In this document: positions 1 through 41,897 of the stretch, in pieces | How positions within the stretch are numbered: the first letter of the stretch is position 1 | How the letters are laid out: each line of letters starts with the position of its first letter | Made by a program: the position numbers and the translations under genes | The notes under the pieces: generated by a model | Told to the model about the DNA's origin: nothing | Database searches by the model: none | The model's input: only the letters and a program-made list of their open reading frames with translations | IMG/VR virus record: IMGVR_UViG_651053023_000011 | Location: 1-41,897 of that record | Direction: 5' to 3' (one strand) | Length of the DNA: 41,897 nt | From: a virus | Taxonomy: Duplodnaviria > Heunggongvirae > Uroviricota > Caudoviricetes

Positions 1-567
1 TTATTCCACTATAAAATTCCTAACCGAATTCAAATCCCCCAGACTGCTCAGTTCCTCTTTCAATTCACGCTGACGTTGATAAATCTCGTCATTGCGATCG
101 ACCTGAGCCTGCGCCATTGCAGTAAGCAGCTCATCCAGTTTCTGCATCGACAGTTTCACCTGCTGGTTTTCCGCATCGCCCCATACCATGGTTTTTCGCG
201 CTGTGTCAGACTTTGATGCCATTACTGCCGGATAAAGGCGGGCCAGTGAGTCGGGGCCAGCGTTCCAGGTGCGGCCGTTCCATTCGAACGTGAACGGCTG
301 CGCTTCCTGTTCTGTGCGCCATACCTCAATTTCTCGTTTTTTAGCGTCCTTTGCTGCTTCCAGCATTTCAGGCGTAACAGTGAACGGGGCGATTTCGCCC
401 CATTTGCCGCTTTTCAGTTCCTGCCAGATTTGCTGGCCTGTCGTCGCGGTGTCTTCTGGCGTGGCTGTGTACGGAAGCGGGTCTTCCATTCCTTCAAACA
501 GCACGTCGCAGTCAATCGCACCGGACTCGGTGTAGCGGGGACTGGTGATTTTTTTAATTTGCATCAT
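1..567 (-). CDS. tail fibre assembly protein (Tfa-like chaperone)
   Basis: 188-aa ORF overlapping the upstream fibre gene by 4 nt; position and sequence typical of lambdoid Tfa chaperones; window begins at its stop codon. Confidence 0.7.
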   Translation of the reverse strand: MMQIKKITSPRYTESGAIDCDVLFEGMEDPLPYTATPEDTATTGQQIWQELKSGKWGEIAPFTVTPEMLEAAKDAKKREIEVWRTEQEAQPFTFEWNGRTWNAGPDSLARLYPAVMASKSDTARKTMVWGDAENQQVKLSMQKLDELLTAMAQAQVDRNDEIYQRQRELKEELSSLGDLNSVRNFIVE

Positions 568-2558
568 GAAACCCTCACAAACAAAGAAACCAGCCCCCGA
601 TTATAAAACGTGACATCCGGGCCTCCTGATAAAGCGAGATATGTGCCAGGCAGGGTACTTCCGTAGACAAATGACCTGGCAGCGGCACTAAATCCTGAAC
701 CGCGATACTCAGCTTCGAAGACCACCTGCCGGAGCCTTGATCCCGGCACAGGTTGCGTACGAAGTAATGTGACATCACTGCTGCCGCTATCTGGCAGGTA
801 TGCGGCAAGAACCAGGCTACCCGGTTGCGGAGCGCGCTGTGATGTAGTATCTCCTGCACATAACAGTTGTATCAGTCGGTCGCGTGACCAGAATAGCCGC
901 GACCATGCCCCGGGAAGTGTCGCCGAAGACATTGATTTTGTAACCAATACCTGATACTTAGCCGGCCCCTCACCAGTAGCGCCGCTGTATTCGGCATCGC
1001 CATGAAAAGTTATCCACCGGCCTGTTTCTGATTCAATACCGCCTGAACCAATTCCGCATCGTATTTCTATATCTACAAGCCCCCTGAAATAGGGTTGCCC
1101 CCCATCATAAGCAATGATGGGATTATATGAAATGCCACTCCCTCCATATTGTGTTACCGCGTAACGCCCGGGGGTGACTTCGAACACCCATTTCAGAAAT
1201 TCGGCAGGGCCATTTTTGGCGCTGAAATACACCACTTCCGACGAAGAGAACACATGCCCGTATCCGAACGCCCCCGGCAGCGCAACACGGCCTTCCGTGC
1301 TGTCGTAAAGGTCTGTCTGAATGTCCTTTACCGCTGCGCTTTTCAGCTCAAGCTCATTGCGCATGGCTTCCACTGTGGCCTGCGCCAGCAGTGACCGGGC
1401 TTTTTCTGACAGCGGAGACAGTGAAGCATTCCCGTCCTGATTAAAGCACAGAAGGTTATCTGCCCGTTCTTCCAGATTGCTGATTGCGGTTAACACGTCG
1501 CTGAGTGGTTGTTTACCCGCCAGCGCATTCATGATTGTTGTCGCAAAGTTCGGGTCATTACCCAGCGCCGCTGCCAGCTCATTCAGCGTGTCCAGGGCTT
1601 CCGGGGACGAGTCAACCAGCGCAGCAAGCAGTTTGCGGACAAACGCCACGTTCGCCATCTCCAGCCCGACGGCATCATCCGGTGGTGTTGGTGTGGTGGG
1701 CGTGCCGGTGAACGCCGGGCTGTCCAGCGGTGCTTTTGTTTTCGTCTCGTCCATGACGGTTTTGACAGCCTTTGGTGTGGCTGCCAGCTCTTCGCTGTCG
1801 TTGTCCGTATCACTACAGAGTTGCACCAGGCCTTTTTCTGTCGTGGAAGCATTGCTTCCCTTCAGGTCATCAACTATCCGTTGCGCCTCGTCCTTATGCT
1901 GTTTCGCGTTCTGCTCGCTTTTTGCTGCCGCTTCGGCGCTGGCTTTTGCCTCGCCGGTCAGCGTTGCAGCTTCACCGAGTTTATCGACCGCTTTCTTGAC
2001 TATCGTGTCGGCATCCTTGACGGCCTGCTCTGCGCGGGCGGCATCCTGTGTGGCAGATGATGCCAGCTGTGCCACCTGCTTTTTATCTTTGGCAACGGCT
2101 TCTGCATTCTGCTGTACGTTATCCGCCAGCGTCTCGCAGTCGCTCTTAATTTGTTGCGCATCAGCGACGTGTTGCCCGGCCTGTTGTTCGCTTTCCGCTG
2201 CCGCTTCCGCGCTCTGCTGCGCCTGCGCCACCATTTCCTCAAAGCGCTTCACCACGTCGGGTTTGAGGTCGCCTTCATCAAGGGCAGTCAGAAAGTCGTT
2301 CAGCGTACCGGGCCTGGAGTCGTCGTATACAGCAATGTCGCCAACACAGTACTCGTCGCGCCAGTCCTGCTTCAGATATACGCAATATTTTCCGGTTTGC
2401 GCCTTAAAACAGTACTCGCCACAGTTTCCTGTCACCACGTCGGCAACTGTGCGCATCACCACTTCTGAGGTGTTTACCCGGGATTTCAGAATTATGTGGC
2501 ATCCGGACATGGGGATGCCTGCGCCATCTATCAGCGCACCTGATATCACTACAGACAT
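564..2558 (-). CDS. side tail fibre protein (second fibre cassette)
   Basis: 664-aa ORF with Ala/Gln/Glu-rich shaft and motifs (ATPKAVKTVMDET, ALVDSSPEALDTLNELAAALGNDPNFA) typical of lambdoid side tail fibres. Confidence 0.75.
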   Translation of the reverse strand: MSVVISGALIDGAGIPMSGCHIILKSRVNTSEVVMRTVADVVTGNCGEYCFKAQTGKYCVYLKQDWRDEYCVGDIAVYDDSRPGTLNDFLTALDEGDLKPDVVKRFEEMVAQAQQSAEAAAESEQQAGQHVADAQQIKSDCETLADNVQQNAEAVAKDKKQVAQLASSATQDAARAEQAVKDADTIVKKAVDKLGEAATLTGEAKASAEAAAKSEQNAKQHKDEAQRIVDDLKGSNASTTEKGLVQLCSDTDNDSEELAATPKAVKTVMDETKTKAPLDSPAFTGTPTTPTPPDDAVGLEMANVAFVRKLLAALVDSSPEALDTLNELAAALGNDPNFATTIMNALAGKQPLSDVLTAISNLEERADNLLCFNQDGNASLSPLSEKARSLLAQATVEAMRNELELKSAAVKDIQTDLYDSTEGRVALPGAFGYGHVFSSSEVVYFSAKNGPAEFLKWVFEVTPGRYAVTQYGGSGISYNPIIAYDGGQPYFRGLVDIEIRCGIGSGGIESETGRWITFHGDAEYSGATGEGPAKYQVLVTKSMSSATLPGAWSRLFWSRDRLIQLLCAGDTTSQRAPQPGSLVLAAYLPDSGSSDVTLLRTQPVPGSRLRQVVFEAEYRGSGFSAAARSFVYGSTLPGTYLALSGGPDVTFYNRGLVSLFVRVS

Positions 2559-2581
2559 AGTTTTTCTCGCGATAAATTAAA

Positions 2582-3127
2582 TCAGGAAGAGGCTTCCGGA
2601 GAGACGGGCCATTCAATGGCGTTATATGAGGTTTTATCAGTGATAATGTTGAAATCCATCGCCTGCAGCGATTTCGCGTAAATGCGGTACGCTTTCAGTT
2701 TCTCCCTGTCTTCGTCACTGATTAATCCCAGCAGCAGGTCTTTTTCCCATTCGCTGGTCATGATGCTGGCCTGTTTTAACAGTGCATCACGCTCATCTTC
2801 CGCTTTAAGTTTGTAGTCAAAAACAAATTCATCATTGCGGTAGAACCAGTAACCAGGCGCGGTAATACGGCGATTGGCGGTAATATCCGGAACTTCAATA
2901 ACACTGGCGTTACGGGGTTCAATGCCTGTCACATCCTTACCGACCCACACCACGCGCCCGTCCCCGGAGTAAACCATTTTTATTGTGTCACTGGCAAAGT
3001 TCTTCTGTTCTTCATACCAGTTTTTGCCGTCTTCCGAAAAAAGCCAGGTGACACCATATTGTTTTGTCAGTTGATATTGTTCCGCGGTTTTCGGATTACC
3101 CGCAGTAATATTTTTTAAATGTAACAT
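2582..3127 (-). CDS. tail fibre assembly protein (Tfa-like chaperone)
   Basis: 181-aa ORF directly downstream of the first fibre gene; fibre-chaperone position. Confidence 0.65.
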   Translation of the reverse strand: MLHLKNITAGNPKTAEQYQLTKQYGVTWLFSEDGKNWYEEQKNFASDTIKMVYSGDGRVVWVGKDVTGIEPRNASVIEVPDITANRRITAPGYWFYRNDEFVFDYKLKAEDERDALLKQASIMTSEWEKDLLLGLISDEDREKLKAYRIYAKSLQAMDFNIITDKTSYNAIEWPVSPEASS

Positions 3128-3129
3128 TG

Positions 3130-4314
3130 TTAAACACTCGCCACGTTATACCAGGTGCCATTAATCAGTTTCTGAAGCGGACGGTAATACACGCCGCCGA
3201 TGTTATCTGCCGAATTACTTCCGGTTTCCTGCACATTAATACCGGATAACCCGTGGCCTGAAGGTGAGCGAAATGTCCAGGATACCTGGTTACCTCCCGG
3301 GTTGTAATACATTTCGGAACCATAACGCACATCCTGCACGCCGCCATTTCGCTGCTGATAGCGGGCATCAAAGTTTCCGTAGTTTGATGGAACCATCTGC
3401 CCGTTTACGGCAAACGTTATGCTGTTATCCGTATTCCTCTGACTGTAAAAATGCCAGCCAGAATCATCACCAAGCTCTGCAACAACAGGCCTTGAGGAAT
3501 TTCCCCATAGATTAAATCTTGCACTCTTCGTGGAAGAACTGTCACACGACAGCGTGAACTTTCTTAAATTGCCGGTCGAGAGATTTTCTAATGCCAGCAC
3601 ACCGTTTTTTGTAAAACGAAAGGCGTTGTGTCCCTCTGCAAACACATTAATAACACCGCGTCCGCCCCACTTAAAACCGGTATTGCTATCACAGAGCGTG
3701 AGTGATTTTTCACCCAGATTGTTCTCATTACCGATGCCAATCCTGTCACCAATAACCACATCGCCCTGGCGCAGGTTAATGGAAATGGGCCGCAGTGGGC
3801 CAATATCGCCATTCTCGCCCTGACCTTCACTGGTAGGGATAAGGTGCAGGCACTCTTCCGAGCGACGAAAAATCAGACCAAAGGCTTCGTTGAAAATCCT
3901 CAGCGCATTAACACCACGGATTTTCAGTTCCCCGGTCATGGTGTCACCATCACGCTGAACGGCATTTTTTGCCTTATCCACCGTAGGTTTTAATCCGAGG
4001 TTTTCAACAGCCTCATCCTTATCTTCCACATCCGAAAGGTTATTTTTTATCAGCAATGCCTCTTCGTTAATCGCACCGCCCACCAGTAATAATATGGCTT
4101 TATATAGCTGATCGTGTTCTTCTTTATTCAGTTCTATCCCGGCTTTCTCAATGACACCACAGATTTCCTCCTGAATGGCATCCCACATGGCACTGTTCAG
4201 CCAGGTGGCAAGGCGTCCTGTGCGAAGATTTCCGTCAGTAAATCCGTTCTTGCCCGGGCCAAACTTATCTTTTACCGCTGTCAGCGTATCAATCCTGTGC
4301 ATCTTCATCCTCAT
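3130..4314 (-). CDS. tail fibre protein (Mu S / P2 H-type N-terminus, Stf-like distal domain)
   Basis: 394-aa ORF; N-terminal region resembles baseplate-attachment domain of myovirus fibres, C-terminus (NLWGNSSRPVVAELGDDSGWHFYSQRNTD...INGTWYNVASV) resembles lambdoid Stf tips; true start may be an internal Met a few codons in. Confidence 0.7.
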   Translation of the reverse strand: MRMKMHRIDTLTAVKDKFGPGKNGFTDGNLRTGRLATWLNSAMWDAIQEEICGVIEKAGIELNKEEHDQLYKAILLLVGGAINEEALLIKNNLSDVEDKDEAVENLGLKPTVDKAKNAVQRDGDTMTGELKIRGVNALRIFNEAFGLIFRRSEECLHLIPTSEGQGENGDIGPLRPISINLRQGDVVIGDRIGIGNENNLGEKSLTLCDSNTGFKWGGRGVINVFAEGHNAFRFTKNGVLALENLSTGNLRKFTLSCDSSSTKSARFNLWGNSSRPVVAELGDDSGWHFYSQRNTDNSITFAVNGQMVPSNYGNFDARYQQRNGGVQDVRYGSEMYYNPGGNQVSWTFRSPSGHGLSGINVQETGSNSADNIGGVYYRPLQKLINGTWYNVASV

Positions 4315-4879
4315 CTGGATAGGAAAATAAAACGACAGTATGTGACGGACATAATTTATTAATCACGCACTCCGCAACCGTATCCCCCCACGTCCGGATC
4401 GGTGTGTTGCAGGCGTCCGTGCATGTCTGCCACTGAGCACCGGCATCCACCGGCAACGTCACACGCCAGAAATAACGCCAGCGATCCCCCCATTCCGGAT
4501 CGGGGCTTGCATCCAGATTCTGGAACTGTTCGATCGTCACGCCGGTATATCCCAGCGCCTCAAGCTGATCCAGGAAAAACTGCTCATTTATGCCGCCAGC
4601 TACATTGGCTTTTGCTTCAAGACGTTGCTGGCGCTGGCGTAATGTCTGGGTTCCGACAGGAGAACAGGAATCAGGTAAACCATACAATTTTTCATAACGT
4701 TCAATCAGCTCTGTGGACTGACCGGGATCGATTTCAATCACCAGTTCATCAGCCCGCTGGTGAACACGCACAAGCGATGGAGCCAGACCGTCAAGTACAC
4801 CGTCGGTATCTGACCATGCAGGTCCCGGCGGCATCAGGCCATACAACAATTTTGTATAATCATCCTGTAACGTATCCAT
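4289..4879 (-). CDS. baseplate/tail protein, Mu gp48-like (DUF2313-type)
   Basis: 196-aa ORF in conserved position after baseplate J gene; start overlaps upstream stop. Confidence 0.65.
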   Translation of the reverse strand: MDTLQDDYTKLLYGLMPPGPAWSDTDGVLDGLAPSLVRVHQRADELVIEIDPGQSTELIERYEKLYGLPDSCSPVGTQTLRQRQQRLEAKANVAGGINEQFFLDQLEALGYTGVTIEQFQNLDASPDPEWGDRWRYFWRVTLPVDAGAQWQTCTDACNTPIRTWGDTVAECVINKLCPSHTVVLFSYPDEDEDAQD

Positions 4880-5961
4880 TATTTACTCCTTACCGGGTCA
4901 TAAGCCTGCCATGTGATCTCCCCGAGTACCGGAAGCTCAGTTTCCCCCAGGTCAATATCCGATGAAGGGTCGATGAGTCGATGGGCCACCTCGCCTGCAG
5001 ATAAACTGATAGCCTCGCTGATTCTGGACAGATACATGCGCCCTTCCGGCACACCATCCCGGAACATCAGCGCATTCAGTTCTGATTTTATTGCCGCCCT
5101 GATTTGCGGTGTGTCTTTCGATAACGCAATCGTCATCGGGATAACTTTTTCTGTGGCACCGAATACATACAATCCGCTTCCGGCAACAGGTGCCAGAGGA
5201 AGGATGTGGTCCCTGACTGCGTTAATCACGCTTTCATCCGGGGCCGGGTGTTCAGGATCGTTCGTCGCCACCATCACGCCAACCGTTCCAATACCTTTCC
5301 AGTGTCTGAAAGTCCATGCACGGTTAATACCCTGAACTTCTTTCGCCCAGATAACATAATCAGGATCTGCGCCCCCCTGTGGAATGTAGTAATAACGTTC
5401 CATAACGCGGGCACGCCATATTTCCAGATTTTCAATATCTTCACCGTCTGTAATGGTGTCAGCGTATCCTGTGGACGGCAGACCACTGACGGGTGTTCCC
5501 AGCTGCATGGCAATACCATCATCCGTATTCCCCGCCGATCCCGGTTCGTCTGCCACAACAGGCACCCGGAGAAGACCATCGGCTGCGGTCACCGTCGCCG
5601 TCGTGGTGAAGGTCACCTGATCATCACGCTGGATCTGCGTTCCCGCTGGCAATACCGGCGTCCCCTCTACGCCATCCCAGCGCACAAATCCCCGGGCTGC
5701 CACCGCATCTTTTCGCGGGCAGCGTTTGATTCTGGCGTGCCGGTACAACCAGTCTTCATCACACATGTCCGGCAACAGATTTCTGGCAAGATAATCGATA
5801 TACCCGTACAACGTGTGTACGGCTGCAGCCTGTACACGGGCATACACTTCCGCATCCATACGACGAAGCAGCGTATCCTGCTCAAAGCGGGTTAATAAAT
5901 CGCTCCGGATCATAGAAATAAGTTGCGGAAGGCCGGGGCGATAAAACTGACTGTCAGCCAT
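4879..5961 (-). CDS. baseplate J-like protein (Mu gp47-like)
   Basis: 360-aa ORF; size, position and sequence consistent with baseplate J family. Confidence 0.75.
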   Translation of the reverse strand: MADSQFYRPGLPQLISMIRSDLLTRFEQDTLLRRMDAEVYARVQAAAVHTLYGYIDYLARNLLPDMCDEDWLYRHARIKRCPRKDAVAARGFVRWDGVEGTPVLPAGTQIQRDDQVTFTTTATVTAADGLLRVPVVADEPGSAGNTDDGIAMQLGTPVSGLPSTGYADTITDGEDIENLEIWRARVMERYYYIPQGGADPDYVIWAKEVQGINRAWTFRHWKGIGTVGVMVATNDPEHPAPDESVINAVRDHILPLAPVAGSGLYVFGATEKVIPMTIALSKDTPQIRAAIKSELNALMFRDGVPEGRMYLSRISEAISLSAGEVAHRLIDPSSDIDLGETELPVLGEITWQAYDPVRSK

Positions 5962-6367
5962 TCAGTTCACTCCAGATATCATCAAAAATAATGTTGTGAA
6001 TATTGCCGTCACGCTGGTAAATGGTAATGGCAAGTGCCAGCGAGTCTGTCCCGGTCCGGACAGCGTTAATATCAAGACGGGAAGCAACACCATCCTCCAC
6101 CATCCACGCCAGCGCCTCACGGGCATAATCTCTGGCAAGCTGCGGGGTTTTATTTGTCAGCTTGCTGCGTCGCAACAGATACAGACGCGACCCCGTGCGA
6201 TCATTCTGAACCGCAGGCCAGGTATCTCCCCACCATCCAAATATCTGCGGTGCATCATCATCCCGCCCGGCACGCCGCCAGGTAAAAAGCGAAATAATCA
6301 CAGCACGCGTCAGAAGGTCGAGCGAAGCCCCGGTCGACACGGATCGCCCGTTAACATTAATCATCAT
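5954..6367 (-). CDS. baseplate protein, Mu gp46-like
   Basis: 137-aa ORF between gp45-like and gp47-like genes; overlapping start/stop. Confidence 0.65.
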   Translation of the reverse strand: MMINVNGRSVSTGASLDLLTRAVIISLFTWRRAGRDDDAPQIFGWWGDTWPAVQNDRTGSRLYLLRRSKLTNKTPQLARDYAREALAWMVEDGVASRLDINAVRTGTDSLALAITIYQRDGNIHNIIFDDIWSELNG

Positions 6368-6372
6368 GATTT

Positions 6373-6906
6373 TCAGCCCATCGGTTGATCTGGCGTGTCA
6401 GTGATCCCACCACCATCACCATTTTCGGTGTGTTTGTGGGCATTGTAGGTCTGCCGCATTTGCTGCATGCTGAGTCCGCCACTGTCGCAATTGTCAGTAA
6501 TATCAGCGGTGGATTCGACAGGCATTTCAAAGCGCGCTTTAGGCGCGTTTTGAAAAATAATGGGCTTCCCGCCCCCGTTCACCACAATACCGGAACGAGT
6601 CAGGACAACGGATTGCCCCTGATCGTCATAAAGCGCCACTTCCCCACGTTTCAGTCCTTTCAACCGGTAACGTCTGTCAGCCACGACCACAACCACACCA
6701 TGAGAACGATCGCCCGCCGGGAATAAAGCAACGCCCTCAGCACCGTTATGTGCAGCAGATGTAAAACCATAAGGCTCAAGGTGCTCAACGTGTTGTTTCT
6801 GATCTCCGGCTATCATTTTCAACCCTACAGACTGACACTTTCTGGCTGAATCCACCGCCGTGATGACAGCCCGGGAAATCAGATTGCGAAGAGAAAACCC
6901 GTTCAT
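6373..6906 (-). CDS. baseplate assembly protein V / spike (Mu gp45-like)
   Basis: 177-aa ORF with strong RBS (GAGGAGG) upstream; gpV-like sequence. Confidence 0.7.
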   Translation of the reverse strand: MNGFSLRNLISRAVITAVDSARKCQSVGLKMIAGDQKQHVEHLEPYGFTSAAHNGAEGVALFPAGDRSHGVVVVVADRRYRLKGLKRGEVALYDDQGQSVVLTRSGIVVNGGGKPIIFQNAPKARFEMPVESTADITDNCDSGGLSMQQMRQTYNAHKHTENGDGGGITDTPDQPMG

Positions 6907-7960
6907 CAGAAATCCTCCTCAACATTTTTTTCTTCCTGCCGGTAACAGGCTCGGGGAGATAAGCATCTGCCGGGCCAACCCGTAATTCAGTCGTCGTGCC
7001 CCGGTCGTCCTGGTTATAGGTGACTTCTGCGATCACCAGTTCATCATTATCAAAATTATTCAGCGGGTCGAAAACGATGACAGATAACCCCGGACGCCAT
7101 AACGCGCCACTGCCCTGCCGCCAGCCCTGAACCGTATATGTTGTCTCACGGGTAAGCGCAGCCCGTTGACGCGCTTCAAATTCACAACGGGCCTTACAGG
7201 TTGCTGTCGTTGCTGTGCCTGACTGCTGAATCAACAAAGGGCGATAACGGGTCACACCACTGTCCTGAATGGTCTGACGTATTGCGGCAATGGTGGCCTC
7301 ACCAAAATCATCATCGTTGCCCGGGCGCTGCCCACTGACCTGATATTCAGAAAACCGCTCTCTGATGCTTCTTTCCGTATCACAGGAAAGAATATTCTCT
7401 CCCAGCACCAGTGCTGTCGCCGCTTTGCCTGTTCCGGTTTTCCCCAGAACCAGTCGACCGCATTCATCGTCATAAGCCAGCGTCTGAACCTGCCCCAGCA
7501 ACCGGTTAAGACAATCGGCAACGGTTTCGCCGTGTTCCGGCTGGGCATCAATCACCGCTGTCTGCGGCACACCGGCGTCAACAACGGTGATGCCAAATGG
7601 CGCAGCCAGTTCACTGACGATTCTGAGCAGGTTTTTTCCGCTCTGCTGGACTGGCAAAGCAGAGCAGTCAACCAGATCGGCTGTTTTGCTTCGCCCGACA
7701 ATTCCCATGCTGACGCTGCTGGCGTCATAACGAAGCGGTAGAGCCTCCACATATCCGGTGAGCACGGGCTCATCCCCGATAAGCACTTCAACCAGCTCAC
7801 CATTTTTTATCCGGGGCTGATAATCCCGGCTTCCGGGCCAGCGGGTGGTAATGGCAACATTAAAATCCCGGGCAATACGGTTAATGCCCGCACTGATTCG
7901 GACGGATGTCCAGCCGCCCCATTCGCGACCAGAAACCCGAAGTAAAACGGTATTATTCAT
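6785..7960 (-). CDS. baseplate hub protein, Mu gp44 (P)-like / late control D family
   Basis: 391-aa ORF; its last ~40 codons overrun the gp45-like start; one extra base in the T7 run (~6925-6931) would end it exactly at the gp45 start. Confidence 0.7.
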   Translation of the reverse strand: MNNTVLLRVSGREWGGWTSVRISAGINRIARDFNVAITTRWPGSRDYQPRIKNGELVEVLIGDEPVLTGYVEALPLRYDASSVSMGIVGRSKTADLVDCSALPVQQSGKNLLRIVSELAAPFGITVVDAGVPQTAVIDAQPEHGETVADCLNRLLGQVQTLAYDDECGRLVLGKTGTGKAATALVLGENILSCDTERSIRERFSEYQVSGQRPGNDDDFGEATIAAIRQTIQDSGVTRYRPLLIQQSGTATTATCKARCEFEARQRAALTRETTYTVQGWRQGSGALWRPGLSVIVFDPLNNFDNDELVIAEVTYNQDDRGTTTELRVGPADAYLPEPVTGRKKKMLRRISDERVFSSQSDFPGCHHGGGFSQKVSVCRVENDSRRSETTR

Positions 7961-9348
7961 CTGACGGGTACCCTTAATGCCCTGATCGGAACAAAGCCCG
8001 GATGGGAGATGGCATTTCGATCCAGGATATCAGTTTCACGGGACGCATCGTCGTACCATGACGCAGCCAGAACAAGCGCAGGAAGAACCTCCGCTGGCGT
8101 TCGCTCTGCGGTCTCCTCCGTCTGAACCAGACGGGCCTGAATATCCCGGTTCAGTTCTGTACGTAATGACGTCAGCTGAAAAAACAGCCTGTCATCCGCC
8201 GCACGCCTGAGCTCCTGTTCAATCGCCGCGTTCAGCGATTCGCGTATGATGGTGAGATTTTCCCGCGTGGGTGGTTGCGCGGTCTCATCCTGCTCTGTGC
8301 TGGCTGCCACGCTGTCAAGCGCCGGATGAGAAACATGAATGATATCGGACTGACGTTCAGTGGAACCACCAACAGCCACAACCGCCTGCTGATTTTTCAC
8401 CAGACTTCCGGGTTGCGGCAGTGAAGTGACCGCCCTTGCAGCCTCGCTGATTGCCGTCGTCCGGATGACTGCAGCCACCAGATTTGTCTGCTGTTTTTGC
8501 CTGACAACCGATGCGGAATCTGTGGGCCACACAGCACGCGGTGCCAGTCCTGGATCCAGCGTAATACCTGACATTGTCGTTATGGACTGCACCAGATCCT
8601 GTGTGTTACCCACCAGTCTGGTTCCTGCCCGCCAGGTATCCTGCAACGTATGCACAAAATCACTGGCAACCGACGGCGGCATCAGAATGACGGATAAATC
8701 GCCCTGCAGTAGTCTCGCTCCGGCAGAAACAGCCGAATTAACCATTTTGAAAGCTGTCTGAACGGTTCCCAGCATATCGGTTGCCCGGGCAATAACATCG
8801 TTCTGAATAAAGTCCGATATTCCCGCGAGATCAAAATCGCCGAACATGTCTTCAATCAGCTCATCCAGGAATCCGGACGACTCCTCCAGTTTTCTGGCGG
8901 TTGCGGCTCCGGCGACCGGGAATGACAGTTCCCCGCTCTCAACAAACTGAAATGAAACCCGGCACATACGGCCTTCCGTGCTGGAATGAGAAACGGTCAC
9001 CTGTCCGTCAATACAACCCTGCATTTCACCGAACTGCGGATGGATCAGTGTCCCCGGCCCGGCGGTTTCAATCGCGGTAATCAGCCTGTCGCGCTGCTCT
9101 GCGTAATCATCACCAACGAGATACGCATTAATCGTCAGCCGTCGCGTGGCACGCCCGAGATCTTCCGTGTACGGTTTGTCACGGTTTGGGTATTCATGGA
9201 CCTGAACGCGGCGTCCGAACGAACCCTCGTCGCTTTCCACCGAAAACGGAACGCCACGAAATGAAGCATCGTAAAGATTATCGCGCCAATTGATACCTGA
9301 AGATGCAGAAAGGAGTGAAGAAAGAGAAGGTAAAGAAGGTAAGTCCAT
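7957..9348 (-). CDS. DNA circularization protein N-like (Mu gp43-like)
   Basis: 463-aa ORF between tape measure and baseplate hub genes; N-like sequence. Confidence 0.65.
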   Translation of the reverse strand: MDLPSLPSLSSLLSASSGINWRDNLYDASFRGVPFSVESDEGSFGRRVQVHEYPNRDKPYTEDLGRATRRLTINAYLVGDDYAEQRDRLITAIETAGPGTLIHPQFGEMQGCIDGQVTVSHSSTEGRMCRVSFQFVESGELSFPVAGAATARKLEESSGFLDELIEDMFGDFDLAGISDFIQNDVIARATDMLGTVQTAFKMVNSAVSAGARLLQGDLSVILMPPSVASDFVHTLQDTWRAGTRLVGNTQDLVQSITTMSGITLDPGLAPRAVWPTDSASVVRQKQQTNLVAAVIRTTAISEAARAVTSLPQPGSLVKNQQAVVAVGGSTERQSDIIHVSHPALDSVAASTEQDETAQPPTRENLTIIRESLNAAIEQELRRAADDRLFFQLTSLRTELNRDIQARLVQTEETAERTPAEVLPALVLAASWYDDASRETDILDRNAISHPGFVPIRALRVPVR

Positions 9349-9361
9349 ACTGTCTCCACTA

Positions 9362-9386
9362 TAAAAAAACCGCCAATTTCTGGCGG
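9362..9386 (-). terminator. rho-independent terminator after secreted-protein gene
   Basis: Dyad CCGCCA/TGGCGG with 5-nt loop followed on the minus strand by a T7 run. Confidence 0.5.
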
Positions 9387-9394
9387 CTTATATA

Positions 9395-9877
9395 TTAATC
9401 ATCACTAATATCTTTCATATTCAATTTGCAATTTTCGTAGGTCACTCCAGACTCGCCATTAACATTAACTCCAGCTCTGATATTCCCGTTTTCTTTTACA
9501 TCTACAAAAAACTGGCCTCTTGGCATCTTGAACACAAATGTAAAACCAACGGTATCTGAATCAAAATCATCATCTTTATATATTGGGATCAGATGTGTCA
9601 TCGTCGCTGGTGATGCATTGTTTGCAAAATCAAATACACCTATACTTTTGCCGAATTCATAAGAAGCTTTTCTCAATATAATCGCACCGCTGGCAGAAGG
9701 GGATGGGCACGATATCCTCAGTTGTCTGAATCCATCTGTATCCAAGTCAACATCATTATATGCAGATGCTTTAACGTTATTAACAAATCGTGAAGCAATC
9801 TCCGCATTTGTTAGTGTTTTCGCCTGAGCACAGCAAGAGGTTAATATTGCAACTGTCATTAAAAATGGCTTTATCAC
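9395..9877 (-). CDS. secreted protein of unknown function (moron in tail operon)
   Basis: 160-aa ORF with N-terminal signal peptide (MIKPFLMTVAILTSCCAQA/K); GTG start with GGAG upstream; visibly AT-rich relative to flanks; own terminator. Confidence 0.6.
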   Translation of the reverse strand: MIKPFLMTVAILTSCCAQAKTLTNAEIASRFVNNVKASAYNDVDLDTDGFRQLRISCPSPSASGAIILRKASYEFGKSIGVFDFANNASPATMTHLIPIYKDDDFDSDTVGFTFVFKMPRGQFFVDVKENGNIRAGVNVNGESGVTYENCKLNMKDISDD

Positions 9878-9944
9878 AAAACAAACTCCATTGTTAGCAT
9901 GTTACGCGATAATTTTGCCTCATCTCTCACCACAAAAAAAGAAT

Positions 9945-11894
9945 TCACCTTTTAAATGGAGAATACCCAACGTCATGGGTGATTTTCATAAAGGGATCGC
10001 CTGTTTTCGGCAAATCGATGACACGCATTCCCGGCGGCGCGTTGTCAAACGTCACCTTAAGTTCGCTGCGGGTTGCCGGTGACGATGAAAGGCTTAACAG
10101 TTGATTCCTTTCCAGTGATACATTCGGGATGTAGCGTTTATCTGGAGATAAATACCCATCACCACGTGGCATCTGCCATCCGGTCATGTCATAGACAAAA
10201 TCATGGAACTGTTTGCCCCACTCGTCGAACTTATCATTCAGACCAAATCCACTATTCAGTGCATCAGCCACAAAATTTTTAACAAGCCAGGGATGTTCTT
10301 TTTCAAACTCCTGCGCCATCATGCCCAGTTCAAGCAATCCACCAATCAGACTGATCTTACCAAGCCCCTTTAATTTCAGCGCCGTTTTTCCTGCCGCCGT
10401 TGTCCATTGATTCTGGGCGACTGTTGCTGCACGAATGGCTGCCACCGCTTTCACACCAATATACAGGGCAGAAACCGTTGCTATTGTTTTTACTGCCTGT
10501 TCCCATCCCCCCATTGCCCTGACAACCTGATCAACCTCCTGCCAGACTTTTTTCACAACCGGCCCGACCGTTTCCCAGTTGTCAATAATGAGATACGCCC
10601 CCGCTACCAGTAACGTAATGAGTCCCTTTGCCGGTGTCATATTCATCACGCTACCCATGATTTTTGTTATGCGTGTCAATGTGCCAATCGCCACGCCCAT
10701 CGTCAGTAATGCCGCACCAGTTTTCGCGATGGTTTTTACGACATCAGGATTTTCTCTGACAAACGTGCGCACTTCTTCCAGAAAAGGCTTCATCTCTTTT
10801 ATGCCTTCATTGATTGAAGGCAGGAAGGTTTCCCCCAACGTGGAAGAAATCGCATTGATCTGGTTCTGCAGCAGCAACAACTGATTTTCCGTCGTCGCGG
10901 CACGGGCGGCATATTCTTTCTGCATTGAGCCGCCATACTGCTGCGCATCCGCCACACGATTAAAATTGGTTCGCAACAAATCCAGATTCGTGAGCAGCGG
11001 CGCAATGGCTCCCAGAGACTCCTTCCCGAACAGCGCATTAAGCACAGCAGCCTGTTTTTCTTTCGGCACTTTCGCCAGAGAATCCAGTACGTGCAGCATG
11101 GCCCCACGGGCGTCTTTCTGCATATCCGCCGCCAGTTTTTTCGGGTCAATGCGCAACAGGCGAAGCGCTTTTTTCTGCGATTTGGTGGCAGAATTCCCCG
11201 CTGTCAGCGACAGCATAAAATTCTTTATCCCCGTCGCTGCAATTTCTGATTCCACCCCCATTCCGGCAATGGTTGCCCCCATTGCGGCAATCTCTCCGGA
11301 GGCCACACCCGCAACACTGCCTAAAGGGCCAATACGGGTCACAACATCAGAAATCTTTTTCGCACTTGCAGGACCAGTATTGCCAAGATAGTTAATCTTG
11401 TCCGCAAGTCCTGCCACTTCTCCCTGTGTCAGCTTAAAGGCTGTGCGCCACTGTGCCATCATCTGACCGGATTCTTCCGCCGTGGTGTCAAAGGCCACCC
11501 CCATCTTCACGGCGTCGTCAGTAAACTGCATCAGCTCGTCACGGGCGATGCCAGCCTGACCACCCGCCGCCACGATTTCGGCGATACCTTCCGCCGACAT
11601 GGGCAGTTCTGTTGACAGGTCGCGCACCTGTTCCGTCATTGCCTTAAACGCTTCCGGCGTATCCAGACCATCCACCACTTTCCGGACATCCGCCATTTTT
11701 GATTCAAGGGCAATGGCAGATTTGACCGGGAGCGCCAGCGCCCCCAGTACTGCGGTTCCGGCACCCGCTGCGCCCAGAGACAGGCTGGCAAACTCCTTTT
11801 TAAAGCCTTTCAGCTGGCGCTGCATCCCCTTCAGCGGTGCCGACACCTTATCCACGGCAGTGATGATCGCCTTCAGCTGAAAACTGTCAGCCAT
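9945..11894 (-). CDS. tail tape measure protein
   Basis: 649-aa ORF, Ala/Gly-rich with predicted coiled regions, downstream of chaperone pair. Confidence 0.85.
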   Translation of the reverse strand: MADSFQLKAIITAVDKVSAPLKGMQRQLKGFKKEFASLSLGAAGAGTAVLGALALPVKSAIALESKMADVRKVVDGLDTPEAFKAMTEQVRDLSTELPMSAEGIAEIVAAGGQAGIARDELMQFTDDAVKMGVAFDTTAEESGQMMAQWRTAFKLTQGEVAGLADKINYLGNTGPASAKKISDVVTRIGPLGSVAGVASGEIAAMGATIAGMGVESEIAATGIKNFMLSLTAGNSATKSQKKALRLLRIDPKKLAADMQKDARGAMLHVLDSLAKVPKEKQAAVLNALFGKESLGAIAPLLTNLDLLRTNFNRVADAQQYGGSMQKEYAARAATTENQLLLLQNQINAISSTLGETFLPSINEGIKEMKPFLEEVRTFVRENPDVVKTIAKTGAALLTMGVAIGTLTRITKIMGSVMNMTPAKGLITLLVAGAYLIIDNWETVGPVVKKVWQEVDQVVRAMGGWEQAVKTIATVSALYIGVKAVAAIRAATVAQNQWTTAAGKTALKLKGLGKISLIGGLLELGMMAQEFEKEHPWLVKNFVADALNSGFGLNDKFDEWGKQFHDFVYDMTGWQMPRGDGYLSPDKRYIPNVSLERNQLLSLSSSPATRSELKVTFDNAPPGMRVIDLPKTGDPFMKITHDVGYSPFKR

Positions 11895-12308
11895 GCTTCA
11901 TCTCCTCGTTAATGCGGACGGCCTCGGCTTCCAGTTCTGTAAACTGCGAAATAGCCACCCGTCGCAGCTCCAGTGGATTCAGTTTCCAGAACCAGGCAAC
12001 ATTGTAGAGTCGTTTCCGGAGGTGCTTCCCGTCTCCGACTGGGTAAAAAAACGCAGGATCTGCATGCTGGTCTTAAAAATATCCAGTTTTGCCATCTGCG
12101 CCGCCGATGAACGCGGGATCCCCGCCAGCAGCGGGATATATTTCAGTGCCACCTGGCTGTCCAGTTTAATACTGCCCTCACCGGAAATAATGAAAGGAAA
12201 ACCCAGGGCCTCGATTTCGTCATACGTGGGTTCACGCAACTCCAGCACATGCAGCGTTTCGTTATGCGCTGTCACCGGTTTTTTTAAAACAATTTCTGTC
12301 ACGCTCAT
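11887..12308 (-). CDS. tail assembly chaperone, -1 frameshift-extended form (GT-like)
   Basis: -1 frame is open from the T7 run (~12045-12051 on + strand as A7) for ~45 codons and ends overlapping the tape measure start codon. Confidence 0.45.
11979..12308 (-). CDS. tail assembly chaperone (G-like, short form)
   Basis: 109-aa ORF between tube and tape measure genes; contains U7 slippery run near its 3' end. Confidence 0.65.
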   Translation of the reverse strand: MSVTEIVLKKPVTAHNETLHVLELREPTYDEIEALGFPFIISGEGSIKLDSQVALKYIPLLAGIPRSSAAQMAKLDIFKTSMQILRFFTQSETGSTSGNDSTMLPGSGN

Positions 12309-12664
12309 TACTGATATCCTCCCTCTTCGCCGTGGAATTCAAGATCTGCCGTACCTTCTTCGGCATTATGGTTTGCTTCGCCATGCAGCCAGGCCGCCGA
12401 AAGCACATACACCATGCCGTTTGCCAGCTCGGCAGTAATCGTCATCTGGTCTGAGGCGGTAATTTTGTCGACCGGAAAATTTTTGGGCACTTTAAACGTG
12501 CCCTTAACGTAAGGTGACCGCCAGGTCTCCTTGTAATCCACATCACCAGCCATGCCGACGACATCATCCCGGACATTGGTGTTCATCGGCACTTCAATGC
12601 CACCTGTCAGCGATAACTGCTGACCATCCACTTTAAAAAAACAGGTTCCGGCGATCTTTGCCAT
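12308..12664 (-). CDS. tail tube protein (Mu gp40 / M-like)
   Basis: 118-aa ORF immediately after sheath gene with ATGA overlap. Confidence 0.8.
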   Translation of the reverse strand: MAKIAGTCFFKVDGQQLSLTGGIEVPMNTNVRDDVVGMAGDVDYKETWRSPYVKGTFKVPKNFPVDKITASDQMTITAELANGMVYVLSAAWLHGEANHNAEEGTADLEFHGEEGGYQ

Positions 12665-14160
12665 TATGCTGACTCCTCTGAATACTGGAGACGGAACTGG
12701 TTAACCACCGCAAAGACACGTAACTGGTTAACATAATCCGGCGGGAACAGCGTGTTCAGTCGGTTCGGGTTATCCGCATCACGCTCAACTATCAGATACT
12801 GTTTAAACAGATCGTAATTTTCCACAATACCGGCACGCTCCATCTGACGATATGTCGCCAGAAGCTCCCCTTTGATAACGGCAGGAGTAACAATCGCCTG
12901 CCCAGGACCAAAACGGGTACCATCATTTGCCAGCTTGTGGCGTCCGTACTTGCTTGTGATGACCGATTTCAGTTTGCGAAGAACATATGCGCTGGTATGC
13001 AGTGTTTCACTGTCCAGATAGCTGTTGTCTGCCACGCCATATGCATTCTTTTTGTATGTGGTTACGGAACGCTGGATCCGCAACGTGCCGCCTTCCACAT
13101 AAGCCGTCGCCACGCCGTGAGATAAAAGGGTCTGCTGCTCTGTCATGATGAATCGCTTACCTTTCGGTGCCGGAAGCATCCCCACCAGTTCCCCCGTCTG
13201 TGTCGGACGGGCCGGGTCATTGCGGATAAATACCGCTTCACGGGCAAGGCGACTGGCAACCAGTTCATCGACAGGCGACTGGGTTTCTTTTTCGTAACCG
13301 GCAAGCGTGATATGTTGCTGATTATGCATATCTCCGGCATTAACCAGCTCTGACAGCGTTCCCAGTTTTGCGGTATAGACATGCCCGTATAACTGGCGCG
13401 CATAACTCCAGCGACCGCTGCTGTCATTCATTTCGGTCATCATCATATTGATGGAGGCGGCATCGTTGAACGGCAGACCGATAAAGTCGAATGCCTCATC
13501 GCCCATAGCAGCAACAGCGGCGGTAAGATCAGGCGCGCCGCTACCCGCAGTTCCGGCTTCCGTCACGACCTGAAGCCCCGCAGGCAGAATCTCACCACCA
13601 CCAGAACCATAATAATTCAGGCAGACAGGCAACTCGTTACCATACAGCCCCTTATGGCGGGCAGTCAGCGTCACCACACCTGCATCAGATGACGCCGCAA
13701 ACGGCAGGGTGATAACCCCGTTTACCGCTTCCTTAATCGCGGTGGCAACCGCAGTGGCATCATCGCCATTCACCACAGGCACCTGTACACTGGAGCGCCC
13801 GACATACAGACTCAGGGTGCCGCTTTCCTCTGCTTCTCCGGTAACTGTCACCCTGACCGTCGCCGCCGCCCCTCTGGCTTCCGGTACTGCAATAACATAC
13901 AGTTCACCGAAAGGATCTGTCTGACGGTAGACGTCAACCATACGCGCCAGCTGGCTCCCGGCCCCACAAATCTGACGGGCATAATCTGCTGACGGCATCA
14001 GCACCAGGCTGTTAACCTCAATGGCGGCATCGTTGCTGGCATGCCCGATCAATAATGCAGGCGCGCTGGTCACTGCTGTATTTGCAGCAGAATTGTCCAT
14101 CTCGGCGTAAAACAACGGCACCAGCGTATCCGACGGAACAGCACTAAAACTTATTGTCAT
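12664..14160 (-). CDS. contractile tail sheath protein (Mu L-like)
   Basis: 498-aa ORF; sheath-like sequence and position. Confidence 0.9.
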   Translation of the reverse strand: MTISFSAVPSDTLVPLFYAEMDNSAANTAVTSAPALLIGHASNDAAIEVNSLVLMPSADYARQICGAGSQLARMVDVYRQTDPFGELYVIAVPEARGAAATVRVTVTGEAEESGTLSLYVGRSSVQVPVVNGDDATAVATAIKEAVNGVITLPFAASSDAGVVTLTARHKGLYGNELPVCLNYYGSGGGEILPAGLQVVTEAGTAGSGAPDLTAAVAAMGDEAFDFIGLPFNDAASINMMMTEMNDSSGRWSYARQLYGHVYTAKLGTLSELVNAGDMHNQQHITLAGYEKETQSPVDELVASRLAREAVFIRNDPARPTQTGELVGMLPAPKGKRFIMTEQQTLLSHGVATAYVEGGTLRIQRSVTTYKKNAYGVADNSYLDSETLHTSAYVLRKLKSVITSKYGRHKLANDGTRFGPGQAIVTPAVIKGELLATYRQMERAGIVENYDLFKQYLIVERDADNPNRLNTLFPPDYVNQLRVFAVVNQFRLQYSEESA

Positions 14161-14318
14161 GATTCTTTAGCCTTATCCTGTTTAACACGTACCACATCAC
14201 CCGCCGCTATACGGCGAAGCCAGTAGCTGTTTTCTTCCACATTTCGCCCGTCAGAAGGCAAAAGGTCTCCACGGGCAGGGTCAGGAACCGACCGCCCTTT
14301 CAGGGGTTTCACAAACAT
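14157..14318 (-). CDS. small Mu gp38-like protein (DUF2635-type)
   Basis: 53-aa ORF (MFVKPLKGRSVPDPARGDLLPSDGRNVEENSYWLRRIAAGDVVRVKQDKAKES) with stop overlapping sheath start; below the ORF-track size cutoff. Confidence 0.5.
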   Translation of the reverse strand: MFVKPLKGRSVPDPARGDLLPSDGRNVEENSYWLRRIAAGDVVRVKQDKAKES

Positions 14319-14327
14319 GAGGGACTC

Positions 14328-14889
14328 TTATTTCTGAGGGAAACGCATTTCCAGATGGTGCTCAAAGTCACCATCTGGGCCAGTACCAGGATCAATGTAA
14401 TCCACATCAATACTCAGCAGGATAAATCCGGCAGAGCATTCACGTCCTCTGCCTGTCGCGTGTCTTCTTCCGTGATTTCATACTTCGCCGTAAAATCAAA
14501 CTGGTAATACAGTTCGTAACGGTTCAGATCCAGCAGCGTGCCACCGGCATAAACAATCTCGCCCCCCTGCGGGTCCGGCATCCACCCAAGCAGGGCTTTC
14601 CAGAGTTCTCTACGACATCATGAACGGCGTCATAGGCTGCCCACTGCCCTTTTTCATCACGCTCATTGCTGAGCACAACAATAACGGAGAAGCCTTCTGT
14701 CAAATCCTGCCAGTAATCGGTCTGTGATTTTTGTTCCCCCGGCGCATCGTCAGAGGGGACAACATAGGCAGCAGGCAGACGCAGTTTTCCGGCATCAGGG
14801 ATCGCCTTAAACTGCGCTGCACCACCAACACGATTCTCAAAACGCGGGCATCGCTCACGCAACGCCGCAATTATTGTTGTCAGTTTCAT
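14328..14889 (-). pseudogene. Mu gp37-like (DUF1834-type) gene interrupted by two frameshifts
   Basis: Track ORF 14524..14889 ends in junk-like tail; coherent continuation (LWKALLGWMPDPQGGEIVYAGGTLLDLNRYELYYQFDFTAKYEITEEDTRQAEDVNALPD, then LSIDVDYIDPGTGPDGDFEHHLEMRFPQK) lies in two other frames. Confidence 0.5.
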
Positions 14890-15410
14890 TTATGCTTCCT
14901 TTTTACCGGACGTAACGAACACTGCAACTCACGGGACAACAGTTCCTGCGTCCAGTGACGCCGCCGCTCAATAACGTCAGCCATAAAGTTATTACGCGGG
15001 GCCAGCCGGAAAGCCGAAGAATGGTGCTTCTTCTGCCGCTTATCCTTTTTATCCATTCCATAAGCTGAATGGCGAACGCCGTAATACAGAAATGCCGGAT
15101 AATAGGGTGCGCCTTCAGGGAAACGGCGATTCCCCTGCCCGTTTTTCTGGTTAGGAGAAATTTTCACCATCAGTCCGGGGCGACGCGTCGTTTTTTTGGG
15201 AACGTAATAACCGATGGAGCGGGCCAGACGCCCGGTCTGATATCCCGGGTTCTCTCCCGGACCGGATCGTCCGCGTTTAATCACCAGACGTCTTGCGTCG
15301 CGCATATAGACGCGCCCGATCTGCACAAATGCCCGACGCAGACGGGCGCGATTAAACTCCAGCTCCTTTGGTTGTTTAAAGTCGACGTGTAAAAATGCTG
15401 TCTGATTCAT
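14886..15410 (-). CDS. HK97 gp10-like head-tail joining / tail completion protein
   Basis: ORF with internal ATG preceded by GGGGTGA; position between adaptor and tail genes. Confidence 0.5.
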   Translation of the reverse strand: MNQTAFLHVDFKQPKELEFNRARLRRAFVQIGRVYMRDARRLVIKRGRSGPGENPGYQTGRLARSIGYYVPKKTTRRPGLMVKISPNQKNGQGNRRFPEGAPYYPAFLYYGVRHSAYGMDKKDKRQKKHHSSAFRLAPRNNFMADVIERRRHWTQELLSRELQCSLRPVKRKHK

Positions 15411-15792
15411 GGCATTCACCCCGTCGTCGCGCTGTACGCAGTTCTTCACATTCCAGCAATAAAAAACGCCGCTGACCGTTCAGGTCGCGTATTCGCCGGA
15501 TCCGGTACTCCTGACCGTAATAAACCACCTCATGATCTGCCGTGATGTCGTGACGGAAACGGATCGTAAAATAATGCGTAACGATATTTTCTGTCTGCAC
15601 TGAGCCCTGATAAGCGGCAGCGCCTGGCTGAGCCACCTTTGCCCAGACATCAAACGACTCCGTATATGTCGGCTCCGTACCAAAATCAGCGGTGGGTTCA
15701 TCCACCCGAAGGCGGATCTTTATTCGGCGATTCAGCTCTCCGGGATCCGGTAAAAGGTAAGTGGCACTGGTCTGACTTTGTCTGATTTTCAT
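15376..15792 (-). CDS. head closure / head-tail adaptor protein
   Basis: ORF starting at MKIRQSQ with ATGA overlap to upstream gene; conserved position after connector. Confidence 0.55.
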   Translation of the reverse strand: MKIRQSQTSATYLLPDPGELNRRIKIRLRVDEPTADFGTEPTYTESFDVWAKVAQPGAAAYQGSVQTENIVTHYFTIRFRHDITADHEVVYYGQEYRIRRIRDLNGQRRFLLLECEELRTARRRGECHESDSIFTRRL

Positions 15793-16112
15793 AGCGGGAC
15801 AATCCTGTAAGGGCCAGCAAGCCATCTGAAACTCATTGGCGTTTCCAGCTTCTCCACATCGGTGATCGTTGAGCGATTTTCATAAAAATGACTGACCAGC
15901 ATCAGCATTGCCAGACGAACATCATCAGTCAGATGCATCCCGTCAGGATCGTCTTCCGGAATCGTCTCTTCCGGTGCATACAACTTCCTGTTCAGGTATG
16001 TCTCTGTTCTTTTCTGTACCGCCTGTGCCAGCAGTTTCAGAAAATCGCCGTCACTGTACAAACCATCATCGAGCCGGAGGTGAGATTTAATTTCCTCTTC
16101 TTTCAGGAGCAT
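15789..16112 (-). CDS. head-tail connector protein (gp6-like)
   Basis: ORF starting MLLKEEEIK preceded by AGGAGG; directly downstream of capsid gene. Confidence 0.6.
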   Translation of the reverse strand: MLLKEEEIKSHLRLDDGLYSDGDFLKLLAQAVQKRTETYLNRKLYAPEETIPEDDPDGMHLTDDVRLAMLMLVSHFYENRSTITDVEKLETPMSFRWLAGPYRIVPL

Positions 16113-16158
16113 ATTTTCCTCCTGTGCCCGCAATTACGCGGGCACAAAAAAAACCGCA

Positions 16159-17385
16159 TTACGCAGCGGCTTTCTGGCGGGTTGCAGCCCCAATTTTCAT
16201 CAGCTTAATCGCCTGAGAATCCACCAGCATACCGCCGGTTCGCTTGGTGGTATAAAAACCCACAAACGGTTTATTGGTGTACGGATCGCGCAGGATACGG
16301 GTACCGATGCGATCAACGATGGTATAGCCACGTTTGAAGTTACCAAACGCAATGGCTTTTGCATCGGCAGCAATATCCGGCATCTGTTCATTCTCAACGA
16401 TGCCATACCCTGCCAGAGAAGAAGGCTGACCCAGCTCAATACCCGGACGCCACAGATAATTTCCGTCGTTATCCTTCAGCAGACGAATGGCAAACAGGCT
16501 GCTGTTGTTCATCATGAACTTCGCGCCGCTGCGATGCGCCTTGCGCAGGGTGTAAATCAGTTTAATGATCGCATCGGCAGTCACGCCGGAAGCCGCACCG
16601 GAAGCAATGTGCTGAAGTTTGCCAAACGCACGGGTCTTGTCATCTTCATCGGTGGACTCATAAGCCAGAAAACCTTTTGGTTTTTTGCTGCCGTCGCCAC
16701 TGGTAAAGGCAATTTCTTCCTGTTCGGCAAATTCCAGCGCCAGCTCACTGTTGATCCAGTCTTCCACATTGAAGAAAGCATCATCGAGCATTTTCTGGGT
16801 GGCCTGCGGGTTGCCGTAGATTTCCCCCATAAAGGGTTCAATCAGCCCCAGTTTTGAGGTGGCGGTTTCCGAACGTGCATCCGTTTCCCCCACCCATCCG
16901 GACGTTGTGCCGCCCAGATTCACCAGTTTTTTATAATCCGAGCCACCGAGGGTGATCACGGTGGCTTCCTGGCGCATCACCACCTCATCTTTCAGCAGCG
17001 TCAGAATGGTGCGATCCAGTTCTTCCGGAATGGCATAACCACCATCTTCATCATTGCCCACCTGCAGCGCCTTACGCTCAAGCTCACGCAGACCGTCTTC
17101 ACGCCCCTTGCGCATAAATCCGATAAACGCTTCTTTATGTTCACTGGCAACTTTATTTTGCGTGCCGCCTGCCGGACGCTTAACTTCAGCCAGCTCAGCC
17201 TCAAGATCACTTTTCAGGTTTTCCAGTTCAGTCAGTTTTTCATTGAGGTTTTCCACTTCTCCGGCAAGTTTTCCCTTTTCCTGCTCGATCGCGTCGATAC
17301 GTTTGTCGTTTTTTGCCTTAAAATCGTCAAACTTCTGCTGCAAATCCTGCGCGACCTGTTCCACGTCTTTAATATCAACAGCCAT
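16159..17385 (-). CDS. major capsid protein, HK97 family
   Basis: 408-aa ORF with N-terminal coiled-coil delta-domain-like region and HK97-fold-like body. Confidence 0.9.
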   Translation of the reverse strand: MAVDIKDVEQVAQDLQQKFDDFKAKNDKRIDAIEQEKGKLAGEVENLNEKLTELENLKSDLEAELAEVKRPAGGTQNKVASEHKEAFIGFMRKGREDGLRELERKALQVGNDEDGGYAIPEELDRTILTLLKDEVVMRQEATVITLGGSDYKKLVNLGGTTSGWVGETDARSETATSKLGLIEPFMGEIYGNPQATQKMLDDAFFNVEDWINSELALEFAEQEEIAFTSGDGSKKPKGFLAYESTDEDDKTRAFGKLQHIASGAASGVTADAIIKLIYTLRKAHRSGAKFMMNNSSLFAIRLLKDNDGNYLWRPGIELGQPSSLAGYGIVENEQMPDIAADAKAIAFGNFKRGYTIVDRIGTRILRDPYTNKPFVGFYTTKRTGGMLVDSQAIKLMKIGAATRQKAAA

Positions 17386-17398
17386 TATTTACTCCTGA

Positions 17399-18049
17399 TT
17401 AAAATTTAAGATTTTTCAGTGCATTCAGTGCGGCATCCACATCCTCAGCATCACGCAGGGATAAAGCGCCATACCCCCCGGCCATGAATGCTTTGGCCTG
17501 GGTTCGCGAGAGTCCAACATCGCGCAGGACCCGCTCAATAATTTTCTGTTCAGGGATCTCCCCACGTGCCAGCGCATTTTTCACATCACTGATACGTGCC
17601 TCATCATTGGAAGGAAACGTCACCAGACTGACCTCCCACAGGTCGATCTCTTTCAGCAGGAATACCCCTTTTTCACGGTCGTATTCCCAGTCTTTCAGGA
17701 TGTAGCCAATAGAAAGGCCGGTTAAAGAACCGGCCTTCATATGGGCATGTGCACGTTTTGCCAGGGGATCATCATCAACGAGTAATCGCCCCCTGACATA
17801 AAGCCCGACATCATCTTCTTTCATTTCGGTGTACACACCGATGGGCTCATCCATGCGGTGCTGCCAGAGCAACGCAGGCAGCGCCTTTTTTTCGCTCCAT
17901 TTATGGAGTGTTGTGGTAAAGGCTCCGGGGACCACCACATCATCGTGGCTGTCCTTAACACCAAAAACAGAACCGTAACCTTCAAACTCCCCGGAATCAC
18001 TGACGGATTTCAGGTTCAGCGGTATATCAAGACGCTGTTTTGTCTGCAT
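17399..18049 (-). CDS. prohead protease, HK97 family
   Basis: ORF between portal and capsid; internal ATG (MQTKQRL) preceded by AGGAGA. Confidence 0.85.
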   Translation of the reverse strand: MQTKQRLDIPLNLKSVSDSGEFEGYGSVFGVKDSHDDVVVPGAFTTTLHKWSEKKALPALLWQHRMDEPIGVYTEMKEDDVGLYVRGRLLVDDDPLAKRAHAHMKAGSLTGLSIGYILKDWEYDREKGVFLLKEIDLWEVSLVTFPSNDEARISDVKNALARGEIPEQKIIERVLRDVGLSRTQAKAFMAGGYGALSLRDAEDVDAALNALKNLKF

Positions 18050-19268
18050 CTCCACTCTCCTTTTTCTTACCGTTGTCATCGCCAGCAGAGGGACTGGTGG
18101 TCATGTTCATCGGAGTCAGATACACATCACCGCCCGGTCGGGGATTCATATCTTCCAGATCACGGCAGTCATTAGGGGAATAAATCCCCCAGTTGATCCC
18201 CGTGGCATACGCTTCAAAGCGGGATTTCATGTCGCCACGCAACAATGCTCCGGCATTAAATTTGGCGTAAAACTTCCCCTGCTTGCTATCCCTGACCAGC
18301 CCTGTATTGATCCGCTGTTCAATGCGGGTCAGATACGGCACAAGGGAATAGTTAATGAAGCCAAGCCCCAGCTCTTCAATATTGTTGAAGGTGGCGCGAT
18401 CGGTGTTCTGCACCATATGCAGCGGCACGCGGAACAGGCGACAGATTTCTTCCAGCTGAAACTTGCGGGTTTCCAGGAACTGGCTGTCCTCGGCATTCAG
18501 TGCCACCGTTTTCCAGTCCAGCCCCATTTCCAGAATCATCGGACGATGAGAGTTTCCCAGCCCGACATGCCGTTCCTCAAAATCCTTTTTGATACGCGCA
18601 TAAGCCTGGTCAGAAAGTTGTTGATCCGTACGCAACACACCGGATGTTACCGCGCCATTGCCAAACAATCTGGCACCATGCTCCTCGGTTGCCGCTGCCA
18701 GTGAAATGGCCTCGCGCGCATATGCAATGGGATTCAGACCGACAAGTCCATCCAGCGTCAGGGTACGCACATGCCAGATTTCATTCTGGGTCAGCACATC
18801 CACGGAACCATCCGGAAACGTCACCTGATAAACCGGCTGCCACTGGCTGTTCAGCTTCGGTTCCACACAGCCCGGATCTATCGGAAGAAGCTCCACCACT
18901 TCCCCCAGTGCCTTTACCTTGTAGGCGTAAAAATTACCCCGCAGACACAGGCAGACGATAACCAGTTCCCAGAATTCCTGCGGCGTCATGTAGCCATTGG
19001 GTTTTGCCGAAATCAGCTTATGCAGCCGTTCATCCACCGCCCGTGTTTTAAGGGTGCCGCTGATTTTGTAGAGACTGCAGGGCAGCATACCAACAGACTC
19101 AGCCAGCACCCTGACGCAGGAATAGACCGCCGTCAGCCGCATGGCCCGCTGGCTGCTGATCCGCTTTCCGGTATAGGTGTCGTATGACAACCCCAGCTCT
19201 TCCGCAAGCATCCCGGGCGTTGTGACGGGGGTGTTATTTTTGCGTTGAAAAAGCCCCTGGAAAAACAT
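18027..19268 (-). CDS. portal protein, HK97 family
   Basis: 413-aa ORF after terminase; GGAGGTG RBS. Confidence 0.9.
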   Translation of the reverse strand: MFFQGLFQRKNNTPVTTPGMLAEELGLSYDTYTGKRISSQRAMRLTAVYSCVRVLAESVGMLPCSLYKISGTLKTRAVDERLHKLISAKPNGYMTPQEFWELVIVCLCLRGNFYAYKVKALGEVVELLPIDPGCVEPKLNSQWQPVYQVTFPDGSVDVLTQNEIWHVRTLTLDGLVGLNPIAYAREAISLAAATEEHGARLFGNGAVTSGVLRTDQQLSDQAYARIKKDFEERHVGLGNSHRPMILEMGLDWKTVALNAEDSQFLETRKFQLEEICRLFRVPLHMVQNTDRATFNNIEELGLGFINYSLVPYLTRIEQRINTGLVRDSKQGKFYAKFNAGALLRGDMKSRFEAYATGINWGIYSPNDCRDLEDMNPRPGGDVYLTPMNMTTSPSAGDDNGKKKESGDADKTAS

Positions 19269-19450
19269 TACTCACCTCCGGAGGCGACCCGGTGACCGCG
19301 ATCGAGATAACGCGCAACCAGCCACGACCAGCACAGACACAGCGCCCCGGCAACAACAAAACCAGCCGGGGGATAAATCAGCCAGGCGCCATACGCCAGC
19401 AAAAGCGCCCCCAGCACGCCCACCAGTGGCGTGAGAATTATCAGAAACAT
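19268..19450 (-). CDS. small membrane protein (two hydrophobic helices)
   Basis: 60-aa ORF with GAGGT RBS, wedged between terminase large subunit and portal with overlapping stop/start. Confidence 0.4.
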
Positions 19451-19461
19451 AATGACCTCGG

Positions 19462-21219
19462 TTAAAGCGAGCGAATACCAACGCTGACCAGATGCTCAGA
19501 CAGATCCGGCTCCGGTTCACCGCCATTGACCAGCATCCGGCTCATTGCTGTAAACATCGCCACAGGGCCGTCGATTTTGGCTTCCGGCGTGGATTTATTC
19601 GGGAAGATATTGTTGTTTTTGTCCGGTTTCACCGTAACGTTAGACATCATCCAGTTCATGACCGGGTGATTGCTGTGGTGGAAACGTCCGGCATAGACCA
19701 GTGATTCCGTTTCCTTCATGGCCTCTGACAGATTGCGGACCGTCTGCGGAACTTCCACCAGCGGTATACCTTCTTCAGCCAGCGCCAGACTGAACTGCAT
19801 TGCGCTCCACGGGTCAAATCCCAGTTCCCTCAGGTTTTCACCGCCAATCCATTCCAGCAGGTCACTTTTTATCTGAGTATGATCGATAACATCACCATCC
19901 GTCAGGATGAGCTTATCCATCTCCGCCCACTTCCGGTAAAGTTCTGCCTGCTGCCGTGAGCATCGTTCCAGCCGTCCTTCCGGAAGCCAGAATTTAAAAT
20001 CGGCATGAACATGCCCGTTATCCGTTCGCCAGAGTTTTGCCGCCGCACAGATATCAATCTTATGAGCAAGGTCGACGCCGACCCACATGGGATATGTTTT
20101 CAGCTCATGCTGTGGAGCGATGTATTCACACTTCTCCCACTTAATCATATCCATCCAGGCAGACTCGGCAGTGACCCACACATTCATGTGTTTGGTAAAA
20201 AAATTCACCCGCGCTGAAACCTGTTCCTTCGCTTTTTTCGCCAGACGACGCAGATCATCCCAGCGTTTACAGATGCCCAGGCCCGGATTCGCTTTCTGCC
20301 AGACCGTTTCATCAAACGGATCATCTCCCTCATCGAGCGTGTAAATAATCGCAAAGTAGGAGTCGTCTTTTACCGCGCCCTCCACGTCGCTGTTATAGCC
20401 TCGCAATACCTTGATGGCGTAATCGCGTTGCTCGTAACAAATCCCTTCCTTGTTAAAGCCCGCCGTGGTGATACCAAATAACAGGGACTGCAGACGGGCA
20501 CCGGTTGCCGTTTCCAGAACGTCCCACACGTCGCGGGTTTTATGTGCATGCAGCTCATCAATAATGGCGCAGTGGATGTTCAGACCGTCCAGGTTGTTTG
20601 CATCCGAGGAAAGCGGTTCAAATTTTGATGCGCTCTGCTCCTGGTAAATCGCCAGCTTGTTGAAATCAAACAACCGCCCGAGTGTCGACCGGGCTTTCCT
20701 GACCATATTTTTGGCGTCTTCAAACACAATTCTGGCCTGGTCACGCGTGGTTGCGGCTGAATACACCTCAGCACCGCCTTCACCATCTGCCCCCGTCATA
20801 TACAGGCCGATACCCGATGACAGGGTTGATTTTGCGTTTTTACGGGCGACTTCGTTGTACGCCGTCCGGAACCGGCGCACCATCACCGGACGTCCGCTGC
20901 CATCGCTGCGCATGACAACTTCCCCGGTCTCTTCATTGACCAGCGGAATGACAAAACCAAAAATATTAATGAGGATAAATACATGCCAGTCCATCAGTTC
21001 AATGGGCTGGCCTGCCAGCGCCCCTTTTACATGGGGCACAAATTTGTAGAAATTCAGGATGTGCTGCGCACGGGGTTCACTGAAATAAATCCCCCGCTCT
21101 TCGCCGTACTTCAGATCATCAAGAAAACGCTGGCAGGCCAGACGGACAAATTCGCCAGCGACAATTTCTCCTGCAACAACACGTTCGGCGTAGCGGATCC
21201 CGTCAGCCACTTTTGCCAT
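19462..21219 (-). CDS. terminase large subunit
   Basis: 585-aa ORF; ATPase and nuclease regions typical of large terminases; ATGA overlap with small subunit. Confidence 0.9.
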
Positions 21220-21701
21220 CAGTCTCTCGCTTTTAAAAGTTCCGCCAGCGGATCAACATCATCCGGTCCGGCGGTATTTACTTTCGCCCGGCTTGCCGGT
21301 GACATACCAAACTCTGCAAGCATCGCCCGGATCCGCTTCCAGGCATCCGCTTTCATCGCAGCAGCCGGGTGTGCCTTAATCAGCACATCACCGTTCTGCG
21401 TTTCCGTGCGGTAGGTATAACCCTCAGCATCAAGTGTTTCGCAGTGATGCCGGTATTCGGTGTAGGCTTCCACCAGTAACTCGAGTGCACGCGCATCAAG
21501 CTGAGAAATGATCCCTTCCGCATTCAGTTCTTCCGCCATTCGCCTGAACCAGTACTTCCCCTGCGCCCCTAAATGTTGCGGAATTTTAGGGAGACCTTTT
21601 TCATCCTTTTTAGCGGCTTTTTTGGGGTCTTTAACGGGGCGCTTTGAGGGGTTGCCTCGTATCAAATGCAGGCGTGGCGGGGTTTTCGGGGGTCCTGACA
21701 T
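21219..21701 (-). CDS. terminase small subunit (P27-type)
   Basis: 160-aa ORF, basic N-terminus, directly upstream of large terminase. Confidence 0.75.
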   Translation of the reverse strand: MSGPPKTPPRLHLIRGNPSKRPVKDPKKAAKKDEKGLPKIPQHLGAQGKYWFRRMAEELNAEGIISQLDARALELLVEAYTEYRHHCETLDAEGYTYRTETQNGDVLIKAHPAAAMKADAWKRIRAMLAEFGMSPASRAKVNTAGPDDVDPLAELLKARD

Positions 21702-21774
21702 AATCGGTTTTACCTATCAATCGTTTGATCGCATTCCCAAAAAAAGTTTTCGAACCTGCGGCGATGCGAGGAAG

Positions 21775-21830
21775 GGTTGGCGGGCGGTCCCGGACAGCCA
21801 GGGTTGCAGGGATTTGACCCGCCCCTCCCC
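21775..21830. other. candidate cos / packaging site region
   Basis: GC-rich dyad (GGGCGGTCC ... GACCCGCCC) in the HNH-terminase intergenic region where cos sits in HNH-dependent cos phages. Confidence 0.25.
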
Positions 21831-21847
21831 ACAAGTGAGAATAATTA

Positions 21848-22198
21848 TCACCTGATTCGTTCGCGCGCTGTTTTCGCTTTGTGGCAGGGCCAGCACAGAC
21901 TCTGCAGGTTGCTGTCTGCGTCTGTTCCGCCATGCGCTTTCGGGATGATGTGGTCGACGGTTTTCGCCTCGCTCACCACACCGACACGCAGACACAACTG
22001 ACACAGACCTTTATCGCGCTTCAGAATACGGGCACGAATCACCGTCCATTTTGAGCCATAGCCACGCTGATGGCGGCTCAGTCCGCGCTGGTGCTGCACC
22101 CAGCCTTCACCCCGATGTTTATCGCAGTAGCCAGAACTGTCTGTCGTTGTGCCTGCGCAGCCTCGCTTACGGCATGCGCGGGGGATTCGTGATGGCAT
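21848..22198 (-). CDS. HNH endonuclease (packaging-associated)
   Basis: 116-aa ORF with Cys-rich N-terminus and HNH motif (DHIIPKAHGG...N...CWPCH). Confidence 0.85.
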   Translation of the reverse strand: MPSRIPRACRKRGCAGTTTDSSGYCDKHRGEGWVQHQRGLSRHQRGYGSKWTVIRARILKRDKGLCQLCLRVGVVSEAKTVDHIIPKAHGGTDADSNLQSLCWPCHKAKTARERIR

Positions 22199-22218
22199 GG
22201 AATTTCATTCTCCACCGA

Positions 22219-22515
22219 TTAAAACGTTTCTCTCTCGGGGATAACGTGTATTGCATTCAGTCCCGCCGCCACAGCGTGCTGATTATGTTCACTGACCAAC
22301 TGCATTGTTTCATCAAGCAATTCACGGCAGCGATTTGCATTCGTTTCTATGCTAAGCACCAGTGAATGGCTCCCACACAACCGCCCATCCAATAAAAATG
22401 GAGAGTCAGCAGAAACAATTTCCGATTTTATTTTTTGCAGCGCGCAAAGATTTTCTTCAATACGCTTTCGCAGAACAACGCAGCGTCCAATCGCTTCATA
22501 GTTTCGCTCAGACAT
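22219..22515 (-). CDS. hypothetical protein
   Basis: 98-aa ORF from ATG (MSERNYEAIG) preceded by AGGAGG at ideal spacing. Confidence 0.5.
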   Translation of the reverse strand: MSERNYEAIGRCVVLRKRIEENLCALQKIKSEIVSADSPFLLDGRLCGSHSLVLSIETNANRCRELLDETMQLVSEHNQHAVAAGLNAIHVIPERETF

Positions 22516-22599
22516 TTCGCCTCCTGTTTTCAATGGAGATATTCAGGCCAACAGCATTATCGCAGCCCCTCACACTGAAGGGCTGCTGTAATGCTGGTA

Positions 22600-22782
22600 T
22601 CAATTCTGCGTACACTGTCGGATACCATCGACAATTTCACAGACCTGAGAAGCAGCGTCAAAAAGCCGGCTCGCCTTATTTAAGCTGACACAGCCCACCA
22701 ATAAAAAAGGCACCAGTATCGCTACCAGCGCCCATTTCGCCGCCGCTAGCGGCATTCTGTGTGTCCAGTGCTTTCGGCTCAT
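22600..22782 (-). CDS. putative small lipoprotein (possible o-spanin-like)
   Basis: Lipoprotein-type signal with lipobox LVGC in late-gene orientation downstream of endolysin; weak RBS, start uncertain. Confidence 0.3.
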   Translation of the reverse strand: MSRKHWTHRMPLAAAKWALVAILVPFLLVGCVSLNKASRLFDAASQVCEIVDGIRQCTQN

Positions 22783-22839
22783 AATTTTGCAATTCACTTG
22801 ACACAATCCCCGCTGAACTAAACGCAAAAAGGAGTGTTC

Positions 22840-23109
22840 ATGACTAAAGAGCAACTGGAAGTAATTGTCGCCTTAATCAGCAGCCAGCAAATGGCTCTGA
22901 CTCACCTCTCACTAAAAGTCGCAAGCCTCACCGGCTGCGACAAGCAGGAGCTAGCCAATTCATTCCTTCAGGAGGGTGAACGCCTGCTAACCAGACACAA
23001 TGGCAAGCTCGCCAATGTTATTTTCAGCCAGATTGCCAGGGGTATTGAGGCAGGCGAGGAACAATCACAAGAGAACATCAGAGGAGAGATTAACGGACTA
23101 CTTCATTAA
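22840..23109 (+). CDS. hypothetical protein (opposite strand to late operon)
   Basis: 89-aa ORF from ATG preceded by AAAGGAG; tail-to-tail overlap with endolysin 3' end. Confidence 0.45.
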   Translation: MTKEQLEVIVALISSQQMALTHLSLKVASLTGCDKQELANSFLQEGERLLTRHNGKLANVIFSQIARGIEAGEEQSQENIRGEINGLLH

Positions 23110-23620
23110 ATATTGCCATAATCTCTGACTGAATTTGCTCAAAAAATGACAATTCGGTTTTTGTGCCAGCCGCTGCATTTGCCGATGCTGCGGCTTTTTG
23201 TTTATTTTTTTTCAAAACATTCTCCTGCAGAATAAAAGCTGTCATCGTTTCAACTGAAAGTGAGGCCCGTCTTTCAGTGTTTTCCCAGTCCCCGCCCCAT
23301 TCGATGGCAGTTCCCAGCTCTGCGGCAGCCTGCTTAAATGCCTGTGCGATTTTCTCGTACAGAGGCCAGTCCCATGACACCTGGCTACCAACATAAGCCA
23401 CAACATCCACCGCATCACCGGTCAGGTGACGGCTGTTCATGGTCTGGCTTTTCCCTTCCGCGACCAGTTGTTTCTGGCGCTCTTTCGTGCGCAGACCTTC
23501 CGTAATACCGAAATCAACCTCCGTCAGTTCAAGGGCGCGGCGAACGACAGCAACCAGTTGTGGTTTGACGCCCTCCAGATTTTTTTCACTGCGGCGGCTG
23601 AATCTGAATTTACCCGACAT
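23090..23620 (-). CDS. endolysin, peptidase M15 family (L-Ala-D-Glu endopeptidase-like)
   Basis: ORF with SRHLTGDAVDV motif typical of M15/VanY-type zinc peptidases; follows two membrane-protein genes. Confidence 0.8.
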   Translation of the reverse strand: MSGKFRFSRRSEKNLEGVKPQLVAVVRRALELTEVDFGITEGLRTKERQKQLVAEGKSQTMNSRHLTGDAVDVVAYVGSQVSWDWPLYEKIAQAFKQAAAELGTAIEWGGDWENTERRASLSVETMTAFILQENVLKKNKQKAAASANAAAGTKTELSFFEQIQSEIMAIFNEVVR

Positions 23621-23622
23621 AT

Positions 23623-23898
23623 TCACCTCAACAATGGAAAGATTTTTGTGACATTCCCGCGTGCACGTATCACCAGCACGCAGAACAGCAGATTAAAAAA
23701 CACTTCCAGCCAGCCCGTTGCTAACGGGCGACCACACAGATAGCTGAGGGGCGCAAAGGCATACAGCAGCATCAGCAACCAGGCCAGCCATGACATCAGC
23801 GGTTTATGTCTGGAATCACGACGACGATAAAAAAAGAGCGTCAGCACGATAACCGCGCATAACGCCACATTCAGCAATCCGGAAAGGTTACTTAACAT
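23623..23898 (-). CDS. lysis-associated membrane protein (holin or antiholin candidate)
   Basis: 91-aa ORF with three hydrophobic segments; ATG preceded by GAGGAGG; overlaps both neighbours. Confidence 0.5.
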   Translation of the reverse strand: MLSNLSGLLNVALCAVIVLTLFFYRRRDSRHKPLMSWLAWLLMLLYAFAPLSYLCGRPLATGWLEVFFNLLFCVLVIRARGNVTKIFPLLR

Positions 23899-24280
23899 TG
23901 CCGCCTCCTCCACCCCGCAGGCGGGAGAACAGGCCGGACACCAGCGATGCAATATCCTGCTGGTGGATGAACGAGAGAATCTTCACCGACACCACCGCCA
24001 CCAGCACCGCACACAGTGCATCCGCCGATGTACCGTCATAACCTGTTTTTGATGCAATCCAGGCTGACAGCACATGCGCACCCAGCACGCCAACGATAAA
24101 CGACACCAGAAAATGCGCCGCCACACGCCAGGCTGAAAGCGCCTGCGGCATCGTTGCCACAAATAACGCCCCGGCGAACGCCCCAAACACAATCCCGAAA
24201 TCCGTTCCGGTAAACAGCCCGAATACCGTCGCCCCGCCGAGCGCCGCAGCCGTACCGGAACCGGACAAGGGTTCAGACAT
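23888..24280 (-). CDS. putative holin
   Basis: 130-aa ORF from ATG (MSEPLSG) with AGGAGA RBS; Gly-rich transmembrane segments; first gene of lysis cassette. Confidence 0.5.
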   Translation of the reverse strand: MSEPLSGSGTAAALGGATVFGLFTGTDFGIVFGAFAGALFVATMPQALSAWRVAAHFLVSFIVGVLGAHVLSAWIASKTGYDGTSADALCAVLVAVVSVKILSFIHQQDIASLVSGLFSRLRGGGGGNVK

Positions 24281-24367
24281 ACTTTTTCTCCTGTAAATAA
24301 AAAAGGGCCACCAGCGGCCCGTAAAAAACACCCGTCAAAGGCACCCGCAGATACCTTTTGTGTGGTG

Positions 24368-24520
24368 TTATTCAGATTTACGCAGTAAAGGCCAGAGTAC
24401 GGCCAGCGCCATCGCCACCAGCACACCATCTGCCAGCACCGACATCAGCCGTCCGGTGAAATCCACCGCCACTACCAGAAACAGCAGGATGGCAGCCAGC
24501 ACAAGGCGCGCACTTTTCAC
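24368..24520 (-). CDS. small hydrophobic peptide (about 50 aa)
   Basis: GTG start overlapping TerB-like stop (GTGA); two hydrophobic stretches; below track cutoff. Confidence 0.3.
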   Translation of the reverse strand: MKSARLVLAAILLFLVVAVDFTGRLMSVLADGVLVAMALAVLWPLLRKSE

Positions 24521-24942
24521 AGGTACTGCTCCAGCGGCAACTGCAGCGCCTGAGCAATTTTCTTGAGCTGCGCTTCTTCATCCGGACCAATGCCGTCCTG
24601 GTCAGCAATATCGAGACACAGGCACAGCACATCAACCGCTTCGGCGGTTCCTGCCACATCAGCCAGTTCACGCAAAGCCTGAGCATTCGCACTACGAGGT
24701 GACGCTTCATAACGGGCGCGGATATTTGCACTCATTTGTGCAATCTCACCGGAGAACGGCGCAAAGGCAGGAAGTGCTGCAATGGTTTTTTCCAGTACAG
24801 CGATTTCTTTCGCATCACAGGTGCCGTCGGCGAATGCTATGGAATACGCGCCCCAGACGGTCGCCTCCACTGCGTCGCGGTTCTCCATCTTCTTCACTTC
24901 AGTAATGGCCTTGCGGGTTTTCTTTTTGAAAATACCAAACAT
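24517..24942 (-). CDS. TerB-like domain protein
   Basis: 140-aa ORF with AAGGA RBS; paired acidic motifs (AFADGTCDAKEIAVLEK and LDIADQDGIGPDEEAQLKKIAQ) typical of TerB fold. Confidence 0.65.
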   Translation of the reverse strand: MFGIFKKKTRKAITEVKKMENRDAVEATVWGAYSIAFADGTCDAKEIAVLEKTIAALPAFAPFSGEIAQMSANIRARYEASPRSANAQALRELADVAGTAEAVDVLCLCLDIADQDGIGPDEEAQLKKIAQALQLPLEQYL

Positions 24943-24961
24943 CGTGACTTTTCCTTTTAGT

Positions 24962-25053
24962 GGGTGAGCCTGCGCCCGGGGGTGACCAGTCCACAGAGAA
25001 AGTCACACTGACCATCCCGTAAGCTCACCCCTGAAAGGCTCTGTGGTTTTTTT
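24962..25053 (-). other. structured leader with interleaved dyads upstream of TerB-like gene
   Basis: GGGTGAGC (24962-69) pairs GCTCACCC (25023-30); CCACAGAG (24991-98) pairs CTCTGTGG (25039-46); T7 run follows on + strand. Confidence 0.35.
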
Positions 25054-25126
25054 GATGTGCGCCGGGCGTGGCGCGGAAATAAAAAAGGCCCGCCGTAGCG
25101 AGCCGCATAAATACTGAATTCTGAAT

Positions 25127-25150
25127 AAAAAAAACCGCCTGGCGTGGCGG
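25127..25150 (-). terminator. rho-independent terminator downstream of tRNA genes
   Basis: CCGCC/GGCGG stem with 6-nt loop followed on the minus strand by T8. Confidence 0.5.
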
Positions 25151-25516
25151 TCTATGGCATAAAATGGCATGAAGAGAACGCGATGATTTTATTATGACCA
25201 GAGACGTCGGGTGCCTCCCGAAACATCCAGTCCTGCATGGATGCTGTGGTTTCCCGCAAAACCGACTCTTTCAACCACCCTCGCACTGAGGAACGTCTCT
25301 GGGGTGTTATTTACAACACCGGAATGATACATTACCAGCCCTGCCAGGAAATACAAATCTCCACCAGTAATGCACCATTCCACTATTGTAAAAAAACAGC
25401 ACTGGTACCGTAATAAATAATATTCATTACAGAACAGGATGTGGTAAGGAGTTAGGGTAAAACATCCCACACATATAATGTGTCAGTGCCTGAAACAGCC
25501 TGGCATCGTCCTCTGC

Positions 25517-25591
<75 letters not shown>

Positions 25592-25594
25592 ATA

Positions 25595-25670
<76 letters not shown>

Positions 25671-25835
25671 AATGGTTCCTCAAGAAAAATAAAATGCCCC
25701 AGCAATACCCCCTCGGAACCGGGTGCGAATATTAACGAGATAAGATATTTTTTCAACAAAAATCAATGTCAATATTTGTAAATATACTCATATATTTTTA
25801 TTATTTCAATAATTAATAAATAACAGAAAGCGTGT

Positions 25836-26882
25836 TTAAAGATTATTTTCTATTACAGTTACAGTTTGATTAAATCTCTCTTTTTCCAGTTCCACACCAA
25901 TTGCCCGACGCCCCAGCGTCATTGCGGCTTTAATTGTGGAGCCTGACCCCATAAAGAAGTCGACAACCAAGTCTCCCGGACGACTGCTGGCGGTAATTAT
26001 CTGACGTAACATATCCGCTGGTTTTTCACAGGGATGTTTGCCCGGATAATACTGCACAGGCTTGTACGTCCAGACATCGGTATAAGGAACAGCAGCCGAT
26101 ACGGAAAAATAACGCCGTAAAGATTTGTACTCTGCCAGCAGGCTGGCATATTGTCGGTTCAGTTCACTGTATGCGCTGACCAGCTGGTGATGTGGTTTTT
26201 CCAGTTCTCCGCGCTGATGCTTTTCTGCTGCTACACGTGCAAATAACACCTGCAGTTTTCTGTAATCACCCTCGTTCGGCAACTGCCACTGACTTGTACC
26301 AAACCAGTGTGACGCCATGTTTTTCTTTCCGGTCGCTTCCGCTATCTGTTTCGATGTTACCCCAAGTGAATCACGCGCATCACGAAAGTAAGAAATCAGC
26401 GGGGCCATGACGTGCTGTTTTAGCTCGCGTCCCTTTGCCGCATAGCCGTCATTTTTGGGCTGGTATGGCCCCTGATAATGTTCTGCAAACAGAATGCGTT
26501 CTGTTGCAGGGAAATACGCCCGCAGGCTTTCCTTGTTGCATCCGTTCCAGCGTCCGGACGGCTTCGCCCAGATAATGTGGTTCAGCACATTAAAGCGCTG
26601 ACGCATCATGATTTCGATATCAGATGCCAGGCGATGACCACAGAACAGGTAGAGACTTCCGGCAGGTTTCAGTACCCGCCAGAATTGCGCCAGACACTGA
26701 TCCAGCCATTTCAGGTAATCATCGTCGCCCTTCCACTGGTTATCCCAGCCCTCGGGCTTCACTTTAAAGTATGGCGGGTCTGTGACTATCAGATCGACAG
26801 AGTTTTCCGGTAAGGTCTGGATAAATTCCAGGCAATCAGCGTTGATTAACTCACAACTGGATATTTTTACAGTATTGGCCAT
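25836..26882 (-). CDS. DNA methyltransferase, beta-class (N6-adenine or N4-cytosine), orphan
   Basis: 348-aa ORF with TDPPY catalytic motif near N-terminus and FxGSGST SAM-binding motif near C-terminus; no adjacent restriction enzyme. Confidence 0.85.
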   Translation of the reverse strand: MANTVKISSCELINADCLEFIQTLPENSVDLIVTDPPYFKVKPEGWDNQWKGDDDYLKWLDQCLAQFWRVLKPAGSLYLFCGHRLASDIEIMMRQRFNVLNHIIWAKPSGRWNGCNKESLRAYFPATERILFAEHYQGPYQPKNDGYAAKGRELKQHVMAPLISYFRDARDSLGVTSKQIAEATGKKNMASHWFGTSQWQLPNEGDYRKLQVLFARVAAEKHQRGELEKPHHQLVSAYSELNRQYASLLAEYKSLRRYFSVSAAVPYTDVWTYKPVQYYPGKHPCEKPADMLRQIITASSRPGDLVVDFFMGSGSTIKAAMTLGRRAIGVELEKERFNQTVTVIENNL

Positions 26883-27032
26883 AGATCAATAAGCACTTCT
26901 CTGATAGGCTCATACCGCTTTTGCGCAAAGCAGATGGGCCTGAGGTTTGCTTGTGACCCCAACGCATGAGCAGATGGCTGGCAGGTGCCGCTAACACCCA
27001 CCAGCCGCCCATTACCACAAATTAAAAAGCCT

Positions 27033-27230
27033 TCACTGCGGAAGGCGTCTGTAACAACCGAACTGATAATCTGCCAGACCCGCCATAACAAGCTGAGTCA
27101 GTATTAACTGGCAGCGTTCGCGTGAAAGGTAAGTATTCTGCGCAATTTCCCCGACAGTCGCCGGTTCGGTGACGCTCAATTCATTAAACACCACTCTGGC
27201 AGTTTCGGTCATATCCTGCTGTTTTAGCAT
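27033..27230 (-). CDS. small winged-helix-like protein (PapI/FaeA-like candidate)
   Basis: About 65 aa from internal ATG (MLKQQDMTETARVVFNELS...); directly upstream of methyltransferase. Confidence 0.35.
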   Translation of the reverse strand: MLKQQDMTETARVVFNELSVTEPATVGEIAQNTYLSRERCQLILTQLVMAGLADYQFGCYRRLPQ

Positions 27231-27349
27231 GTCTTTTTCCCTTTTCTGGTTAACGTGACATACCAATAACTCTTGCCGGAAAAGCCAGCAAGCTGAAAGA
27301 CCGGTATTCGTAACCACCAGCGCGTTTAATGTTCTGTGCCGTTTTTAGG

Positions 27350-27380
27350 GCACAAAAAACCCGCCCGGCGGCGGTTTTAA
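27350..27380. terminator. GC-rich hairpin flanked by A and T runs (bidirectional terminator candidate)
   Basis: AAAAAACCCGCCCGGCGGCGGTTTT. Confidence 0.4.
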
Positions 27381-27480
27381 GCTGTGTGACGTAGTAATCA
27401 CTCTTAACATCATATTTAAATTTTTACGTACGTAAACCTGTACGTATAACTTTATATTATAAAAATGCAACAACTATAAT

Positions 27481-27507
27481 ATTTTAGATATTTTAGATAT
27501 TTTAGAT
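27481..27507. repeat. three perfect tandem copies of ATTTTAGAT upstream of porin gene
   Basis: Direct reading; adjacent TATAAT and TACGTACGTA palindrome in AT-rich porin promoter region. Confidence 0.7.
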
Positions 27508-27686
27508 AAATACTGCATTGGAAATTATCACCAATATTTAACGCCACACATAAATGTGATATTGATCACACTATAAACCCTTAAATAAACCCCATATCTT
27601 GAAATAACCGTACCGATTAGATGTATATTTAAGTTGCAGCGACATTATTTTTTAATAATAGTTCCCAAAAGAACTAAGGATTCATA

Positions 27687-28769
27687 ATGAAAAAATTAAC
27701 AGTGGCAATCTCTGCTGTAGCAGCATCAGTATTGATGGCTATGTCCGCTCAGGCAGCTGAGATTTATAACAAAGACAGCAATAAATTAGATCTGTACGGA
27801 AAAGTTAATGCCGGGCACTACTTCTCCTCTAACGATAAACACGATGGTGACAAAACTTATGCTCGTCTGGGATTCAAAGGTGAAACCCAAATCAATGATC
27901 AACTGACTGGTTTCGGTCAGTGGGAATATGAATTCAAAGGCAACCGTGCTGAATCTCAAGGTTCCTCCGCAGACAAAACTCGTCTTGCATTTGCTGGTCT
28001 GAAATTCGGCGACTACGGCTCCATCGATTATGGTCGTAACTACGGTGTAGCATACGATATCGGTGCATGGACTAACGTTCTGCCAGAATTCGGTGGCGAT
28101 ACCTGGACCCAAACAGATGTATTCATGACTGAACGCACCACAGGTGTTGCAACTTATCGTAACAACGACTTCTTTGGTCTGGTTGAAGGTCTGAATTTTG
28201 CTGCTCAGTATCAGGGTAAAAATGACCACACTGACGTAACTCAAGCTAATGGTGATGGTTTCGGTTTCTCCACTACTTATGAGTATGAAGGATTCGGCGT
28301 AGGTGCAACCTATGCTAAATCTGACCGCACTAATAATAAGGTTATCTACGGTAACAACAGCCTGAATGCATCTGGTCAAAATGCTGAAGTATGGGCAGCT
28401 GGTCTGAAATATGACGCTAACAACATTTACTTGGCCACTACCTATTCTGAAACCCAGAATATGACGGTATTTGCTGATCGCTTCGTCGCTAATAAAGCTC
28501 AGAACGTTGAGGCTGTTGCACAATATCAGTTCGATTTTGGGCTGCGTCCGTCCGTGGCTTACCTGCAATCTAAAGGTAAAGATCTCGGAGTATGGGGCGC
28601 TCAAGACTTAGTTAAATATGTTGATGTAGGCGCAACCTATTACTTCAACAAAAATATGTCCACTTTTGTTGACTACAAAATCAACCTGATTGATAAGAGC
28701 GATTTCACGAAAGCATCTGGCGTTGCTACCGATGATATCGTTGCTGTAGGTATGGTTTACCAGTTCTAA
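27687..28769 (+). CDS. outer membrane general porin (OmpC/NmpC/Lc-like), prophage-encoded
   Basis: 360-aa ORF with AAGGA RBS, signal peptide ending AQA, N-terminal [17 protein letters not shown]-terminal ...YQF. Confidence 0.9.
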
Positions 28770-28775
28770 ATCTTT

Positions 28776-28819
28776 TTATTAAAAAAGATATGTTGTGGGA
28801 GATATTTATCTCCCACAAC
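28776..28819 (-). terminator. terminator candidate (tR-prime-like)
   Basis: 12-bp stem GTTGTGGGAGAT/ATCTCCCACAAC followed on the minus strand by a T-run. Confidence 0.4.
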
Positions 28820-37681: not shown

Positions 37682-38259
37682 ATTATTCAGAGTTCCGACC
37701 AGAAGTTACGCCACATGGCATAAAAATTGGCAATACAACCATTGATTATGTTGAGGCCGTACAGCGACTTAATGATGGTGAATACGATTATCCAAACTCA
37801 CACGGTTTAAGAATCATGCAATGTATTGCTGAAGCCGATGATGCAGGGTTGCTGGGACGATTTTCAGTCGATATGAAAGTTGCTCAATGGCGATGGCTGT
37901 ATGTGACTACGTTTATAAATGAAGAGAAAGACAAGAACGGTACCGTTGATATCCCTAACGATAATGGAACTACAGATCGCGCAGTTATTTACAAGGGGAA
38001 ACATGGTTGCCTGAGTATCTACCCCGGACCACTTCGCATTGCCCTGCAAAACCATGTCGAATGGGGATTTATTGAAAAATATGGCGAAGCTGAAGGCATG
38101 GGGCGAGTTCTGTTTCTCTATCAAAAAATGCTCATCGCAGATCCTGATAATGGTTTCATTATCTCTGCTATGGGGCGCGAAGGGCTTGAACTCCTTCTGG
38201 ATGAAATGATTCACGATCTGAATACTCATGGTATGCCAGAAGCGCCAGTGACACATTAA
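37678..38259 (+). CDS. hypothetical protein (193 aa)
   Basis: ATGA overlap with upstream small ORF. Confidence 0.5.
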   Translation: MNYSEFRPEVTPHGIKIGNTTIDYVEAVQRLNDGEYDYPNSHGLRIMQCIAEADDAGLLGRFSVDMKVAQWRWLYVTTFINEEKDKNGTVDIPNDNGTTDRAVIYKGKHGCLSIYPGPLRIALQNHVEWGFIEKYGEAEGMGRVLFLYQKMLIADPDNGFIISAMGREGLELLLDEMIHDLNTHGMPEAPVTH

Positions 38260-38265
38260 ATATTA

Positions 38266-38292
38266 AGAAGAATATAATTCTTCCGTTTTTTA
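38266..38292 (+). terminator. terminator candidate after four-gene operon
   Basis: GAAGAAT/ATTCTTC stem followed by T6. Confidence 0.45.
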
Positions 38293-38435
38293 CTAACCGT
38301 TTATATGAAAAGCAACCGTGAATTAAGCAGAGTAAAACTGATTTTAATCCTTGCCACAGTGCTGACACTAACTGAAATCATTATTCTCTTTATTGCGCTG
38401 TCAGTCGGTTAAAAATATCGGGATACCACAGACCA

Positions 38436-38624
38436 ATGAGACTGTATTTCACAATAGTAATTTTACTGGCAATTATCGCATGCATTTACGGATTACTCGT
38501 TCCGTTCCTTATATCCATGAAGGATACGATAGCAGTTATTTCTGGCTTTGCACTGGCGTTTCTGACCCCGCCCTGCATTTATGCCATTTACAAGGGTCTT
38601 TCTTTCACTAAGGATAAAAGATGA
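38436..38624 (+). CDS. small membrane protein (two predicted TM helices)
   Basis: 62-aa hydrophobic ORF; stop overlaps start of SPFH gene (ATGA). Confidence 0.45.
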   Translation: MRLYFTIVILLAIIACIYGLLVPFLISMKDTIAVISGFALAFLTPPCIYAIYKGLSFTKDKR

Positions 38625-39448
38625 AAAAAATTATTTTTGCTTTAGCCATTGTTCTGCCGACTATTGGCCTTGTCGGTTGCGATCGCGTTGAACCAGGTAA
38701 TGTTGGCATCAAGGTAAATAAACTGGGCGACGATAAAGGCGTCGGTGAGGTGGTCGGTGTTGGTCGCTACTGGACTGGCTGGAATACTGAAGTTTACATC
38801 TTCCCCACCTTCAAGCAAATGAAGACCTACGATGAACCGTTCAGTTTCCAGATGAGTGACGGTACAACCATCGGCTATCACATTGGCGTGGCCTACAAAG
38901 TTGATCCATCCAAAGTTACCACGGTGTTTCAGACCTACCGCAAAGGCGTGGATGACATTACAGACACCGACCTGCGCCAGAAGATCGCCGACGCACTCAA
39001 CCGACTGGCCAGCAAAATGACCACTGACAAATTTATCGACGGCGGCAAGTCTGAGCTGCTTGATGAAGCTCTTAAAGACATTCAGGCAGAGATGACACCT
39101 ATCGGTATTCAGGTAATGAGCCTCTCATATGTGGGTAAGCCGGAGTACCCGCCTACTGTTATCGACAGCATTAATGCCAAAGTCACGGCGAACCAGAAAA
39201 CACTGCAGCGCGAGCAGGAAGTTAAACAGCGCGAAGCGGAAGCCAACATGTTGCGCGCGGAAGCTGCCGGACAGGCTGATGCGATTCGCACAAAAGCTCA
39301 GGCCGAAGCCGATGCTATTCGTTTACGCGGTGAAGCTCTGCGCCAGAACCCCGGTGTTATGGAGCTGGAAGCCATCAATAAATGGAACGGCACACTGCCG
39401 CAATACATGACCAGCGGTGCTAATACACCATTTATCCAGGTTAAATAA
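38621..39448 (+). CDS. SPFH/band-7 (stomatin/prohibitin-like) domain lipoprotein
   Basis: 275-aa ORF; lipoprotein signal with lipobox LVGC; SPFH-like core followed by Ala/Glu-rich coiled-coil (QREAEANMLRAEAAGQADAIRTKAQAEADAIRLRGEA). Confidence 0.65.
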   Translation: MKKIIFALAIVLPTIGLVGCDRVEPGNVGIKVNKLGDDKGVGEVVGVGRYWTGWNTEVYIFPTFKQMKTYDEPFSFQMSDGTTIGYHIGVAYKVDPSKVTTVFQTYRKGVDDITDTDLRQKIADALNRLASKMTTDKFIDGGKSELLDEALKDIQAEMTPIGIQVMSLSYVGKPEYPPTVIDSINAKVTANQKTLQREQEVKQREAEANMLRAEAAGQADAIRTKAQAEADAIRLRGEALRQNPGVMELEAINKWNGTLPQYMTSGANTPFIQVK

Positions 39449-39488
39449 CTTATATGCCCGGCAAGTCGCCGGGCTAAGGGAAGATCAG

Positions 39489-39860
39489 ATGAACCCCCAG
39501 AATACTCAACCGCAAATAATGAACTATGACCCGAATCTGACGTCATGCGGACGCATGGCAAAACAAACCGTTCGATTAACTTTCGGGCTATGGGAATACC
39601 GCGAAACATTCGAAGTTACTGTCGGCGGCAATCTGACCGGACTGGATGTTATCAGTTGCGCTATTGAAAGCCTGTACGCAACGCTGCCTTATGAAGAAGT
39701 CAAGGATGAGCGCACAGGGGGAACAGATATCATGGCCACCATTAATATTGGCGAACTGATATGTCAGGATGAAGACCTGTCCGGAGAACTCTGGCTTGCC
39801 GGGATGCTTATCTCAGCAGAAATTATCAGTATTGAACCCGCTACAAACATACGACTCTGA
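39489..39860 (+). CDS. hypothetical protein
   Basis: 123-aa ORF from ATG with AAGGGAAG RBS, after a GC-rich stem-loop. Confidence 0.45.
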   Translation: MNPQNTQPQIMNYDPNLTSCGRMAKQTVRLTFGLWEYRETFEVTVGGNLTGLDVISCAIESLYATLPYEEVKDERTGGTDIMATINIGELICQDEDLSGELWLAGMLISAEIISIEPATNIRL

Positions 39861-39891
39861 AGTTCTCACTATTCAGAGAGCAGGAGAAAAA

Positions 39892-40134
39892 ATGTTCGCT
39901 TTGATTAATCAGGGACAACTGTATACCGACAGTGCCGGTTACCCGGTAAAAATTATTCGCTGCATAAATAACACTGTGTTGTACAGAAGAATGGATGGGC
40001 GAACACAGTCGGTAAAAATAAACGATTTTAATGAACTGTTTGAACGGCTCGATCACCAGGAATACCGACAAATTCTGGCAGAAACAGAACTGGAAACTCA
40101 TCTGAAAAAATTACGGGCCATGAAAAGGAAATAA
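39892..40134 (+). CDS. hypothetical small protein
   Basis: 80-aa ORF from ATG preceded by AGGAGA. Confidence 0.5.
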   Translation: MFALINQGQLYTDSAGYPVKIIRCINNTVLYRRMDGRTQSVKINDFNELFERLDHQEYRQILAETELETHLKKLRAMKRK

Positions 40135-40137
40135 AGA

Positions 40138-40284
40138 ATGAATAAAGCGTTTGAGCTATGGGTACGCCAGCGTTACGGCAATCGCTATGACCTGACGCGA
40201 GATGTTGACGGTTTCTACTGCCGTGAAATTGTGAAACGAATGTTTGAAGTGTGGTGCCACTGCCGTGGGCTGAGTGTTGTGTGA
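40138..40284 (+). CDS. hypothetical small Cys-containing protein (48 aa)
   Basis: ATG preceded by AAGGAA; below track cutoff. Confidence 0.4.
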   Translation: MNKAFELWVRQRYGNRYDLTRDVDGFYCREIVKRMFEVWCHCRGLSVV

Positions 40285-40292
40285 GGTAATGC

Positions 40293-40529
40293 ATGGGCAA
40301 TGTGATTCAACTGGCTCCCAATGAATGGGTTTGTGAAAGCGTTCTTATCGCAATTACCGGGCTCAAACCAGGCACAATTCTCCGGGCCCGGAAAGAATGC
40401 TGGATGGTAGGAAGAGAGTATATTCACGTATCGCCTGACGGTAATCCAAAACCTTCCAGCGAATGTATGTATAACAGAAAAGCAATCGATGCCTGGGTCG
40501 CTTCAATGAAAAACAAACAACCTGGGTGA
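40293..40529 (+). CDS. excisionase-like protein
   Basis: 78-aa basic ORF with GAGGTAA RBS immediately upstream of integrase. Confidence 0.5.
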   Translation: MGNVIQLAPNEWVCESVLIAITGLKPGTILRARKECWMVGREYIHVSPDGNPKPSSECMYNRKAIDAWVASMKNKQPG

Positions 40530-40584
40530 TTTAATACCATGAAATATGTAAGCTCATATCGCTCTTGGGCGTCTGGAGGTATCG

Positions 40585-40836
40585 ATGGATAAAGTCAAAT
40601 ATCCAACAGGCGTCGAAAACCACGGTGGCACATTACGCATCTGGTTTAATTTTAAAGGTAAACGTGTCAGGGAAAATCTTGGTGTCCCTGACACTGCCAA
40701 GAACAGGAAGATCGCCGGAGAGCTGCGGACATCTGTATGTTTTGCCATTCGTACAGGAAACTTTGATTACGCTGCGCAGTTCCCTGACTCTCCTAACCTC
40801 AAGGCTTTTGGGGTAAATAAAAAGAAATTACGGTGA
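40585..40836 (+). CDS. int: integrase N-terminal arm-type DNA-binding domain (separated from catalytic domain by apparent frameshift)
   Basis: 83-aa ORF (TGVENHGGTLRIWFNFKGKRVRENLG...FDYAAQFP) typical of arm-binding domains of tyrosine integrases; stops in an A-run. Confidence 0.7.
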   Translation: MDKVKYPTGVENHGGTLRIWFNFKGKRVRENLGVPDTAKNRKIAGELRTSVCFAIRTGNFDYAAQFPDSPNLKAFGVNKKKLR

Positions 40837-41897
40837 AAGAACTTGAAAAAAAGTGGCTGGATCTGAAACGCATGGAAATCTCTGCAAATGCATTCAATCG
40901 CTATGAGTCCGTTGCAAGAACAATGATTCCGAAAATTGGAGGTAGCAGACTGGTGTCAACGGTGACCAAAGAGGAATTGCTGTATATCAGGAAAGATTTG
41001 CTGACCGGATATCAGAATTCAACGAAAGACAAAGCACCAGCAAGAGGACGGAGCGTCGTTACTGTAAATTATTATATGACGACAATCGCTGGAATGTTTC
41101 AGTTTGCTGCAGATCACGGTTACTTAGAAGCAAACCCCTTCGAGGGAATTAAGCCTCTTAAAAAAGCCAGGGCAGAGCCAGATCCGCTAACTCGTGACGA
41201 ATTTATTCGCCTGATAGATGCTTGCCGGCATCAGCAGACAAAAAACCTGTGGTCATTGGCTGTGTACACAGGAATGCGTCATGGTGAGCTGGTCTCCCTG
41301 GCCTGGGAAGATATCGATCTGAAAGCAGGAACAATTACTATCAGGCGCAATTATACGAAACTCGGTGAGTTCACTCTACCTAAAACTGAAGCAAGTACAA
41401 ACAGGGTTGTGCATCTTATCCAGCCCGCTATCAGTGTCCTGAAAAATCAGGCTGAAATGACAAGACTGGGTAAGCAGCACCACATCAAGGTTCAACTACG
41501 TGAATATGGACGTTCAGTGAATCATGAATGTACTTTCGTATTCAACCCCCAGGTGGTTAGAAAAAGCAAACAGGTAGGTTTTATCTACAAGGTAGATTCC
41601 ATTGGCGACTCATGGGAAACAGCCATTAAGCGTGCAGGCATCAGGCATCGAAAGGCATACCAGTCACGACACACTTATGCGTGCTGGTCATTATCTGCCG
41701 GAGCAAATCCAAGCTTCATTGCCAGCCAGATGGGCCATGCCAGTGCCCAGATGGTTTTCAATGTATACGGAGCATGGATGACTGACAGCAATGCAGAACA
41801 GATCGCAATGCTGAATCAGAAGCTGGCAGATTATGTCCCAATGATGTCCCATAGTCACCAAAGTGACACAAGAGGCCTATTAAAATCAGTGGGTTAG
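40833..41897 (+). CDS. int: tyrosine recombinase / integrase, core-binding and catalytic domains
   Basis: 354-aa ORF with catalytic motifs (R...HxxR in SRHTYACW, C-terminal Tyr region); begins at GTG just after arm-domain stop; ends at window edge. Confidence 0.8.
   Translation: MKELEKKWLDLKRMEISANAFNRYESVARTMIPKIGGSRLVSTVTKEELLYIRKDLLTGYQNSTKDKAPARGRSVVTVNYYMTTIAGMFQFAADHGYLEANPFEGIKPLKKARAEPDPLTRDEFIRLIDACRHQQTKNLWSLAVYTGMRHGELVSLAWEDIDLKAGTITIRRNYTKLGEFTLPKTEASTNRVVHLIQPAISVLKNQAEMTRLGKQHHIKVQLREYGRSVNHECTFVFNPQVVRKSKQVGFIYKVDSIGDSWETAIKRAGIRHRKAYQSRHTYACWSLSAGANPSFIASQMGHASAQMVFNVYGAWMTDSNAEQIAMLNQKLADYVPMMSHSHQSDTRGLLKSVG

Follow-up and report, generated by a model that had tools for sequence, protein, structure and literature searches.

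The window analysed here is a stretch of 41,897 nucleotides from a tailed virus (Caudoviricetes; IMG/VR record IMGVR_UViG_651053023_000011). Its source is a phiP27-like temperate myovirus or prophage that is stx-negative, stx2e being absent. Phage_sheath_1 domains at 12664-14160 mark the tail as contractile, and the baseplate is of the Mu type, as judged from Pfam and from blastp matches to Mu gp47 and gp48. The late (tail) operon of this E. coli prophage ends in nt 1-4314 with two fibre-plus-helper pairs, consisting of four tightly packed ORFs, fibre 1, tfa1, fibre 2 and tfa2, all on the minus strand (Table 1). The spacing across the gp48 homologue, fibre 1, tfa1, fibre 2 and tfa2 is -14, 2, 23 and -4 nt. 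The first of these values is the 14-nt overlap of the gp48-like gene with the fibre 1 start, and the last an ATGA in which the tfa2 start overlaps the fibre 2 stop. The window opens with the three bases of the tfa2 stop codon. Sites resembling promoters or terminators are not in excess in the region, and the genes from the gp48 homologue to tfa2 probably form one operon.

A preliminary description of this DNA listed two fibre plus Tfa cassettes on one strand. The four ORFs are real and have profile matches; however, the 188-aa partner of the second fibre is a DUF4376 protein and not a Tfa. That the cassettes are of different types holds beyond what was stated, as the fibres differ in anchor, tip and chaperone class. 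The two-cassette layout is real and conserved, but had already been annotated in phage phiP27.

Table 1. Genes and domains at the end of the tail operon (window coordinates)
Feature	Position	Strand	Size and profile matches or remarks
Baseplate wedge protein, Mu gp47 / Baseplate_J homologue	4879..5961	-	Pfam Baseplate_J E 2e-53
Mu gp48-like (YmfQ family) baseplate wedge protein	4289..4879	-	Pfam Phage_Mu_Gp48 E 1.7e-25
Fibre 1, Mu S (gp49)-type baseplate tail fibre	3130..4302	-	390 aa; phrog_6859 E 3e-179
Fibre 1 lineage-specific baseplate anchor	aa 1-~115, nt 3958-4302	-	N-terminus common only to phiP27 L54
Fibre 1 conserved shaft segment	aa ~122-177	-	
Fibre 1 variable receptor-binding tip (predicted)	aa ~178-390, nt 3133-3771	-	
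tfa1, Tfa / Mu U-type tail fibre assembly chaperone, Caudo_TAP	2582..3127	-	181 aa; Pfam Caudo_TAP E 1.1e-23
Fibre 2 ORF	2558..564	-	664 aa; phrog_2636 E 1e-212
Fibre 2 collar (anchor) domain, lambda Stf type	aa 1-93, 2280..2558	-	Pfam phage_tail_N E 9e-62
Fibre 2 Ala/Gln/Glu-rich segment, presumed trimeric coiled coil	aa ~100-235, 1854..2261, approximate	-	sequence composition
Fibre 2 shaft, Phage_fiber_2 repeat and ALDTLNELAAALG motif	aa ~236-400, 1359..1853	-	Pfam Phage_fiber_2 E 2.6e-16
Fibre 2 distal tip, presumed receptor-binding domain	aa 401-664, 567..1358	-	unrelated to lambda Stf / T4 gp37 tip
tfa2, DUF4376-type protein	1..567	-	188 aa; Pfam DUF4376 E 1.1e-15; phrog_1141 E 1e-86

Composition of the fibres and their helpers

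The wedge gene products preceding fibre 1 match Mu gp47 (31 % identity, E 1.5e-40) and Mu gp48 (E 4e-13) in blastp searches. The gp47-type gene shares 98-100 % nucleotide identity with phiP27, and the gp48-like gene, named 'YmfQ family protein' by PGAP in relatives, encodes the presumed docking partner of fibre 1. The fibre 1 ORF spans 4314..3130 (394 aa). The true start is likely to be M5 at nt 4302, giving 390 aa, because MHRID opens both phiP27 L54 and the protein called by PGAP in E. coli ETEC4090.

Judged by their alignments, fibre 1 and tfa1 are homologues of Mu S and U/U'. Mu S aligns with fibre 1 in three segments (blastp), and the Mu S structure PDB 5yvq matches it in three stretches that include the tip (E 6e-25). 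The myovirus-type N-terminus proposed earlier is borne out by residues 33-126, which align with Mu S, and by the position of the gene after the gp47 and gp48 homologues. The tip had also been called Stf-like, and this is unsupported because blastp found no match to lambda Stf at E<=0.01; the tip is Mu S-like. In pPE4 and Rac-SA53, a different 230-aa N-terminus is fused to the same C-terminal part of fibre 1. The tfa1 protein exceeds the curated Pfam cut-off for Caudo_TAP and is 47 % identical to Mu U' (E 5e-61) and 40 % to Mu U (blastp). It is mosaic, with an N-terminal half that co-varies with the fibre 1 tip and a conserved C-terminal half.

Fibre 2 is, on its domain order, an Stf-like fibre with collar domain, coiled coil and shaft colinear with lambda Stf, and a tip unrelated to it. 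The collar domain is modelled as a six-strand beta-sandwich with a helix (AF2 pLDDT 78), for which the only Foldseek matches at E<=1e-3 were 9e7m_Ta (target TM 0.88) and 7kjk_A3 (TM 0.63). The same two proteins were matched among PDB sequences, Ur-lambda StfN (9e7m) at E 6.5e-17 and XM1 gp40 at E 8e-10, and the collar domain is 43-45 % identical to lambda StfN versus 24 % to XM1 gp40. A helix begins at residue 100 of the AF2 model, and in descriptions of lambda Stf and XM1 gp40 the N-terminal domain (NTD) is likewise followed by a coiled coil. The shaft aligns to lambda Stf 338-395 and orf314 1-55 (blastp). Its length is plastic among relatives, with ~750 nt (1350-2100) missing from phiP27 and a duplicated shaft in Rac-SA53, and the whole fibre ranges from 490 to 1061 aa.

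The fibre 2 tip has no match among lambda and Mu proteins (blastp) or PDB sequences, and its AF2 model (pLDDT 65) has no significant fold match. Most of its 121 homologues carry a PF12571 N-terminus, and E. coli fibres of ~430 aa with a P2 H-type (PF12571) anchor bear the tip as well. A short fibre with this type of anchor, fibB of the L012 lineage, has a tip 86 % identical to that of fibre 2 and is followed by a DUF4376 protein, although the anchor is different.

For tfa2, the DUF4376 match exceeds the Pfam cut-off and the 1813 homologues are named 'DUF4376 domain-containing protein'. Assignment of tfa2 as a Tfa (Caudo_TAP) was rejected, as it belongs to the DUF4376 family and no similarity to tfa1, lambda Tfa or Mu U could be detected. 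We presume that it is the cognate chaperone, and possibly a cap, of the fibre 2 tip.

Selection and exchange of the four-gene module

Both cassettes are under purifying selection, with dN/dS values of 0.10-0.52 (dS 0.05-1.3) overall, 0.16-0.25 for tfa1 and 0.10-0.15 for tfa2. The four genes are intact in phiP27, pPE4 and Rac-SA53, and all four products are named by PGAP in 19 complete E. coli genomes, each with at least 80 % of the region. Relative to phiP27, dS is ~0.5 in the fibre genes versus 0.04-0.07 in the adjacent baseplate genes; recombination has exchanged the entire fibre region.

Rac-SA53 and pPE4 share only fibre 1 aa 115-390, tfa1, fibre 2 and tfa2 with the window, and tblastn of the other virion proteins against them gave no match at E<1e-3. 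The mosaic breakpoints coincide with domain borders, and the C-terminal half of tfa1 and the collar domain form a single conserved block. Recombination carries the module, from fibre 1 residue ~115 through to the end of tfa2, among myoviruses that are otherwise unrelated. A third myovirus lineage, L012, has both tips again, together with their cognate chaperones, on P2 H-type anchors.

Among the prophages with contractile tails that were sampled, collar-domain fibres 65-100 % identical to fibre 2 always follow a baseplate fibre and a Caudo_TAP/Tfa gene, whereas the Stf collars of lambdoid siphoviruses are ~45 % identical to that of fibre 2. By sequence, the myovirus collars are a subtype distinct from lambdoid Stf. 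The arrangement is recurrent in Mu-type and Rac-SA53-type prophages of E. coli, Salmonella and Cronobacter, and in two cases (L017 and L021) the upstream fibres have different tips. The earlier proposal that the second cassette is a recent addition is not supported, as the four genes travel as a unit between unrelated lineages and the collar-fibre design recurs.

Role and docking of the second fibre

The explanation that we consider probable is a two-fibre host-recognition module with both cassettes contributing to one virion. The N-terminal ~115 aa of fibre 1 would plug into the Mu gp47/gp48-type wedge and the fibre 1 tip would be folded by the Mu U/Tfa-type chaperone tfa1. The tip of fibre 2 would be helped by the DUF4376 protein tfa2, translationally coupled to the fibre 2 gene. 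The cassettes would be co-transcribed and both fibres, at different sites on the same virion, would provide two receptor specificities. Judged from its gene, fibre 2 is probably expressed and incorporated into the virion. The dual receptor specificity suggested in the preliminary description is consistent with intact fibres and chaperones, purifying selection and the recurrence together of unrelated tips. A search of the accessible literature found neither proteomics nor EM of virions, nor adsorption data, for this prophage, phiP27, Rac-SA53 or pPE4.

We tentatively place fibre 2 at the neck, with somewhat less than even confidence. The fibre 2 collar would ring the neck, as XM1 gp40 does, and serve as an accessory fibre for reversible adsorption, with the Mu-type baseplate fibre triggering contraction. 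In lambda, a 12-copy Stf collar encloses the gpV/gpM junction, and in XM1, which is contractile-tailed, 18 NTDs bind the connector gp4 and the terminator gp5 at the neck. The region of a contractile tail equivalent to the lambda collar site would be inside the sheath and wedge ring. The neck would be the most likely site because the lambda-type tube/baseplate junction lies under the sheath. This placement combines a single structural precedent with a steric argument. Against it, the neck proteins of this phage and of Rac-SA53 have no sequence similarity to any solved chain, including XM1 gp4 and gp5. A 664-aa fibre at the neck would, by our rough estimate, presumably fall short of the end of the tail, whose length is set by a 649-aa tape measure. 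For a specific protein-protein dock it is odd that the collar domain is 90-100 % conserved across lineages whose neck and tail proteins are unrelated.

Several observations, some of which also count against the neck, favour mounting at the baseplate end, with the collar on the exposed baseplate or the sheath-baseplate junction and the fibres side by side like J and Stf of Ur-lambda, an arrangement to which we give perhaps one chance in a handful. The nearest collar relative is the tail-tip collar of lambda StfN, at 45 % identity, rather than XM1 gp40, the genes close the baseplate and fibre block, and the length of fibre 2 in relatives does not scale with tail length. The tip on the short P2 H-type-anchored fibre of L012, presumably at the baseplate, suggests that this tip works near the baseplate plane. 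However, the tube and distal-tail-protein junction used by the lambda collar would be inside the sheath, the only myovirus for which a collar-type domain has been solved has it at the neck, and the lineages carrying the same collar domain have no baseplate protein in common. It is improbable that fibre 2 instead docks on cassette 1, via the fibre 1 shaft or the tip-bound Tfa, to form a branched or serial fibre from one four-gene composite organelle. Only fibre 1 (from aa ~115), tfa1 and tfa2 are common to all lineages with this collar subtype, a Caudo_TAP gene is directly upstream of the collar fibre in every myovirus context examined, and the tfa1 C-terminal half and collar domain are one block. 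According to the account in PMC7882524 of North et al. 2019, Mu Tfa stays bound to its fibre. However, operon position and recombination at domain borders explain adjacency and block equally well, and the upstream fibres of L017 and L021 carry different tips. No earlier case of a collar domain attached to a fibre or chaperone was found, and both solved collars ring hexameric tail or neck rings.

Even less probable is that cassette 2 is absent from this virion, as a non-functional passenger or remnant or as a cassette that serves only a co-resident lambdoid siphophage in trans. Copies that are truncated or interrupted by an IS occur commonly in Shigella-type genomes and in decayed prophages, and siphoviruses are otherwise the typical carriers of the collar domain family. 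However, both genes of cassette 2 are of full length, evolve at dN/dS of 0.10-0.21 (dS 0.35-0.9), are translationally coupled within the operon, and have a collar subtype confined to myovirus contexts. The possibility, raised earlier, that one cassette is a non-expressed remnant is contradicted at the sequence level by these selection data. Use of the cassettes one at a time as host-range alternatives, like the Mu invertible G segment or the P1 C segment, would suit two tip-plus-chaperone sets after a Mu-type baseplate and the resemblance of tfa1 to both Mu U' and U. It is effectively refuted, as the cassettes are on the same strand, each with a complete N-terminal anchor, long inverted repeats are lacking in the region (best 33 nt at 76 %), and no invertase is encoded either here or downstream in phiP27, whereas Mu has gin and oppositely oriented S'/U'.

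Relation to known systems

The closest relatives of the two-fibre module are phiP27 L54-L57 (Recktenwald & Schmidt 2002; NC_003356), Rac-SA53 tail1-4 and pPE4 ORF67-70, in which the four genes have the same order and strand and likewise lie at the end of the prophage. Within this set, tfa2 is 83-89 % identical and the collar domain ~100 %. The phiP27 baseplate and fibre 1 anchor are 98 % identical to those in the window; however, the fibre 1 tip and tfa1 N-terminal half have been replaced (~61 % overall amino acid identity, with indels), fibre 2 is 174 aa longer than L56, and stx2e is missing. In Mu, as here, fibre and chaperone genes follow gp47 and gp48, fibre 1 aligns to S (gp49) over its length and tfa1 is 40-47 % identical to U (gp50) or U'. 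Unlike Mu, the window has no invertible segment or invertase, and the second cassette encodes a complete, separately anchored fibre of another family rather than an alternative C-terminus.

DUF4376 proteins are a chaperone class distinct from Tfa, with experimental support: gp27 of Alteromonas phage V22 is needed for active fibres, and the Campylobacter CJIE1 H-fibre depends on the downstream DUF4376 gene (PMC7882524). In V22 (gp26/gp27), A5 and CJIE1, as in the window, a ~190-aa protein with C-terminal DUF4376 comes right after the fibre gene, and such chaperones have been proposed to cap the fibre transiently. The V22 and CJIE1 fibres sit on the baseplate, and the likeness of their chaperones to tfa2 is one of family and position. 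While PMC7882524 equates DUF4376 with the C-terminus of TfaMu, the Caudo_TAP and DUF4376 proteins here have no cross-similarity.

The collar domain, linker, coiled coil and Phage_fiber_2 shaft of fibre 2 are colinear with Ur-lambda Stf (with Tfa, PDB 9e7m/9mgh), and by analogy fibre 2 is likely to be an accessory adsorption fibre. However, the fibre 2 tip is unrelated to Stf or gp37-type tips and its helper is DUF4376, not Tfa. As the host virion is contractile-tailed, the lambda gpV/gpM docking site would have no exposed equivalent. The collar spike gp40 of the contractile-tailed XM1 (PDB 7kjk) likewise has an Ig-like ~100-aa NTD followed by a trimeric coiled coil, and its similarity to fibre 2 extends over aa 1-193. 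It differs in its low identity and tailspike-like distal part, its partners gp4 and gp5 have no detectable homologues in the window phage, and, unlike gp40, fibre 2 is encoded in the fibre block with its own chaperone. A lambda-type collar anchor, normally ringing a non-contractile tail, is thus encoded here by a phage with a contractile tail.

Host prophage and the four-gene layout

By nucleotide match, the window is a temperate prophage resembling phiP27 and runs in the reverse orientation: nt 4400-29000 match phiP27 (GenBank accession number NC_003356) at 96% identity with 72% of the length covered, and nt 29000-41897 at 94% identity with 73% covered. The morphogenesis genes, including one for a DNA-circularisation protein, are on the minus strand. 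The baseplate genes are of the Mu type, with Pfam matches to Baseplate_J and Phage_Mu_Gp48 and products 31% and 26% identical (blastp) to Mu gp47 and gp48, respectively. The sheath gene and the Mu-type baseplate genes together indicate a virion with a contractile tail and a Mu-type baseplate.

The preliminary description reported two fibre-plus-helper cassettes on one strand, and these are real: four minus-strand ORFs fill nt 1-4314 (see the table). They are tightly packed. The upstream gp48 gene overlaps fibre 1 by 14 nt, gaps of 2 nt and 23 nt separate fibre 1 from tfa1 and tfa1 from fibre 2, the fibre 2 stop and tfa2 start codons overlap in ATGA, and the tfa2 stop codon ends on the first base of the window. 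Promoter-like and terminator-like sites in nt 1-9000, counted to look for an internal promoter or terminator separating the cassettes, showed no excess over shuffled sequence. A weak hairpin (2597-2585) falls in the conserved ...PEASS* codons of tfa1. The true start of fibre 1 is most likely M5 (nt 4302), giving 390 aa, because MHRIDT are the first residues of phiP27 L54 and of the protein called by PGAP in E. coli ETEC4090.

The same layout is annotated in phiP27 (L54-L57), in the E. coli Rac-site prophage Rac-SA53 (tail1-4) and in 'Actinobacillus' phage pPE4 (ORF67-70). Some match to the region was found in 453 of the 5426 complete E. coli genomes, and 19 matched at least 80% of it. PGAP names the products phage tail protein, tail fiber assembly protein, prophage tail fiber N-terminal domain-containing protein and DUF4376 domain-containing protein. 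The layout has thus been public in GenBank since phiP27 (2002) and is named routinely by PGAP, and every domain family in it is known. The window is a new combination of tip and shaft within the phiP27-type two-fibre module.

dN/dS was calculated pairwise between the window and each of phiP27, Rac-SA53 and pPE4, with dS spanning 0.05 to 1.3 (values in the table). Judged on the sequence comparisons, neither cassette looks like a decaying remnant. Non-functionality was considered and rejected, as the selection data contradict it; the possibility raised in the preliminary description, that one cassette is a non-expressed remnant, is not borne out by dN/dS of either cassette.

Several other features of the prophage were recorded. 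The prophage has no stx genes; the site concerned is at nt 24900-26900. The order in phiP27 is methylase, tRNA-Ile, tRNA-Arg, stxA2e/B2e and then holin; at the stx site, the window has a DNA methylase gene, tRNA-Thr(tgt) and tRNA-Gly(tcc), and ~570 nt are left ahead of the lysis genes. An OmpC/OmpF-type outer-membrane porin gene lies inside a low-GC stretch (27000-29000), just downstream of the gene for the Q antiterminator and on the opposite strand; the phiP27 counterpart at this position is the GIY-YIG nuclease L22. Prophage-encoded porins can change the receptors open to other phages. Between the tape-measure and DNA-circularisation genes is an ORF with a composition unlike that of its neighbours, in a low-GC stretch (9001-10000, GC 0.43), that may be a moron or a tail-assembly gene.

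Features of the window and segments of the fibre region compared with phiP27
Feature	Position (nt)	Strand	Length (aa)	Match, identity or remark	dN/dS
Fibre 1	4314..3130	minus	394	phrog_6859, E 3e-179	0.21-0.52
tfa1	3127..2582	minus	181	Pfam Caudo_TAP, E 1e-23	0.16-0.25
Fibre 2	2558..564	minus	664	Pfam phage_tail_N, E 9e-62; Phage_fiber_2, E 3e-16	0.14-0.21
tfa2	567..1	minus	188	Pfam DUF4376, E 1e-15	0.10-0.15
Baseplate genes and fibre 1 aa 1-177	3770-6500			98% to phiP27	
Fibre 1 tip and tfa1 N-terminal half	2850-3770			diverged from phiP27, indels	
tfa1 C-terminal half and fibre 2 aa 1-~150	2100-2850			95-97% to phiP27	
Part of fibre 2 coiled coil and shaft	1350-2100			missing from phiP27	
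Fibre 2 tip and tfa2	1-1350			72-93% to phiP27	
ORF	9395-9877	minus	160	no Pfam match	
Tail sheath	12664-14160	minus		Phage_sheath_1, sheath domain II and C-terminal domains	
tRNA-Gly(tcc)	25517-25591				
tRNA-Thr(tgt)	25595-25670				
DNA methylase	25836-26882				
Porin	27687-28769	plus	360	Pfam Porin_1, E 3e-149	
Q antiterminator	28958-29341	minus			
Tyrosine integrase	40833-41897			terminal gene of window	

The two fibres and their helper proteins

Fibre 1 is a homologue of Mu S (gp49). It matches PDB 5yvq (E 6e-25) in three stretches spanning aa 30-389, blastp against Mu S also returned three colinear segments, and the gene context, with Baseplate_J and Phage_Mu_Gp48 genes upstream and a Caudo_TAP gene downstream, is that of a Mu S/gp49-type fibre. 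The myovirus-type N-terminus attributed to this protein is therefore correct, as the Mu S homology runs along its length. The Stf-like tip also attributed to it is not found; the tip is Mu S-like, and blastp of fibre 1 against lambda Stf gave no match at E<=0.01. Its first ~115 aa go together with the type of baseplate and are replaced in pPE4 and Rac-SA53, which is indirect support for a predicted attachment of this domain to the baseplate wedge. The product of tfa1 scores 84.3 bits against PF02413 (curated cut-off 22.1) and by blastp has 47% identity with Mu U' and 40% with Mu U. Compared with phiP27, its N-terminal half is variable and co-varies with the fibre 1 tip, and its C-terminal half is conserved.

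From the sequence comparisons, fibre 2 is the Stf-like protein of the pair. By blastp, its aa 1-123 are 43% identical to lambda Stf, aa 219-276 match Stf 338-395 and aa 342-396 match orf314 1-55, with the order kept. The collar domain (PF08400, aa 1-93) matches the solved collar domain of Ur-lambda Stf (PDB 9e7m, E 6.5e-17), and aa 1-193 match gp40, the 'collar spike' of Vibrio myophage XM1 (PDB 7kjk, E 8e-10). An AF2 model of aa 1-123 (pLDDT 78) has six strands followed by a helix, and a Foldseek search of PDB with this model returned only two matches at E<=0.001, namely 9e7m_Ta (target TM 0.88, 45% identity) and 7kjk_A3 (E 1e-7, TM 0.63, 24% identity). Sequence searches with the tip (aa ~400-664) found no match in lambda, Mu or any PDB chain, and the AF2 model of aa 401-664 (pLDDT 65, pTM 0.47) had no Foldseek match in PDB at E<=0.001. 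In the four phages (phiP27, Rac-SA53, pPE4 and that of the window), the fibre 2 proteins have lengths of 490, 664, 667 and 1061 aa, share one collar domain and carry related tips (69-80% identical). The longest, Rac-SA53 tail3 (1208-4393 of locus L003), owes its length to a duplication that covers the shaft and some of the tip region; two overlapping parts of fibre 2, aa 1-466 and aa 273-664, align to it in series.

The 188-aa protein encoded by tfa2 was previously described as a second Tfa. It turns out to be a DUF4376 protein without similarity to Tfa or Mu U, scoring 58.5 bits against PF14301 (cut-off 25). No Pfam match to Caudo_TAP was found even at E<=10, blastp against tfa1, lambda Tfa and Mu U/U' detected nothing similar, and no PDB sequence matched at E<=1. 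Experiments support a class of chaperones made up of DUF4376 proteins whose genes follow fibre genes (PMC7289586, PMC10579305, PMC7882524). Gp27 of Alteromonas phage V22 is essential for active fibres and has been proposed to be a transient cap (PMC7289586, PMC10579305), and the H-fibre of Campylobacter CJIE1 requires the downstream DUF4376 gene (PMC7882524); these two fibres are the only ones known to have such a requirement. As a ~190-aa protein encoded directly after a fibre gene, tfa2 is a putative tail fibre chaperone of the DUF4376 type. The published statement that DUF4376 corresponds to the TfaMu C-terminus (PMC7882524) was not reproduced here, as tfa1 and tfa2 have no similarity by blastp or at relaxed Pfam thresholds.

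Exchange of the module and its relatives

The identity profile of the fibre region against phiP27 (see the table) is that of an ordinary tail-fibre mosaic. Relative to phiP27, dS is ~0.5 in the fibre genes and 0.04-0.07 in the adjacent baseplate genes, a contrast indicating that the fibre region has been exchanged by recombination. pPE4 is colinear with nt 1-3939 of the window at 89% identity, and the match ends at fibre 1 residue ~121, upstream of which both pPE4 and Rac-SA53 carry another N-terminus, of 230 aa. Rac-SA53 likewise encodes a tail sheath. When 24 structural proteins from the window were compared with Rac-SA53 and pPE4 by tblastn, only fibre 1 aa 115-390, tfa1, fibre 2 and tfa2 were found. 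As sharing is restricted to these parts, the module moves as one unit between myovirus lineages that have no other detectable virion proteins in common. We note that 'Actinobacillus phage vB_Apl-pPE4' (GenBank accession number PP818812.1) is colinear with Rac-SA53 and, besides a fibre module 89% identical to that of the window, has typical E. coli Rac genes (RecT, exonuclease VIII, Kil, DicA and YdaT); on sequence grounds, its stated host looks doubtful.

The tips are also found on other anchors. Of the 121 homologues of the fibre 2 tip, most are E. coli proteins ~430 aa long whose N-terminus is of the P2 H type (PF12571). One locus of this kind, L012, represents a third myovirus lineage (Baseplate_J, DUF2590, HP1_ORF34, Com and methylase genes). 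The C-terminal 313 aa of its first fibre, fibA, are 95% identical to fibre 1, and its Caudo_TAP protein is 86% identical to tfa1. Its second fibre, fibB, has a PF12571 anchor with a tip 86% identical to that of fibre 2, and the next gene encodes a DUF4376 protein with 78% identity to tfa2. The tfa2-type helper is thus paired with the same tip whatever the anchor, and the same pair of tips and their helpers travel together on different anchors.

Homologues of the collar domain with 65-76% identity were examined in three contexts, in E. coli and Salmonella with true Mu-type baseplates and in Cronobacter with a Rac-SA53-type tail, and in all three the collar fibre directly follows a baseplate fibre and a Caudo_TAP gene. 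All other carriers of the domain in the phage collection are <60% identical and essentially siphoviruses (lambda, Stx phages, Gifsy, Fels-1, CAjan-like phages and Serratia/Klebsiella 'S' phages). The identity split and the contexts define a myovirus-associated group of collar fibres, which among 50,697 phage records includes only phiP27 (two records), Rac-SA53 and pPE4. Species-representative genomes scanned with the collar domain yielded only five E. coli/Shigella loci, mostly IS-degraded, and the examples of phiP27-type baseplates without a collar fibre that were looked at are decayed prophages. Acquisition of cassette 2 alone as a recent addition is contradicted, because all four genes are transferred together and the design recurs.

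Some of the related loci have features of their own. A Salmonella enterica Mu-type prophage that also has a collar-domain fibre (contig AAOBIN010000008.1; L021) encodes a 274-aa Macro-domain protein (5549-6373 of the locus) between the baseplate fibre and its Caudo_TAP chaperone. Shigella-type genomes (L006-L010, Shigella flexneri and E. coli ECMA0423; proteins P0241-P0360) have many truncated trios of tfa1, collar fibre and DUF4376 genes beside IS elements; one product, P0359 (143 aa), matches both PF08400 and PF14301 and looks like a deletion fusion, and several of the fragments carry the wrong name 'shikimate transporter' in databases. Related prophages in E. coli ETEC4090 (L011) and strain 700481 (L015) adjoin potB at the fibre-gene end. 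In ETEC4090 the baseplate genes are pseudogenised and the four fibre and chaperone genes are intact, and in 700481 the opposite is the case.

A switch resembling the Mu G segment was considered and rejected. Invertible segments (Mu G, P1 C and e14 P) have opposed alternative tips, flanking inverted repeats and a Gin/Cin/Pin invertase, whereas here the cassettes are on one strand and each has a complete N-terminus. No significant or convincing inverted repeats were found, and no invertase gene downstream of L57 in phiP27.

The region provides a clean natural case of a complete host-range module, with two fibres and two chaperones, that moves as a unit between myovirus lineages. A single receptor-binding tip, together with its DUF4376 helper, can sit on either of two anchors, the P2 H-type baseplate anchor and the Stf-type collar anchor, and this is of use in the engineering of fibres, pyocins and tailocins. 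Among the phages concerned are Stx2e-converting and LT-II-encoding prophages of pig and human E. coli, and their host range therefore affects the spread of toxin genes.

Attachment of the collar fibre

Beyond the observed gene identities, operon packing, selection and modular exchange, we propose an arrangement in which both fibres would be mounted on one virion. Fibre 1 would dock on the gp47/gp48 wedge via its lineage-specific N-terminus and, as in Mu, would be the fibre coupled to baseplate triggering. Fibre 2 would trimerise by its coiled coil and anchor by its collar domains, which raises the structural question of where a lambda-type collar domain docks on a contractile tail.

In a contractile tail, the junction equivalent to gpV/gpM would be enclosed by the sheath and wedges. 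In Ur-lambda, a ring of twelve StfN domains surrounds the gpV/gpM junction and carries four trimeric Stf fibres, which make adsorption faster and are dispensable (PMC12617516). XM1 has six gp40 trimers, which attach at the neck by the homologous domain to the connector (gp4) and the tail terminator (gp5) (PMC10457771). Because the lambda-type junction would be covered in a contractile tail and gp40 attaches at the neck, we tentatively favour docking of fibre 2 as a neck collar. Against the neck, the collar domain is nearer to that of lambda than to that of XM1, and homology of the neck proteins to those of XM1 is not detectable; phmmer searches of all PDB chains with the concatenated neck ORFs of Rac-SA53, its sheath and the neck ORFs of the window (14524-16133) found nothing. 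Also against it, the tip of fibre 2 works in L012 on a short fibre whose anchor is of the P2 H type and presumably sits at the baseplate. A baseplate-level site for fibre 2 itself is considered unlikely. Between lineages whose neck proteins are unrelated, the collar domain hardly varies, which fits a loosely specific attachment of the ring-closure type or a partner encoded within the module, and docking on fibre 1 or tfa1 is considered very improbable.

In the accessible literature, we found no morphology or proteomics on the virions of phiP27, Rac-SA53 and pPE4, and no paper on Stf-type collar fibres of contractile-tailed temperate phages or their docking site. It is possible that the collar (Stf-type) fibres are a class of second fibre of their own, not characterised before, in temperate contractile-tailed phages of Enterobacteriaceae (Mu-type and Rac-SA53-type), mounted at a site without a lambda equivalent, either as a neck collar or on the first fibre or retained chaperone. 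If so, a neck collar would give these phages a neck-borne receptor-binding organelle, and mounting on the first fibre or retained chaperone would give a branched fibre. In both cases the anchor could be carried from one tail lineage to another with little dependence on either, which would account for the movement of the whole two-fibre module between unrelated myoviruses.

The docking question is a reasonable one and, given XM1, not surprising. The coiled coil and Phage_fiber_2 shaft of fibre 2 are colinear with those of lambda Stf, but fibre 2 lacks the Stf-related gp37-like tip and its helper gene is of the DUF4376 type rather than Tfa (Caudo_TAP). The collar of lambda Stf is on the junction of the tube and distal tail protein of a non-contractile tail, whereas the phage described here encodes a sheath and a Mu-type baseplate. 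With XM1 gp40, fibre 2 appears to have in common an Ig-like N-terminal domain, a trimeric coiled coil and a contractile-tailed phage as carrier.

Follow-up and report, generated by a model that had tools for sequence, protein, structure and literature searches.

Between the genes for the tail tape measure protein (TMP) and the DNA-circularisation or baseplate hub protein N, the window (i.e., the whole stretch of 41,897 nucleotides that was analysed) carries a 160-aa ORF, just as the first-pass annotation had read it (Table 1). The source element is a phiP27-like lambdoid E. coli prophage with a P27/Mu-type contractile tail module. Its tape measure gene, the last structural gene ahead of the ORF, shares 97% identity with phiP27 L47 as far as position 9955 of the window, and gene N, the downstream neighbour, is 95.6% identical to that of phiP27 up to position 9352. 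The GTG start (9877..9875) and the GGAG Shine–Dalgarno sequence (9889..9886) had also been picked out at first reading; both are present, 8 nt apart, and upstream in frame a stop comes before any ATG. The AT-rich leader in which the GGAG lies contains a block, GGCAAAATT, that recurs in the leader of the Yersinia homologue.

The lower GC content that had been noted was borne out by measurement. The ORF has a GC of 0.375 and a GC3 of 0.298, compared to 0.51–0.55 in the genes for N, the tape measure, P, the sheath and the tube, and its composition falls within the lowest 1.7% of all 483-nt windows. The same holds for its homologues, where GC is 0.34–0.39 in every tail-module lineage and that of the flanks is 0.42–0.58.

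The protein was matched over its full length by PHROG 5586 (phrog_5586; E = 1.3e-85, residues 1–160 on profile positions 1–161, 160 of the 161 positions covered), which is its own family, with no difference seen between the two, and which has no functional annotation. An identical protein is found on 82 contigs in public collections under the names “hypothetical protein” or “Phage protein”, and the family counts 20 representatives among the 1.8 billion proteins searched. Scans of all 15 family members with Pfam, NCBIfam and PADLOC gave nothing meaningful, none of the 15 matching PADLOC-DB (known anti-phage defence systems) at E ≤ 1. A literature search did not find a paper on this gene, the “moron” of the SfIV paper being a different locus. 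A chance ORF was rejected on account of the phrog_5586 match, the 20 representatives, the invariant cysteines (see below) and a dN/dS that is mostly 0.26–0.7, i.e., below 1, yet 3–6 times that of the flanking genes.

Table 1. Features at the tape measure–N junction; positions are those of the window.
Feature	Position	Strand	Details
Gene N, DNA_circ_N, DNA-circularisation / baseplate hub protein	7957..9348	-	463 aa; PF07157 3e-36, phrog_184
Spacer with gene N Shine–Dalgarno GGAG (9357..9354)	9349..9362	-	sequence
Segment of 602 nt, 21 nt in phiP27	9353..9954	-	blastn breakpoints
Intrinsic terminator, GC-rich hairpin and U7	9363..9389	-	between cargo gene and gene N
Cargo ORF including stop codon	9395..9877	-	160 aa; GC 0.375
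Mature exported protein (predicted)	9398..9820	-	141 aa; N-terminal helix and eight-stranded up-and-down beta-barrel
Signal peptide (predicted), residues 1–19	9821..9877	-	MIKPFLMTVAILTSCCAQA; predicted signal peptidase I site AQA|K
Cargo-gene leader, AT-rich	9878..9944	-	67 nt; holds Shine–Dalgarno GGAG 9889..9886
Tail tape measure gene, upstream neighbour of cargo ORF	9945..11894	-	649 aa; PF10145 6e-44, phrog_28

A recurrent cargo slot between the tape measure gene and gene N

The boundaries of the segment that holds the gene were taken from blastn breakpoints against phiP27 and against an allele with alternative cargo. In phiP27 the cargo gene is absent and the tape measure gene and N are separated by 15 nt. 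In the alternative-cargo allele, carried by a close relative with the same flanks (L049), the difference is confined to 9391..9954 (blastn), and an unrelated gene for a 151-aa lipoprotein occupies the site, which makes the junction a cargo slot. The comparison of related tail operons that had been proposed at first reading gave the same picture on a larger scale: among 49 complete E. coli genomes with the same flanks 10 are filled and about 38 empty, and in 75 related viral contigs the gap between the two genes is bimodal, being 15–72 nt in 60 of them and 525–627 nt in 14. One viral contig has a copy disrupted by IS1 (gap 1373 nt), such disrupted copies being among the forms in which the gene exists, and another has a 561-nt gap with unrelated cargo. 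Overall, the gene is missing in about 80% of related tail modules, and so it is not a conserved part of them.

A second clade (47% identity) fills the site in 100 genomes, some genomes with the same flanks being empty, and is absent from about 1000 genomes with a related N. Of 5,426 complete E. coli genomes at least 110 have a member of the family, which also occurs in Shigella, Yersinia, Pantoea and very many Salmonella assemblies, one Salmonella member alone being indexed in 13,507 collection blocks. Diverged homologues (30–76% identity) lie at the same junction in at least six tail-module lineages, and in one case (L041) a HIRAN gene accompanies the family member. The slot thus recurs at the end of the sheath–tube–tape measure block, just upstream of the terminator that precedes N. 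Distant homologues adjoin IncFII repA, parA and toxin–antitoxin genes, i.e., plasmid-maintenance regions, which speaks for mobility of the gene from one context to another, and so the function need not be tied to the P27/Mu-type tail. Among 50,697 phage records, tblastn with three members of the family matched vB_EcoM-720R4 as the sole record, tblastn of P0020 against plasmids gave one weak match, and a profile search of genome contigs gave 2 loci.

The terminator 3′ of the gene is strong (stem 9389..9367, U run 9369..9363, −16.1 kcal/mol, z = −3.7), and its folding was matched by none of 200 shuffles; an Rfam scan of 9200..10100 gave sub-threshold matches only, which were driven by this hairpin. 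Homologous or analogous hairpins are found at the filled sites of five lineages and at most empty sites, where the junction consists of just such a hairpin and U-tract. Filled and empty Salmonella alleles have the same terminator, which is also common to the alternative-cargo allele. On this distribution, the terminator is a native element of the junction in this family of tail modules, a property of the site and not of the gene, and so it does not argue for a separate transcription unit. The first-pass annotation had credited the gene with a terminator of its own; a strong terminator is indeed there, but it is not specific to the gene. The gene is an optional and compositionally foreign addition, as had been read, but whether the word “inserted” fits is doubtful: since the terminator has the look of an ancestral element of the junction, the phiP27-type site, with neither gene nor terminator, may reflect a deletion.

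Morons, in the sense of Juhala and Hendrix, are defined as extra DNA between genes that are adjacent in related phages, with their own promoter, their own terminator and expression from the repressed prophage (PMC3594210). The 602 nt found here in place of the 21 nt of phiP27 are extra DNA of that kind, and the deviant composition (0.375 vs 0.51–0.55) recurs in all tail-module lineages. The moron hallmarks claimed at first reading hold for the optional presence, the foreign composition and the exported product; the terminator, strong as it is, seems to be a feature of the site.

Predicted export and fold of the product

The N-terminus follows the pattern of a signal peptide, with a positive n-region (MIK), an uncharged core of 16 residues and AQA|K with small residues at −3 and −1. 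Although the signal sequences differ, 12 of 12 family members show this three-part pattern and align at the same cleavage column, which upholds the cleavable signal peptide that the first-pass annotation had proposed. The product thus has a Sec-type signal peptide, which is probably cleaved after AQA. A lipobox-like LTSC (Cys15) overlaps this site and has a counterpart, LISC, in the Yersinia homologue; the signal region of other clades has no cysteine and the motif is limited to one clade, in which lipidation at Cys15 is conceivable as an alternative.

Structure prediction and a fold search, both suggested at first reading, were informative in part. AlphaFold2 gave a confident model of the mature protein (pLDDT 85) from an alignment of 15 mature sequences, which superseded an earlier, unusable model made from 8 close sequences with the signal peptide included (pLDDT 49). 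Cys57 and Cys150 (precursor numbering) are invariant across the family, which also shares the conserved motifs CPxPSASG, DDFxSD and FKMPxGQFFV. The fold search, on the other hand, returned no Foldseek match at E < 0.001 in either the PDB or BFVD, and a sequence-profile search of the PDB gave only chance matches (E > 0.1). In sum, an optional AT-rich cargo gene together with an exported beta-barrel protein is the likely description of this locus.

Expression and possible roles of the protein

The ORF has the orientation of the Q-dependent late operon of a lambdoid prophage, with Q (28958..29341) on the same strand, and so it should be transcribed at least during lytic growth. It is a serious possibility, though not a likely one, that this is its only expression, i.e., that the gene is a late-operon passenger, the last cistron of the sheath–tube–tape measure transcript, whose product is made only in lytic growth and would act in the periplasm while the cell is dying. 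It might, for instance, keep progeny from injecting into debris or into cells that are already infected, or alter the envelope ahead of lysis. Besides strand and operon, the junction-native terminator is in line with purely lytic expression, as it makes the gene the 3′-terminal part of a unit that is already there, and so are the promoter searches: a sigma-70 consensus scan of 9878..9944 found no site at threshold, the best hexamer pairs in a scan of leaders across clades match 3+4 of 12 positions and are not conserved between clades, and in Salmonella the start codon of the homologue follows the tape measure stop after just 16 nt. However, a weak or non-consensus promoter could lie in the AT-rich leaders (64–71 nt) of clades A, B and C, the persistent AT-richness is typical of lysogen-expressed cargo, and the swap for an unrelated lipoprotein gene and the homologues in plasmid-maintenance regions fit such cargo as well.

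The optional presence and the export of the product bear on other explanations too. That the protein is a structural or assembly component of this tail module would agree with its position in at least six diverged lineages, but is extremely unlikely given its absence from phiP27 and most related modules, the persistence of IS1-disrupted copies, a dN/dS above that of the structural neighbours and a Sec signal peptide, whereas tail assembly is cytoplasmic; a structural tail gene was rejected because of the absence from most related modules and the signal peptide. For the same reason, i.e., Sec export while tails assemble in the cytoplasm, the virion association that had been suggested at first reading is unlikely. 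A decaying or functionless remnant might be supposed from the frequent loss of the gene, a purifying selection that is weaker than in the flanks, and a single pairwise dN/dS above 1, which rests on very few substitutions. This is very improbable, as all copies examined, apart from those with an IS, have an intact frame, members as divergent as 25–30% identity keep the invariant cysteines and motifs, the structure prediction is confident, and Salmonella carries the gene very commonly. Improbable, too, is that the protein inhibits peptidoglycan hydrolases in the periplasm, similar to PliC/MliC or PhiA, and so shields the lysogen from lysozyme of the host, from amidases or muramidases of a T6SS, or from phage tail lysins. 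PliC/MliC matches rank beneath generic barrels (MoaF-like proteins, avidins, designed barrels) in the structural comparison, none of the 15 members matches the MliC Pfam family even at E ≤ 10, and neither PliC nor MliC was recovered by the PDB sequence-profile search at E ≤ 10. The protein differs from PliC/MliC and PhiA by its extra N-terminal helix and shows no sequence or profile similarity to them, and to our knowledge CPxPSASG, DDFxSD and FKMPxGQFFV are not PliC/MliC motifs. Membership in PliC/MliC was rejected, there being no match to the family profile.

The cargo gene would thus appear to be a fairly ordinary prophage passenger and a candidate phage-exclusion factor. There is precedent for phage-excluding morons in tail operons (PMC3594210, where lom is also mentioned). 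In HK97, according to the summary of Cumby et al. (2012) in that article, gp15 is a small protein of the inner membrane and belongs to the YebO family; its gene has its own promoter, and prophage expression was shown. As far as that summary goes, gene 15 resembles the cargo gene as a compositionally deviant extra gene in a lambdoid tail operon, adjoining the tape measure gene and absent at that position in related phages, with a product that goes to the cell envelope. The cargo protein, in contrast, is a soluble or lipid-anchored predicted beta-barrel of 141 aa with no sequence relation to gp15, and no promoter was found for its gene. The late region of phage lambda, a lambdoid prophage, likewise has optional and AT-rich genes for exported envelope proteins, namely bor and lom; Bor is a lipoprotein, whereas Lom forms a barrel of the Ail/OmpX type in the outer membrane. 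The cargo gene is similar in all four respects (optional, AT-rich, late, exported product), but its protein matched no Pfam family of any kind. T4 Spackle and TP-J34 Ltp, both helical, are extracytoplasmic proteins that act on a phage as it comes in, by binding its tape measure or its tail-tip lysozyme. The likeness to these is one of proposed mode alone, i.e., a secreted or lipid-anchored binder of the incoming tail, since the cargo protein is a predicted barrel with no homology to them and exclusion is here a proposal.

By analogy with these systems, the cargo protein is most likely a periplasmic binding or exclusion factor, with superinfection exclusion as the single most likely role, to be taken tentatively; the exclusion or virulence role raised at first reading is thus an inference. 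The protein would not be part of the virion. As a binder or inhibitor in the periplasm, it could capture a component of a related incoming phage as it crosses, such as the C-terminus of the tape measure, N or the spike; alternatively, it might mask an envelope component needed by that phage. Exclusion at the level of the population would require expression in the lysogen, for which the promoter scans found no consensus site. A more far-reaching and rather doubtful proposal is that PHROG 5586 represents a new class of periplasmic superinfection exclusion that travels with P27/Mu-type tail modules, in which a putatively disulfide-bonded barrel captures the tape measure C-terminus, N or spike, and the junction serves as a dedicated exchange slot for envelope-defence cargo, the lipoprotein of L049 being another example.

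If the protein turned out to have no phenotype, this would be merely one more hypothetical moron. Prophage envelope-protein cargo is, however, a fertile place to look for functions in phage exclusion and virulence, and this family is uncharacterised yet common. The conserved terminator between the tape measure gene and N bears on the organisation of these tail operons, and the filled, empty and alternative-cargo alleles on identical flanks, together with phages that carry the gene (vB_EcoM-720R4) and phages that do not (phiP27), provide a ready experimental system.

An optional gene in a recurrent slot of the tail operon

The window is a lambdoid prophage resembling phiP27, with which it has 76% of one half and 63% of the other in common at 94–96% identity. 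Its cargo gene, the 160-aa ORF between the tape measure gene (TMP) and the baseplate hub gene N, had been proposed in the first-pass annotation to be a moron, i.e., an extra phage gene between genes that are adjacent in relatives. The GTG start preceded by GGAG, the low GC content and the flanking TMP and N genes described there were accurate according to the sequence, GC counts and Pfam matches, and there is no in-frame ATG upstream of the GTG before any stop. The ORF has a GC content of 0.375 (GC3 0.298), which falls in the lowest 1.7% among all 483-nt windows, whereas N, TMP, P, sheath and tube lie at 0.51–0.55; the gene is AT-rich in all tail-module lineages (0.34–0.39 versus 0.42–0.58 in the flanks).

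Features of the window and of related loci (L-numbers)
Feature	Position	Strand	Remarks
Cargo gene	window 9395..9877	-	GTG at 9877..9875
GGAG	window 9889..9886		8 nt 5′ of GTG
TMP	window 9945..11894	-	5′ neighbour; PF10145 (6e-44), phrog_28
N (Mu N-type DNA circularisation/baseplate hub)	window 7957..9348	-	3′ neighbour; PF07157 (3e-36)
Terminator hairpin	window 9389..9367		followed by U7 tract
A7 run in gene P	window 6925-6931		A8 in phiP27 and closest E. coli genome
Antiterminator Q	window 28958..29341	-	same strand as cargo gene
Porin	window 27687-28769	+	360 aa; PF00267 (3e-149)
tRNA-Gly(UCC), tRNA-Thr(UGU)	window 25517-25670	-	adjoining; downstream of Q/methylase region
Alternative cargo	L049:1920-2375		151-aa predicted lipoprotein
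HIRAN-domain gene and 30% relative of cargo gene	L041:2387-3423		distant tail module
Distant homologues	L005:2919-3413, L006:1-452, L042:740-1270		25–31% identity
Empty-site spacers with GC hairpin	L065:4481-4516, L068:4455-4489, L105:4456-4495, L110:4447-4483, L119:4464-4501, L037:3910-3971
Clade A copy interrupted by IS1	L012:4230-5000		after about codon 34; L055 is the same contig

Comparison of related tail operons confirmed that the gene is an optional extra. In phiP27 only 15 nt separate the TMP stop from the N start, and the match to the window stops at 9352 and picks up again at 9955. The junction was found in 49 complete E. coli genomes, ten of which carry the gene, and about 37 of which gave two-piece matches spanning 581 nt less, that is, empty sites. 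Phage vB_EcoM-720R4 and 100 E. coli genomes carry a homologue of 47% identity at this junction, and genomes with identical flanks and no gene exist for this clade as well (hits H115–H118); a related N directly follows a TMP gene in about 1000 genomes. When viral contigs related through N were surveyed, the TMP-to-N gap was bimodal in the 75 with both flanking genes locatable (15–72 nt in 60, 525–627 nt in 14), and all 14 of the longer gaps matched an HMM of the cargo family; one cargo copy was split by IS1 and one contig had a different gene. A clade B copy interrupted by IS1 was also seen in strain PEC122 (hit H111, NZ_CM168021.1). In a defective relative (L003, NZ_CP068155.1 284680-292232), a deletion running from the major capsid gene to N has brought the capsid gene directly next to N.

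At least six diverged lineages carry family members at this junction: E. coli clade A (the window's own), Yersinia (76% identity), E. coli clades B (47%) and C (43%), a very common Salmonella clade (about 39%, one member being indexed in 13,507 collection blocks), the L103-type loci, and the 30% relative, which comes after a TMP gene and directly after a 195-aa HIRAN-domain gene. The three distant homologues lie on phage-plasmid-like contigs rather than in tail modules, next to IncFII repA, parA, MazEF or Gp49/HTH toxin-antitoxin pairs and a cI-like repressor.

Alternative cargo and the junction terminator

Two points go beyond the first-pass annotation, namely alternative cargo and a conserved terminator. 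In locus L049, whose N and TMP are 98% and 94% identical to those of the window, the slot holds an unrelated gene for a predicted lipoprotein (MKKALIILSCLFCLAGC..., lipobox LAGC, GC 0.36), which had no match in Pfam or PHROG and did not turn up in a search of 5,426 complete E. coli genomes. The match to the window sets in again precisely at the terminator (window 9390), and the two terminators are homologous. Optional presence, recurrent position and this alternative cargo together show that the slot is an exchangeable cargo position and that its occupant is no structural tail gene.

The hairpin 3′ of the cargo stop has a folding energy of -16.1 kcal/mol, which none of 200 shuffles equalled, and its U7 tract is followed by GGAG and the ATG of N. 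In filled sites of five lineages a hairpin and U-tract stand just before N each time, with differing stem sequences, and most empty sites carry them too. The whole 32–72-nt spacer consists of hairpin, U-tract and Shine-Dalgarno in L065, L068, L091, L102, L105, L110, L117, L119 and the APEC O1 type, and filled and empty Salmonella alleles have one terminator in common; the only sites without it are empty ones of the phiP27 and clade B types. The terminator is therefore native to the junction, the cargo lying between it and the TMP stop, so that what had been called the gene's own terminator is indeed present after the stop but belongs to the junction. Hence the empty site of the phiP27 type may have arisen by deletion of gene and terminator together rather than being ancestral. 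As predicted from sequence, a conserved intrinsic terminator splits the tail operon here, cargo or not; attenuation of the baseplate genes and insulation in the lysogen are possible roles.

Downstream, the 1-nt difference in the A7 run puts the 3′ end of baseplate hub gene P into another frame: the product grows from 351 to 391 aa, losing its final 6 residues and gaining a 46-aa tail overlapping the gp45 gene. Either the sequence contains an error here or the gene has been inactivated by mutation.

An exported barrel protein

The cleavable signal peptide proposed earlier was borne out as a sequence pattern, whose three parts are kept in all family members: a positive n-region, an uncharged core of 14–21 residues and small -3/-1 residues at a single alignment column, usually followed by Lys. 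A lipobox-like L[TI]SC overlaps the signal peptidase I site in the window's clade and the Yersinia protein, both of which may be lipidated. All family members have Cys57 and Cys150, an invariance that suggests a periplasmic disulfide. AlphaFold2 modelling of the mature protein from a 15-sequence alignment (pLDDT 85.4, pTM 0.80) predicted an N-terminal helix followed by eight beta-strands. The structure matches of the model were MoaF-like barrels (8.6 and 8.5), pallilysin (7.2), avidins (about 6.8), PliC (6.6 and 6.4), PhiA (6.4), a T6SS immunity protein (6.0) and MliC (5.8); Foldseek against PDB and BFVD gave nothing significant. No family member matched in Pfam, NCBIfam, PADLOC or PDB-sequence searches, and the sole assignment of the cargo protein is PHROG 5586 (unknown function). 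The family is small, with 20 representatives in 1.8 billion proteins, and its named members are all from Enterobacterales.

Within clade A the dN/dS of the cargo gene was 0.26–0.71, save for one comparison at 1.67 that comes from 7 substitutions, against 0.06–0.21 for TMP and N in the same genome pairs. The gene is thus constrained, yet its rate of evolution is several times that of its neighbours, on small substitution counts; a more weakly constrained accessory gene and an interaction under conflict would each fit this pattern.

Expression and possible function

Q is followed downstream by the head, tail and cargo genes, all in its own orientation, which places the cargo gene inside the Q-dependent late operon; by analogy with established lambdoid biology, the antiterminated polymerase would be expected to read through the terminator 3′ of it. 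A consensus promoter scan of its 67-nt leader found nothing, a hexamer scan of the leaders of all clades gave weak pairs only, none conserved between clades, and the leader of the Salmonella homologue is 16 nt long. Independent expression in the lysogen, the key property of morons (PMC3594210), is hypothetical for the cargo gene. The prophage has a second cargo gene, which encodes a Gram-negative porin about 94% identical to those named "OmpD" in other temperate phages of E. coli. This gene stands in AT-rich DNA between Q and the DNA methylase, on the strand opposite to that of the late genes; the corresponding part of the phiP27 genome holds stx2e.

PhiP27 is an infectious, inducible phage. 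Export, the absence of the gene from sequenced phages such as phiP27 and the persistence of IS1-disrupted copies argue against the earlier suggestion of a virion-associated protein. The exported barrel would instead act in the periplasm by binding something. Envelope-located exclusion proteins of prophage morons are the best precedents; Ltp and Spackle attack the incoming tail from outside the membrane. Superinfection exclusion is the likeliest single role, though itself less likely than not; a purely late-expressed periplasmic role is only slightly less likely, and a role as hydrolase inhibitor is quite improbable. As with the cargo gene, the gene of the HK97 moron gp15 adjoins the tape measure gene (PMC3594210).

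The cargo gene is an optional, compositionally foreign occupant of a recurrent slot in P27/Mu-type tail operons, and its product is an exported barrel protein. The protein family is uncharacterised; moron-like tail-operon cargo genes as such are a well-known kind of element. For functional screens the gene is a sound candidate, if an ordinary one.

What the first reader, a model, noticed from the sequence alone, without database searches (positions are those of the whole stretch)
11887..12308. Programmed -1 frameshift site (U7) producing an extended tail assembly chaperone
The chaperone ORF contains a T7 run (A7 on the + strand near 12045-12051) forming a slippery heptamer. The -1 frame is open from there for ~45 codons and stops overlapping the tape measure start codon, the conserved G/GT arrangement of long-tailed phages.
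Basis: partly seen in the sequence, partly recalled or inferred. Interest (0 to 1): 0.4.

Follow-up and report, generated by a model that had tools for sequence, protein, structure and literature searches.

The report
Tail chaperone frameshift site, unannotated
This is an ordinary but unannotated example of the well-known trick by which long-tailed phages make two versions of a tail-assembly helper protein from one gene, by letting a few ribosomes slip back one base on a run of seven U's.

Summary
The window is a phiP27-like (Stx2e phage) prophage. On its minus strand the order is sheath, tube, a 109-aa PF10109 tail assembly chaperone (12308-11979), then tape measure (11894-9945).

A T7 run at 12051-12045 lies in phase as CGU UUU UUU ACC, a perfect U_UUU_UUU heptamer. 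From it the -1 frame stays open for 52 codons (the finder said ~45). It ends at TGA 11889-11887, inside ATGGCTGA with the tape-measure start. The fusion would be 140 aa.

Comparative evidence decides the case:
- All 59 distinct relatives (53-100% protein identity) keep T7 at the same codon phase.
- The codon before it changes amino acid (R/N/G/S) but always ends in T.
- The -1 ORF is 51-53 codons and ends across the tape-measure start in all but a few relatives.
- Beyond the chaperone's stop, 70% of single-base codon differences are synonymous in the -1 frame, against 15% and 5% in the other frames.
- No relative has a start codon that could express the conserved -1 peptide on its own.
- More distant phages (SfV, AH07, EPP-1) use T_TTT_TTC at the same spot.

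No stimulatory RNA structure is conserved. The layout matches P2 E/E+E'. None of the eight annotated records checked marks the frameshift. It is a new member of a known kind, of low interest.

The parts
11979..12308 (-). Tail assembly chaperone gene, zero-frame product 'G': 109 aa, 11.8 kDa, pI 5.3
   Evidence: ORF. Pfam PF10109 Phage_TAC_7, 31.8 bits against a cutoff of 25. phrog_166 'tail protein', E = 7e-28. RefSeq/PGAP name: 'phage tail assembly protein'. Mass and pI.
12045..12051 (-). Slippery heptamer U_UUU_UUU (zero frame CGU UUU UUU ACC), the proposed site of the tandem -1 slip of two tRNA-Phe
   Evidence: Phase shown. T7 is at the same phase in 59 of 59 distinct relatives. In 51 of 51 distinct gene sequences the preceding codon is CGT, AAT, GGT or AGT, always ending in T, and both Phe codons are TTT. 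Sharma et al. 2014 (PMC4066793) place U_UU.U_UU.U in the efficient H_HH.U_UU.Y class in E. coli.
11887..12045 (-). -1 frame extension 'T': 52 codons (YPVGDGKHLRKRLYNVAWFWKLNPLELRRVAISQFTELEAEAVRINEEMKHG) plus the TGA stop at 11889-11887
   Evidence: Translation. In 57 of 59 distinct relatives the extension is 51-53 codons and its peptide is conserved. Nucleotide diversity by codon position is 0.20/0.12/0.44 beyond the G stop. 70.5% of single-base codon differences are synonymous in this frame, against 15% and 5% in the other two. It matches phrog_32181, E = 6e-6. No usable start codon in 0 of 58 relatives.
11887..12308 (-). Whole region encoding the predicted frameshift fusion 'GT': 140 aa, 16.0 kDa, pI 8.0. 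Diagnostic tryptic junction peptide: FFYPVGDGK
   Evidence: Database proteins of 131-158 aa cover 96-100% of the conceptual fusion. They arise from natural or assembly indels that join the two frames.
9945..11894 (-). Tape measure protein gene (649 aa). Its ATG (11894-11892) overlaps the -1 stop as ATGGCTGA. The GAGGAG Shine-Dalgarno sequence for it lies within the last codons of T
   Evidence: PF10145, E = 6e-44. Sequence. The overlap of 5 or 8 nt is conserved in all but a few relatives.
12308..12664 (-). Tail tube gene (118 aa), immediately upstream; the presumed binding partner of the T extension
   Evidence: PF10618 Tail_tube, E = 8.5e-34. The binding role is inferred from lambda gpGT-gpV, as summarised in PMC5009743.
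12664..14160 (-). Tail sheath gene (498 aa); context showing that this is a contractile, Mu-like tail module
   Evidence: PF04984, PF17482 and PF17481. 36% identity to Mu gpL over its full length.

Best explanation
The gene at 12308-11979 encodes the tail assembly chaperone of a phiP27-like myovirus prophage. Most ribosomes read it in frame and make the 109-aa protein G.

A minority slip when the two UUU codons of CGU-UUU-UUU occupy the P and A sites. Both tRNA-Phe move back one base and re-pair perfectly with UUU-UUU. Translation then continues in the -1 frame (UAC CCA GUC ...) for 52 codons. It ends at a UGA that overlaps the tape-measure AUG, giving the 140-aa fusion GT.

The following is inferred by analogy with lambda G/GT and P2 E/E+E' and is not shown here. 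The shared N-terminal domain coats the tape measure protein. The basic, probably helical T extension recruits the tube protein, so that the tube polymerises around the tape measure. The slip frequency fixes the G:GT ratio. Neither protein stays in the virion.

No conserved RNA stimulator is present, so the rate is expected to be low, a few per cent.

Shown here: the site, its phase, its nucleotide-level conservation, the coding nature of the -1 frame, and the lack of an independent start codon. Inferred: that slippage happens on the ribosome, the ratio, and the protein functions.
For: 1. Identity and position. PF10109 hit above threshold, and the gene order is sheath, tube, chaperone, tape measure. 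P2 E+E' and the conceptual SfV fusion score above threshold in the same Pfam family. Mu gp41 falls just below it at 24.7 bits against 25.

2. Slip site. U_UUU_UUU is in phase. It is invariant in 59 distinct relatives down to 53% protein identity. The preceding codon varies among Arg, Asn, Gly and Ser but is always NNT, and Phe-Phe is always TTT TTT in 51 of 51 sequences. Only 10 of 107 third-codon positions in the gene are invariant. Two other in-phase A7/T7 runs in the same operon are not conserved, which gives internal negative controls.

3. The -1 ORF. It is 51-53 codons in 57 of 59 relatives, and its stop overlaps the tape-measure start by 5 or 8 nt in all but a few. Codon-position diversity is 0.20/0.12/0.44. 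The synonymous fraction is 0.705, against 0.151 and 0.048 in the other frames, and stop codons number 0, 60 and 97.

4. No independent expression. None of 58 relatives has ATG, GTG or TTG in the -1 frame before the conserved core, and 14 of them have none at all.

5. Distant relatives. Yersinia YeP2 keeps T7. SfV, Pantoea AH07 and Edwardsiella EPP-1 have T_TTT_TTC at the same Phe-Phe, with a homologous 53-codon -1 peptide ending across the tape-measure start. tblastn finds the two-frame pattern in 19 phage records.

6. Same architecture as the experimentally established P2 E/E+E'. P2 has 91/142 aa, T_TTT_TTG and an ATGAGTAA overlap (PMC3091744).

7. Sharma et al. 2014 report that U_UU.U_UU.U is an efficient -1 motif in E. 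coli, shifts at more than 0.1% without a stimulator, and is under-represented in E. coli genes.
Against: There is no experimental evidence for the fusion protein in this phage group.

No conserved downstream hairpin or pseudoknot is found: RNAalifold predicts 0 pairs and single-sequence z-scores are -0.7 and -1.4. No upstream Shine-Dalgarno-like element is visible and nothing matches Rfam. The efficiency therefore cannot be predicted.

The extension is not demonstrably homologous to P2 E' (PF06528): there is no hmmscan hit, and hhalign gives P of about 0.007 with a probability of 5-6%. Its AlphaFold model has low confidence (pLDDT 40-48).

Sequence alone cannot separate ribosomal slippage from RNA-polymerase slippage on the same run.

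In the most distant relative, Paraburkholderia IPK, the U-run is absent (TTC TTC). The solution is therefore not universal across the wider family.
Confidence: 0.85

Rival explanations
1. The same GT protein is made, but by transcriptional slippage. RNA polymerase stutters on the T7 tract and adds one U (U8), and ordinary in-frame translation of that minority mRNA gives R-F-F-Y-P..., identical to the product of a ribosomal frameshift.
For: The site is a homopolymer, and homopolymeric A/T runs are the known substrates of polymerase slippage. Sharma et al. suggest slippage as one reason why U7 and A7 are avoided in all three frames of E. coli genes. The protein product would be indistinguishable. 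Genomic length variants of this very run exist in databases (T7 to T5 in P0006 and P0010), which shows that the tract is slippage-prone at least during DNA replication or sequencing.
Against: Productive bacterial transcriptional slippage is described for runs of about 9 A/T (PMC5009743). Here the run is 7, and it is only 6 in the SfV, AH07 and EPP-1 subgroup (TTTTTTC) and in P2 (TTTTTTG). What is conserved across these groups is an in-phase X_XXY_YYZ heptamer rather than run length. P2's site is reported in the literature as translational (PMC3091744, citing Christie et al. 2002).
Confidence: 0.09
2. There is no recoding. The open -1 frame and the T7 run are coincidental, and only the 109-aa protein is made.
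For: Within the single window the pattern is not rare. There are 30 T7/A7 runs, 5.2% of codon positions have a -1 frame open for at least 52 codons, and two other in-phase homopolymer heptamers lie nearby. Public annotations list only the 109-aa protein.
Against: The run is conserved at the nucleotide level despite amino-acid change in the preceding codon. The -1 frame shows a strong purifying-selection signature (70% synonymous, against 15% and 5%; 0 stops, against 60 and 97). The peptide is conserved down to 24-40% identity in distant phages. The -1 stop is fixed on the tape-measure start.
Confidence: 0.02
3. The -1 ORF is a separate small gene ('T') with its own start codon, as gene callers have sometimes annotated it; PHROG 32181 and 11318 are families of 63-68-aa stand-alone ORFs.
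For: The extension matches phrog_32181 and phrog_11318, which are built from independently called small ORFs. In some relatives the -1 frame is open for 37-71 codons upstream of the slip site.
Against: None of 58 relatives has ATG, GTG or TTG in the -1 frame at or before the conserved core. In this window the only internal candidate is a GTG at extension codon 30, which would omit the most conserved segment (LRKRLYNVAWFWKLNPLELRR). 14 relatives have no start codon anywhere in the ORF.
Confidence: 0.01
4. It is a sequencing error or a pseudogene. The true gene is one continuous ORF (T8 or T5), and the apparent frameshift is an assembly artefact or an inactivating mutation in a decaying prophage.
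For: Some database entries do encode continuous fusions (P0001-P0011).
Against: T7 is found in 59 distinct sequences from independent genomes, phage isolates and metagenomes, including complete reference genomes. The continuous-fusion entries join the frames at different places and by different indels (+G 27 nt downstream, T7 to T5, or detours through the third frame). This is what sporadic mutations or errors give, not an ancestral state.
Confidence: 0.01

Closest known systems
Bacteriophage P2 E / E+E' (programmed -1 frameshift at T_TTT_TTG; Christie et al. 2002; RefSeq NC_001895 annotates the site)
   Same: Both are in a contractile-tail phage, and the gene lies directly before the tape measure gene. 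The N-terminal domain is in the same Pfam family: PF10109, 47.5 bits for P2 and 31.8 bits here. Both use a -1 shift on a U-run heptamer near the 3' end. The sizes are alike (91/142 aa against 109/140 aa). In both, the stop of the shifted frame overlaps the tape-measure ATG by 8 nt (ATGAGTAA against ATGGCTGA). Neither has a downstream stimulatory hairpin (PMC3091744; here).
   Different: The heptamer is U_UUU_UUU here and U_UUU_UUG in P2. BLAST finds no similarity between the two proteins. P2's E' is PF06528, whereas the extension here does not reach significance against it. The neighbouring tail genes here are Mu-type, not P2-type.
Phage lambda G / GT (the founding case; Levin, Hendrix & Casjens 1993; Xu, Hendrix & Duda 2004, 2013, 2014)
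   Same: The logic is the same: a chaperone gene between the major tail gene and the tape measure gene, a low-level -1 slip near its 3' end, and a fusion that ends next to the tape-measure start. The G part binds the tape measure and the T part binds the tube subunit, and the ratio is critical (PMC5009743).
   Different: Lambda is a siphovirus, and its heptamer is G_GGA_AAG (from my own knowledge). Its T part is much longer. There is no detectable sequence relationship, and the Pfam family is different.
Phage Mu gp41 (PF23746) and its downstream frame
   Same: The tail module is the closest overall: the sheath is 36% identical to Mu gpL, the DNA-circulation N-terminus is 37% identical to Mu gp43, and the gene order is the same. 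Mu gp41 scores 24.7 bits on PF10109, just under the cutoff.
   Different: In Mu the open alternative frame is +1/-2, not -1. Xu et al. are cited as proposing a -2 shift (PMC2628397). Mu gp41 is 144 aa, belongs to PF23746, and shows no BLAST similarity to this protein.
Chaperone genes of the SfV / SfI / SfII / Pantoea AH07 / Edwardsiella EPP-1 group, and of ST64B / SfIV / 118970_sal3 / YeP1-3
   Same: They are true homologues of both parts. The position and phase are the same, and the -1 peptide has the F/Y-W-x-x-N-P ... A-x-R-I motif and ends across the tape-measure start.
   Different: The SfV subgroup uses T_TTT_TTC, has an 89-aa G with only a 3-residue zero-frame tail, and its extension is only 27-31% identical. 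None of the six records of this group opened in detail annotates a frameshift.

Membership tests
G/GT-type tail assembly chaperone with programmed frameshift (Xu, Hendrix & Duda 2004) | The gene lies between the major tail (tube) gene and the tape measure gene | tested here: met
   Tube 12664-12308, chaperone 12308-11979, tape measure 11894-9945, each identified by Pfam.
G/GT-type tail assembly chaperone with programmed frameshift (Xu, Hendrix & Duda 2004) | There is a second ORF that overlaps the 3' end of the first in another frame, has no start of its own, and ends near the tape-measure start | tested here: met
   The -1 ORF is 52 codons, and its stop sits within ATGGCTGA. No relative has a usable start codon, 0 of 58. 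The overlap with the tape-measure start is conserved in all but a few relatives.
G/GT-type tail assembly chaperone with programmed frameshift (Xu, Hendrix & Duda 2004) | A slippery sequence in the correct phase lies within the overlap | tested here: met
   U_UUU_UUU at 12051-12045. It is invariant in 59 relatives and held at the nucleotide level. Distant relatives have U_UUU_UUC.
G/GT-type tail assembly chaperone with programmed frameshift (Xu, Hendrix & Duda 2004) | The second frame is conserved as protein-coding sequence among relatives | tested here: met
   Codon-position diversity is 0.20/0.12/0.44. The synonymous fraction is 0.705, against 0.151 and 0.048. Peptide alignment.
G/GT-type tail assembly chaperone with programmed frameshift (Xu, Hendrix & Duda 2004) | Both products are made in a fixed ratio, both are needed for tail assembly, and both are absent from virions | not testable with these tools
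   This needs protein detection and genetics. No paper on this phage group was found.
Pfam PF10109 Phage_TAC_7 (chaperones E / 41 / 14) | An HMM match above the gathering threshold | tested here: met
   31.8 bits against a cutoff of 25, residues 6-75. P2 E+E' scores 47.5 bits and the SfV homologue 56.7 bits.
Pfam PF06528 Phage_P2_GpE (the frameshifted C-terminus E' of P2) | The extension matches the E' family | tested here: inconclusive
   No hmmscan hit for any of 15 extension peptides at E up to 10. hhalign against P2 E', and against a 14-sequence E' profile, aligns residues 12-45 to 18-51 in a plausible register (FW..P.EL / FHWPPSEL), but with P = 0.006-0.008 and probability 5-6%.
Pfam PF23746 Gp41_Mu | An HMM match, together with a Mu-type (+1/-2) alternative frame | tested here: not met
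   Only PF10109 was reported for this protein at E up to 0.01. The frame used here is -1, whereas Mu's open frame is +1/-2. There is no tblastn similarity to the Mu region.
Transcriptional-slippage recoding sites (e.g. Thermus dnaX, Shigella mxiE) | A homopolymeric A/T run of about 9 or more | tested here: not met
   The run is 7 here, and 6 in the SfV subgroup and in P2. The run length of about 9 comes from PMC5009743. A minor contribution is not excluded.
Stimulated -1 PRF sites (dnaX / IS3 type) | A conserved downstream hairpin or pseudoknot, or an upstream SD-like element | tested here: not met
   RNAalifold predicts 0 pairs in 16 diverse sequences. Single-sequence z-scores are -0.67 and -1.42. 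No SD-like motif is visible upstream, and there is no Rfam match.

The most novel reading that the evidence does not exclude
The U7 tract may be more than a translational slip site. It could also act as a heritable switch. Natural genomes carry hard-wired fusions: T7 contracted to T5 (P0006, P0010), or a +G insertion 27 nt downstream. The +G form is a 142-aa protein seen on 661 Shigella flexneri contigs. If these are real alleles under selection rather than decay or sequencing error, some prophages or domesticated tail-like particles would run on a GT-only chaperone. That would contradict the lambda rule that a large excess of G over GT is essential.
Probability: 0.05. Interest if true: 0.45.

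Novelty: new member of a known kind. Interest (0 to 1): 0.15.

Why it matters
The main value is for annotation. The 140-aa GT product is missing from the phiP27 GenBank and RefSeq records and from the PGAP annotation of an identical E. coli prophage. It is also missing from the six other phage records of this chaperone group that were opened (YeP2, AH07, EPP-1, SfV, vB_EcoM-720R4, and IPK, which has no annotation at all). tblastn finds the same two-frame pattern in SfIV, ST64B and 118970_sal3.

A predicted essential tail-assembly protein is therefore being overlooked in a widespread group of enterobacterial prophages, including an Stx2e-converting phage. Anyone engineering these phages or tailocins must keep the T7 tract, and must not 'codon-optimise' it away.

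The family also gives a clean natural series (U7, U6C, U6G, no stimulator) for studying unstimulated tRNA-Phe slippage. It opens no new question.

Tried and rejected
- Downstream stimulatory RNA. Single-sequence folds of 85 and 196 nt gave z = -0.67 and -1.42. RNAalifold on 16 diverse relatives gave 0 pairs. The local UCGGAG...CUCCGG hairpin in this window is broken in relatives (CUCAG). Rejected.
- Rfam scan of 11700-12450 at E up to 1: nothing.
- Independent start codon for the -1 ORF: none in 58 relatives. Rejected.
- Homology of the extension to P2 E' (PF06528): hmmscan negative, hhalign weak. Left open.
- Literature. No paper was found that describes this frameshift in phiP27, ST64B, SfIV or SfV. 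Xu et al. 2004 and Christie et al. 2002 are not held in the library. I therefore could not check whether phiP27 or SfV were already in their tables.
- Other in-phase heptamers. A7 at 12285-12279 and T7 at 12641-12635 are not conserved and lead to immediate stops. They were dismissed as incidental and used as negative controls.
Full report
**What is there.** The window is 98.7% identical over this region to the Stx2e-converting phage phiP27. On the minus strand the gene order is:
- tail sheath, 14160-12664 (PF04984, PF17482, PF17481);
- tail tube, 12664-12308 (PF10618);
- a 109-aa ORF, 12308-11979;
- the tape measure gene, 11894-9945 (PF10145);
- a DNA-circulation protein, 9348-7957 (PF07157).

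The 109-aa protein scores 31.8 bits on PF10109, against a cutoff of 25. Pfam describes this family as 'Phage tail assembly chaperone proteins, E, or 41 or 14'. It also matches phrog_166. The sheath is 36% identical to Mu gpL, and the N-terminus of the DNA-circulation protein is 37% identical to Mu gp43. The module is therefore Mu-like, as the finder said.

**Check of the observation.** The T7 run is at 12051-12045, as stated. The zero-frame reading is CUG CGU UUU UUU ACC, so the run forms a perfect X_XXY_YYZ heptamer, U_UUU_UUU. After a -1 slip the next codon is UAC at 12045. The frame stays open for 52 codons, not ~45, and ends at TGA 11889-11887. That stop shares ATGGCTGA with the tape-measure ATG at 11894. 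The fusion would be 140 aa and 16.0 kDa, against 109 aa and 11.8 kDa for the in-frame product.

Taken alone, this is not statistically striking:
- the window has 30 T7/A7 runs against about 15 expected;
- 5.2% of codon positions in its long ORFs have a -1 frame open for at least 52 codons;
- two more in-phase homopolymer heptamers lie within 600 bases, A7 at 12285-12279 and T7 at 12641-12635 in the tube gene.

**Comparative test.** I collected 99 related loci from bacterial genomes and viral contigs. They gave 59 distinct sequences with 53-100% protein identity.

- Slip site. Every sequence has T7 at the same codon phase. In 51 distinct gene sequences the two Phe codons are always TTT TTT. The preceding codon changes its amino acid (Arg 24, Asn 12, Gly 11, Ser 4) yet is always CGT, AAT, GGT or AGT. 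The first U of the heptamer is thus kept independently of the protein. Only 10 of 107 third-codon positions in the gene are invariant, and three of them are these.
- Negative controls. The A7 and the tube-gene T7 are replaced by AAAAAG or TAT-TTC in relatives.
- Extent of the -1 ORF. It is 51-53 codons in 57 of the 59 sequences. Its stop overlaps the tape-measure start by 5 or 8 nt in all but a few.
- Selection beyond the chaperone's stop, where only the -1 frame could be coding. Nucleotide diversity by codon position is 0.20/0.12/0.44. 70.5% of single-base codon differences are synonymous in the -1 frame, against 15.1% and 4.8% in the other two frames. Stop codons number 0, 60 and 97 respectively.
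- Independent initiation. None of 58 relatives has ATG, GTG or TTG in the -1 frame ahead of the conserved core (LRKRLYNVAWFWKLNPLELRR), and 14 have none anywhere. The peptide can therefore only be reached from the upstream frame.

**More distant phages.** tblastn with the conceptual fusion finds the same two-piece, two-frame match in 19 phage records. These include SfIV, ST64B, 118970_sal3, YeP1-3, Pantoea AH07, Edwardsiella EPP-1 and Paraburkholderia IPK.
- YeP2 keeps T7.
- SfV, AH07 and EPP-1 have GGT TTT TTC (U_UUU_UUC) at the same Phe-Phe. Their 53-codon -1 peptide shares the F/Y-W-x-x-N-P ... A-x-R-I motif and again stops across the tape-measure ATG.
- The conserved feature is thus an in-phase heptamer of 6-7 U, not a run length.
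- In IPK, from a GC-rich host, the pair is TTC TTC, and the -1 frame opens only two codons before the chaperone's stop. A different, unidentified solution must operate there.

**Mechanism.** The best explanation is a tandem -1 slip of two tRNA-Phe on U_UUU_UUU.
- Sharma et al. 2014 place U_UU.U_UU.U in the H_HH.U_UU.Y class of most efficient E. coli heptamers. They list it among motifs that shift at more than 0.1% without any stimulator and that are under-represented in E. coli genes (PMC4066793).
- I found no stimulator. RNAalifold predicts no conserved pairs in 16 diverse sequences. Single-sequence folds are unremarkable. No upstream SD-like element is visible, and there is no Rfam match. 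The same absence is reported for P2 and its relatives (PMC3091744).
- The functional model is inferred from lambda and P2 and is not shown here. The shared G domain binds the tape measure protein, the T extension recruits the tube subunit, and the ratio is set by the slip frequency. That ratio is about 30:1 in lambda, and the frameshift efficiency is 2-3 times higher in P2 (PMC5009743).
- The extension is basic (pI 9.3, against 4.05 for the alternative zero-frame tail). It is predicted helical, but with low confidence (pLDDT 40-48). The chaperone domain is modelled at pLDDT 70-91.

**Rivals.**
- Polymerase slippage would give the identical protein and cannot be excluded by sequence. It is disfavoured by the short runs (7, and 6 in SfV-type phages and P2), against the runs of about 9 described for bacterial slippage.
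- Chance, a separate small gene, and sequencing error are each contradicted by the comparative data above. Continuous 'fusion' proteins do exist in databases (P0001-P0011). They join the frames at different points by different indels: +G 27 nt downstream in Shigella flexneri, T7 to T5 in others, and detours through the third frame. This is the signature of sporadic mutation or error, and it also confirms that the -1 peptide is recognisable.

**Comparison with known systems.** The arrangement matches P2 E/E+E' almost point for point. P2 has 91/142 aa, U_UUU_UUG, the stop within ATGAGTAA on the tape-measure start, and no hairpin. P2's N-terminal part falls in the same Pfam family. There is no BLAST-level similarity, however, and the extension cannot be shown to belong to P2's E' family PF06528. 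Mu, the closest tail module overall, differs in this respect: its gp41 is PF23746 and its open alternative frame is +1/-2 (PMC2628397).

**Novelty.** The mechanism and the family are textbook (Xu, Hendrix & Duda 2004). This specific instance is not annotated in either phiP27 record, in the PGAP annotation of an identical E. coli prophage, or in the six related phage records I opened. I found no paper describing it. I could not read Xu et al. 2004 to check its tables. I therefore rate it a new member of a known kind, with low interest. It is a sound annotation correction rather than a discovery.

Noticed in passing
window 12279-12285 (minus strand, codons 8-10 of the chaperone gene): A second in-phase slippery heptamer, A_AAA_AAA (UUA AAA AAA CCG). 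A -1 slip here would terminate after 5 codons. It is not conserved: most of the more distant relatives have CTG AAA AAG or lack the Lys-Lys pair. It is probably incidental and served as a negative control.
   Followed up: yes
window 12635-12641 (minus strand, codons 8-10 of the tail tube gene): An in-phase U_UUU_UUU heptamer (UGU UUU UUU AAA). A -1 slip would hit UAA immediately. It is present only in the closest relatives; the others have TAT TTC. Any slippage here would cost a little tube protein.
   Followed up: yes
L046 (IMG/VR UViG_2529292715_000008), and proteins P0001-P0005; the equivalent window position is about 12018: Shigella flexneri variants carry a one-base insertion (CTCCGG to CTCCGGG) 27 nt after the T7 run. 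It hard-wires the chaperone to the -1 peptide, giving a 140-142-aa protein. One such protein (P0004) is recorded on 661 contigs. Other S. flexneri genomes (L002) have the normal arrangement. This may mark a tail-defective cryptic prophage lineage.
   Followed up: partly
proteins P0006 and P0010 (database entries; homologous to window 12045-12051): Their sequences read ...RFYRLGD... and ...VFYPVGD..., with a single Phe. This implies that the genomic tract has contracted from T7 to T5, which also fuses the two frames. It is either a homopolymer sequencing error or real mutational slippage of the tract.
   Followed up: no
L107 (Paraburkholderia phage IPK, PV588664, locus 595-1100): This phage has homologous chaperone and -1 peptide sequences but no slippery run (Phe-Phe is TTC TTC). 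The -1 frame carries stops until two codons before the chaperone's stop (GAG GGC GCG TAA). How the extension is reached there, if at all, is unexplained. The record is flagged UNVERIFIED.
   Followed up: partly
window 9395-9877 (minus strand): A 160-aa ORF lies between the tape measure and DNA-circulation genes. Its N-terminus looks like a lipoprotein signal (MIKPFLMTVAILTSC...). It has no Pfam match. In phiP27 those two genes are only 15 nt apart, so this looks like an inserted moron that distinguishes this prophage from phiP27.
   Followed up: partly
window 21217-21243 (minus strand): A 160-aa ORF (21701-21219) and a 585-aa ORF (21219-19462) meet at TGATG; I take them to be the terminase small and large subunits, from size and position only. 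An in-phase U_UUA_AAA heptamer sits three codons before the 160-aa ORF's stop. A -1 slip there would fuse the two proteins. It is probably a coincidence and was not examined in relatives.
   Followed up: no
window 11894-11915 (minus strand): The tape measure gene's Shine-Dalgarno sequence (GAGGAG) lies inside the last codons of the -1 extension (AAC GAG GAG AUG AAG CAU GGC UGA). The very high conservation of the ...RINEEMKHG end may therefore reflect two constraints at once. Ribosomes terminating GT could reinitiate on the tape measure gene.
   Followed up: no
literature (PMC5581363, PMC8944631): A Burkholderia gladioli protein with the same PF10109 chaperone domain (Bg_9562) has been reported as a secreted antifungal effector. 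This is an unexpected claimed role for a member of this family.
   Followed up: no

Follow-up and report, generated by a model that had tools for sequence, protein, structure and literature searches.

What do a TerB-like protein and a small hydrophobic protein, whose genes overlap and lie between the tRNA genes and the holin genes of a lambdoid prophage, do for the phage that carries them? The question is raised by a locus in a stretch of 41,897 nucleotides of viral DNA (Caudoviricetes; IMG/VR record IMGVR_UViG_651053023_000011, positions 1 to 41,897), the whole of which is called the window below. A preliminary description, made from the sequence, had viewed the pair as a possible moron that affects membrane stress or lysis timing. 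Our analysis identifies it as an already known, ordinary and widespread phage accessory cassette, a member of the TciA/TciB module of phage P1. The best overall explanation, to which we give a probability of roughly 0.5, is that the locus holds a lambdoid-prophage copy of the P1 tciA-tciB module and that its products form a membrane-tethered TerB complex of the lytic phase.

Both ORFs were found on the minus strand at the positions previously assigned to them, and the two tRNA genes are on the same strand as tciA (Table 1). The pair is located between these tRNA genes and the holin genes, within the interval from Q to the lysis genes where lambdoid phages place cargo, and the cargo of this interval also includes a porin gene, the DNA methylase gene and the tRNAs; the earlier placement of the pair in a cargo slot is thus borne out. 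An AAGGA Shine-Dalgarno motif stands 9 nt before the ATG of tciA, in line with the good ribosome-binding site described earlier, and the length of the ORF is corrected from 140 to 141 aa. The tetranucleotide GTGA is common to the tciA stop and the tciB start (...CTG TGA / GTG AAA), giving a 4-nt overlap, and GGAG is present upstream of the tciB start. Between tciB and the next gene there is a gap of 87 nt that contains a terminator. No ter gene was found in the neighbourhood of the tRNA, methylase, holin and endolysin genes, terC, terD and terE being absent there, and the PGAP annotation of a near-identical region lists none over about 6 kb on each side. A promoter-like site precedes the tRNA-Thr gene.

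Table 1. Features of the tciA-tciB cassette and its surroundings (positions in the window).
Feature	Position	Strand	Remarks
tciA	24517-24942	(-)	141 aa, ATG start
tciB	24368-24520	(-)	50 aa, GTG start, DUF3927
tRNA-Thr	25595-25670		upstream of tciA
tRNA-Gly	25517-25591		upstream of tciA
N6/N4 DNA methylase	25836-26882		further upstream than the tRNAs
Antiterminator Q	28958-29341		farther upstream of the pair
Phage_holin_8, Phage_holin_3_7 and M15 peptidase genes			downstream of tciB; Pfam
Intrinsic terminator, GGCTCGCTACGGCGGGCC + T-tract	25087..25104	(-)	terminator scan; upstream cassette edge
Second upstream terminator	25132-25153		just upstream of the 25087-25104 terminator
tciA leader, non-coding, ~145 nt	24943..25086	(-)	locus comparison
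Intrinsic terminator, GGGCCGCTGGTGGCCC then TTTTTTATTT	24295..24320	(-)	terminator scan and sequence reading

The proposed membership of the first protein in the TerB family was examined by profile searches, and it holds. The Pfam TerB model (PF05099) matched TciA above its cut-off (29.9 bits against 24.4, E=7.5e-7) over residues 11-57 only, and PHROG 632 ('tellurite resistance') matched over the full length with 218.9 bits. TciA of phage P1 is 87% identical over 141 of 141 residues. A search of the PDB with the single TciA sequence gave no match, and a subfamily profile was needed to reach the TerB of Klebsiella pneumoniae (2JXU): built from 36 TciA-subfamily sequences of 29-68% identity, it matched this structure with E=6.1e-25, positions 6-142 aligning against 12-149. 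TciA is a soluble, cytoplasmic, stand-alone protein of probable TerB fold and a full-length homolog of the TerB encoded in terZABCDE operons; it is a member of the TerB family and yet not part of a ter system. In the AF2 model (pLDDT 84.8), a basic N-terminal tail (MFGIFKKK...) that is predicted to be disordered is followed by six helices. The top PDB neighbour of this model in Foldseek is 2H5N (prob 1.00, TM 0.53-0.59, with an E of only 0.05), a protein that is weakly matched by the subfamily profile and is probably TerB-like, also according to Pfam.

The duplicated acidic motif noticed earlier is also upheld. Across the 36 sequences of 29-68% identity, the only invariant or near-invariant columns are D39, G40, E46, G117 and E122, which make up two DG-x5-E motifs (D39-G40...E46 and G117...E122); D116, just before G117, is invariant in the enterobacterial clade. 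Three cysteines (C42, C107 and C109) are likewise invariant within the enterobacterial TciA clade and are missing from the wider subfamily. The TciA family is small, with 173 representatives at E<=1e-3 among 1.84 billion, and a pN/pS of 0.14 was obtained for tciA. Among the NCBIfam models, DjlA gave a match far below its threshold (E=0.035, 13.7 bits against a cut-off of 162), and the PADLOC models, including those of Shango and Bunzi, gave no match at E<=0.1 for either TciA or TciB. Judged by sequence, TciA is much closer to the TerB of ter operons than to DjlA.

The second ORF had been described as a GTG-initiated, hydrophobic ORF of about 50 aa that overlaps the stop codon of the first, and the GTGA overlap and two hydrophobic segments in the hydropathy profile agree with that description. 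Its product, TciB, is matched by Pfam DUF3927 (PF13064; 57.8 bits, cut-off 25, residues 4-48 of 50) and by PHROG 1470 ('TciB-like'; 88.7 bits), and it is 51% identical to TciB of phage P1, which is of the same length class. Both ends of TciB carry basic residues, VDFT is conserved in its loop, and the second helix opens with ADG. From the basic residues at both ends and the short VDFT loop, TciB is predicted to be a two-transmembrane hairpin in the inner membrane with both termini in the cytoplasm (N-in/C-in). The tciB frame is under purifying selection, its pN/pS being 0.47, whereas the two alternative frames gave 0.78 and 1.42. The arrangement as a whole goes far beyond chance. The evidence supports TciB as a real, conserved and translationally coupled membrane protein.

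Conservation of the small downstream ORF, whose lack would have spoken against the preliminary description, was found both in this selection and in its occurrence: all 80 of 80 IMG/VR viral loci compared (TciA identity at least 94%) have a tciB ORF that begins at this GTGA. The full-length loci of species-representative genomes all encode a protein of about 50 aa with two hydrophobic segments, from an ORF that overlaps the tciA stop through GTGA, TAATG or TGATG. Two divergent loci have kept the overlapping small ORF though tblastn no longer recognises it as TciB. The three DUF3927 variants that were looked up, in eight places, are encoded directly after a TerB gene or an apparent TerB remnant, and what seems to be a disrupted tciA was also seen. 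In addition, tciB is shortened, or has an insertion after it, in five loci (L023, L025, L027, L048 and L024). Two kinds of database entry were set aside: a 196-aa TerB-DUF3927 fusion (P0061), considered as evidence of interaction, probably reflects a 1-nt indel in a single contig, and the entries for a 165-aa 'N-extended TerB' (P0008) are apparently artefacts of frameshifts.

A similar arrangement extends beyond the close relatives. Temperate phages with TerB relatives of 31-40% identity also have a small membrane ORF right after the TerB gene, overlapping its stop by 4 nt in three loci and following it after a 3-nt gap in one. One metagenomic prophage has a DUF3927 protein as the partner, and three Pseudomonas-type prophages encode an unrelated partner of 67-69 aa with a single hydrophobic helix at its N-terminus and a tail that contains Cys. 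In PMBT3, a virulent Pseudomonas phage, the TerB relative stands alone, without a membrane partner, in the replication module, which indicates that the TerB protein can act by itself. A TerB gene coupled to a gene for a small membrane protein is therefore a conserved theme in temperate phages, in which the partner is replaceable. The genes tciA and tciB themselves are co-inherited, are under purifying selection, and are arranged for coupled translation.

The cassette is common in sequenced genomes. DNA that is 100% identical was found in several porcine ETEC/O141 chromosomes, where PGAP names the products 'tellurite resistance TerB family protein' and 'DUF3927 family protein'. Of 5426 complete E. 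coli genomes, 687 (~13%) have similar DNA, at 743 places in chromosomes and 170 in plasmids, and it also occurs in P1-type phage-plasmids. The pair directly precedes the holin genes in the majority of prophage loci of E. coli, Citrobacter and Salmonella; it lies away from the lysis genes in P1, in elements of Erwinia, Rosenbergiella and Pseudomonas, and in some others. In one locus (L102) it is placed between cII-like genes and replication genes, in the Pseudomonas prophages it belongs to an apparent early operon near the repressor gene, and in some other elements it adjoins recombination genes. The lysis cassettes beside the pair range from near-identical to unrelated (Holin_8 identity 47%-100%, the gene being missing in some loci), across loci in which TciA identity is at least 87%. 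In P1, tciA and tciB belong to the ban operon, whose promoter overlaps C1 operators and which also holds a dicF-like region, three tRNAs and the ban helicase gene. CRISPRi on P1 scored tciA, tciB and tciC as non-essential, and their knock-down had no plaque phenotype (PMC10695390). In P1-like phage-plasmids, tciABC forms a variable region that is missing from about half of subgroup 1 (PMC9603915). These data support tciA-tciB as an accessory module that is dispensable for the growth of P1. Its correspondence with the pair in the window had been overlooked in the preliminary description.

The edges of the cassette could be defined by comparing about 100 loci. In most of them, homology to the window starts at about 25084-25113 and is lost further upstream; the leader is common to about 86 of the ~100, and the sequence beyond it to only 6-17. 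At the place of the upstream terminator, other loci have different stem sequences that still form a hairpin followed by a T-tract. The downstream edge is marked by a terminator hairpin (24320-24305) with its T-tract, between tciB and the ribosome-binding site of the holin gene. The comparison shows a mobile unit of ~0.8 kb composed of a terminator, a conserved and possibly structured leader, tciA, tciB and a terminator.

Indels that distinguish the loci have lengths other than multiples of three, so the leader is taken as non-coding; a 38-codon upstream ORF (24899-25015) was rejected for the same reason. Its RNAalifold consensus structure has 35 pairs, with 97% of cells paired. In the predicted fold, CCUUU (25038-25034) pairs with AAAGG of the Shine-Dalgarno region (24957-24953), and GGGGUGAGC (25031-25023) pairs with GCUCACCC (24969-24962). 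Five pairs change on both sides, compared with 1.1 in shuffled alignments (0/500), in a test in which the sequences are very similar and the structure was derived from the same alignment; the z-score of the single sequence is only -1.74. A helix that hides the ribosome-binding site of tciA is thus suggested, not proven. An alternative helix covering the start codon (GTGACTTT with AAAGTCAC) and a pseudoknot were also considered, and RNAalifold preferred the helix that sequesters the Shine-Dalgarno motif. Neither the leader nor the spacer that follows the tRNAs matches an Rfam family. A simple consensus scan from the upstream terminator to tciA detected no sigma-70-like promoter, though weak or non-sigma-70 promoters could escape such a scan.

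These features bear on when the pair is expressed. With no promoter of its own detected and two terminators upstream, tciAB in the prophage is expected to depend mainly on RNA polymerase that Q has made resistant to terminators, and hence to be transcribed late, along with the holin genes; some read-through of the terminators may occur in lysogens. Given the lack of a promoter-like site in the leader, the flanking terminators, the C1-repressed operon of P1, and the settings in early operons and in a virulent phage, expression looks lytic rather than of the lysogenic-conversion 'moron' type, and we infer that all of these settings are lytic-phase ones. The earlier suggestion of a moron thus stands in part, in that the cassette is accessory and has its own downstream terminator, and loses ground in that no promoter was found in the leader and the settings are of the lytic type.

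A possible mode of action can be put together as follows. The prophage cassette, probably promoterless and part of a Q-dependent late operon, would be made mainly through antiterminated late transcription, and the leader helix that occludes the Shine-Dalgarno motif may gate the translation of tciA further. The overlap of the two genes would lead to coupled and roughly equimolar synthesis. As an inner-membrane hairpin with both ends in the cytoplasm, TciB might tether TciA or be regulated by it, a pairing that resembles that of TerB and TerC, a membrane protein, in ter operons, and the combination in DjlA of a TerB-like domain with a membrane helix; published work also links TerB domains to the membrane. 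We infer contact between the two proteins, the topology of TciB and metal binding in this scheme. As the least certain step, the TciA-TciB complex would act as a dispensable accessory factor of the lytic phase at the cytoplasmic membrane. Its most plausible roles would be to guard the membrane, its potential or the ion balance of the infected cell, or to exclude incoming phage DNA or pore-forming colicins. Clusters of ter genes confer phage-inhibition (Phi) and colicin-resistance (PacB) phenotypes, and by analogy the phage pair might be a minimal version of these rather than a system for tellurite detoxification. A broader and more tentative proposal, which we hold to be rather unlikely, is that a general two-part phage module, extending from Enterobacterales to Pseudomonas phages and having a swappable membrane partner, serves as a minimal Ter-like exclusion or anti-defence system. 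Produced in the lytic phase and, in lambdoid phages, placed behind a leader that may conceal the ribosome-binding site, it would stop incoming phage DNA or colicins at the inner membrane, or disarm host defences that sense the membrane; if so, a function would be defined for the first time for a TerB fold that works as one of two proteins. The searchable literature yielded no functional experiment on either protein, and the names tciA and tciB are given on homology only.

Several other explanations were weighed against this one. The pair might be lysogenic-conversion cargo, expressed from the prophage and giving the host resistance to tellurite, colicins or phages, as the ter cluster of R478 does. 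The true full-length homology of TciA to the TerB of ter operons agrees with such a role, as do the terminators on both sides of the cassette, which many morons also have, its position in a cargo hotspot beside the porin, methylase and tRNA genes, and the occurrence of TerB domains in the Shango and Bunzi defence systems. In addition, tciA/tciB in the tRNA region have already been proposed as morons that need experimental test (PMC6799933). However, terC, terD and terE were not found nearby, which makes tellurite resistance from tciA-tciB unlikely, and the authors describing PMBT3 (citing Taylor 1999) did not expect tellurite resistance from terB alone. The conserved leader without a promoter-like site in the simple scan, the repressor-controlled operon of P1, the homolog in the strictly virulent phage PMBT3 and the lack of any PADLOC match also speak against cargo of this kind, and we regard lysogenic conversion as unlikely. 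A role in lysis timing was among the suggestions of the preliminary description; here TciB (regulated by TciA) would act like an antiholin or steady the membrane potential, and thereby delay or sharpen the triggering of the holins. Such a modulator would account for the position of the pair, which immediately precedes the holins in the majority of the E. coli, Citrobacter and Salmonella prophage loci, for its probable late co-transcription with them, and for the size and two-helix shape of TciB, which resemble those of small holin- or antiholin-class proteins. The same pair, however, is far from the lysis genes in P1, Erwinia, Rosenbergiella, Pseudomonas and other elements, accompanies unrelated or missing lysis genes while TciA itself varies little, is separated from the holin gene by a terminator, and can be knocked down in P1 without a plaque phenotype. 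A dedicated role in lysis timing is therefore not favoured, on account of the non-lysis contexts, the unrelated lysis cassettes and the terminator before the holin gene, and we consider it distinctly unlikely.

It is also conceivable that a membrane-anchored TerB protein supplied in trans imitates or blocks TerB-domain proteins of the host, as a counter-defence factor or a mimic in host signalling. Candidate targets would be the membrane-helix and TerB-like part of DjlA, which feeds Rcs signalling, and the TerB sensors of Shango and Bunzi. According to the literature, DjlA, in which a TerB-like domain comes after a membrane helix, modulates IgaA-RcsD, and Shango and Bunzi are TerB-containing anti-phage systems in which TerB is proposed to survey the membrane. 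The presence of TerB domains in two validated defence systems, the weak DjlA match (E=0.035), and lytic-phase expression and occurrence in a virulent phage, which would suit host takeover, speak for such mimicry. It would nevertheless be purely an analogy; TciA is much nearer to ter-operon TerB than to DjlA, and neither protein is similar to the PADLOC models of Shango and Bunzi, so that we think this reading quite improbable. Finally, the cassette might be decaying, functionless passenger DNA that hitch-hikes in a recombination hotspot. The tciB genes that are cut down or trailed by insertions in the five loci mentioned above, an apparently disrupted tciA, and the absence of the operon from about half of the P1 subgroup 1 phage-plasmids are what decay would produce. 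Yet both genes are under purifying selection, the pair and its overlap are kept across genera of Enterobacterales and, at 31-40% identity, in Pseudomonas phages, and the leader is conserved across differing upstream contexts; we therefore give very little credence to a functionless passenger. The reading that we prefer remains that of a P1-type tciA-tciB module whose products would form a membrane-tethered TerB complex in the lytic phase.

The genes, their names and the idea of a possible moron are already in databases and the literature, and the additions made here are modest: a conserved coupling in which the membrane partner can be exchanged, the defined boundaries of the cassette, and the conserved leader that possibly occludes the Shine-Dalgarno motif. 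TerB domains are widespread: at least two anti-phage systems contain them, as do DjlA and ter operons. The simplest natural setting in which such a domain is found with a membrane partner is tciA-tciB. It could serve as a convenient two-gene model of TerB action at the membrane. The 'tellurite resistance' label that such prophage genes carry is an annotation by homology and should not be taken for a phenotype.

Compared with known systems, the pair shares with Shango and Bunzi a TerB domain and a proposed association with the membrane, but those systems include helicase/ATPase or other effector genes, none of which adjoins tciA-tciB. DjlA, the membrane-anchored DnaK co-chaperone of E. coli, likewise combines a membrane helix with a cytoplasmic TerB-like domain. 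In DjlA, however, the anchor and the domain are parts of one polypeptide and are followed by a J-domain, whereas TciA and TciB are two proteins without a J-domain, and the sequence similarity to DjlA is marginal. TciA resembles the TerB of ter operons (2JXU; IncHI2 plasmid R478) in its size, the duplicated DG...E motifs, the predicted helical fold and full-length homology. The gene after terB in ter operons is terC, which encodes a membrane protein, just as the gene after tciA does. The differences are that the prophage lacks TerZ, TerA, TerC, TerD and TerE, that TciB is a predicted 50-aa hairpin while TerC is a large multi-spanning protein, and that the three invariant cysteines are specific to the enterobacterial TciA clade.

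The closest system is the tciA-tciB(-tciC) gene set of P1 (P1_gp074-076) in the ban operon, for which the operon facts were taken from the notes of the P1 GenBank entry. The P1 gene tciC was not found after the prophage tciB: in a tblastn search with P1 TciC, only the P1-type loci L001 and L090 were matched, and there was no match in L002, which shows 100% identity to the window in the interval 24300-25000. The P1 leader is unrelated to the leader in the prophage, and the P1 pair is C1-controlled and placed before a tRNA-Ile gene and the ban helicase gene, whereas the prophage pair is probably Q-dependent and is placed before the holins. Beyond the 87% (TciA) and 51% (TciB) identity, the two phages are alike in that stop and start codons overlap in both (by 1 nt in P1 and through GTGA in the prophage), in that tRNA genes and a DNA methyltransferase gene lie upstream, and in that the pair is accessory and non-essential.

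In the window, tRNA-Thr and tRNA-Gly may constitute a small transcription unit of their own, insulated from tciAB (tciA, of the TerB family, and tciB, of DUF3927); the promoter-like site and the tandem terminators on either side of them are listed in the table. The spacer between tRNA-Gly and the terminators is common to about 30 related loci, and no gene is annotated in it by PGAP. Its long hairpin gave matches to microRNA families, all of which were below threshold.

Features located in the window and in three Pseudomonas-type prophage loci
Feature	Location	Strand	Details
M15 endolysin ORF	window 23090-23626	-	178 aa
Two tandem intrinsic terminators	window 25087-25153	-	3' of tRNA-Gly
Spacer, tRNA-Gly to terminators	window 25192-25516	-	~360 nt; long hairpin at 25305-25397
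Promoter-like site	window 25781-25809	-	TTGAAA-17-TATATT, 10/12; 5' of tRNA-Thr
Gram-negative porin gene, full-length	window 27687-28769	+	PF00267, 497.7 bits
C4 antisense RNA and isrK, tandem	window 33801-33989	-	Rfam: C4 83.3 bits, isrK 58.8 bits
67-69-aa ORF after TerB homologue	L103 3441-3644; L104 3441-3644; L105 3442-3651		Pseudomonas-type prophages

In the Pseudomonas-type prophages L103 and L104, the small ORF following the TerB homologue has a 4-nt overlap with the TerB stop codon, and in L105 it starts 3 nt past that codon. Its product, which is unrelated to DUF3927 and has no match among Pfam families, carries a single hydrophobic helix at the N-terminus and a conserved tail, GSCxWYGxQTxRxTK...VGCxVK.

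Genes 82-97% identical to the E. coli tciA were also found in genome contigs labeled as a Bacillota MAG, Pseudomonas lundensis, Acinetobacter idrijaensis, and Kocuria sabuli (L083, L087, L098, and L099). Several of these copies come from very short contigs or from the ends of contigs, and the labels probably stem from mis-binning or contamination and not from a genuine host range. Two aberrant architectures among database proteins, a 196-aa TerB-DUF3927 fusion from one Logan contig (P0061) and 165-aa TerB proteins with a 24-aa N-terminal extension translated from the conserved non-coding leader of tciA (P0008 and P0020), look like artefacts of single-base indels rather than real forms.

Compared with its counterpart in the closest RefSeq prophage, CP080223 (125 aa), the longer M15 endolysin of the window differs by a single-base indel that shifts the frame past ...EWGGDW, and the C-terminal KTLKDGPHFQLKR is thereby replaced by ~63 unrelated residues. 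The lost segment includes a His, a possible zinc ligand. In the window the enzyme may be inactive, or the indel may be a sequencing error.

The C4/isrK tandem adjoins ORFs of Ash/Rha-type regulators (33384-34905), and together they represent a P1/P7 immI-like antirepressor control region within a lambdoid prophage. The porin gene is situated between the antiterminator Q and the methylase, on the opposite strand, and shares its cargo interval with tciAB; at this position CP080223 instead has a GIY-YIG nuclease pseudogene. The placement of the porin gene resembles the Q-nmpC-lysis order of prophage DLP12.

Follow-up and report, generated by a model that had tools for sequence, protein, structure and literature searches.

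Q antitermination is usually regarded as the sole control of late operons in lambdoid phages. The window (the whole stretch of DNA analyzed, 41,897 nt) represents a lambdoid (Stx2e/P27-like) prophage of E. coli, in which interleaved inverted repeats precede a gene of the TerB family, tciA. The question raised by this locus is what such repeats may do in the leader of a late gene. The original prediction had considered a pseudoknot-like element acting in translational control or RNA processing, or a terminator of the plus strand. As described below, the repeats belong to a fold of about 135 nt, built of seven helices (H0, F, A, S, B, E and C) and located on the minus strand between the late-operon terminators and the tciA start codon. 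This structure is far larger than the two dyads noticed at first, lies directly 3′ of two minus-strand terminators, and is a member of a multi-copy family of leaders that measure ~120-150 nt.

The region around the leader is 100% identical to the corresponding regions of STEC308 and ETEC1703. The features of the locus are collected in Table 1. The genes 3′ of tciA encode a DUF3927 protein, two holins and an M15 endolysin. A DUF1133 gene, which we take to encode a Q-like antiterminator, directly precedes this module in ETEC1703. Readthrough of the tR′-like terminators is thus required before the polymerase arrives at its first ORF there, tciA, and the analyzed sequence forms the 5′ leader of this ORF; the gene order suggests that the leader is carried on the Q-dependent late transcript.

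Table 1. Position of the leader, its helices and the neighboring features (leader positions 1-148 correspond to window positions 25087..24940, with the AUG at 146-148).
Feature	Window position	Strand	Leader position	Remarks
DNA methyltransferase gene	26882..25836	-		
Promoter-like site TTGAAA-17-TATATT	25781..25809	-		
tRNA-Thr(UGU) and tRNA-Gly(UCC)	25517..25670	-		followed by a spacer of ~360 nt
First intrinsic terminator, tR′-like	25124..25153	-		3′ of tRNA-Thr/tRNA-Gly; terminator scan
Second intrinsic terminator	25078..25104	-		terminator scan; T-run stops 3 nt short of H0
H0 hairpin GCGCC-ACGCCC-GGCGC	25059..25074	-	14-18/25-29	
Helix F, 5′ strand: H0 loop CGCCC	25068..25064	-	20-24	kissing
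Helix F, 3′ strand: j2 bulge GGGCG	24973..24977	-	111-115	inverted repeat I9
A-rich single-stranded linker ACAUCAAAAAAA	25047..25058	-		T7 run of the + strand as complement
A1 CCACAGAG, helix A 5′ strand	25039..25046	-	42-49	
Anti-SD CCUUU, helix S 5′ strand	25034..25038	-	50-54	abuts A1
B1 AGGGGUGAGCU, helix B 5′ strand	25022..25032	-	56-66	includes partner of dyad GGGTGAGC
E1 CGGGAUGGUCAG, upper helix E 5′ strand	25008..25019	-	69-80	
C1 GUGACUUU, helix C 5′ strand	24999..25006	-	82-89	apical loop; inverted repeat I6
A2 CUCUGUGG, helix A 3′ strand	24991..24998	-	90-97	apical loop; abuts C1
E2 CUGGUCACCCCC, helix E 3′ strand	24978..24989	-	99-110	
B2 GGCUCACCCACU, helix B 3′ strand	24959..24970	-	118-129	includes dyad GCTCACCC
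Shine-Dalgarno (SD) AAAGG, helix S 3′ strand	24953..24957	-	131-135	
C2 AAAGUCAC, helix C 3′ strand	24944..24951	-	137-144	SD-AUG spacer
tciA, TerB-family gene, 141 aa	24517..24942	-		first ORF past both terminators

Two further features of this region are worth recording. The tRNA-Thr and tRNA-Gly genes are located between the promoter-like site and the two terminators, so production of these tRNAs should not require antitermination, as the short transcript that stops at the terminators would suffice. The hairpin of the first terminator (ACCGCCACGCCAGGCGGT, 25132-25153) is nearly a copy of H0 (GCGCCACGCCCGGCGC, 25059-25074) with the same loop (direct repeat D1), and it gives a weak match to the H0 part of the covariance model described below; it may be a remnant of another copy of the leader.

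Inspection of the plus strand confirmed the two interleaved dyads, each of them a perfect 8-bp repeat: GGGTGAGC (24962-24969) with GCTCACCC (25023-25030), and CCACAGAG (24991-24998) with CTCTGTGG (25039-25046), as well as the run of seven T residues at 25047-25053. The prediction had not included a third perfect 8-bp dyad, GTGACTTT (24944-24951) with AAAGTCAC (24999-25006), which is interleaved with both others, or a 7-bp dyad, CGCCCGG (24973-24979) with CCGGGCG (25062-25068). However, dinucleotide shuffles of the window contained on average 2.7 interleaved pairs of perfect 8-bp dyads, and at least one such pair was present in 155 of the 200 shuffles; the pattern alone is therefore not significant. 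Folding of both strands gave only mildly unusual values (z = -2.2 for the minus strand; z = -2.6 and -53.6 kcal/mol for the plus strand). It is the conservation of the dyads and the compensatory changes in related loci that, judged from the aligned sequences, place them beyond chance. The only other site of the window where perfect 8-bp dyads interleave is 20592-20700 (GGTTGTTT and AGGAAAGC, each with its complement).

In the minus-strand RNA the dyads become parts of a larger fold. A long hairpin is formed by helices S and B (together about 16 bp, with GGGUGAGC/GCUCACCC included in helix B) and by helix E, which adds about 12 bp beyond a 3 x 7-nt loop. Crossing this nested set (S, B and E) are helices A, C and F, each of which shows changes on both sides. 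The AUG of tciA begins 1 nt past C2. The A-rich linker varies in length and sequence among relatives (e.g. UUCAA in type II). As had been proposed, the interleaved pairings thus amount to a fold of the pseudoknot type, carried by the minus-strand late transcript in the leader of the TerB-like gene, and both of the predicted helices are kept in relatives.

Beside the SD helix, a C.A mismatch (window 25033/24958) is present in 51/51 short-type leaders (see below) and 52/57 tciA-type leaders. A neighboring 2x2 internal loop alternates between U.G (19), C.A (13), A.G (10) and A.A (7), which looks like selection on the geometry of a non-canonical pair (reference positions 43/106 and 47/102 in the short-type alignment A3). 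Two other roles for sequences within the leader were considered. A leader peptide was rejected, since the AUG at 25015 opens an out-of-frame ORF that is missing in types II and III. No sigma-70-like site that could serve as an internal promoter for a leaderless translatable mRNA was found inside the leader, nor on inspection of the short type.

The pairing was examined using 172 tciA loci with a usable start, derived from genomes, viral contigs and metagenomes. The leader is present in 121 of them, and unrelated leaders precede the gene in the remaining 51. The comparison included the diverged types I (that of the window), II and III, together with those of L117/L214, L120/L009, L228, L014/L022 and L088. 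Among 57 distinct tciA-type leaders, 93.7% of the cells are paired, compared with 39-47% when the partners are slid, and 14 pairs have changed on both sides, compared with 6.2 in shuffles (0/500).

Compensatory changes were found throughout the structure. The H0 stem is replaced by GCGUC/GACGC (L228), ACGCC/GGCGU (L009) and CCGCC/GGCGG (L120), and helix A by CCAUGGAG/CUCCAUGG (L228), CCGCAGA/UCUGCGG (L117, L214) and CCACAA/UUGUGG (L120, L009), while the L030 group has CCACGGAG with a G.U pair. Helix C is compensated as AUUACGUC/GACGUAAU in L120 and UUCGUC/GACGAA in L009, and helix F appears as CGCUC/GAGCG in 17 tciA-type sequences. In helix S, a C-G pair is exchanged for U-A in L120/L009 (columns 64/156); in helix B, A-U is exchanged for G-C in L014/L022 (columns 69/151), and U.G for C-G at its inner end (columns 81/140). 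Helix E has G.U pairs on the minus strand and compensations in types II and III, in L120 and in the short type. Conserved G.U pairs occur on the minus strand only (columns 92/119, 93/118 and 81/140). On the plus strand they would be C.A, which identifies the minus-strand RNA as the selected molecule.

In decayed copies (the L003 type and L338/L356) several helices are lost together. In L338 (1109-1240) and L356, A2 is deleted, A1 is mutated to CCACATAA, and tciA is disrupted; in these two loci, degeneration of the leader thus appears to accompany that of the gene.

Paralogues were sought with an HMM and a covariance model derived from the tciA-type alignment. The covariance model revealed paralogous leaders of the same architecture (E-values from 1e-16 to 1e-4) before unrelated genes. 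A short type of leader is among the paralogues. The same test applied to 51 distinct short-type members (alignment A3) showed that 92.2% of the cells are paired, compared with 28-49% for slid partners, and that 68 cells have changed on both sides, compared with 21.3 in shuffles (0/500).

In the short type, helix F is 99.2% paired, with C-G to U-A exchanges at two positions, helix A has both-side changes in 6/6 pairs despite 1-nt register slips, and helix E contains four compensatory pairs. RNAalifold independently gives H0, S, B and the base of E. The CUUU of the anti-SD is invariant across the family. Helices S and B are nearly invariant, so their pairing rests mainly on conservation and three compensatory cases, and in alignment A3 their 5′ strand was fixed by the search pattern, with the 3′ strand free. 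Two limits of the alignments affect the counts: L120 and L009 were misaligned by MAFFT in alignment A1 and helix A slipped by 1 nt in alignment A3, which makes the counts conservative; in alignment A2, made with the covariance model, the loop region is too poorly aligned for pair counts.

Across the family, helix F occurs in five covarying versions (CGCCC/GGGCG, CGCUC/GAGCG, CGCAC/GUGCG, CGCAU/AUGCG and CGUAC/GUACG), to which CUCAC/GUGAG (phi80, HK620) and CACAC/GUGUG (L105b, the second copy in L105) can be added. Helix A has at least 12 versions, always at the same two structural places; besides CCACAGAG/CUCUGUGG, they include GAAAGU/ACUUUC, GAGAG/CUCUC, CGAGA/UCUCG, CGAUA/UAUCG, CAGAGA/UCUCUG, CACAGAA/UUCUGUG and CCCGAG/CUCGGG. 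Helix C of a 135-nt subtype, UGCGUUU/AAACGCA, is compensated to AGCGUUU/AAACGCU in L387, and in L105b it takes the form AUCGGUG/UUACCGAU, covering the AU of the AUG; it is absent from most short-type copies. Register-free permutation of duplex energies favored the own partners over foreign ones for helix A (-9.2 versus -6.2 kcal/mol) and helix F (-10.3 versus -8.3 kcal/mol). For helix C the difference was weak (-5.9 versus -5.0 kcal/mol), because only some subtypes have this helix. The apical loop of L394 (982-989) and of most short-type copies is UUAACUUU, the same eight bases as the ‘epsilon’ enhancer of T7 gene 10; this is probably a coincidence, as other subtypes differ in the loop.

Analysis of the distribution of the family revealed leaders before a variety of genes. 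Second copies in tciA phages precede genes for a KilAC-Ant-like protein (L041) and a Rha-like protein (L105). Further second copies are followed by genes for a 246-aa N15 gp59-like protein, a GT2 glycosyltransferase, an HNH endonuclease, tail-tip-domain proteins and several small unknown proteins. In L358, the gene of an SBP-like secreted protein follows a tciA-type leader, with the junction exactly at the ATG. BLAST searches and locus views placed copies in phi80 (before rha and before ORF x171.28), in HK620 (between Rz and the KilA-like hkbK) and in HK639 (after the major tail gene and its terminator and before gp13); others are present in mEp043, mEp213, mEp237 and mEp390 as well as in Salmonella, Klebsiella and Enterobacter phages. 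Two pattern scans of IMG/VR detected the leader in at least 119 and at least 120 contigs. In 5426 complete E. coli genomes, the tciA type was found in 205 and the short type in 112.

Genomes of E. coli with any copy have a median of one place, and all inspected contexts are phage late regions, unlike a chromosomal repeat family (REP/BIME, ERIC or MITE), of which numerous scattered copies would be expected in each genome outside prophages. A hairpin followed by a T-run lies just 5′ of H0 in 199 of the 257 distinct contexts. The 51 tciA loci with other leaders (e.g. L139-L175, L007, L008 and L011) have wholly different upstream regions, which can be sorted into several recurrent types. Since about 30% of tciA genes have such other upstream regions, the leader is a module that can be exchanged, and tciA does not depend on having it as a partner.

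Rfam 15 gave no relevant match at gathering scores for the window and eight paralogue loci, or at E ≤ 10 for 24850-25250; the scans of the window, these loci and the leader returned only tRNAs, C4, isrK, int-alpA and noise. The C4 antisense RNA (83 bits, 33801-33888, minus strand) and the Hfq-binding RNA isrK (59 bits, 33913-33989, minus strand) form a P1/P7-type immunity module in the window. C4 RNA was considered as a trans partner of the leader and rejected: its loop CCGUAUGC matches GCAUACGG, which flanks its own locus on both sides, and nothing in the leader. The leader is not described in the literature consulted on tciA, ISEc20, rha/phi80, HK639, late-operon pseudoknots and phage structured-RNA surveys. 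The family is apparently undescribed so far, although it may be among the unnamed candidates of large surveys (e.g. that of 2023, with ~10,000 phage csRNAs).

The anatomy of the leader suggests a function in translation. The 3′ border of the leader is always the SD/AUG, the SD-AUG spacer covaries with the loop, and the downstream genes are unrelated accessory genes, all of which argues for control of translation initiation. On balance, we consider it probable that the leader is a cis-acting gate on the minus-strand late transcript, which by default keeps translation initiation low. From the conserved and covarying helices, the strand that carries them and where they lie with respect to terminators, SD and AUG, we infer that translation would be the controlled process, that all helices may form at once, and that a trigger (protein, temperature, ion or ligand) may act on them.

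The proposed mechanism is as follows. Once the polymerase has passed the two tR′-like terminators, the nascent RNA would fold compactly. The long bipartite hairpin (S+B, then E) would have as its base the weak, A-U-rich SD/anti-SD helix beside the C.A mismatch. Of the apical loop, the 3′ half (A2) would pair with A1, the 8 nt immediately 5′ of the anti-SD, and the 5′ half (C1) with C2, the 8 nt between the SD and the AUG; the H0 loop would kiss the bulge between B and E. Since A1 and the anti-SD, C1 and A2, and the SD and C2 are each contiguous, helices A, S and C would meet at a three-way junction (with linkers of 0, 0 and 1 nt) locking the ribosome-binding site (RBS). The S+B stack would comprise about 16 bp and the E+A stack about 20 bp (15-16 bp in the short type); as these lengths are nearly equal, the two stacks could lie side by side, joined at the top by the B/E bulge with the docked H0 loop and at the bottom by the direct link of A1 to the anti-SD. 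In this way initiation at tciA and, via the paralogous copies, at other accessory genes of a heavily transcribed late operon would be kept low or conditional.

Calculations of RBS accessibility bear on this proposal in two ways. Helix S has a pair probability of 0.67-0.75 (MFE and nested ensemble), and the SD residues G134 and G135 are unpaired with a probability of only 0.01-0.02 (nested ensemble). The computed energies are -2.6 kcal/mol for helix S, -12.2 kcal/mol for helix A and -8.2 kcal/mol for helix C. When only nested pairs are considered, opening of the tciA RBS costs 6.9 kcal/mol, which is below the median of 10.0 kcal/mol for 35 other ORF starts in the window. Given the weakness of helix S and this low nested cost, effective occlusion must come from the clamps A and C. 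The idea of a translational control element is thus supported by the anatomy, with the SD and the SD-AUG spacer paired inside the fold, but not by the nested opening cost, which is unremarkable. The absence of helix C from most short-type copies also counts against it.

An unlikely alternative is a module for RNA processing or stability (an RNase III-type site or a protective 5′ fold). It would divide the late transcript between the part with the tRNAs and terminators and the downstream mRNA, whose half-life it would set; any effect on translation would be secondary, in the manner of the T7 RNase III sites or the lambda N leader. It is consistent with paralogous structured elements repeated between genes of one operon, with the long hairpin containing an internal loop (about two turns of dsRNA), and with a position directly 3′ of terminator hairpins that would make stable 3′ ends. 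However, it leaves unexplained why the SD/AUG is the constant 3′ border, why the SD-AUG spacer covaries with the loop through helix C, and why the loop pairs back beside the anti-SD; moreover, an RNase III-type cut should fall in just the bulge that helix F fills.

The compact stable fold and its variable loop sequences might also be read as a trans-acting small RNA, in which the part from H0 to B2 is cut from the late transcript and the loops serve as seeds; its A-rich linker and the U-rich terminator tail could, by their composition, bind Hfq. We regard this as very unlikely, since the variable loops covary with partners in the same molecule (A1, C2 and j2) and not with outside targets, the scans gave neither an own promoter nor a terminator at the 3′ end, and the leader always continues into the SD/AUG.

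Rearrangements within the leader bring up a DNA-level explanation, namely a boundary of recombination cassettes or an insertion target of IS110-family elements, with no function of the RNA. ISEc20 (IS110 family) is inserted in a homologous leader right after ...CCACAGAGCCTTTCGGGGG, within B1 (L001, 3001-3081 and 3078-4536; LC567818 and ten other PPompW prophage records); in these prophages the lysis cassette is missing 3′ of ISEc20 and the terminase genes come next. In L119 (1803-1903) and L216 (800-954), a remnant consisting of H0 and A1 is fused to the start region of a gene for a 166-aa HNH endonuclease-like protein, situated about 460 nt upstream of an intact leader of the L120 type; recombination thus seems to have taken place within the leader. 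Such gene-replacement junctions, inside the leader or at its end (at the ATG in L358), together with the ISEc20 insertion, are what this explanation has in its favor. It is nevertheless scarcely credible, as compensations in five to seven helices, G.U pairs conserved on one strand, and pairings of loop with bulge and loop with flank indicate selection on a folded single strand rather than duplex DNA; recombination at the leader is more likely a consequence of its conservation. Finally, a plus-strand intrinsic terminator formed by the CCACAGAG...CTCTGTGG hairpin, which the T7 run directly 3′ of CTCTGTGG and the folding of the plus strand (at least as good as that of the minus strand) had suggested, is rejected, since the arms are 40 nt apart, the terminator scan gives none at 24962-25053, the T-run is not conserved (its complement, the linker, is reduced to AA in types II and III), the G.U pairs conserved on the minus strand become C.A, and no plus-strand gene lies upstream or ends there.

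Compared with known systems, the leader resembles pseudoknot translational operators in kind and differs from them in architecture, multi-copy spread and coupling to terminators. The closest analogies are the S4 operator of the alpha operon (rpsM) and the S15 operator of rpsO in E. coli, in which a loop also pairs beside the start codon and a nested or double pseudoknot surrounds the RBS; of the features that define such operators, the leader has compensated interleaved helices and an overlap with the SD and spacer. It has no sequence relation to them and no known protein partner, it adds the loop-bulge kissing helix and the three-way junction, and, in contrast to one autoregulated operon, it occurs in many paralogous copies before unrelated phage genes. 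An encoded protein is unlikely to regulate its own synthesis here, because the proteins encoded downstream are not the same from copy to copy. The leader of T4 gene 32 is likewise a phage mRNA pseudoknot 5′ of the RBS that acts in translational control, but it is a small, single-copy H-type knot that nucleates gp32 binding and does not pair with the SD.

In the riboswitches SAM-II/V and preQ1-II/III, the SD or its flank is also held in a pseudoknot helix that gates initiation. The leader has no match to an Rfam aptamer and no ligand pocket was identified in it. The downstream genes (TerB, Rha, KilA/KilAC, GT2, HNH, SBP-like, tail-tip and unknowns) share no metabolic or transport theme, and this heterogeneity argues against a metabolite riboswitch. 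With FourU and ROSE thermometers the leader shares a weak SD helix (-2.6 kcal/mol here) whose other strand is short and U-rich, with a mismatch (C.A here); these are simple hairpins, whereas the weak helix of the leader would be clamped by two pseudoknot helices and a kissing interaction. The RNase III sites of T7 (R0.3 to R18.5) and the lambda N-leader site are similar in being paralogous intergenic bipartite stems with an internal loop, and processing at them can unmask an RBS; they are without pseudoknots or kissing helices, and the leader, at most a putative cleavage site, ends precisely at the SD/AUG. In phage Mu, too, the leader of mom, an accessory gene that is expressed late and may be harmful, keeps the RBS in an inhibitory structure, which a phage factor (Com) opens. 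The mom leader is in structure and sequence unrelated to the one described here, and an activator candidate is available only for mom. Processive antitermination RNAs (HK022 put and EAR) lie upstream of the terminators they suppress, just 3′ of the promoter. This class was rejected for the leader, which is placed directly downstream of terminators in 199/257 contexts.

For plain attenuation a simple hairpin would be enough, and the complexity of the fold hints at something more. A speculative and, in our opinion, improbable extension is that the family is a class of sensing riboregulators, whose double pseudoknot binds an ion, a small molecule or some factor of phage or host and switches on the translation of accessory genes. 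If so, the copies would constitute a post-transcriptional regulon of moron-type genes (tciA, rha, KilA-like genes, those for the glycosyltransferase and the HNH endonuclease, and others) in lambdoid late operons.

The conserved, multi-copy RNA fold between the terminator and the start codon of accessory genes, found also in phi80, HK620, HK639 and Stx2e-type prophages, would imply a second, post-transcriptional layer of control, which chooses those non-structural genes that are translated from the late transcript. For RNA biology, the family offers a compact fold of ~120-140 nt with two pseudoknot helices, a loop-bulge kiss and rich natural covariation, which lends itself to probing and structural work. 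For phage biology, it may provide a handle on genes of unknown role 5′ of the lysis cassette, such as tciA.

Follow-up and report, generated by a model that had tools for sequence, protein, structure and literature searches.

We consider it probable that an M.EcoGII-family DNA methyltransferase, produced from a Q-dependent late operon and limited by its leader RNA, carries out anti-restriction hypermethylation of phage DNA in this lambdoid prophage. The window, i.e., the whole stretch of viral DNA analyzed, is 41,897 nt long, and the methyltransferase gene and the small gene next to it both lie on the minus strand, so that upstream corresponds to higher coordinates. Upstream neighbors of this two-gene module are a porin gene, the antiterminator gene Q and a DnaB-like helicase gene, and downstream are two tRNAs, a TerB-like protein, holins and an endolysin. 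The features relevant to the module are as follows.

28958..29341, minus strand: antiterminator Q, 127 aa (Pfam Phage_antitermQ, E=3e-54; phrog_79)
27401..27437, minus strand: pR'-like late promoter, -35 TTTACG and -10 TATGAT (promoter scan)
27353..27374, minus strand: first intrinsic terminator, CCGCCGCCGGGCGG followed by U6, candidate tR' (terminator scan)
27033..27230, minus strand: gene for a minimal, acidic winged-helix protein of 65 aa (phrog_331), the first ORF after the pR'-like promoter
27020..27046, minus strand: second intrinsic-terminator-like hairpin, GCCUUCCGCAGUGAAGGC followed by UUUUU (terminator scan)
26883..27031, minus strand: conserved structured leader RNA, ~150 nt, immediately 5' of the methyltransferase AUG
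25836..26882, minus strand: methyltransferase ORF, 348 aa, beta-class N6-adenine DNA methyltransferase of the M.EcoGII family
25517..25670, minus strand: tRNA-Thr(UGU) and tRNA-Gly(UCC), immediately downstream of the methyltransferase gene (ARAGORN, Rfam tRNA)

The gene order runs from Q past the opposite-strand porin gene to the pR'-like promoter with its terminator, the small gene and the second terminator, and continues with the ~150-nt leader, the methyltransferase, the tRNAs and the lysis genes. This order suggests that the methyltransferase is a Q-dependent late gene. The sequence features of a lambdoid Q-dependent late operon are present, namely Q, a promoter-like site with a Q-type-specific element, an early terminator-like site and late genes on the same strand. 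The pR' assignment is based on consensus scans and on correlation with Q type: the dyad GTTTACGTACGTAAAAA within 27401..27437 is a candidate Q-binding element, the type of dyad correlates with the type of Q across 81 loci, and in Trabulsiella the same dyad element is located 33 nt after a Q that is 86% identical. A conserved transcribed block, TGTTAAGAGTG, begins at the pR'-like promoter. Q is presumed to activate read-through into the methyltransferase module. Another promoter may exist right behind Q, from which transcription would cross the porin gene in the antisense direction.

The first terminator is conserved in phiP27, 1720a-02 and Stx2a_WGPS2, and is a candidate for ending a short pR' transcript. 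The second terminator hairpin overlaps with the small gene's stop codon and directly precedes the leader, and a hairpin with a U-run is found before the leader in homologues, whichever gene lies upstream. This predicted context of two terminators and a start codon lacking a Shine-Dalgarno sequence is consistent with silence in the lysogen and with toxicity, and we infer that the methyltransferase is expressed late and is silent in the lysogen. The Thr/Gly tRNAs stand where ileZ/argN/argO and stx are located in Stx phages, as annotated in phiP27 and Stx2a_WGPS2, and the module is found between Q and the tRNAs/stx in phiP27 and Stx2a phages. The porin gene is on the opposite strand and outside the late operon. 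A 9-nt tandem repeat lies upstream of it, in line with the original mention of tandem repeats at the porin promoter.

The small gene is a real gene. It has an ATG start codon preceded by a Shine-Dalgarno-like AAGGGA, and its product matches phrog_331 (E=1e-37), forms 334 homologue clusters at 90% identity in Enterobacterales, and is under purifying selection, with dN/dS of 0.00-0.12 against homologues for pairs with unsaturated dS. AlphaFold2 predicts a winged helix of three helices and a beta-hairpin (pLDDT 89). The winged-helix-like nature originally predicted for this ORF is thereby supported, as is its conservation, but the proposed resemblance to PapI/FaeA regulators is not: the FaeA/PapI profile (PF04703) gave no Pfam match at E<=10, and PapI was not among the top structural matches. 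Foldseek returned generic winged-helix matches only, all with E >=1.5e-3. N-terminal winged-helix domains of O-methyltransferases (small-molecule type) were among these matches and were set aside as a likeness at fold level only.

A somewhat unlikely alternative is that the small protein is an ordinary DNA-binding transcription factor for phage or host promoters, acting independently of the methyltransferase. The winged-helix fold itself agrees with this, as the closest structures are DNA-binding domains of the BlaI, ArsR, MarR and IclR types, and the slot of the small gene is filled by unrelated cargo in other genomes. There are also weak Pfam matches to TrmB and MarR families; however, the only Pfam matches (TrmB, MarR_2, DprA_WH and HTH_24) are all sub-threshold, and TrmB (PF01978) reaches 18.0 bits (E=0.0026) against a gathering cut-off of 25.6. 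NCBIfam and PADLOC searches with the small protein gave nothing. The PGAP name, 'TrmB family transcriptional regulator', is thus shown to be an over-annotation of a 65-aa winged-helix protein. In addition, the protein has neither a dimerisation nor a ligand domain, it is acidic (pI 5.1) with a net negative charge, and its third helix is largely hydrophobic. If the promoter assignment is right, the small gene would be expressed only late.

In nearly all viral loci recovered via the small gene, it immediately precedes the methyltransferase at a fixed gap of ~150 nt. When viral loci were instead selected by the leader, the small gene was upstream of the methyltransferase in 95/108 and missing from 13/108, while the corresponding numbers for genome loci were about 53/78 and about 25/78. 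Roughly 70-90% of related loci therefore have the small gene ahead of the enzyme. Comparison of small-protein subfamilies with leader variants did not separate co-evolution from simple lineage linkage. The small winged-helix protein is a frequent co-passenger which the module does not require, and its gene ranks with the most frequent first late genes of these prophages.

Judged by its sequence, the 348-aa methyltransferase belongs to the M.EcoGII family and does not represent a new kind of enzyme. The protein matches N6_N4_Mtase in Pfam (E=8e-45) and has the predicted beta-class motif order, with DPPY (IV) at residue 35, then the target-recognition region and FxGxG (I) at residue 310. It is also an orphan as claimed, with no cognate nuclease among its neighbors, and its gene lies in a lambdoid late region with Q on one side and holins and endolysin on the other. 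The identity to M.EcoGII is ~85% over 347 aa, i.e., full length, a value that is approximate because the reference was machine-read from the SUPREM supplement and contains a few OCR errors. Identity is 93% to phiP27 L24 and 85% to the enzyme of phage 1720a-02, which Murray et al. (2018; PMC5778455) describe as a close match to M.EcoGII. Its dN/dS is ~0.1. A PDB sequence search found distant beta-class enzymes only (E about 1e-25), and no M.EcoGII structure.

Members of the M.EcoGII family methylate adenine without sequence specificity and are reported to be silent in lysogens (PMC5778455, PMC12707154). In the literature, M.EcoGII and M.EcoGI are described as toxic on expression but not expressed in lysogens, and an anti-restriction role has been proposed for them. 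From the 85% identity to M.EcoGII we infer that the methyltransferase is likewise non-specific, methylating adenine in any context. That it is a site-specific orphan with its own motif, despite this similarity, is very unlikely. The 15% of residues that differ from M.EcoGII, many of them in the central target-recognition region, leave some room for such a motif, and the NCBI name is 'site-specific DNA-methyltransferase'. However, this name is generic, and the sequence is bracketed by enzymes that are non-specific by experiment (PMC11551740), being 85% identical to M.EcoGII, 87% to Anc291 and 72% to SUPREM, whereas M.EcoGII and SUPREM share only 70% identity. The family's nearest site-specific relative, M.PflMI, reaches only 27% identity to M.EcoGII. 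Lysogens that lack a new methylated motif are what is expected for this family, and would be compatible with an anti-restriction role.

The leader is a new element of the module, and it is conserved and shows covariation. Two conserved, mutually exclusive and near-isoenergetic folds were found, which when constrained are 3.4 (A) and 3.5 (B) kcal/mol above the MFE. In fold A, helix P0 (UGGGC/GCCCA) closes a junction with P1 and P2, followed by P3. In fold B, P1 is extended by AUGGGC/GCUCAU, and GGUCA pairs with the UGAUC that immediately precedes the AUG. Pairing in fold A amounts to 91.9%, and 13 pairs and 47 cells are compensatory, compared with 4.9 and 7.9 in shuffles (0/500 shuffles). Compensatory double changes are seen in 8/12 P1 pairs and in 2 P2 pairs. 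The fold B helices are 94-99% paired. The GGUCA/UGAUC helix, in which UGAUC lies 1-6 nt ahead of the AUG, shows 94% pairing in 43 homologues and is nearly invariant, with little covariation. As P0 and P3 of fold A and the helices of fold B are mostly invariant, their support comes from conservation and not from covariation.

The leader occurs together with the methyltransferase. Its covariance model has a single match in the window (123 bits) and one match per locus, upstream of the methyltransferase, in 51 genome loci, and a methyltransferase start follows the leader in 117/117 scanned viral instances. In Xenorhabdus/Photorhabdus homologues, a P1-like hairpin alone is kept. Rfam 15, including SAM/SAH riboswitches and phage RNAs, gave no match to 26883-27031 at E<=1 with permissive filters, and a scan of 24900-29400 at E<=1 gave only the two tRNAs and chance matches. 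Literature searches for a described RNA motif upstream of M.EcoGII-family genes, or for expression data, returned nothing relevant. A 55-aa ORF at 26851-27018 was considered as a leader peptide and rejected, since indels shift its frame among homologues.

Chi sites are strongly over-represented and oriented in the prophage, with 14 sites, 12 of them on the minus strand, compared with 1.3 expected from shuffles, and one Chi octamer, GCTGGTGG, is located in the 5' arm of P1 (26998-27005, minus strand). This would suit a reading in which the 150 nt are conserved as a DNA-level element, be it a Chi recombination hotspot, a promoter or a site bound by protein, and not for their RNA structure. We find this highly improbable, as the compensatory double changes in P1 and P2 argue against it and homologues of the Yersinia, Lonsdalea, Symbiopectobacterium and Serratia type swap the Chi sequence but keep the helix. 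Moreover, the promoter scan found no promoter-like site on the coding strand within the leader, and no reading frame is conserved in the 150 nt.

The leader may gate the methyltransferase start. A more far-reaching and tentative proposal, which we regard as possible but not favored, is that it is an undescribed bistable riboregulator dedicated to the M.EcoGII family, serving as a post-transcriptional safety catch that is flipped by a trans factor. The default co-transcriptional fold may then pair the AUG-proximal UGAUC, and the trans factor may flip the leader to the three-way-junction state, which frees the start. Candidate factors include the acidic winged-helix protein (like Mu Com), SAM or SAH. 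The methyltransferase itself is a further candidate, via m6A on its own mRNA, since M.EcoGII also methylates RNA. The winged-helix protein might instead be an anti-defence factor, e.g., against m6A-dependent Type IV restriction, that accompanies hypermethylation.

In the preferred reading, the methyltransferase would be the second gene in the Q-dependent late operon of this phiP27-like lambdoid prophage. Transcription from pR' in the lysogen would halt at the terminators, so that the toxic methyltransferase is not made. Upon induction, RNA polymerase modified by Q would pass the terminators, and the methyltransferase dose would be limited by its leader, which has no Shine-Dalgarno sequence and is able to fold over the start region. 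The enzyme could then hypermethylate replicating phage DNA before packaging, and because of this the progeny would resist adenine-methylation-sensitive restriction systems of the next host. The anti-restriction self-methylation that was originally suggested thus gains support from the ~85% identity to M.EcoGII and from the predicted late-operon position behind two terminators.

The other role suggested originally, a methylation-dependent epigenetic switch in which a PapI/FaeA-like small protein and the methyltransferase control cargo such as the porin promoter, is extremely unlikely: a stand-alone winged helix like PapI and a tandem repeat upstream of the porin gene are both present, but the PapI/FaeA matches are lacking, the small protein is acidic and often missing, the porin gene is off the operon, the module sits behind two terminators and also occurs in phages without a porin or any fimbrial operon, and heritable marking of particular sites is not possible for a family that is non-specific and lysogen-silent. 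The predicted Q-dependent late position fits anti-restriction hypermethylation of progeny DNA and not epigenetic control of the porin.

M.EcoGII is a widely used tool, e.g., in MadID, long-read chromatin footprinting and SUPREM. The M.EcoGII-family literature we searched gave no account of how phages keep the toxic enzyme off and then dose it. Our results place the family in a regulatory cassette of a Q-dependent late operon, two terminators and a dedicated two-fold leader, and the coordinates and covariance model of the leader make the control mechanism directly testable. They also remove the tempting but unsupported idea that a PapI-like switch acts epigenetically on a prophage porin.

Among known systems, PapI acts together with Lrp and the site-specific methyltransferase Dam, the latter modifying GATC pairs within a fimbrial-type switch region. 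PapI/FaeA (PF04703) and the small protein are alike in being small stand-alone winged-helix proteins, but there is neither a sequence match nor a preferential structural match, the Lrp and site-specific Dam methylation features are absent here, and the partner enzyme is from a non-specific family. In phage Mu, the small gene com precedes and overlaps mom, Com is a zinc-finger RNA-binding protein, and mRNA structure hides the mom start codon. By analogy, both modules would encode a toxic, late, adenine-modifying anti-restriction enzyme, and Mom and M.EcoGII are both silent in lysogens (2025 review). However, there is no homology, the winged-helix protein of the present module has no Cys4 motif, a terminator and the 150-nt leader separate its gene from the enzyme, and the small gene is dispensable in many loci, being absent from 12-30% of leader-keeping loci.

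Lambdoid pR'-tR' control, including the StxS short transcript, likewise has a promoter downstream of Q that is soon followed by an intrinsic terminator, and genes for toxin or cargo and for lysis come after it (PMC7547250). The methyltransferase is not mentioned in the paper on the Stx-phage pR' region. The predicted pR'-to-tR' transcript here is ~50 nt, in contrast to 258 nt for StxS, and between tR' and the methyltransferase there are also a second terminator and a structured leader.

M.EcoGII/M.EcoGI from a prophage of E. coli O104:H4 C227-11 (PMC5778455) resemble the present enzyme in their beta-class order, length (349 vs. 348 aa), lambdoid prophage location and lack of a partner restriction enzyme, and M.EcoGII shows ~85% full-length identity to it. 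Family members have the leader in common, and the small upstream gene in most loci. The present enzyme differs in 15% of residues from M.EcoGII, and its activity is predicted from sequence. The M.EcoGII literature we searched covers the enzyme and not its native terminators, leader RNA or small gene. The same two-gene module, with upstream leader, terminator and 150-nt spacer, is found as L23-L24 in phiP27 and as gene pairs in Stx2a, Stx2c and Stx2d phages. In phiP27, the module also lies between Q and tRNAs, and the enzyme is 93% and the small protein 100% identical. The present prophage differs from phiP27 and the Stx phages in having a TerB-like gene in place of stx, Thr/Gly and not Ile/Arg tRNAs, and a porin gene between Q and the promoter.

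The neighbours of the methyltransferase show a phiP27-like lambdoid prophage that is read on the minus strand, in which the following features surround the enzyme:

29595-31025, DnaB-like helicase, upstream prophage neighbour
28958-29341 (-), antiterminator Q, upstream prophage neighbour
27687-28769 (+), OmpC/NmpC-type porin, opposite to the module, between Q and the Q-matched promoter element
27437-27421 (-), GTTTACGTACGTAAAAA element, candidate Q-type-specific
27436-27409 (-), promoter-like site (coding-strand scan)
27374-27353 (-), strong terminator-like hairpin with U6, candidate tR' (coding-strand scan)
27033-27230 (-), 65-aa small protein, N-terminus MLKQQDMTE, AAGGGA Shine-Dalgarno-like sequence before its start
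27046-27020 (-), second terminator-like hairpin, overlapping the small-gene stop codon
25836-26882 (-), 348-aa methyltransferase ORF, full-length N6_N4_Mtase domain (E=8e-45)
25517-25670 (-), tRNA-Thr and tRNA-Gly, downstream of the methyltransferase
late region beyond the tRNAs, TerB-like protein, two holins and endolysin

The enzyme has the motif order of the beta class (DPPY at residue 35, FxGxG at 310), and since Pfam, PHROG and PADLOC annotation of the neighbourhood found no nuclease, the label "orphan" in the original prediction is correct. The module is 92.5% identical to phiP27 at the DNA level and also matches many Stx2 phages, where, as in phiP27, Q flanks it on one side and the tRNA/stx genes on the other, as well as lambdoid prophages of E. 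coli genomes. At the protein level, the enzyme is 93% identical to phiP27 L24, 85% to the phage 1720a-02 enzyme, about 85% to M.EcoGII (GenBank EGT69837.1, machine-read from the SUPREM supplement), and 87% and 72% to the reconstructed ancestors Anc291 and SUPREM/Anc284. The 1720a-02 enzyme was named by Murray et al. as very similar to M.EcoGII, which methylates adenines of DNA and RNA irrespective of sequence context, is silent in its own lysogen and toxic on expression, and has a proposed role in overcoming host restriction (PMC5778455). M.EcoGII, Anc291 and SUPREM are all non-site-specific in experiments (PMC11551740). M.EcoGII and SUPREM are themselves only 70% identical, which places the window enzyme inside the tested non-specific range. 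Among site-specific enzymes, the family's closest relative is M.PflMI, at just 27% identity to M.EcoGII. By sequence, the window enzyme is thus a new member of the known M.EcoGII family, and this bracketing strongly suggests that it is non-site-specific.

Compared with phiP27, 1720a-02 and Stx2a_WGPS2, conservation starts abruptly at TGTTAAGAGTG, just past the -10, and continues through the terminator, while the promoter region itself is variable. The dyad-plus-A-tract just upstream of the conserved block is also variable, and across 81 loci it sorts with the type of the upstream Q protein. The same GTTTACGTACGTAAAAA element occurs in Trabulsiella, 33 nt after a Q with 86% identity to that of the window. 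We infer that the promoter and terminator form the pR'/qut-tR' unit (late promoter and first terminator) of the window Q, that insertion of the porin has separated Q from its promoter, with the porin itself lying outside the late operon, and that the late genes begin with the small gene, followed by the methyltransferase. Such an arrangement would explain the silence of a toxic enzyme in the lysogen, and it argues against heritable control of the porin by the module; the epigenetic porin switch suggested originally is not supported. The proposed anti-restriction role fared better, as the identity to M.EcoGII and the late-operon placement both support a late-gene anti-restriction methyltransferase of the M.EcoGII type.

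The porin position resembles the quuD-nmpC arrangement of the K-12 DLP12 prophage. In the 28770-28957 region, the porin is flanked by a minus-strand terminator-like hairpin with a 14-bp stem and T-run (28790-28821) and by a plus-strand one (28909-28926). About 180 nt upstream of its start lies a perfect 9-nt tandem repeat, ATATTTTAG x3.3 (27479-27508), adjoined by a strong plus-strand promoter-like site (27451-27480, 10/12 matches). On the other side of the module, the TerB-like "tellurite resistance" moron (phrog_632, 24517-24942 (-)), between the tRNAs and the holins, occupies the position of stx in related phages. A long, nearly perfect hairpin of ~90 nt (25305-25397 (-)) separates tRNA-Gly from the TerB-like gene, with a fold z-score of -4.5 for the surrounding 226 nt and only chance miRNA-like matches in Rfam.

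The small gene is a real gene, with dN/dS of 0.00-0.12 in comparisons with unsaturated dS. Its product matches phrog_331 (E=1e-37), and AlphaFold2 models it as a minimal winged helix (pLDDT 89; helices 9-16, 26-33 and 37-49, beta-hairpin 53-62), as predicted. The likeness to PapI/FaeA did not hold: FaeA is absent from the Pfam results even at E<=10, and the protein is acidic (pI 5.1; K+R = 6 vs D+E = 7), which is unusual for winged helices that bind DNA. TrmB, MarR_2 and DprA_WH matches in Pfam were all sub-threshold, and NCBIfam and PADLOC gave no match; "TrmB" is an over-annotation of a member of the known phrog_331 family, whose function is unassigned in PHROG. Homologues form 334 clusters at 90% identity (Escherichia, Shigella, Salmonella, Klebsiella, Citrobacter, Buttiauxella), but the family is narrow, as only 61 representatives at 50% identity occur among 1.84 billion proteins. 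A second subfamily (53% identity) is likewise followed by the enzyme (84% identical) and retains both the MLKQQDMTE N-terminus and the helix RCQLILTQL. Between the subfamilies (loci L084-L163 vs L004-L083), MLKQQDMTE and the helix-3 motif RCQLILTQLV-AGL are almost unchanged, which suggests that the function resides in these segments or that their nucleotide sequence is under constraint.

In the window, 150 nt separate the small gene from the methyltransferase. In 80 viral contigs found via the small protein, the enzyme comes next after a fixed gap of ~150 nt wherever sequence extends, except for one deletion and one truncation. Among 78 species-level genomes with enzymes 65-86% identical, the small gene is directly upstream in ~53; in the other ~25 the slot holds unrelated cargo, such as a CxxC zinc-ribbon protein, membrane proteins or an 823-aa restriction-modification fusion. 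Since it is missing from these genomes and from 13 of 108 leader-selected viral loci (present in 95), the small gene is not an obligate partner of the enzyme; it is the gene most often found in a slot whose content varies. In eight loci (L167, L169, L170, L173, L175, L179, L209 and L224; slot upstream of the enzyme, which starts at about 3501), the cargo between tR' and the leader differs by genus (the zinc-ribbon protein of 79 aa, a 135-aa protein, membrane proteins of 220 aa, the fusion being Eco57I-like), and in each the cargo is followed by a terminator and by the conserved leader.

The 150 nt before the enzyme, first noticed in loci without the small gene, are conserved whatever lies upstream, and a hairpin with a U-run always precedes them. 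The homologues compared share no conserved reading frame here, and Rfam 15 gave no match at E<=1. In an alignment of 43 diverse leaders, RNAalifold with manual curation gave fold A, and the same leaders can also adopt an alternative fold B:

Fold A, P0: UGGGC/GCCCA, closing the junction that holds P1 and P2
Fold A, P1: 12 bp, GGCUGGUGGGUG/CACC-GCCAGCC
Fold A, P2: UUCGCU/AGCGAA
Fold A, P3: GCUUU/AAAGC, after the P0-closed junction
Fold B: AUGGGC/GCUCAU, 99% paired
Fold B: GGUCA/UGAUC, UGAUC ending one base before the AUG
Fold B: AAGC/GCUU
Fold B: GGC-CAC/GUG-GCC (last three helices jointly 94% paired)

Fold A pairs at 91.9%, against 30-45% in slid controls, with compensatory double changes at 13 pairs and in 47 cells, compared to 4.9 and 7.9 in shuffles (0/500). 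Covariation supports 8 of the 12 P1 pairs, and one P2 pair occurs as CG 23, UA 7, AU 6 and UG 6. Fold B excludes fold A and is equally well conserved; the conserved segments that form "loops" in fold A are all base-paired in fold B. With constrained folding, the mean energies of folds A and B exceed the MFE by 3.4 and 3.5 kcal/mol, and in 21 of the 43 sequences fold B is the lower of the two.

A covariance model found exactly one leader copy in the window (26877-27031, 123 bits) and one in each of 51 genome loci, always abutting the enzyme. Of the leader, Xenorhabdus/Photorhabdus homologues retain only a P1-like hairpin. A pattern scan of viral contigs returned 118 instances, with the enzyme start 40-90 nt past the pattern in all 117 with room downstream. 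The Chi octamer lies within P1; as distant homologues lose Chi and keep the helix, structure and not Chi is what is conserved. The window holds 14 sites of this octamer (GCTGGTGG) versus 1.3 expected from shuffles, 12 of them on the minus strand, that of phage late transcription. Two are inside the module, at 26998-27005 (-) in the P1 arm and at 27314-27321 (-) between tR' and the small gene. The excess may relate to RecBCD protection of phage DNA (cf. PMC3784561).

Collectively, the arrangement supports transcriptional control of the enzyme by two terminators and Q antitermination, to which the leader would add control of translation, as a gate that restricts how much enzyme is made or sets when. 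No Shine-Dalgarno sequence was found before the enzyme AUG, and fold B would be the "off" state. This bistable RNA dedicated to the enzyme seems not to have been described before and, alone among the features here, merits experimental follow-up. Candidates for selecting the fold are the small protein, SAM or SAH, and the enzyme itself through an action on its mRNA. As selector, the small protein would be analogous to Com of phage Mu, although the two are not homologous and many loci can do without the small protein. A 2025 review groups M.EcoGII with Mu Mom on silence, toxicity and anti-restriction properties.

Follow-up and report, generated by a model that had tools for sequence, protein, structure and literature searches.

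Structural work on the cages built by SPFH proteins (HflK/C, prohibitins, erlins, stomatin, flotillin) is active, and the way in which they select and control their clients is not yet clear. To our knowledge, every full-length SPFH protein solved so far forms a ring or a cage. The phage gene pair described here is first to be compared with the HflK/HflC cage around FtsH (7vhp, 7vhq, 7wi3, 9cz2), with which it shares the SPFH1/2 domain, the long wall helix and a C-terminal tail. In HflK/HflC the SPFH domain sits at the periplasmic surface of the inner membrane, as predicted for the phage lipoprotein, and HflK is the best PDB sequence match to the phage SPFH protein (E 4e-4, about 17% identity). 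The differences are, however, considerable. The phage unit is a single SPFH gene and not a K/C hetero-pair of TM-anchored paralogues, its product is lipid-anchored where HflK and HflC are held by an N-terminal TM helix, and it adds a separate 2-TM partner and a KWxGxLP C-terminus, all of it phage-borne. Membership in either host family was rejected, with 23.1 bits in TIGR01933 (HflK) against a cut-off of 159.4, and 25.9 bits in TIGR01932 (HflC) against 134.4.

The SPFH–NfeD operons offer a second comparison. QmcA faces the cytoplasm, whereas the phage SPFH protein is exported as a lipoprotein. In these operons (QmcA–YbbJ, 8z5g; YqiJ–YqiK) the SPFH gene is co-transcribed with a gene for a small polytopic membrane protein, as here, but the phage partner has no NfeD/OB-fold domain. 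An SPFH protein that needs small non-NfeD membrane proteins encoded beside it is found in the Bacillus subtilis YdjG/YdjH–YdjI system (SamGHI) with PspA (PMC8581546; bioRxiv 10.64898/2026.02.06.704340). This likeness is by description only, and YdjI, in contrast, is cytosolic, recruits PspA and belongs to a host stress operon rather than a phage cassette.

Closest of all are N4 gp19–gp20, phiE125 gp44–gp43 and phiP27 L05, which are orthologues and represent the same two-gene cassette with overlapping genes. Annotation at such loci often omits the small ORF and often labels the SPFH gene “serine protease”; no functional description of these orthologues was found in the literature searched. For the cassette or its conserved partner as such, the same literature holds annotation-level mentions only and no functional study, and the defence models of PADLOC-DB 2.0 gave 0 families for either protein at E<=0.1. 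The view of the preliminary description, that no characterised phage system has this composition, therefore agrees with both the literature searched and PADLOC.

The two-gene unit and its spread among phages

The window, meaning the whole stretch of 41,897 nucleotides analysed, corresponds to a prophage of the phiP27-like type, located at yecE in E. coli UMNF18. Its gene pair lies between an S24/HTH CI-like repressor (35684–36376) and xis/int (40293–41897), and consists of the following elements.

38436–38624, + strand: small 2-TM gene, 62 aa (ORF; phrog_1130, E=2.5e-23)
38610–38614, + strand: Shine–Dalgarno AAGGA for the SPFH gene, within the 3′ end of the small ORF (read from the sequence)
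38621–39448, + strand: SPFH/Band_7 lipoprotein gene, 275 aa (Pfam, E=3e-31; phrog_200, E=2.7e-114)

An ATGA overlap of 4 nt (38621–38624) joins the end of the small ORF to the SPFH start (...AAAAGATGAAA) and, judging by this overlap and the internal Shine–Dalgarno element, the two genes are translationally coupled. The placement between repressor and integrase, and the coupling by ATGA of a 62-aa two-helix membrane protein to a 275-aa protein, had both been proposed before and are confirmed. Both genes are under purifying selection, with dN/dS values of 0.12–0.30 for the small ORF and 0.02–0.03 for the SPFH gene. Because of this, and because the arrangement recurs in very divergent phages, we conclude that the pair does not consist of chance ORFs. 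An unannotated 35-aa one-TM ORF at 38305–38412 was considered as a third component and rejected; its reading frame is preserved in phiP27-like loci with identical intergenic sequence and absent where the upstream DNA differs. An all-against-all comparison of flanking ORFs at 27 diverse loci gave no recurrent third neighbour, except for repressor-type HTH proteins of temperate phages, which we likewise did not count as a component.

We define the cassette by matches to both PHROG profiles, phrog_1130 and phrog_200, in the order small gene to SPFH gene, with the genes overlapping or less than 40 nt apart. The pair in the window is such a cassette, which is conserved and mobile between unrelated phages. 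Relatives of the SPFH gene were found in 413 phage records, in which virulent lineages dominate. These virulent carriers include N4 (gp19–gp20), rV5-like, FelixO1-like, phiCbK, jumbo, crAss and Lak phages; P2/186-like, P1-like and SSU5-like phage-plasmids are carriers as well, and between them the carriers infect bacteria from Enterobacteria to Caulobacter and Bacteroidota. The cassette is thereby widespread, with no fewer than 228 clusters when grouped at 50% identity. The lipoprotein of the window is 62% identical to N4 gp20 and 100% identical to phiP27 L05. Elsewhere the cassette is located in early or replication modules. Its spread is patchy and moron-like, with movement between unrelated phages and a variable locus in P1, and it is carried by 570 of 5426 E. 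coli genomes. A locus scan with the close SPFH alignment returned near-identical prophages only, and one with P0173 gave no matches.

Homologues of the small gene stand directly 5′ of the SPFH gene in N4 (gp19), P88, RCS47, PhiR41_1 and about 200 IMG/VR loci, and the partners from N4, P88, PhiR41_1 and RCS47 all match phrog_1130. A partner also adjoins the SPFH gene upstream in phiE125 (gp44/gp43) and in a Cohaesibacter prophage. In a co-occurrence check set beforehand, the small ORF proved to be conserved with the lipoprotein: of 16 divergent SPFH clusters (70% identity), 15 have a 2-TM partner, as a separate gene in 14 and fused to the SPFH gene in one. Indeed, about 12% of the distant relatives are in-frame fusions into one ORF that retain a P-x-L-I/V-S motif. 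The fused forms also keep the lipobox Cys, and cleavage by LspA is possible there.

Architecture of the two proteins

The SPFH gene encodes four recognisable segments.

38621–38680, + strand: lipoprotein signal peptide (residues 1–19) and lipobox L-V-G-C (sequence; Cys conserved)
38684–39244, + strand: SPFH/Band_7 domain, residues 22–208 (Pfam envelope)
39152–39346, + strand: single long helix, residues 178–242, rich in Ala/Glu/Gln/Arg (AlphaFold2 secondary structure)
39380–39400, + strand: family-specific C-terminal motif K-W-N/D-G-x-L-P (family alignments)

The profile search identified Band_7 (PF01145) with 109.2 bits against a gathering cut-off of 23.6 (E=3e-31). The AlphaFold2 (AF2) monomer model (pLDDT 79.3) places strands at residues 19–94, helices at 96–158 and a further strand at 163–175. 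These are followed by the helix 178–242, which runs unbroken over 65 residues and aligns with the coiled coils of HflK and of prohibitin-2 (6iqe); it corresponds to the coiled-coil element from which SPFH cages build their walls. W255, G257 and P260 of the C-terminal motif are invariant or almost so, pLDDT is low there in the monomer model, and we consider the KWxGxLP segment a candidate cap-former. Foldseek returned HflC (7vhq_G, 3e-13) as best match to the model, then PHB2, erlin, HflK, stomatin, flotillin and QmcA. The E values lie between 3e-13 and 1e-11 for the leading matches HflC, PHB2, erlin1/2 and HflK, between 3e-13 and 1e-10 when PHB1 and stomatin are included, and at 6e-8 for QmcA, so that the likeness to HflK/C is not above that to prohibitin or erlin. 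As modelled, the subunit is built as in HflK/C, prohibitin, erlin, stomatin and QmcA. All of the best matches are cage-forming subunits.

The signal peptide reads MKKIIFALAIVLPTIGLVG and is directly followed by Cys20 (codon 38678–38680), the last residue of the lipobox LVGC, with Asp at +2 and Arg at +3. The Cys is kept in at least 90% of the family alignment, and only about 2–3 residues separate it from the first strand of the mature protein. With these data, the lipobox, the SPFH-like core and the long Ala/Glu-rich coiled-coil of the preliminary description are all borne out. Among 110 close homologues, 97 have Asp at +2, and in 15 of 134 representatives an uncleaved N-terminal TM anchor replaces the lipobox Cys. 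Since Asp at +2 retains E. coli lipoproteins in the inner membrane (PMC4623201), and since some relatives have uncleaved TM anchors, we infer that the lipoprotein is probably kept in the inner membrane. Family-wide this localisation is less certain, because +2 is Ser or Thr in most of the distant relatives and the protein here carries Arg at +3, a position at which His and Lys reduce Asp-mediated retention (PMC4623201).

For the 62-aa partner, AF2 gave two helices (2–26 and 31–61), in accordance with the two-TM protein initially proposed. TM1 covers about residues 3–26 and TM2 about 31–52, followed by a basic C-terminal tail. Between them lies a conserved turn, predicted to be periplasmic, with the sequence P23-x-L-I-S-M-K-D-T. 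The mean net charge of the family is +2.3 at the N-terminus, -0.3 in the loop and +2.5 at the C-terminus, and because of this positive-inside pattern we predict a helical-hairpin inner-membrane protein of N-in/C-in topology. No Pfam family matched it at E<=0.1. An NfeD partner (PF01957 OB-fold) was rejected, given that Pfam shows no match and the two helices fill residues 2–61, leaving no room for that domain. Its PHROG category is “moron, auxiliary metabolic gene and host takeover”.

Transcriptional setting

The elements found between cI and the end of the pair are the following.

36399–36427, + strand: intrinsic terminator-like hairpin (36399–36417) with T-run, 23 nt after cI
36444–36472, + strand: sigma-70 promoter-like site TTGACA-17-TATTAT (consensus scan, 11/12 match)
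36452–36474, no strand assigned: operator-like element with the perfect palindrome AATAGGT-AA-ACCTATT, overlapping the -10 hexamer
38267–38291, + strand: weak AT-rich hairpin (38267–38283, -4.9 kcal/mol, z -0.64) with T6, upstream of the pair
39456–39474, + strand: stable GC-rich hairpin after the SPFH stop codon, without T-run

The palindrome AATAGGTAAACCTATT overlaps the promoter-like site and is related to cI/cro intergenic sequence; the operator-like element is 78% identical to 35592–35614 in that region, and only one further match, with 3 mismatches, was found. From this one related sequence pair we infer that the repressor may bind and control the site. The pair itself follows 2 kb beyond the cI terminator and promoter-like site, after four other ORFs, and the first gene of its operon matches phrog_4836, annotated as a CII-like regulator (E 8e-51). 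By its sequence signals, the cI terminator separates cI from the downstream operon. Because this terminator is followed by a near-consensus promoter that is overlapped by an operator-like palindrome shared with cI/cro, we place the pair in a pL-like early operon and outside the rex-like slot. It thus probably represents early lytic genes here, rather than a lysogen-expressed rex-like defence.

This differs from the preliminary description, which had seen a terminator-bounded unit of its own in the rexAB position, serving as a lysogen-expressed exclusion or abortive-infection module. The upstream hairpin is weak, the downstream hairpin lacks a T-run, and the consensus scan called no + strand terminator at either side of the pair. 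A separate promoter for the pair, within the 176 nt that precede it, was rejected too, as the scan gave no + strand site there; the single promoter-like site near the pair is weak (9/12) and lies inside the small ORF. In the P1-like RCS47, no promoter was found upstream of the pair either. Like lambda RexA/RexB, the pair is a two-gene membrane-associated unit near a temperate-phage immunity region. Unlike them, it shows no homology to Rex, does not lie between cI and the cI terminator, occurs also in virulent phages and is probably repressed in the lysogen. Genes, SPFH fold, lipobox, coupling and co-conservation were hence correctly recognised beforehand, while the terminator-bounding was rejected and the rex slot and the lysogen-expressed defence are not supported, the last because an operator-bearing promoter precedes the pair and the cassette is mostly found in virulent phages.

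In some phages the cassette may nevertheless be expressed in lysogens. In the temperate lineage of loci L200, L213 and L168, the pair appears co-oriented and contiguous with S24 repressor-like and LuxR-type genes that precede it, and no terminator or promoter was detectable in between. Moreover, the Pasteurella multocida protein PM0222, a prophage-encoded HflK/C-like protein of 25–35 kDa, is present in ordinary cultures and in OMV preparations (PMC9872710). It is this contiguity with the S24 gene, together with the Pasteurella SPFH protein, that makes lysogenic expression possible. A role restricted to lysogens is unlikely, since most carriers are virulent phages and the cassette is placed in early or replication modules.

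A proposed two-subunit SPFH scaffold and its alternatives

We favor the reading that the pair forms an SPFH cage of two subunits at the periplasmic side of the inner membrane, which acts in the lytic phase and holds a host client such as FtsH-type quality control, and give it a probability of roughly 0.45. By analogy with known cages, the lipoprotein would assemble there as an oligomeric ring or cage, and the hairpin protein would be its stoichiometric, membrane-embedded base, whose conserved turn contacts the SPFH1 domain. The hairpin would then fill the role of the N-terminal TM helices of HflK/C, or of NfeD in QmcA–YbbJ. Transcription would start at the pL-like promoter with its operator-like palindrome, and because of these elements we expect expression in lytic development; virulent carriers must express the cassette in this way too. 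Such a cage could fence off patches of the inner membrane and hold or shield a conserved host inner-membrane client, which is the weakest step of the proposal, and would keep the infected envelope productive until lysis. The dN/dS of 0.02–0.03 for the SPFH gene and the 62% identity between N4 gp20 and the prophage protein are counted for a conserved host target. FtsH-type protein quality control is the leading client candidate by analogy to HflK/C and prohibitin, and FtsH had been raised earlier for phage SPFH proteins (PMC8540360). Neither the Foldseek ranking nor the HflK/HflC equivalog HMM scores gave an FtsH-specific pointer.

The main rival to an FtsH-type quality-control role is superinfection exclusion or an injection block, in which cage and hairpin alter the inner membrane or the periplasm and so stop incoming phage DNA. 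Like T4 Imm/Sp or T5 Llp, such a block would operate in infected cells, and perhaps in lysogens too. Several observations fit: the predicted envelope location and early-operon position, the moron-like patchy distribution with transfer between unrelated phages and a variable P1 locus, the 570 of 5426 E. coli genomes that carry the cassette, the PHROG class of the small protein and, in the L200 lineage, a transcript that may be shared with a repressor-like gene. Exclusion genes are, however, expected to be fast-evolving specificity determinants, while the cassette is under very strong purifying selection and is conserved across hosts from Enterobacteria to Caulobacter and Bacteroidota. Additionally, no PADLOC model matched, a link between SPFH proteins and exclusion was not found in the literature searched, and in the UMNF18 prophage the pair stands behind a terminator and an operator-bearing promoter. 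We therefore regard exclusion as rather unlikely.

A tuner of the lysogeny decision, in which the phage SPFH protein mimics or displaces HflK/C, alters the action of FtsH on a CII-like regulator and shifts the lysogeny frequency, is improbable. HflK is the closest PDB sequence match (E 4e-4) and HflC the top Foldseek match, the predicted topology, an inner-membrane protein whose SPFH domain faces the periplasm, is that of HflK/C, and the operon starts with the gene matching the CII-like phrog_4836 (E 8e-51). An HTH regulator also precedes the pair in L200 and L168, and the idea was previously raised for phage SPFH proteins (PMC8540360). Yet most carriers are obligately virulent and have no lysogeny decision to make, so that a CII-specific role cannot be general; the equivalog cut-offs of HflK and HflC were missed, and there is one SPFH gene only instead of a K/C pair.

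We give even less credit to a caged toxin, namely a holin-like 2-TM pore former that the SPFH cage keeps inactive and that a trigger releases to depolarise the membrane in an abortive infection. The small protein does resemble class II holins and small membrane toxins in size and shape, and the genes are coupled as tightly as in toxin/antitoxin-like pairs. But carriers are mainly virulent phages, both parts are naturally fused in frame in some relatives, the PADLOC defence models were unmatched and what the small protein conserves is its periplasmic turn, not a pore-lining face.

Two further roles are very improbable. N4 is known for delayed lysis, and this, along with a membrane-protein gene that overlaps a lipoprotein gene in the manner of Rz/Rz1, could suggest a spanin-like or antiholin-like lysis-timing device; the architecture is however reversed compared to two-component spanins, in which an i-spanin with a periplasmic coiled coil is paired with a small outer-membrane lipoprotein in the lysis cassette, the pair here having a large SPFH lipoprotein (275 aa, Asp at +2) and a 2-TM protein without periplasmic domain, and the pair lies in early regions far from late and lysis genes, here beside xis/int. 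A two-component spanin was ruled out on this architecture and position. Finally, a lysogen-made, vesicle-shed surface or virulence factor acting on the animal host has a precedent, by description only, in PM0222, which activates TLR1/2 and whose deletion attenuates virulence (PMC9872710), and the strain carrying this prophage is a diarrhoeal isolate of porcine origin, but TLR2 activation is general to lipoproteins, virulent phages from the environment (Caulobacter, Erwinia, Pseudomonas) widely carry the cassette, and Asp at +2 speaks against outer-membrane or vesicle targeting.

With the two-subunit scaffold as the favored reading, we see a compact version of SPFH proteins that has spread over very different phage lineages under strong purifying selection. 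Both facts together point to a benefit for the phage, drawn from a probably general way of manipulating the inner membrane of the infected bacterium. The presence of the SPFH gene should not be read as a marker of a temperate lifestyle or of prophage defence, the “serine protease” label on SPFH genes in Stx-phage records is misleading and the small partner gene is frequently overlooked in annotation. The N4 orthologues gp19–gp20 make the function directly testable in a genetically tractable virulent phage. A bolder proposal, about which we are doubtful, is that the cassette represents an unrecognised, phage-specific class of two-subunit SPFH nanocages with a lipoprotein wall and a 2-TM base, which would be built early in infection at the periplasmic side of the host inner membrane and would capture a conserved machine of that membrane such as FtsH. 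If true, the cassette would be a minimal and tractable model of how SPFH cages select their clients, and nanocages would be a general viral device for taking over bacterial membrane quality control.

The SPFH lipoprotein and its two-helix partner

Both open reading frames of the preliminary description are present exactly as it gave them, and the stop codon of the first overlaps the start codon of the second in an ATGA.

38436-38624, + strand: gene of the 2-TM protein, an ORF of 62 aa
38610-38614, + strand: Shine-Dalgarno sequence AAGGA, within the 3' end of the 62-aa ORF
38621-39448, + strand: gene of the SPFH lipoprotein, an ORF of 275 aa

The 275-aa protein starts with MKKIIFALAIVLPTIGLVG|CDR, and the lipoprotein signal with the lipobox LVGC that had been claimed for it was indeed found in the sequence. 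The SPFH-like core was confirmed as well, by a Pfam Band_7/SPFH match over residues 22-208 (109 bits against a cut-off of 23.6) and by the structure comparison. The AlphaFold2 model (input alignment of 61 sequences, mean pLDDT 79.3) has a beta-rich N-terminal half (19-94), helices (96-158), a strand (163-175) and a single unbroken helix (178-242), followed by a C-terminal tail of poor order. This tail carries the motif KWxGxLP, in which W255 and G257 are invariant and P260 is nearly so. Searched with Foldseek against the PDB, the model matched SPFH cage subunits exclusively, with HflC at the top (7vhq_G, 3e-13) and prohibitin-2 (8rrh_B), erlin1/2, HflK, stomatin, flotillin and QmcA among the other top matches; by sequence alone, the closest solved protein is HflK (E 4e-4). 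The protein clearly belongs to the SPFH superfamily and to a phage family that is already catalogued (phrog_200, 'lipoprotein'; N4 gp20; phiP27 L05). Its 62-aa partner (phrog_1130, 'membrane protein') matched no family in Pfam and is predicted to consist of one helix at 2-26 and a second at 31-61, with a turn of four residues between them (pLDDT 69).

Averaged over the family, both ends of the 2-TM protein have a positive net charge (N-terminus +2.3, C-terminus +2.5) and the turn one of -0.3. This pattern predicts a hairpin of N-in/C-in topology whose conserved turn lies in the periplasm. In the lipoprotein, position +2 is Asp, a residue shared by 97 of 110 close homologues. Asp at +2 is an inner-membrane retention signal in E. 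coli, which is weakened by His or Lys at +3 (PMC4623201). The lipoprotein of the window carries Arg at +3, and N4 gp20 has Tyr at +2 (C-Y-D-R). Seydel et al. (1999) reportedly found that Tyr at +2, too, can keep lipoproteins in the inner membrane. In distant relatives the residue at +2 is mostly Ser or Thr, so that the localisation may differ outside Enterobacteria. In most members the first strand begins only 2-3 residues after the lipidated Cys, so that the SPFH1 domain must rest directly on the membrane, and in 15 of 134 representatives the lipobox is replaced by an uncleaved TM anchor, leaving the inner membrane as their sole possible location. From the Asp at +2 we infer that the lipoprotein resides in the inner membrane; the short gap and the TM-anchored relatives fit.

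Conservation of the pair across phages

Relatives of the SPFH protein were detected by tblastn in 413 phage records, including N4-like, rV5-like, FelixO1-like, LUZ24-like, phiCbK-like, jumbo, crAss-like and Lak phages. The search of 1.84 billion cluster representatives returned 3019 clusters at E<=1e-3, of which 228 remain at E<=1e-30. As the partner we counted a small two-TM ORF directly 5' of the SPFH gene, overlapping it or a few nt apart. Such an ORF stands directly upstream in the 186-like phage P88, the P1-like phage RCS47 (where it is unannotated), the SSU5-like phage-plasmid PhiR41_1, Burkholderia phage phiE125 (gp44/gp43) and a Cohaesibacter prophage; gp19/gp20 of the virulent coliphage N4 show the same arrangement, with 62% identity of the SPFH protein. 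It was flagged automatically in 188 of 209 fetched loci, three of which start at the SPFH gene itself and hence hold no upstream DNA. The apparent exceptions that were inspected have intact ORFs, missed through the hydrophobicity threshold or a wrong start call. Co-occurrence was checked after clustering the SPFH proteins of the fetched loci at 70% identity: in the 16 clusters the partner is separate (14), fused (1) or a different protein (1), so that the 2-TM protein, separate or fused, accompanies 15 of 16. The odd cluster consists of LUZ24-like Pseudomonas phages with a different 72-aa one-TM protein upstream. In three of these loci (L208, L209 and L212, positions 2725-2943) this protein (phrog_23984) is soluble in its N-terminal part and carries its only TM at the C-terminal end; possibly it serves as an alternative partner.

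The 2-TM proteins, which PHROG spreads over several families, share basic termini and the motif [YF]G-x-[LV]-x-P-x-[LM]-[IV]-S... at the end of TM1 and in the turn. Among the 150 best representatives, about 17 join the two proteins naturally in one reading frame: the two-TM module comes first, then a basic linker, the signal peptide with its lipobox and finally SPFH. This Rosetta-stone evidence argues for a joint function of the two proteins.

Natural 2-TM/SPFH fusions (protein cluster representatives and one fetched locus)
P0160, P0164, P0167, P0172, P0176, P0178, P0183, P0184, P0202
P0203, P0211, P0214, P0226, P0241, P0242, P0251, P0272; L217 3342-4412

The lipobox Cys is retained in the fusions, which could possibly be polyproteins cut by signal peptidase II.

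Both genes are under purifying selection, with dN/dS of 0.12-0.30 for the 2-TM ORF and 0.02-0.03 for the SPFH gene, and comparison of the flanking ORFs yielded no third conserved gene near the cassette. The stretch that resembles P88 (90%) and the P1-like phages (86%) in nucleotide sequence is bounded by mosaic joints at ~38669, at the lipobox codons, and ~39415, ~30 nt upstream of the stop codon. Conservation is therefore much higher in the mature SPFH part than in the signal peptide and the 2-TM gene, from which this part is conserved or exchanged separately.

Source prophage and transcriptional setting

A prophage at yecE in E. coli UMNF18 matches the region with 100% identity, and the Stx2e phage phiP27 with 97.7%; in Stx2a and Stx2d phages the region is present at 93%. 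Matches occur in 570 of 5426 complete E. coli genomes, at 419 chromosomal places and 240 on plasmids. PGAP names the genes 'hypothetical protein' (62 aa) and 'SPFH domain-containing protein' (275 aa). In older phage records the SPFH gene is a 'lipoprotein' or 'serine protease' and the 2-TM ORF is often unannotated; several GenBank phage records lack the partner ORF. The label 'serine protease' or 'putative serine protease', found in the phiP27 and Stx2-phage records (AJ298298, LC5678xx), appears to be a legacy error, since the Pfam search found no protease domain in the SPFH protein.

35684-36376: S24/HTH CI-like repressor gene, divergent from the cro-like gene
36399-36427: intrinsic terminator, 23 nt after cI (8-bp stem, 5 GC pairs, T run)
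36444-36472, + strand: sigma-70 promoter-like site, 11/12 (TTGACA-17-TATTAT), best match in the region
36513-36932: operon gene 1, CII-like/DicA-like HTH protein
then: three ORFs without assigned function, the pair, the DUF5406 gene
operon end: DUF4222 gene, 48-aa ORF, xis, frameshifted int

The -10 hexamer of the promoter is overlapped by a 23-nt element (36452-36474), which contains the perfect palindrome AATAGGT-AA-ACCTATT (AATAGGTAAACCTATT) and is 78% identical to 35592-35614 in the cI/cro intergenic region. OL and OR of lambdoid phages are likewise related operators. The two elements are thus candidate OL/OR operators of this immunity type, and the promoter is a putative repressor-controlled pL analogue.

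The preliminary description saw here a terminator-bounded unit in the rexAB position, which lambdoid phages use for exclusion or abortive-infection genes expressed in the lysogen. The regulatory layout speaks against this: cI is followed by its own terminator and by a separate promoter-like site, ahead of the operon of the pair. In the 176-nt gap before the pair the sole hairpin is weak (-4.9 kcal/mol, z -0.64), and our scan detected no + strand promoter there; the only + strand promoter-like site nearby (9/12) lies inside the 2-TM ORF. After the SPFH stop codon there is a stable GC hairpin (39456-39474) without a T-run. The pair therefore lies outside a rex-like slot and is not terminator-bounded, and a lysogen-expressed rex-like defence finds no support in this window.

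The gap also contains an unannotated 35-aa one-TM ORF (MKSNRELSRVKLILILATVLTLTEIIILFIALSVG; 38305-38412, +). It is intact in ~50 phiP27-like loci, with mostly conservative changes, and is missing where the upstream DNA differs; one variant has lost the ATG. The integrase (40585-41897, +) is split by a frameshift into ORFs 40585-40836 and 40833-41897 (PGAP 'frameshifted'). That of phiP27 is intact (437 aa), so the prophage of the window may be unable to excise. The last window position coincides exactly with the int stop codon.

In other phages the pair belongs to the early operon, between cox and the replication gene (P88), or it lies just after the RNAPII subunit genes (N4) or beside recombination and replication genes (PhiR41_1, Cohaesibacter prophage), positions that agree with early lytic expression. 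A temperate lineage (L200, 1412-3819; L213; L168) has an S24 repressor-like gene, a LuxR/GerE-type HTH gene, the 2-TM gene and the SPFH gene on the same strand. Its gaps are 19 and 63 nt long, with no + strand terminator or promoter detected in them, and the cassette may there be co-transcribed with the repressor and hence expressed in the prophage. In P1-like phage-plasmids (RCS47, L003, 3731-4775) it lies between upl/plp and a tRNA gene, followed by a DnaB-like helicase gene, at the site that tciABC occupies in reference P1.

Proposed function and relation to known SPFH systems

Many genome papers mention SPFH genes of phages without assigning them a function, and hypotheses include adsorption or DNA entry (PMC13239085) and HflK/C-like control of lysogeny (PMC8540360). 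Every full-length SPFH protein with a solved assembly forms a large membrane ring or cage, as do all PDB matches of our model, and the phage protein possesses each part of such a cage: membrane anchor, SPFH1/2 domain, wall helix and C-terminal tail. By this analogy, copies of the lipoprotein would assemble into a homo-oligomeric cage on the periplasmic side of the inner membrane, with the hairpin 2-TM protein as a stoichiometric base embedded in the membrane. Three features favour a 1:1 ratio of the 2-TM protein over a client of lower copy number: the genes are translationally coupled, natural fusions exist and the periplasmic turn is conserved.

Most carriers of the cassette are virulent phages and its conservation is very strong, so it probably acts, during infection, on a component of the host inner membrane that is itself conserved. 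The leading candidate client, by analogy with HflK/C and the prohibitins, would be FtsH-type quality control. The SPFH protein shows no FtsH-specific signal: the HflK and HflC equivalog HMMs score far below their cut-offs, and the fold is no closer to HflK/C than to prohibitin and erlin. The main rival to a cage acting on a host component is superinfection exclusion, likewise during infection. A caged toxin, a virulence lipoprotein (an HflK/C-like protein of a Pasteurella prophage was reported to be a TLR1/2-activating virulence factor; PMC9872710) and a role in lysis timing are less likely.

In the searchable literature we found no description of the near-universal, non-NfeD two-TM partner, of its natural fusions to the SPFH protein, or of lipoprotein anchoring as a trait of this phage family. 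The cassette is a variant of the SPFH-plus-partner operon with a non-NfeD partner, and through N4 it is experimentally tractable.
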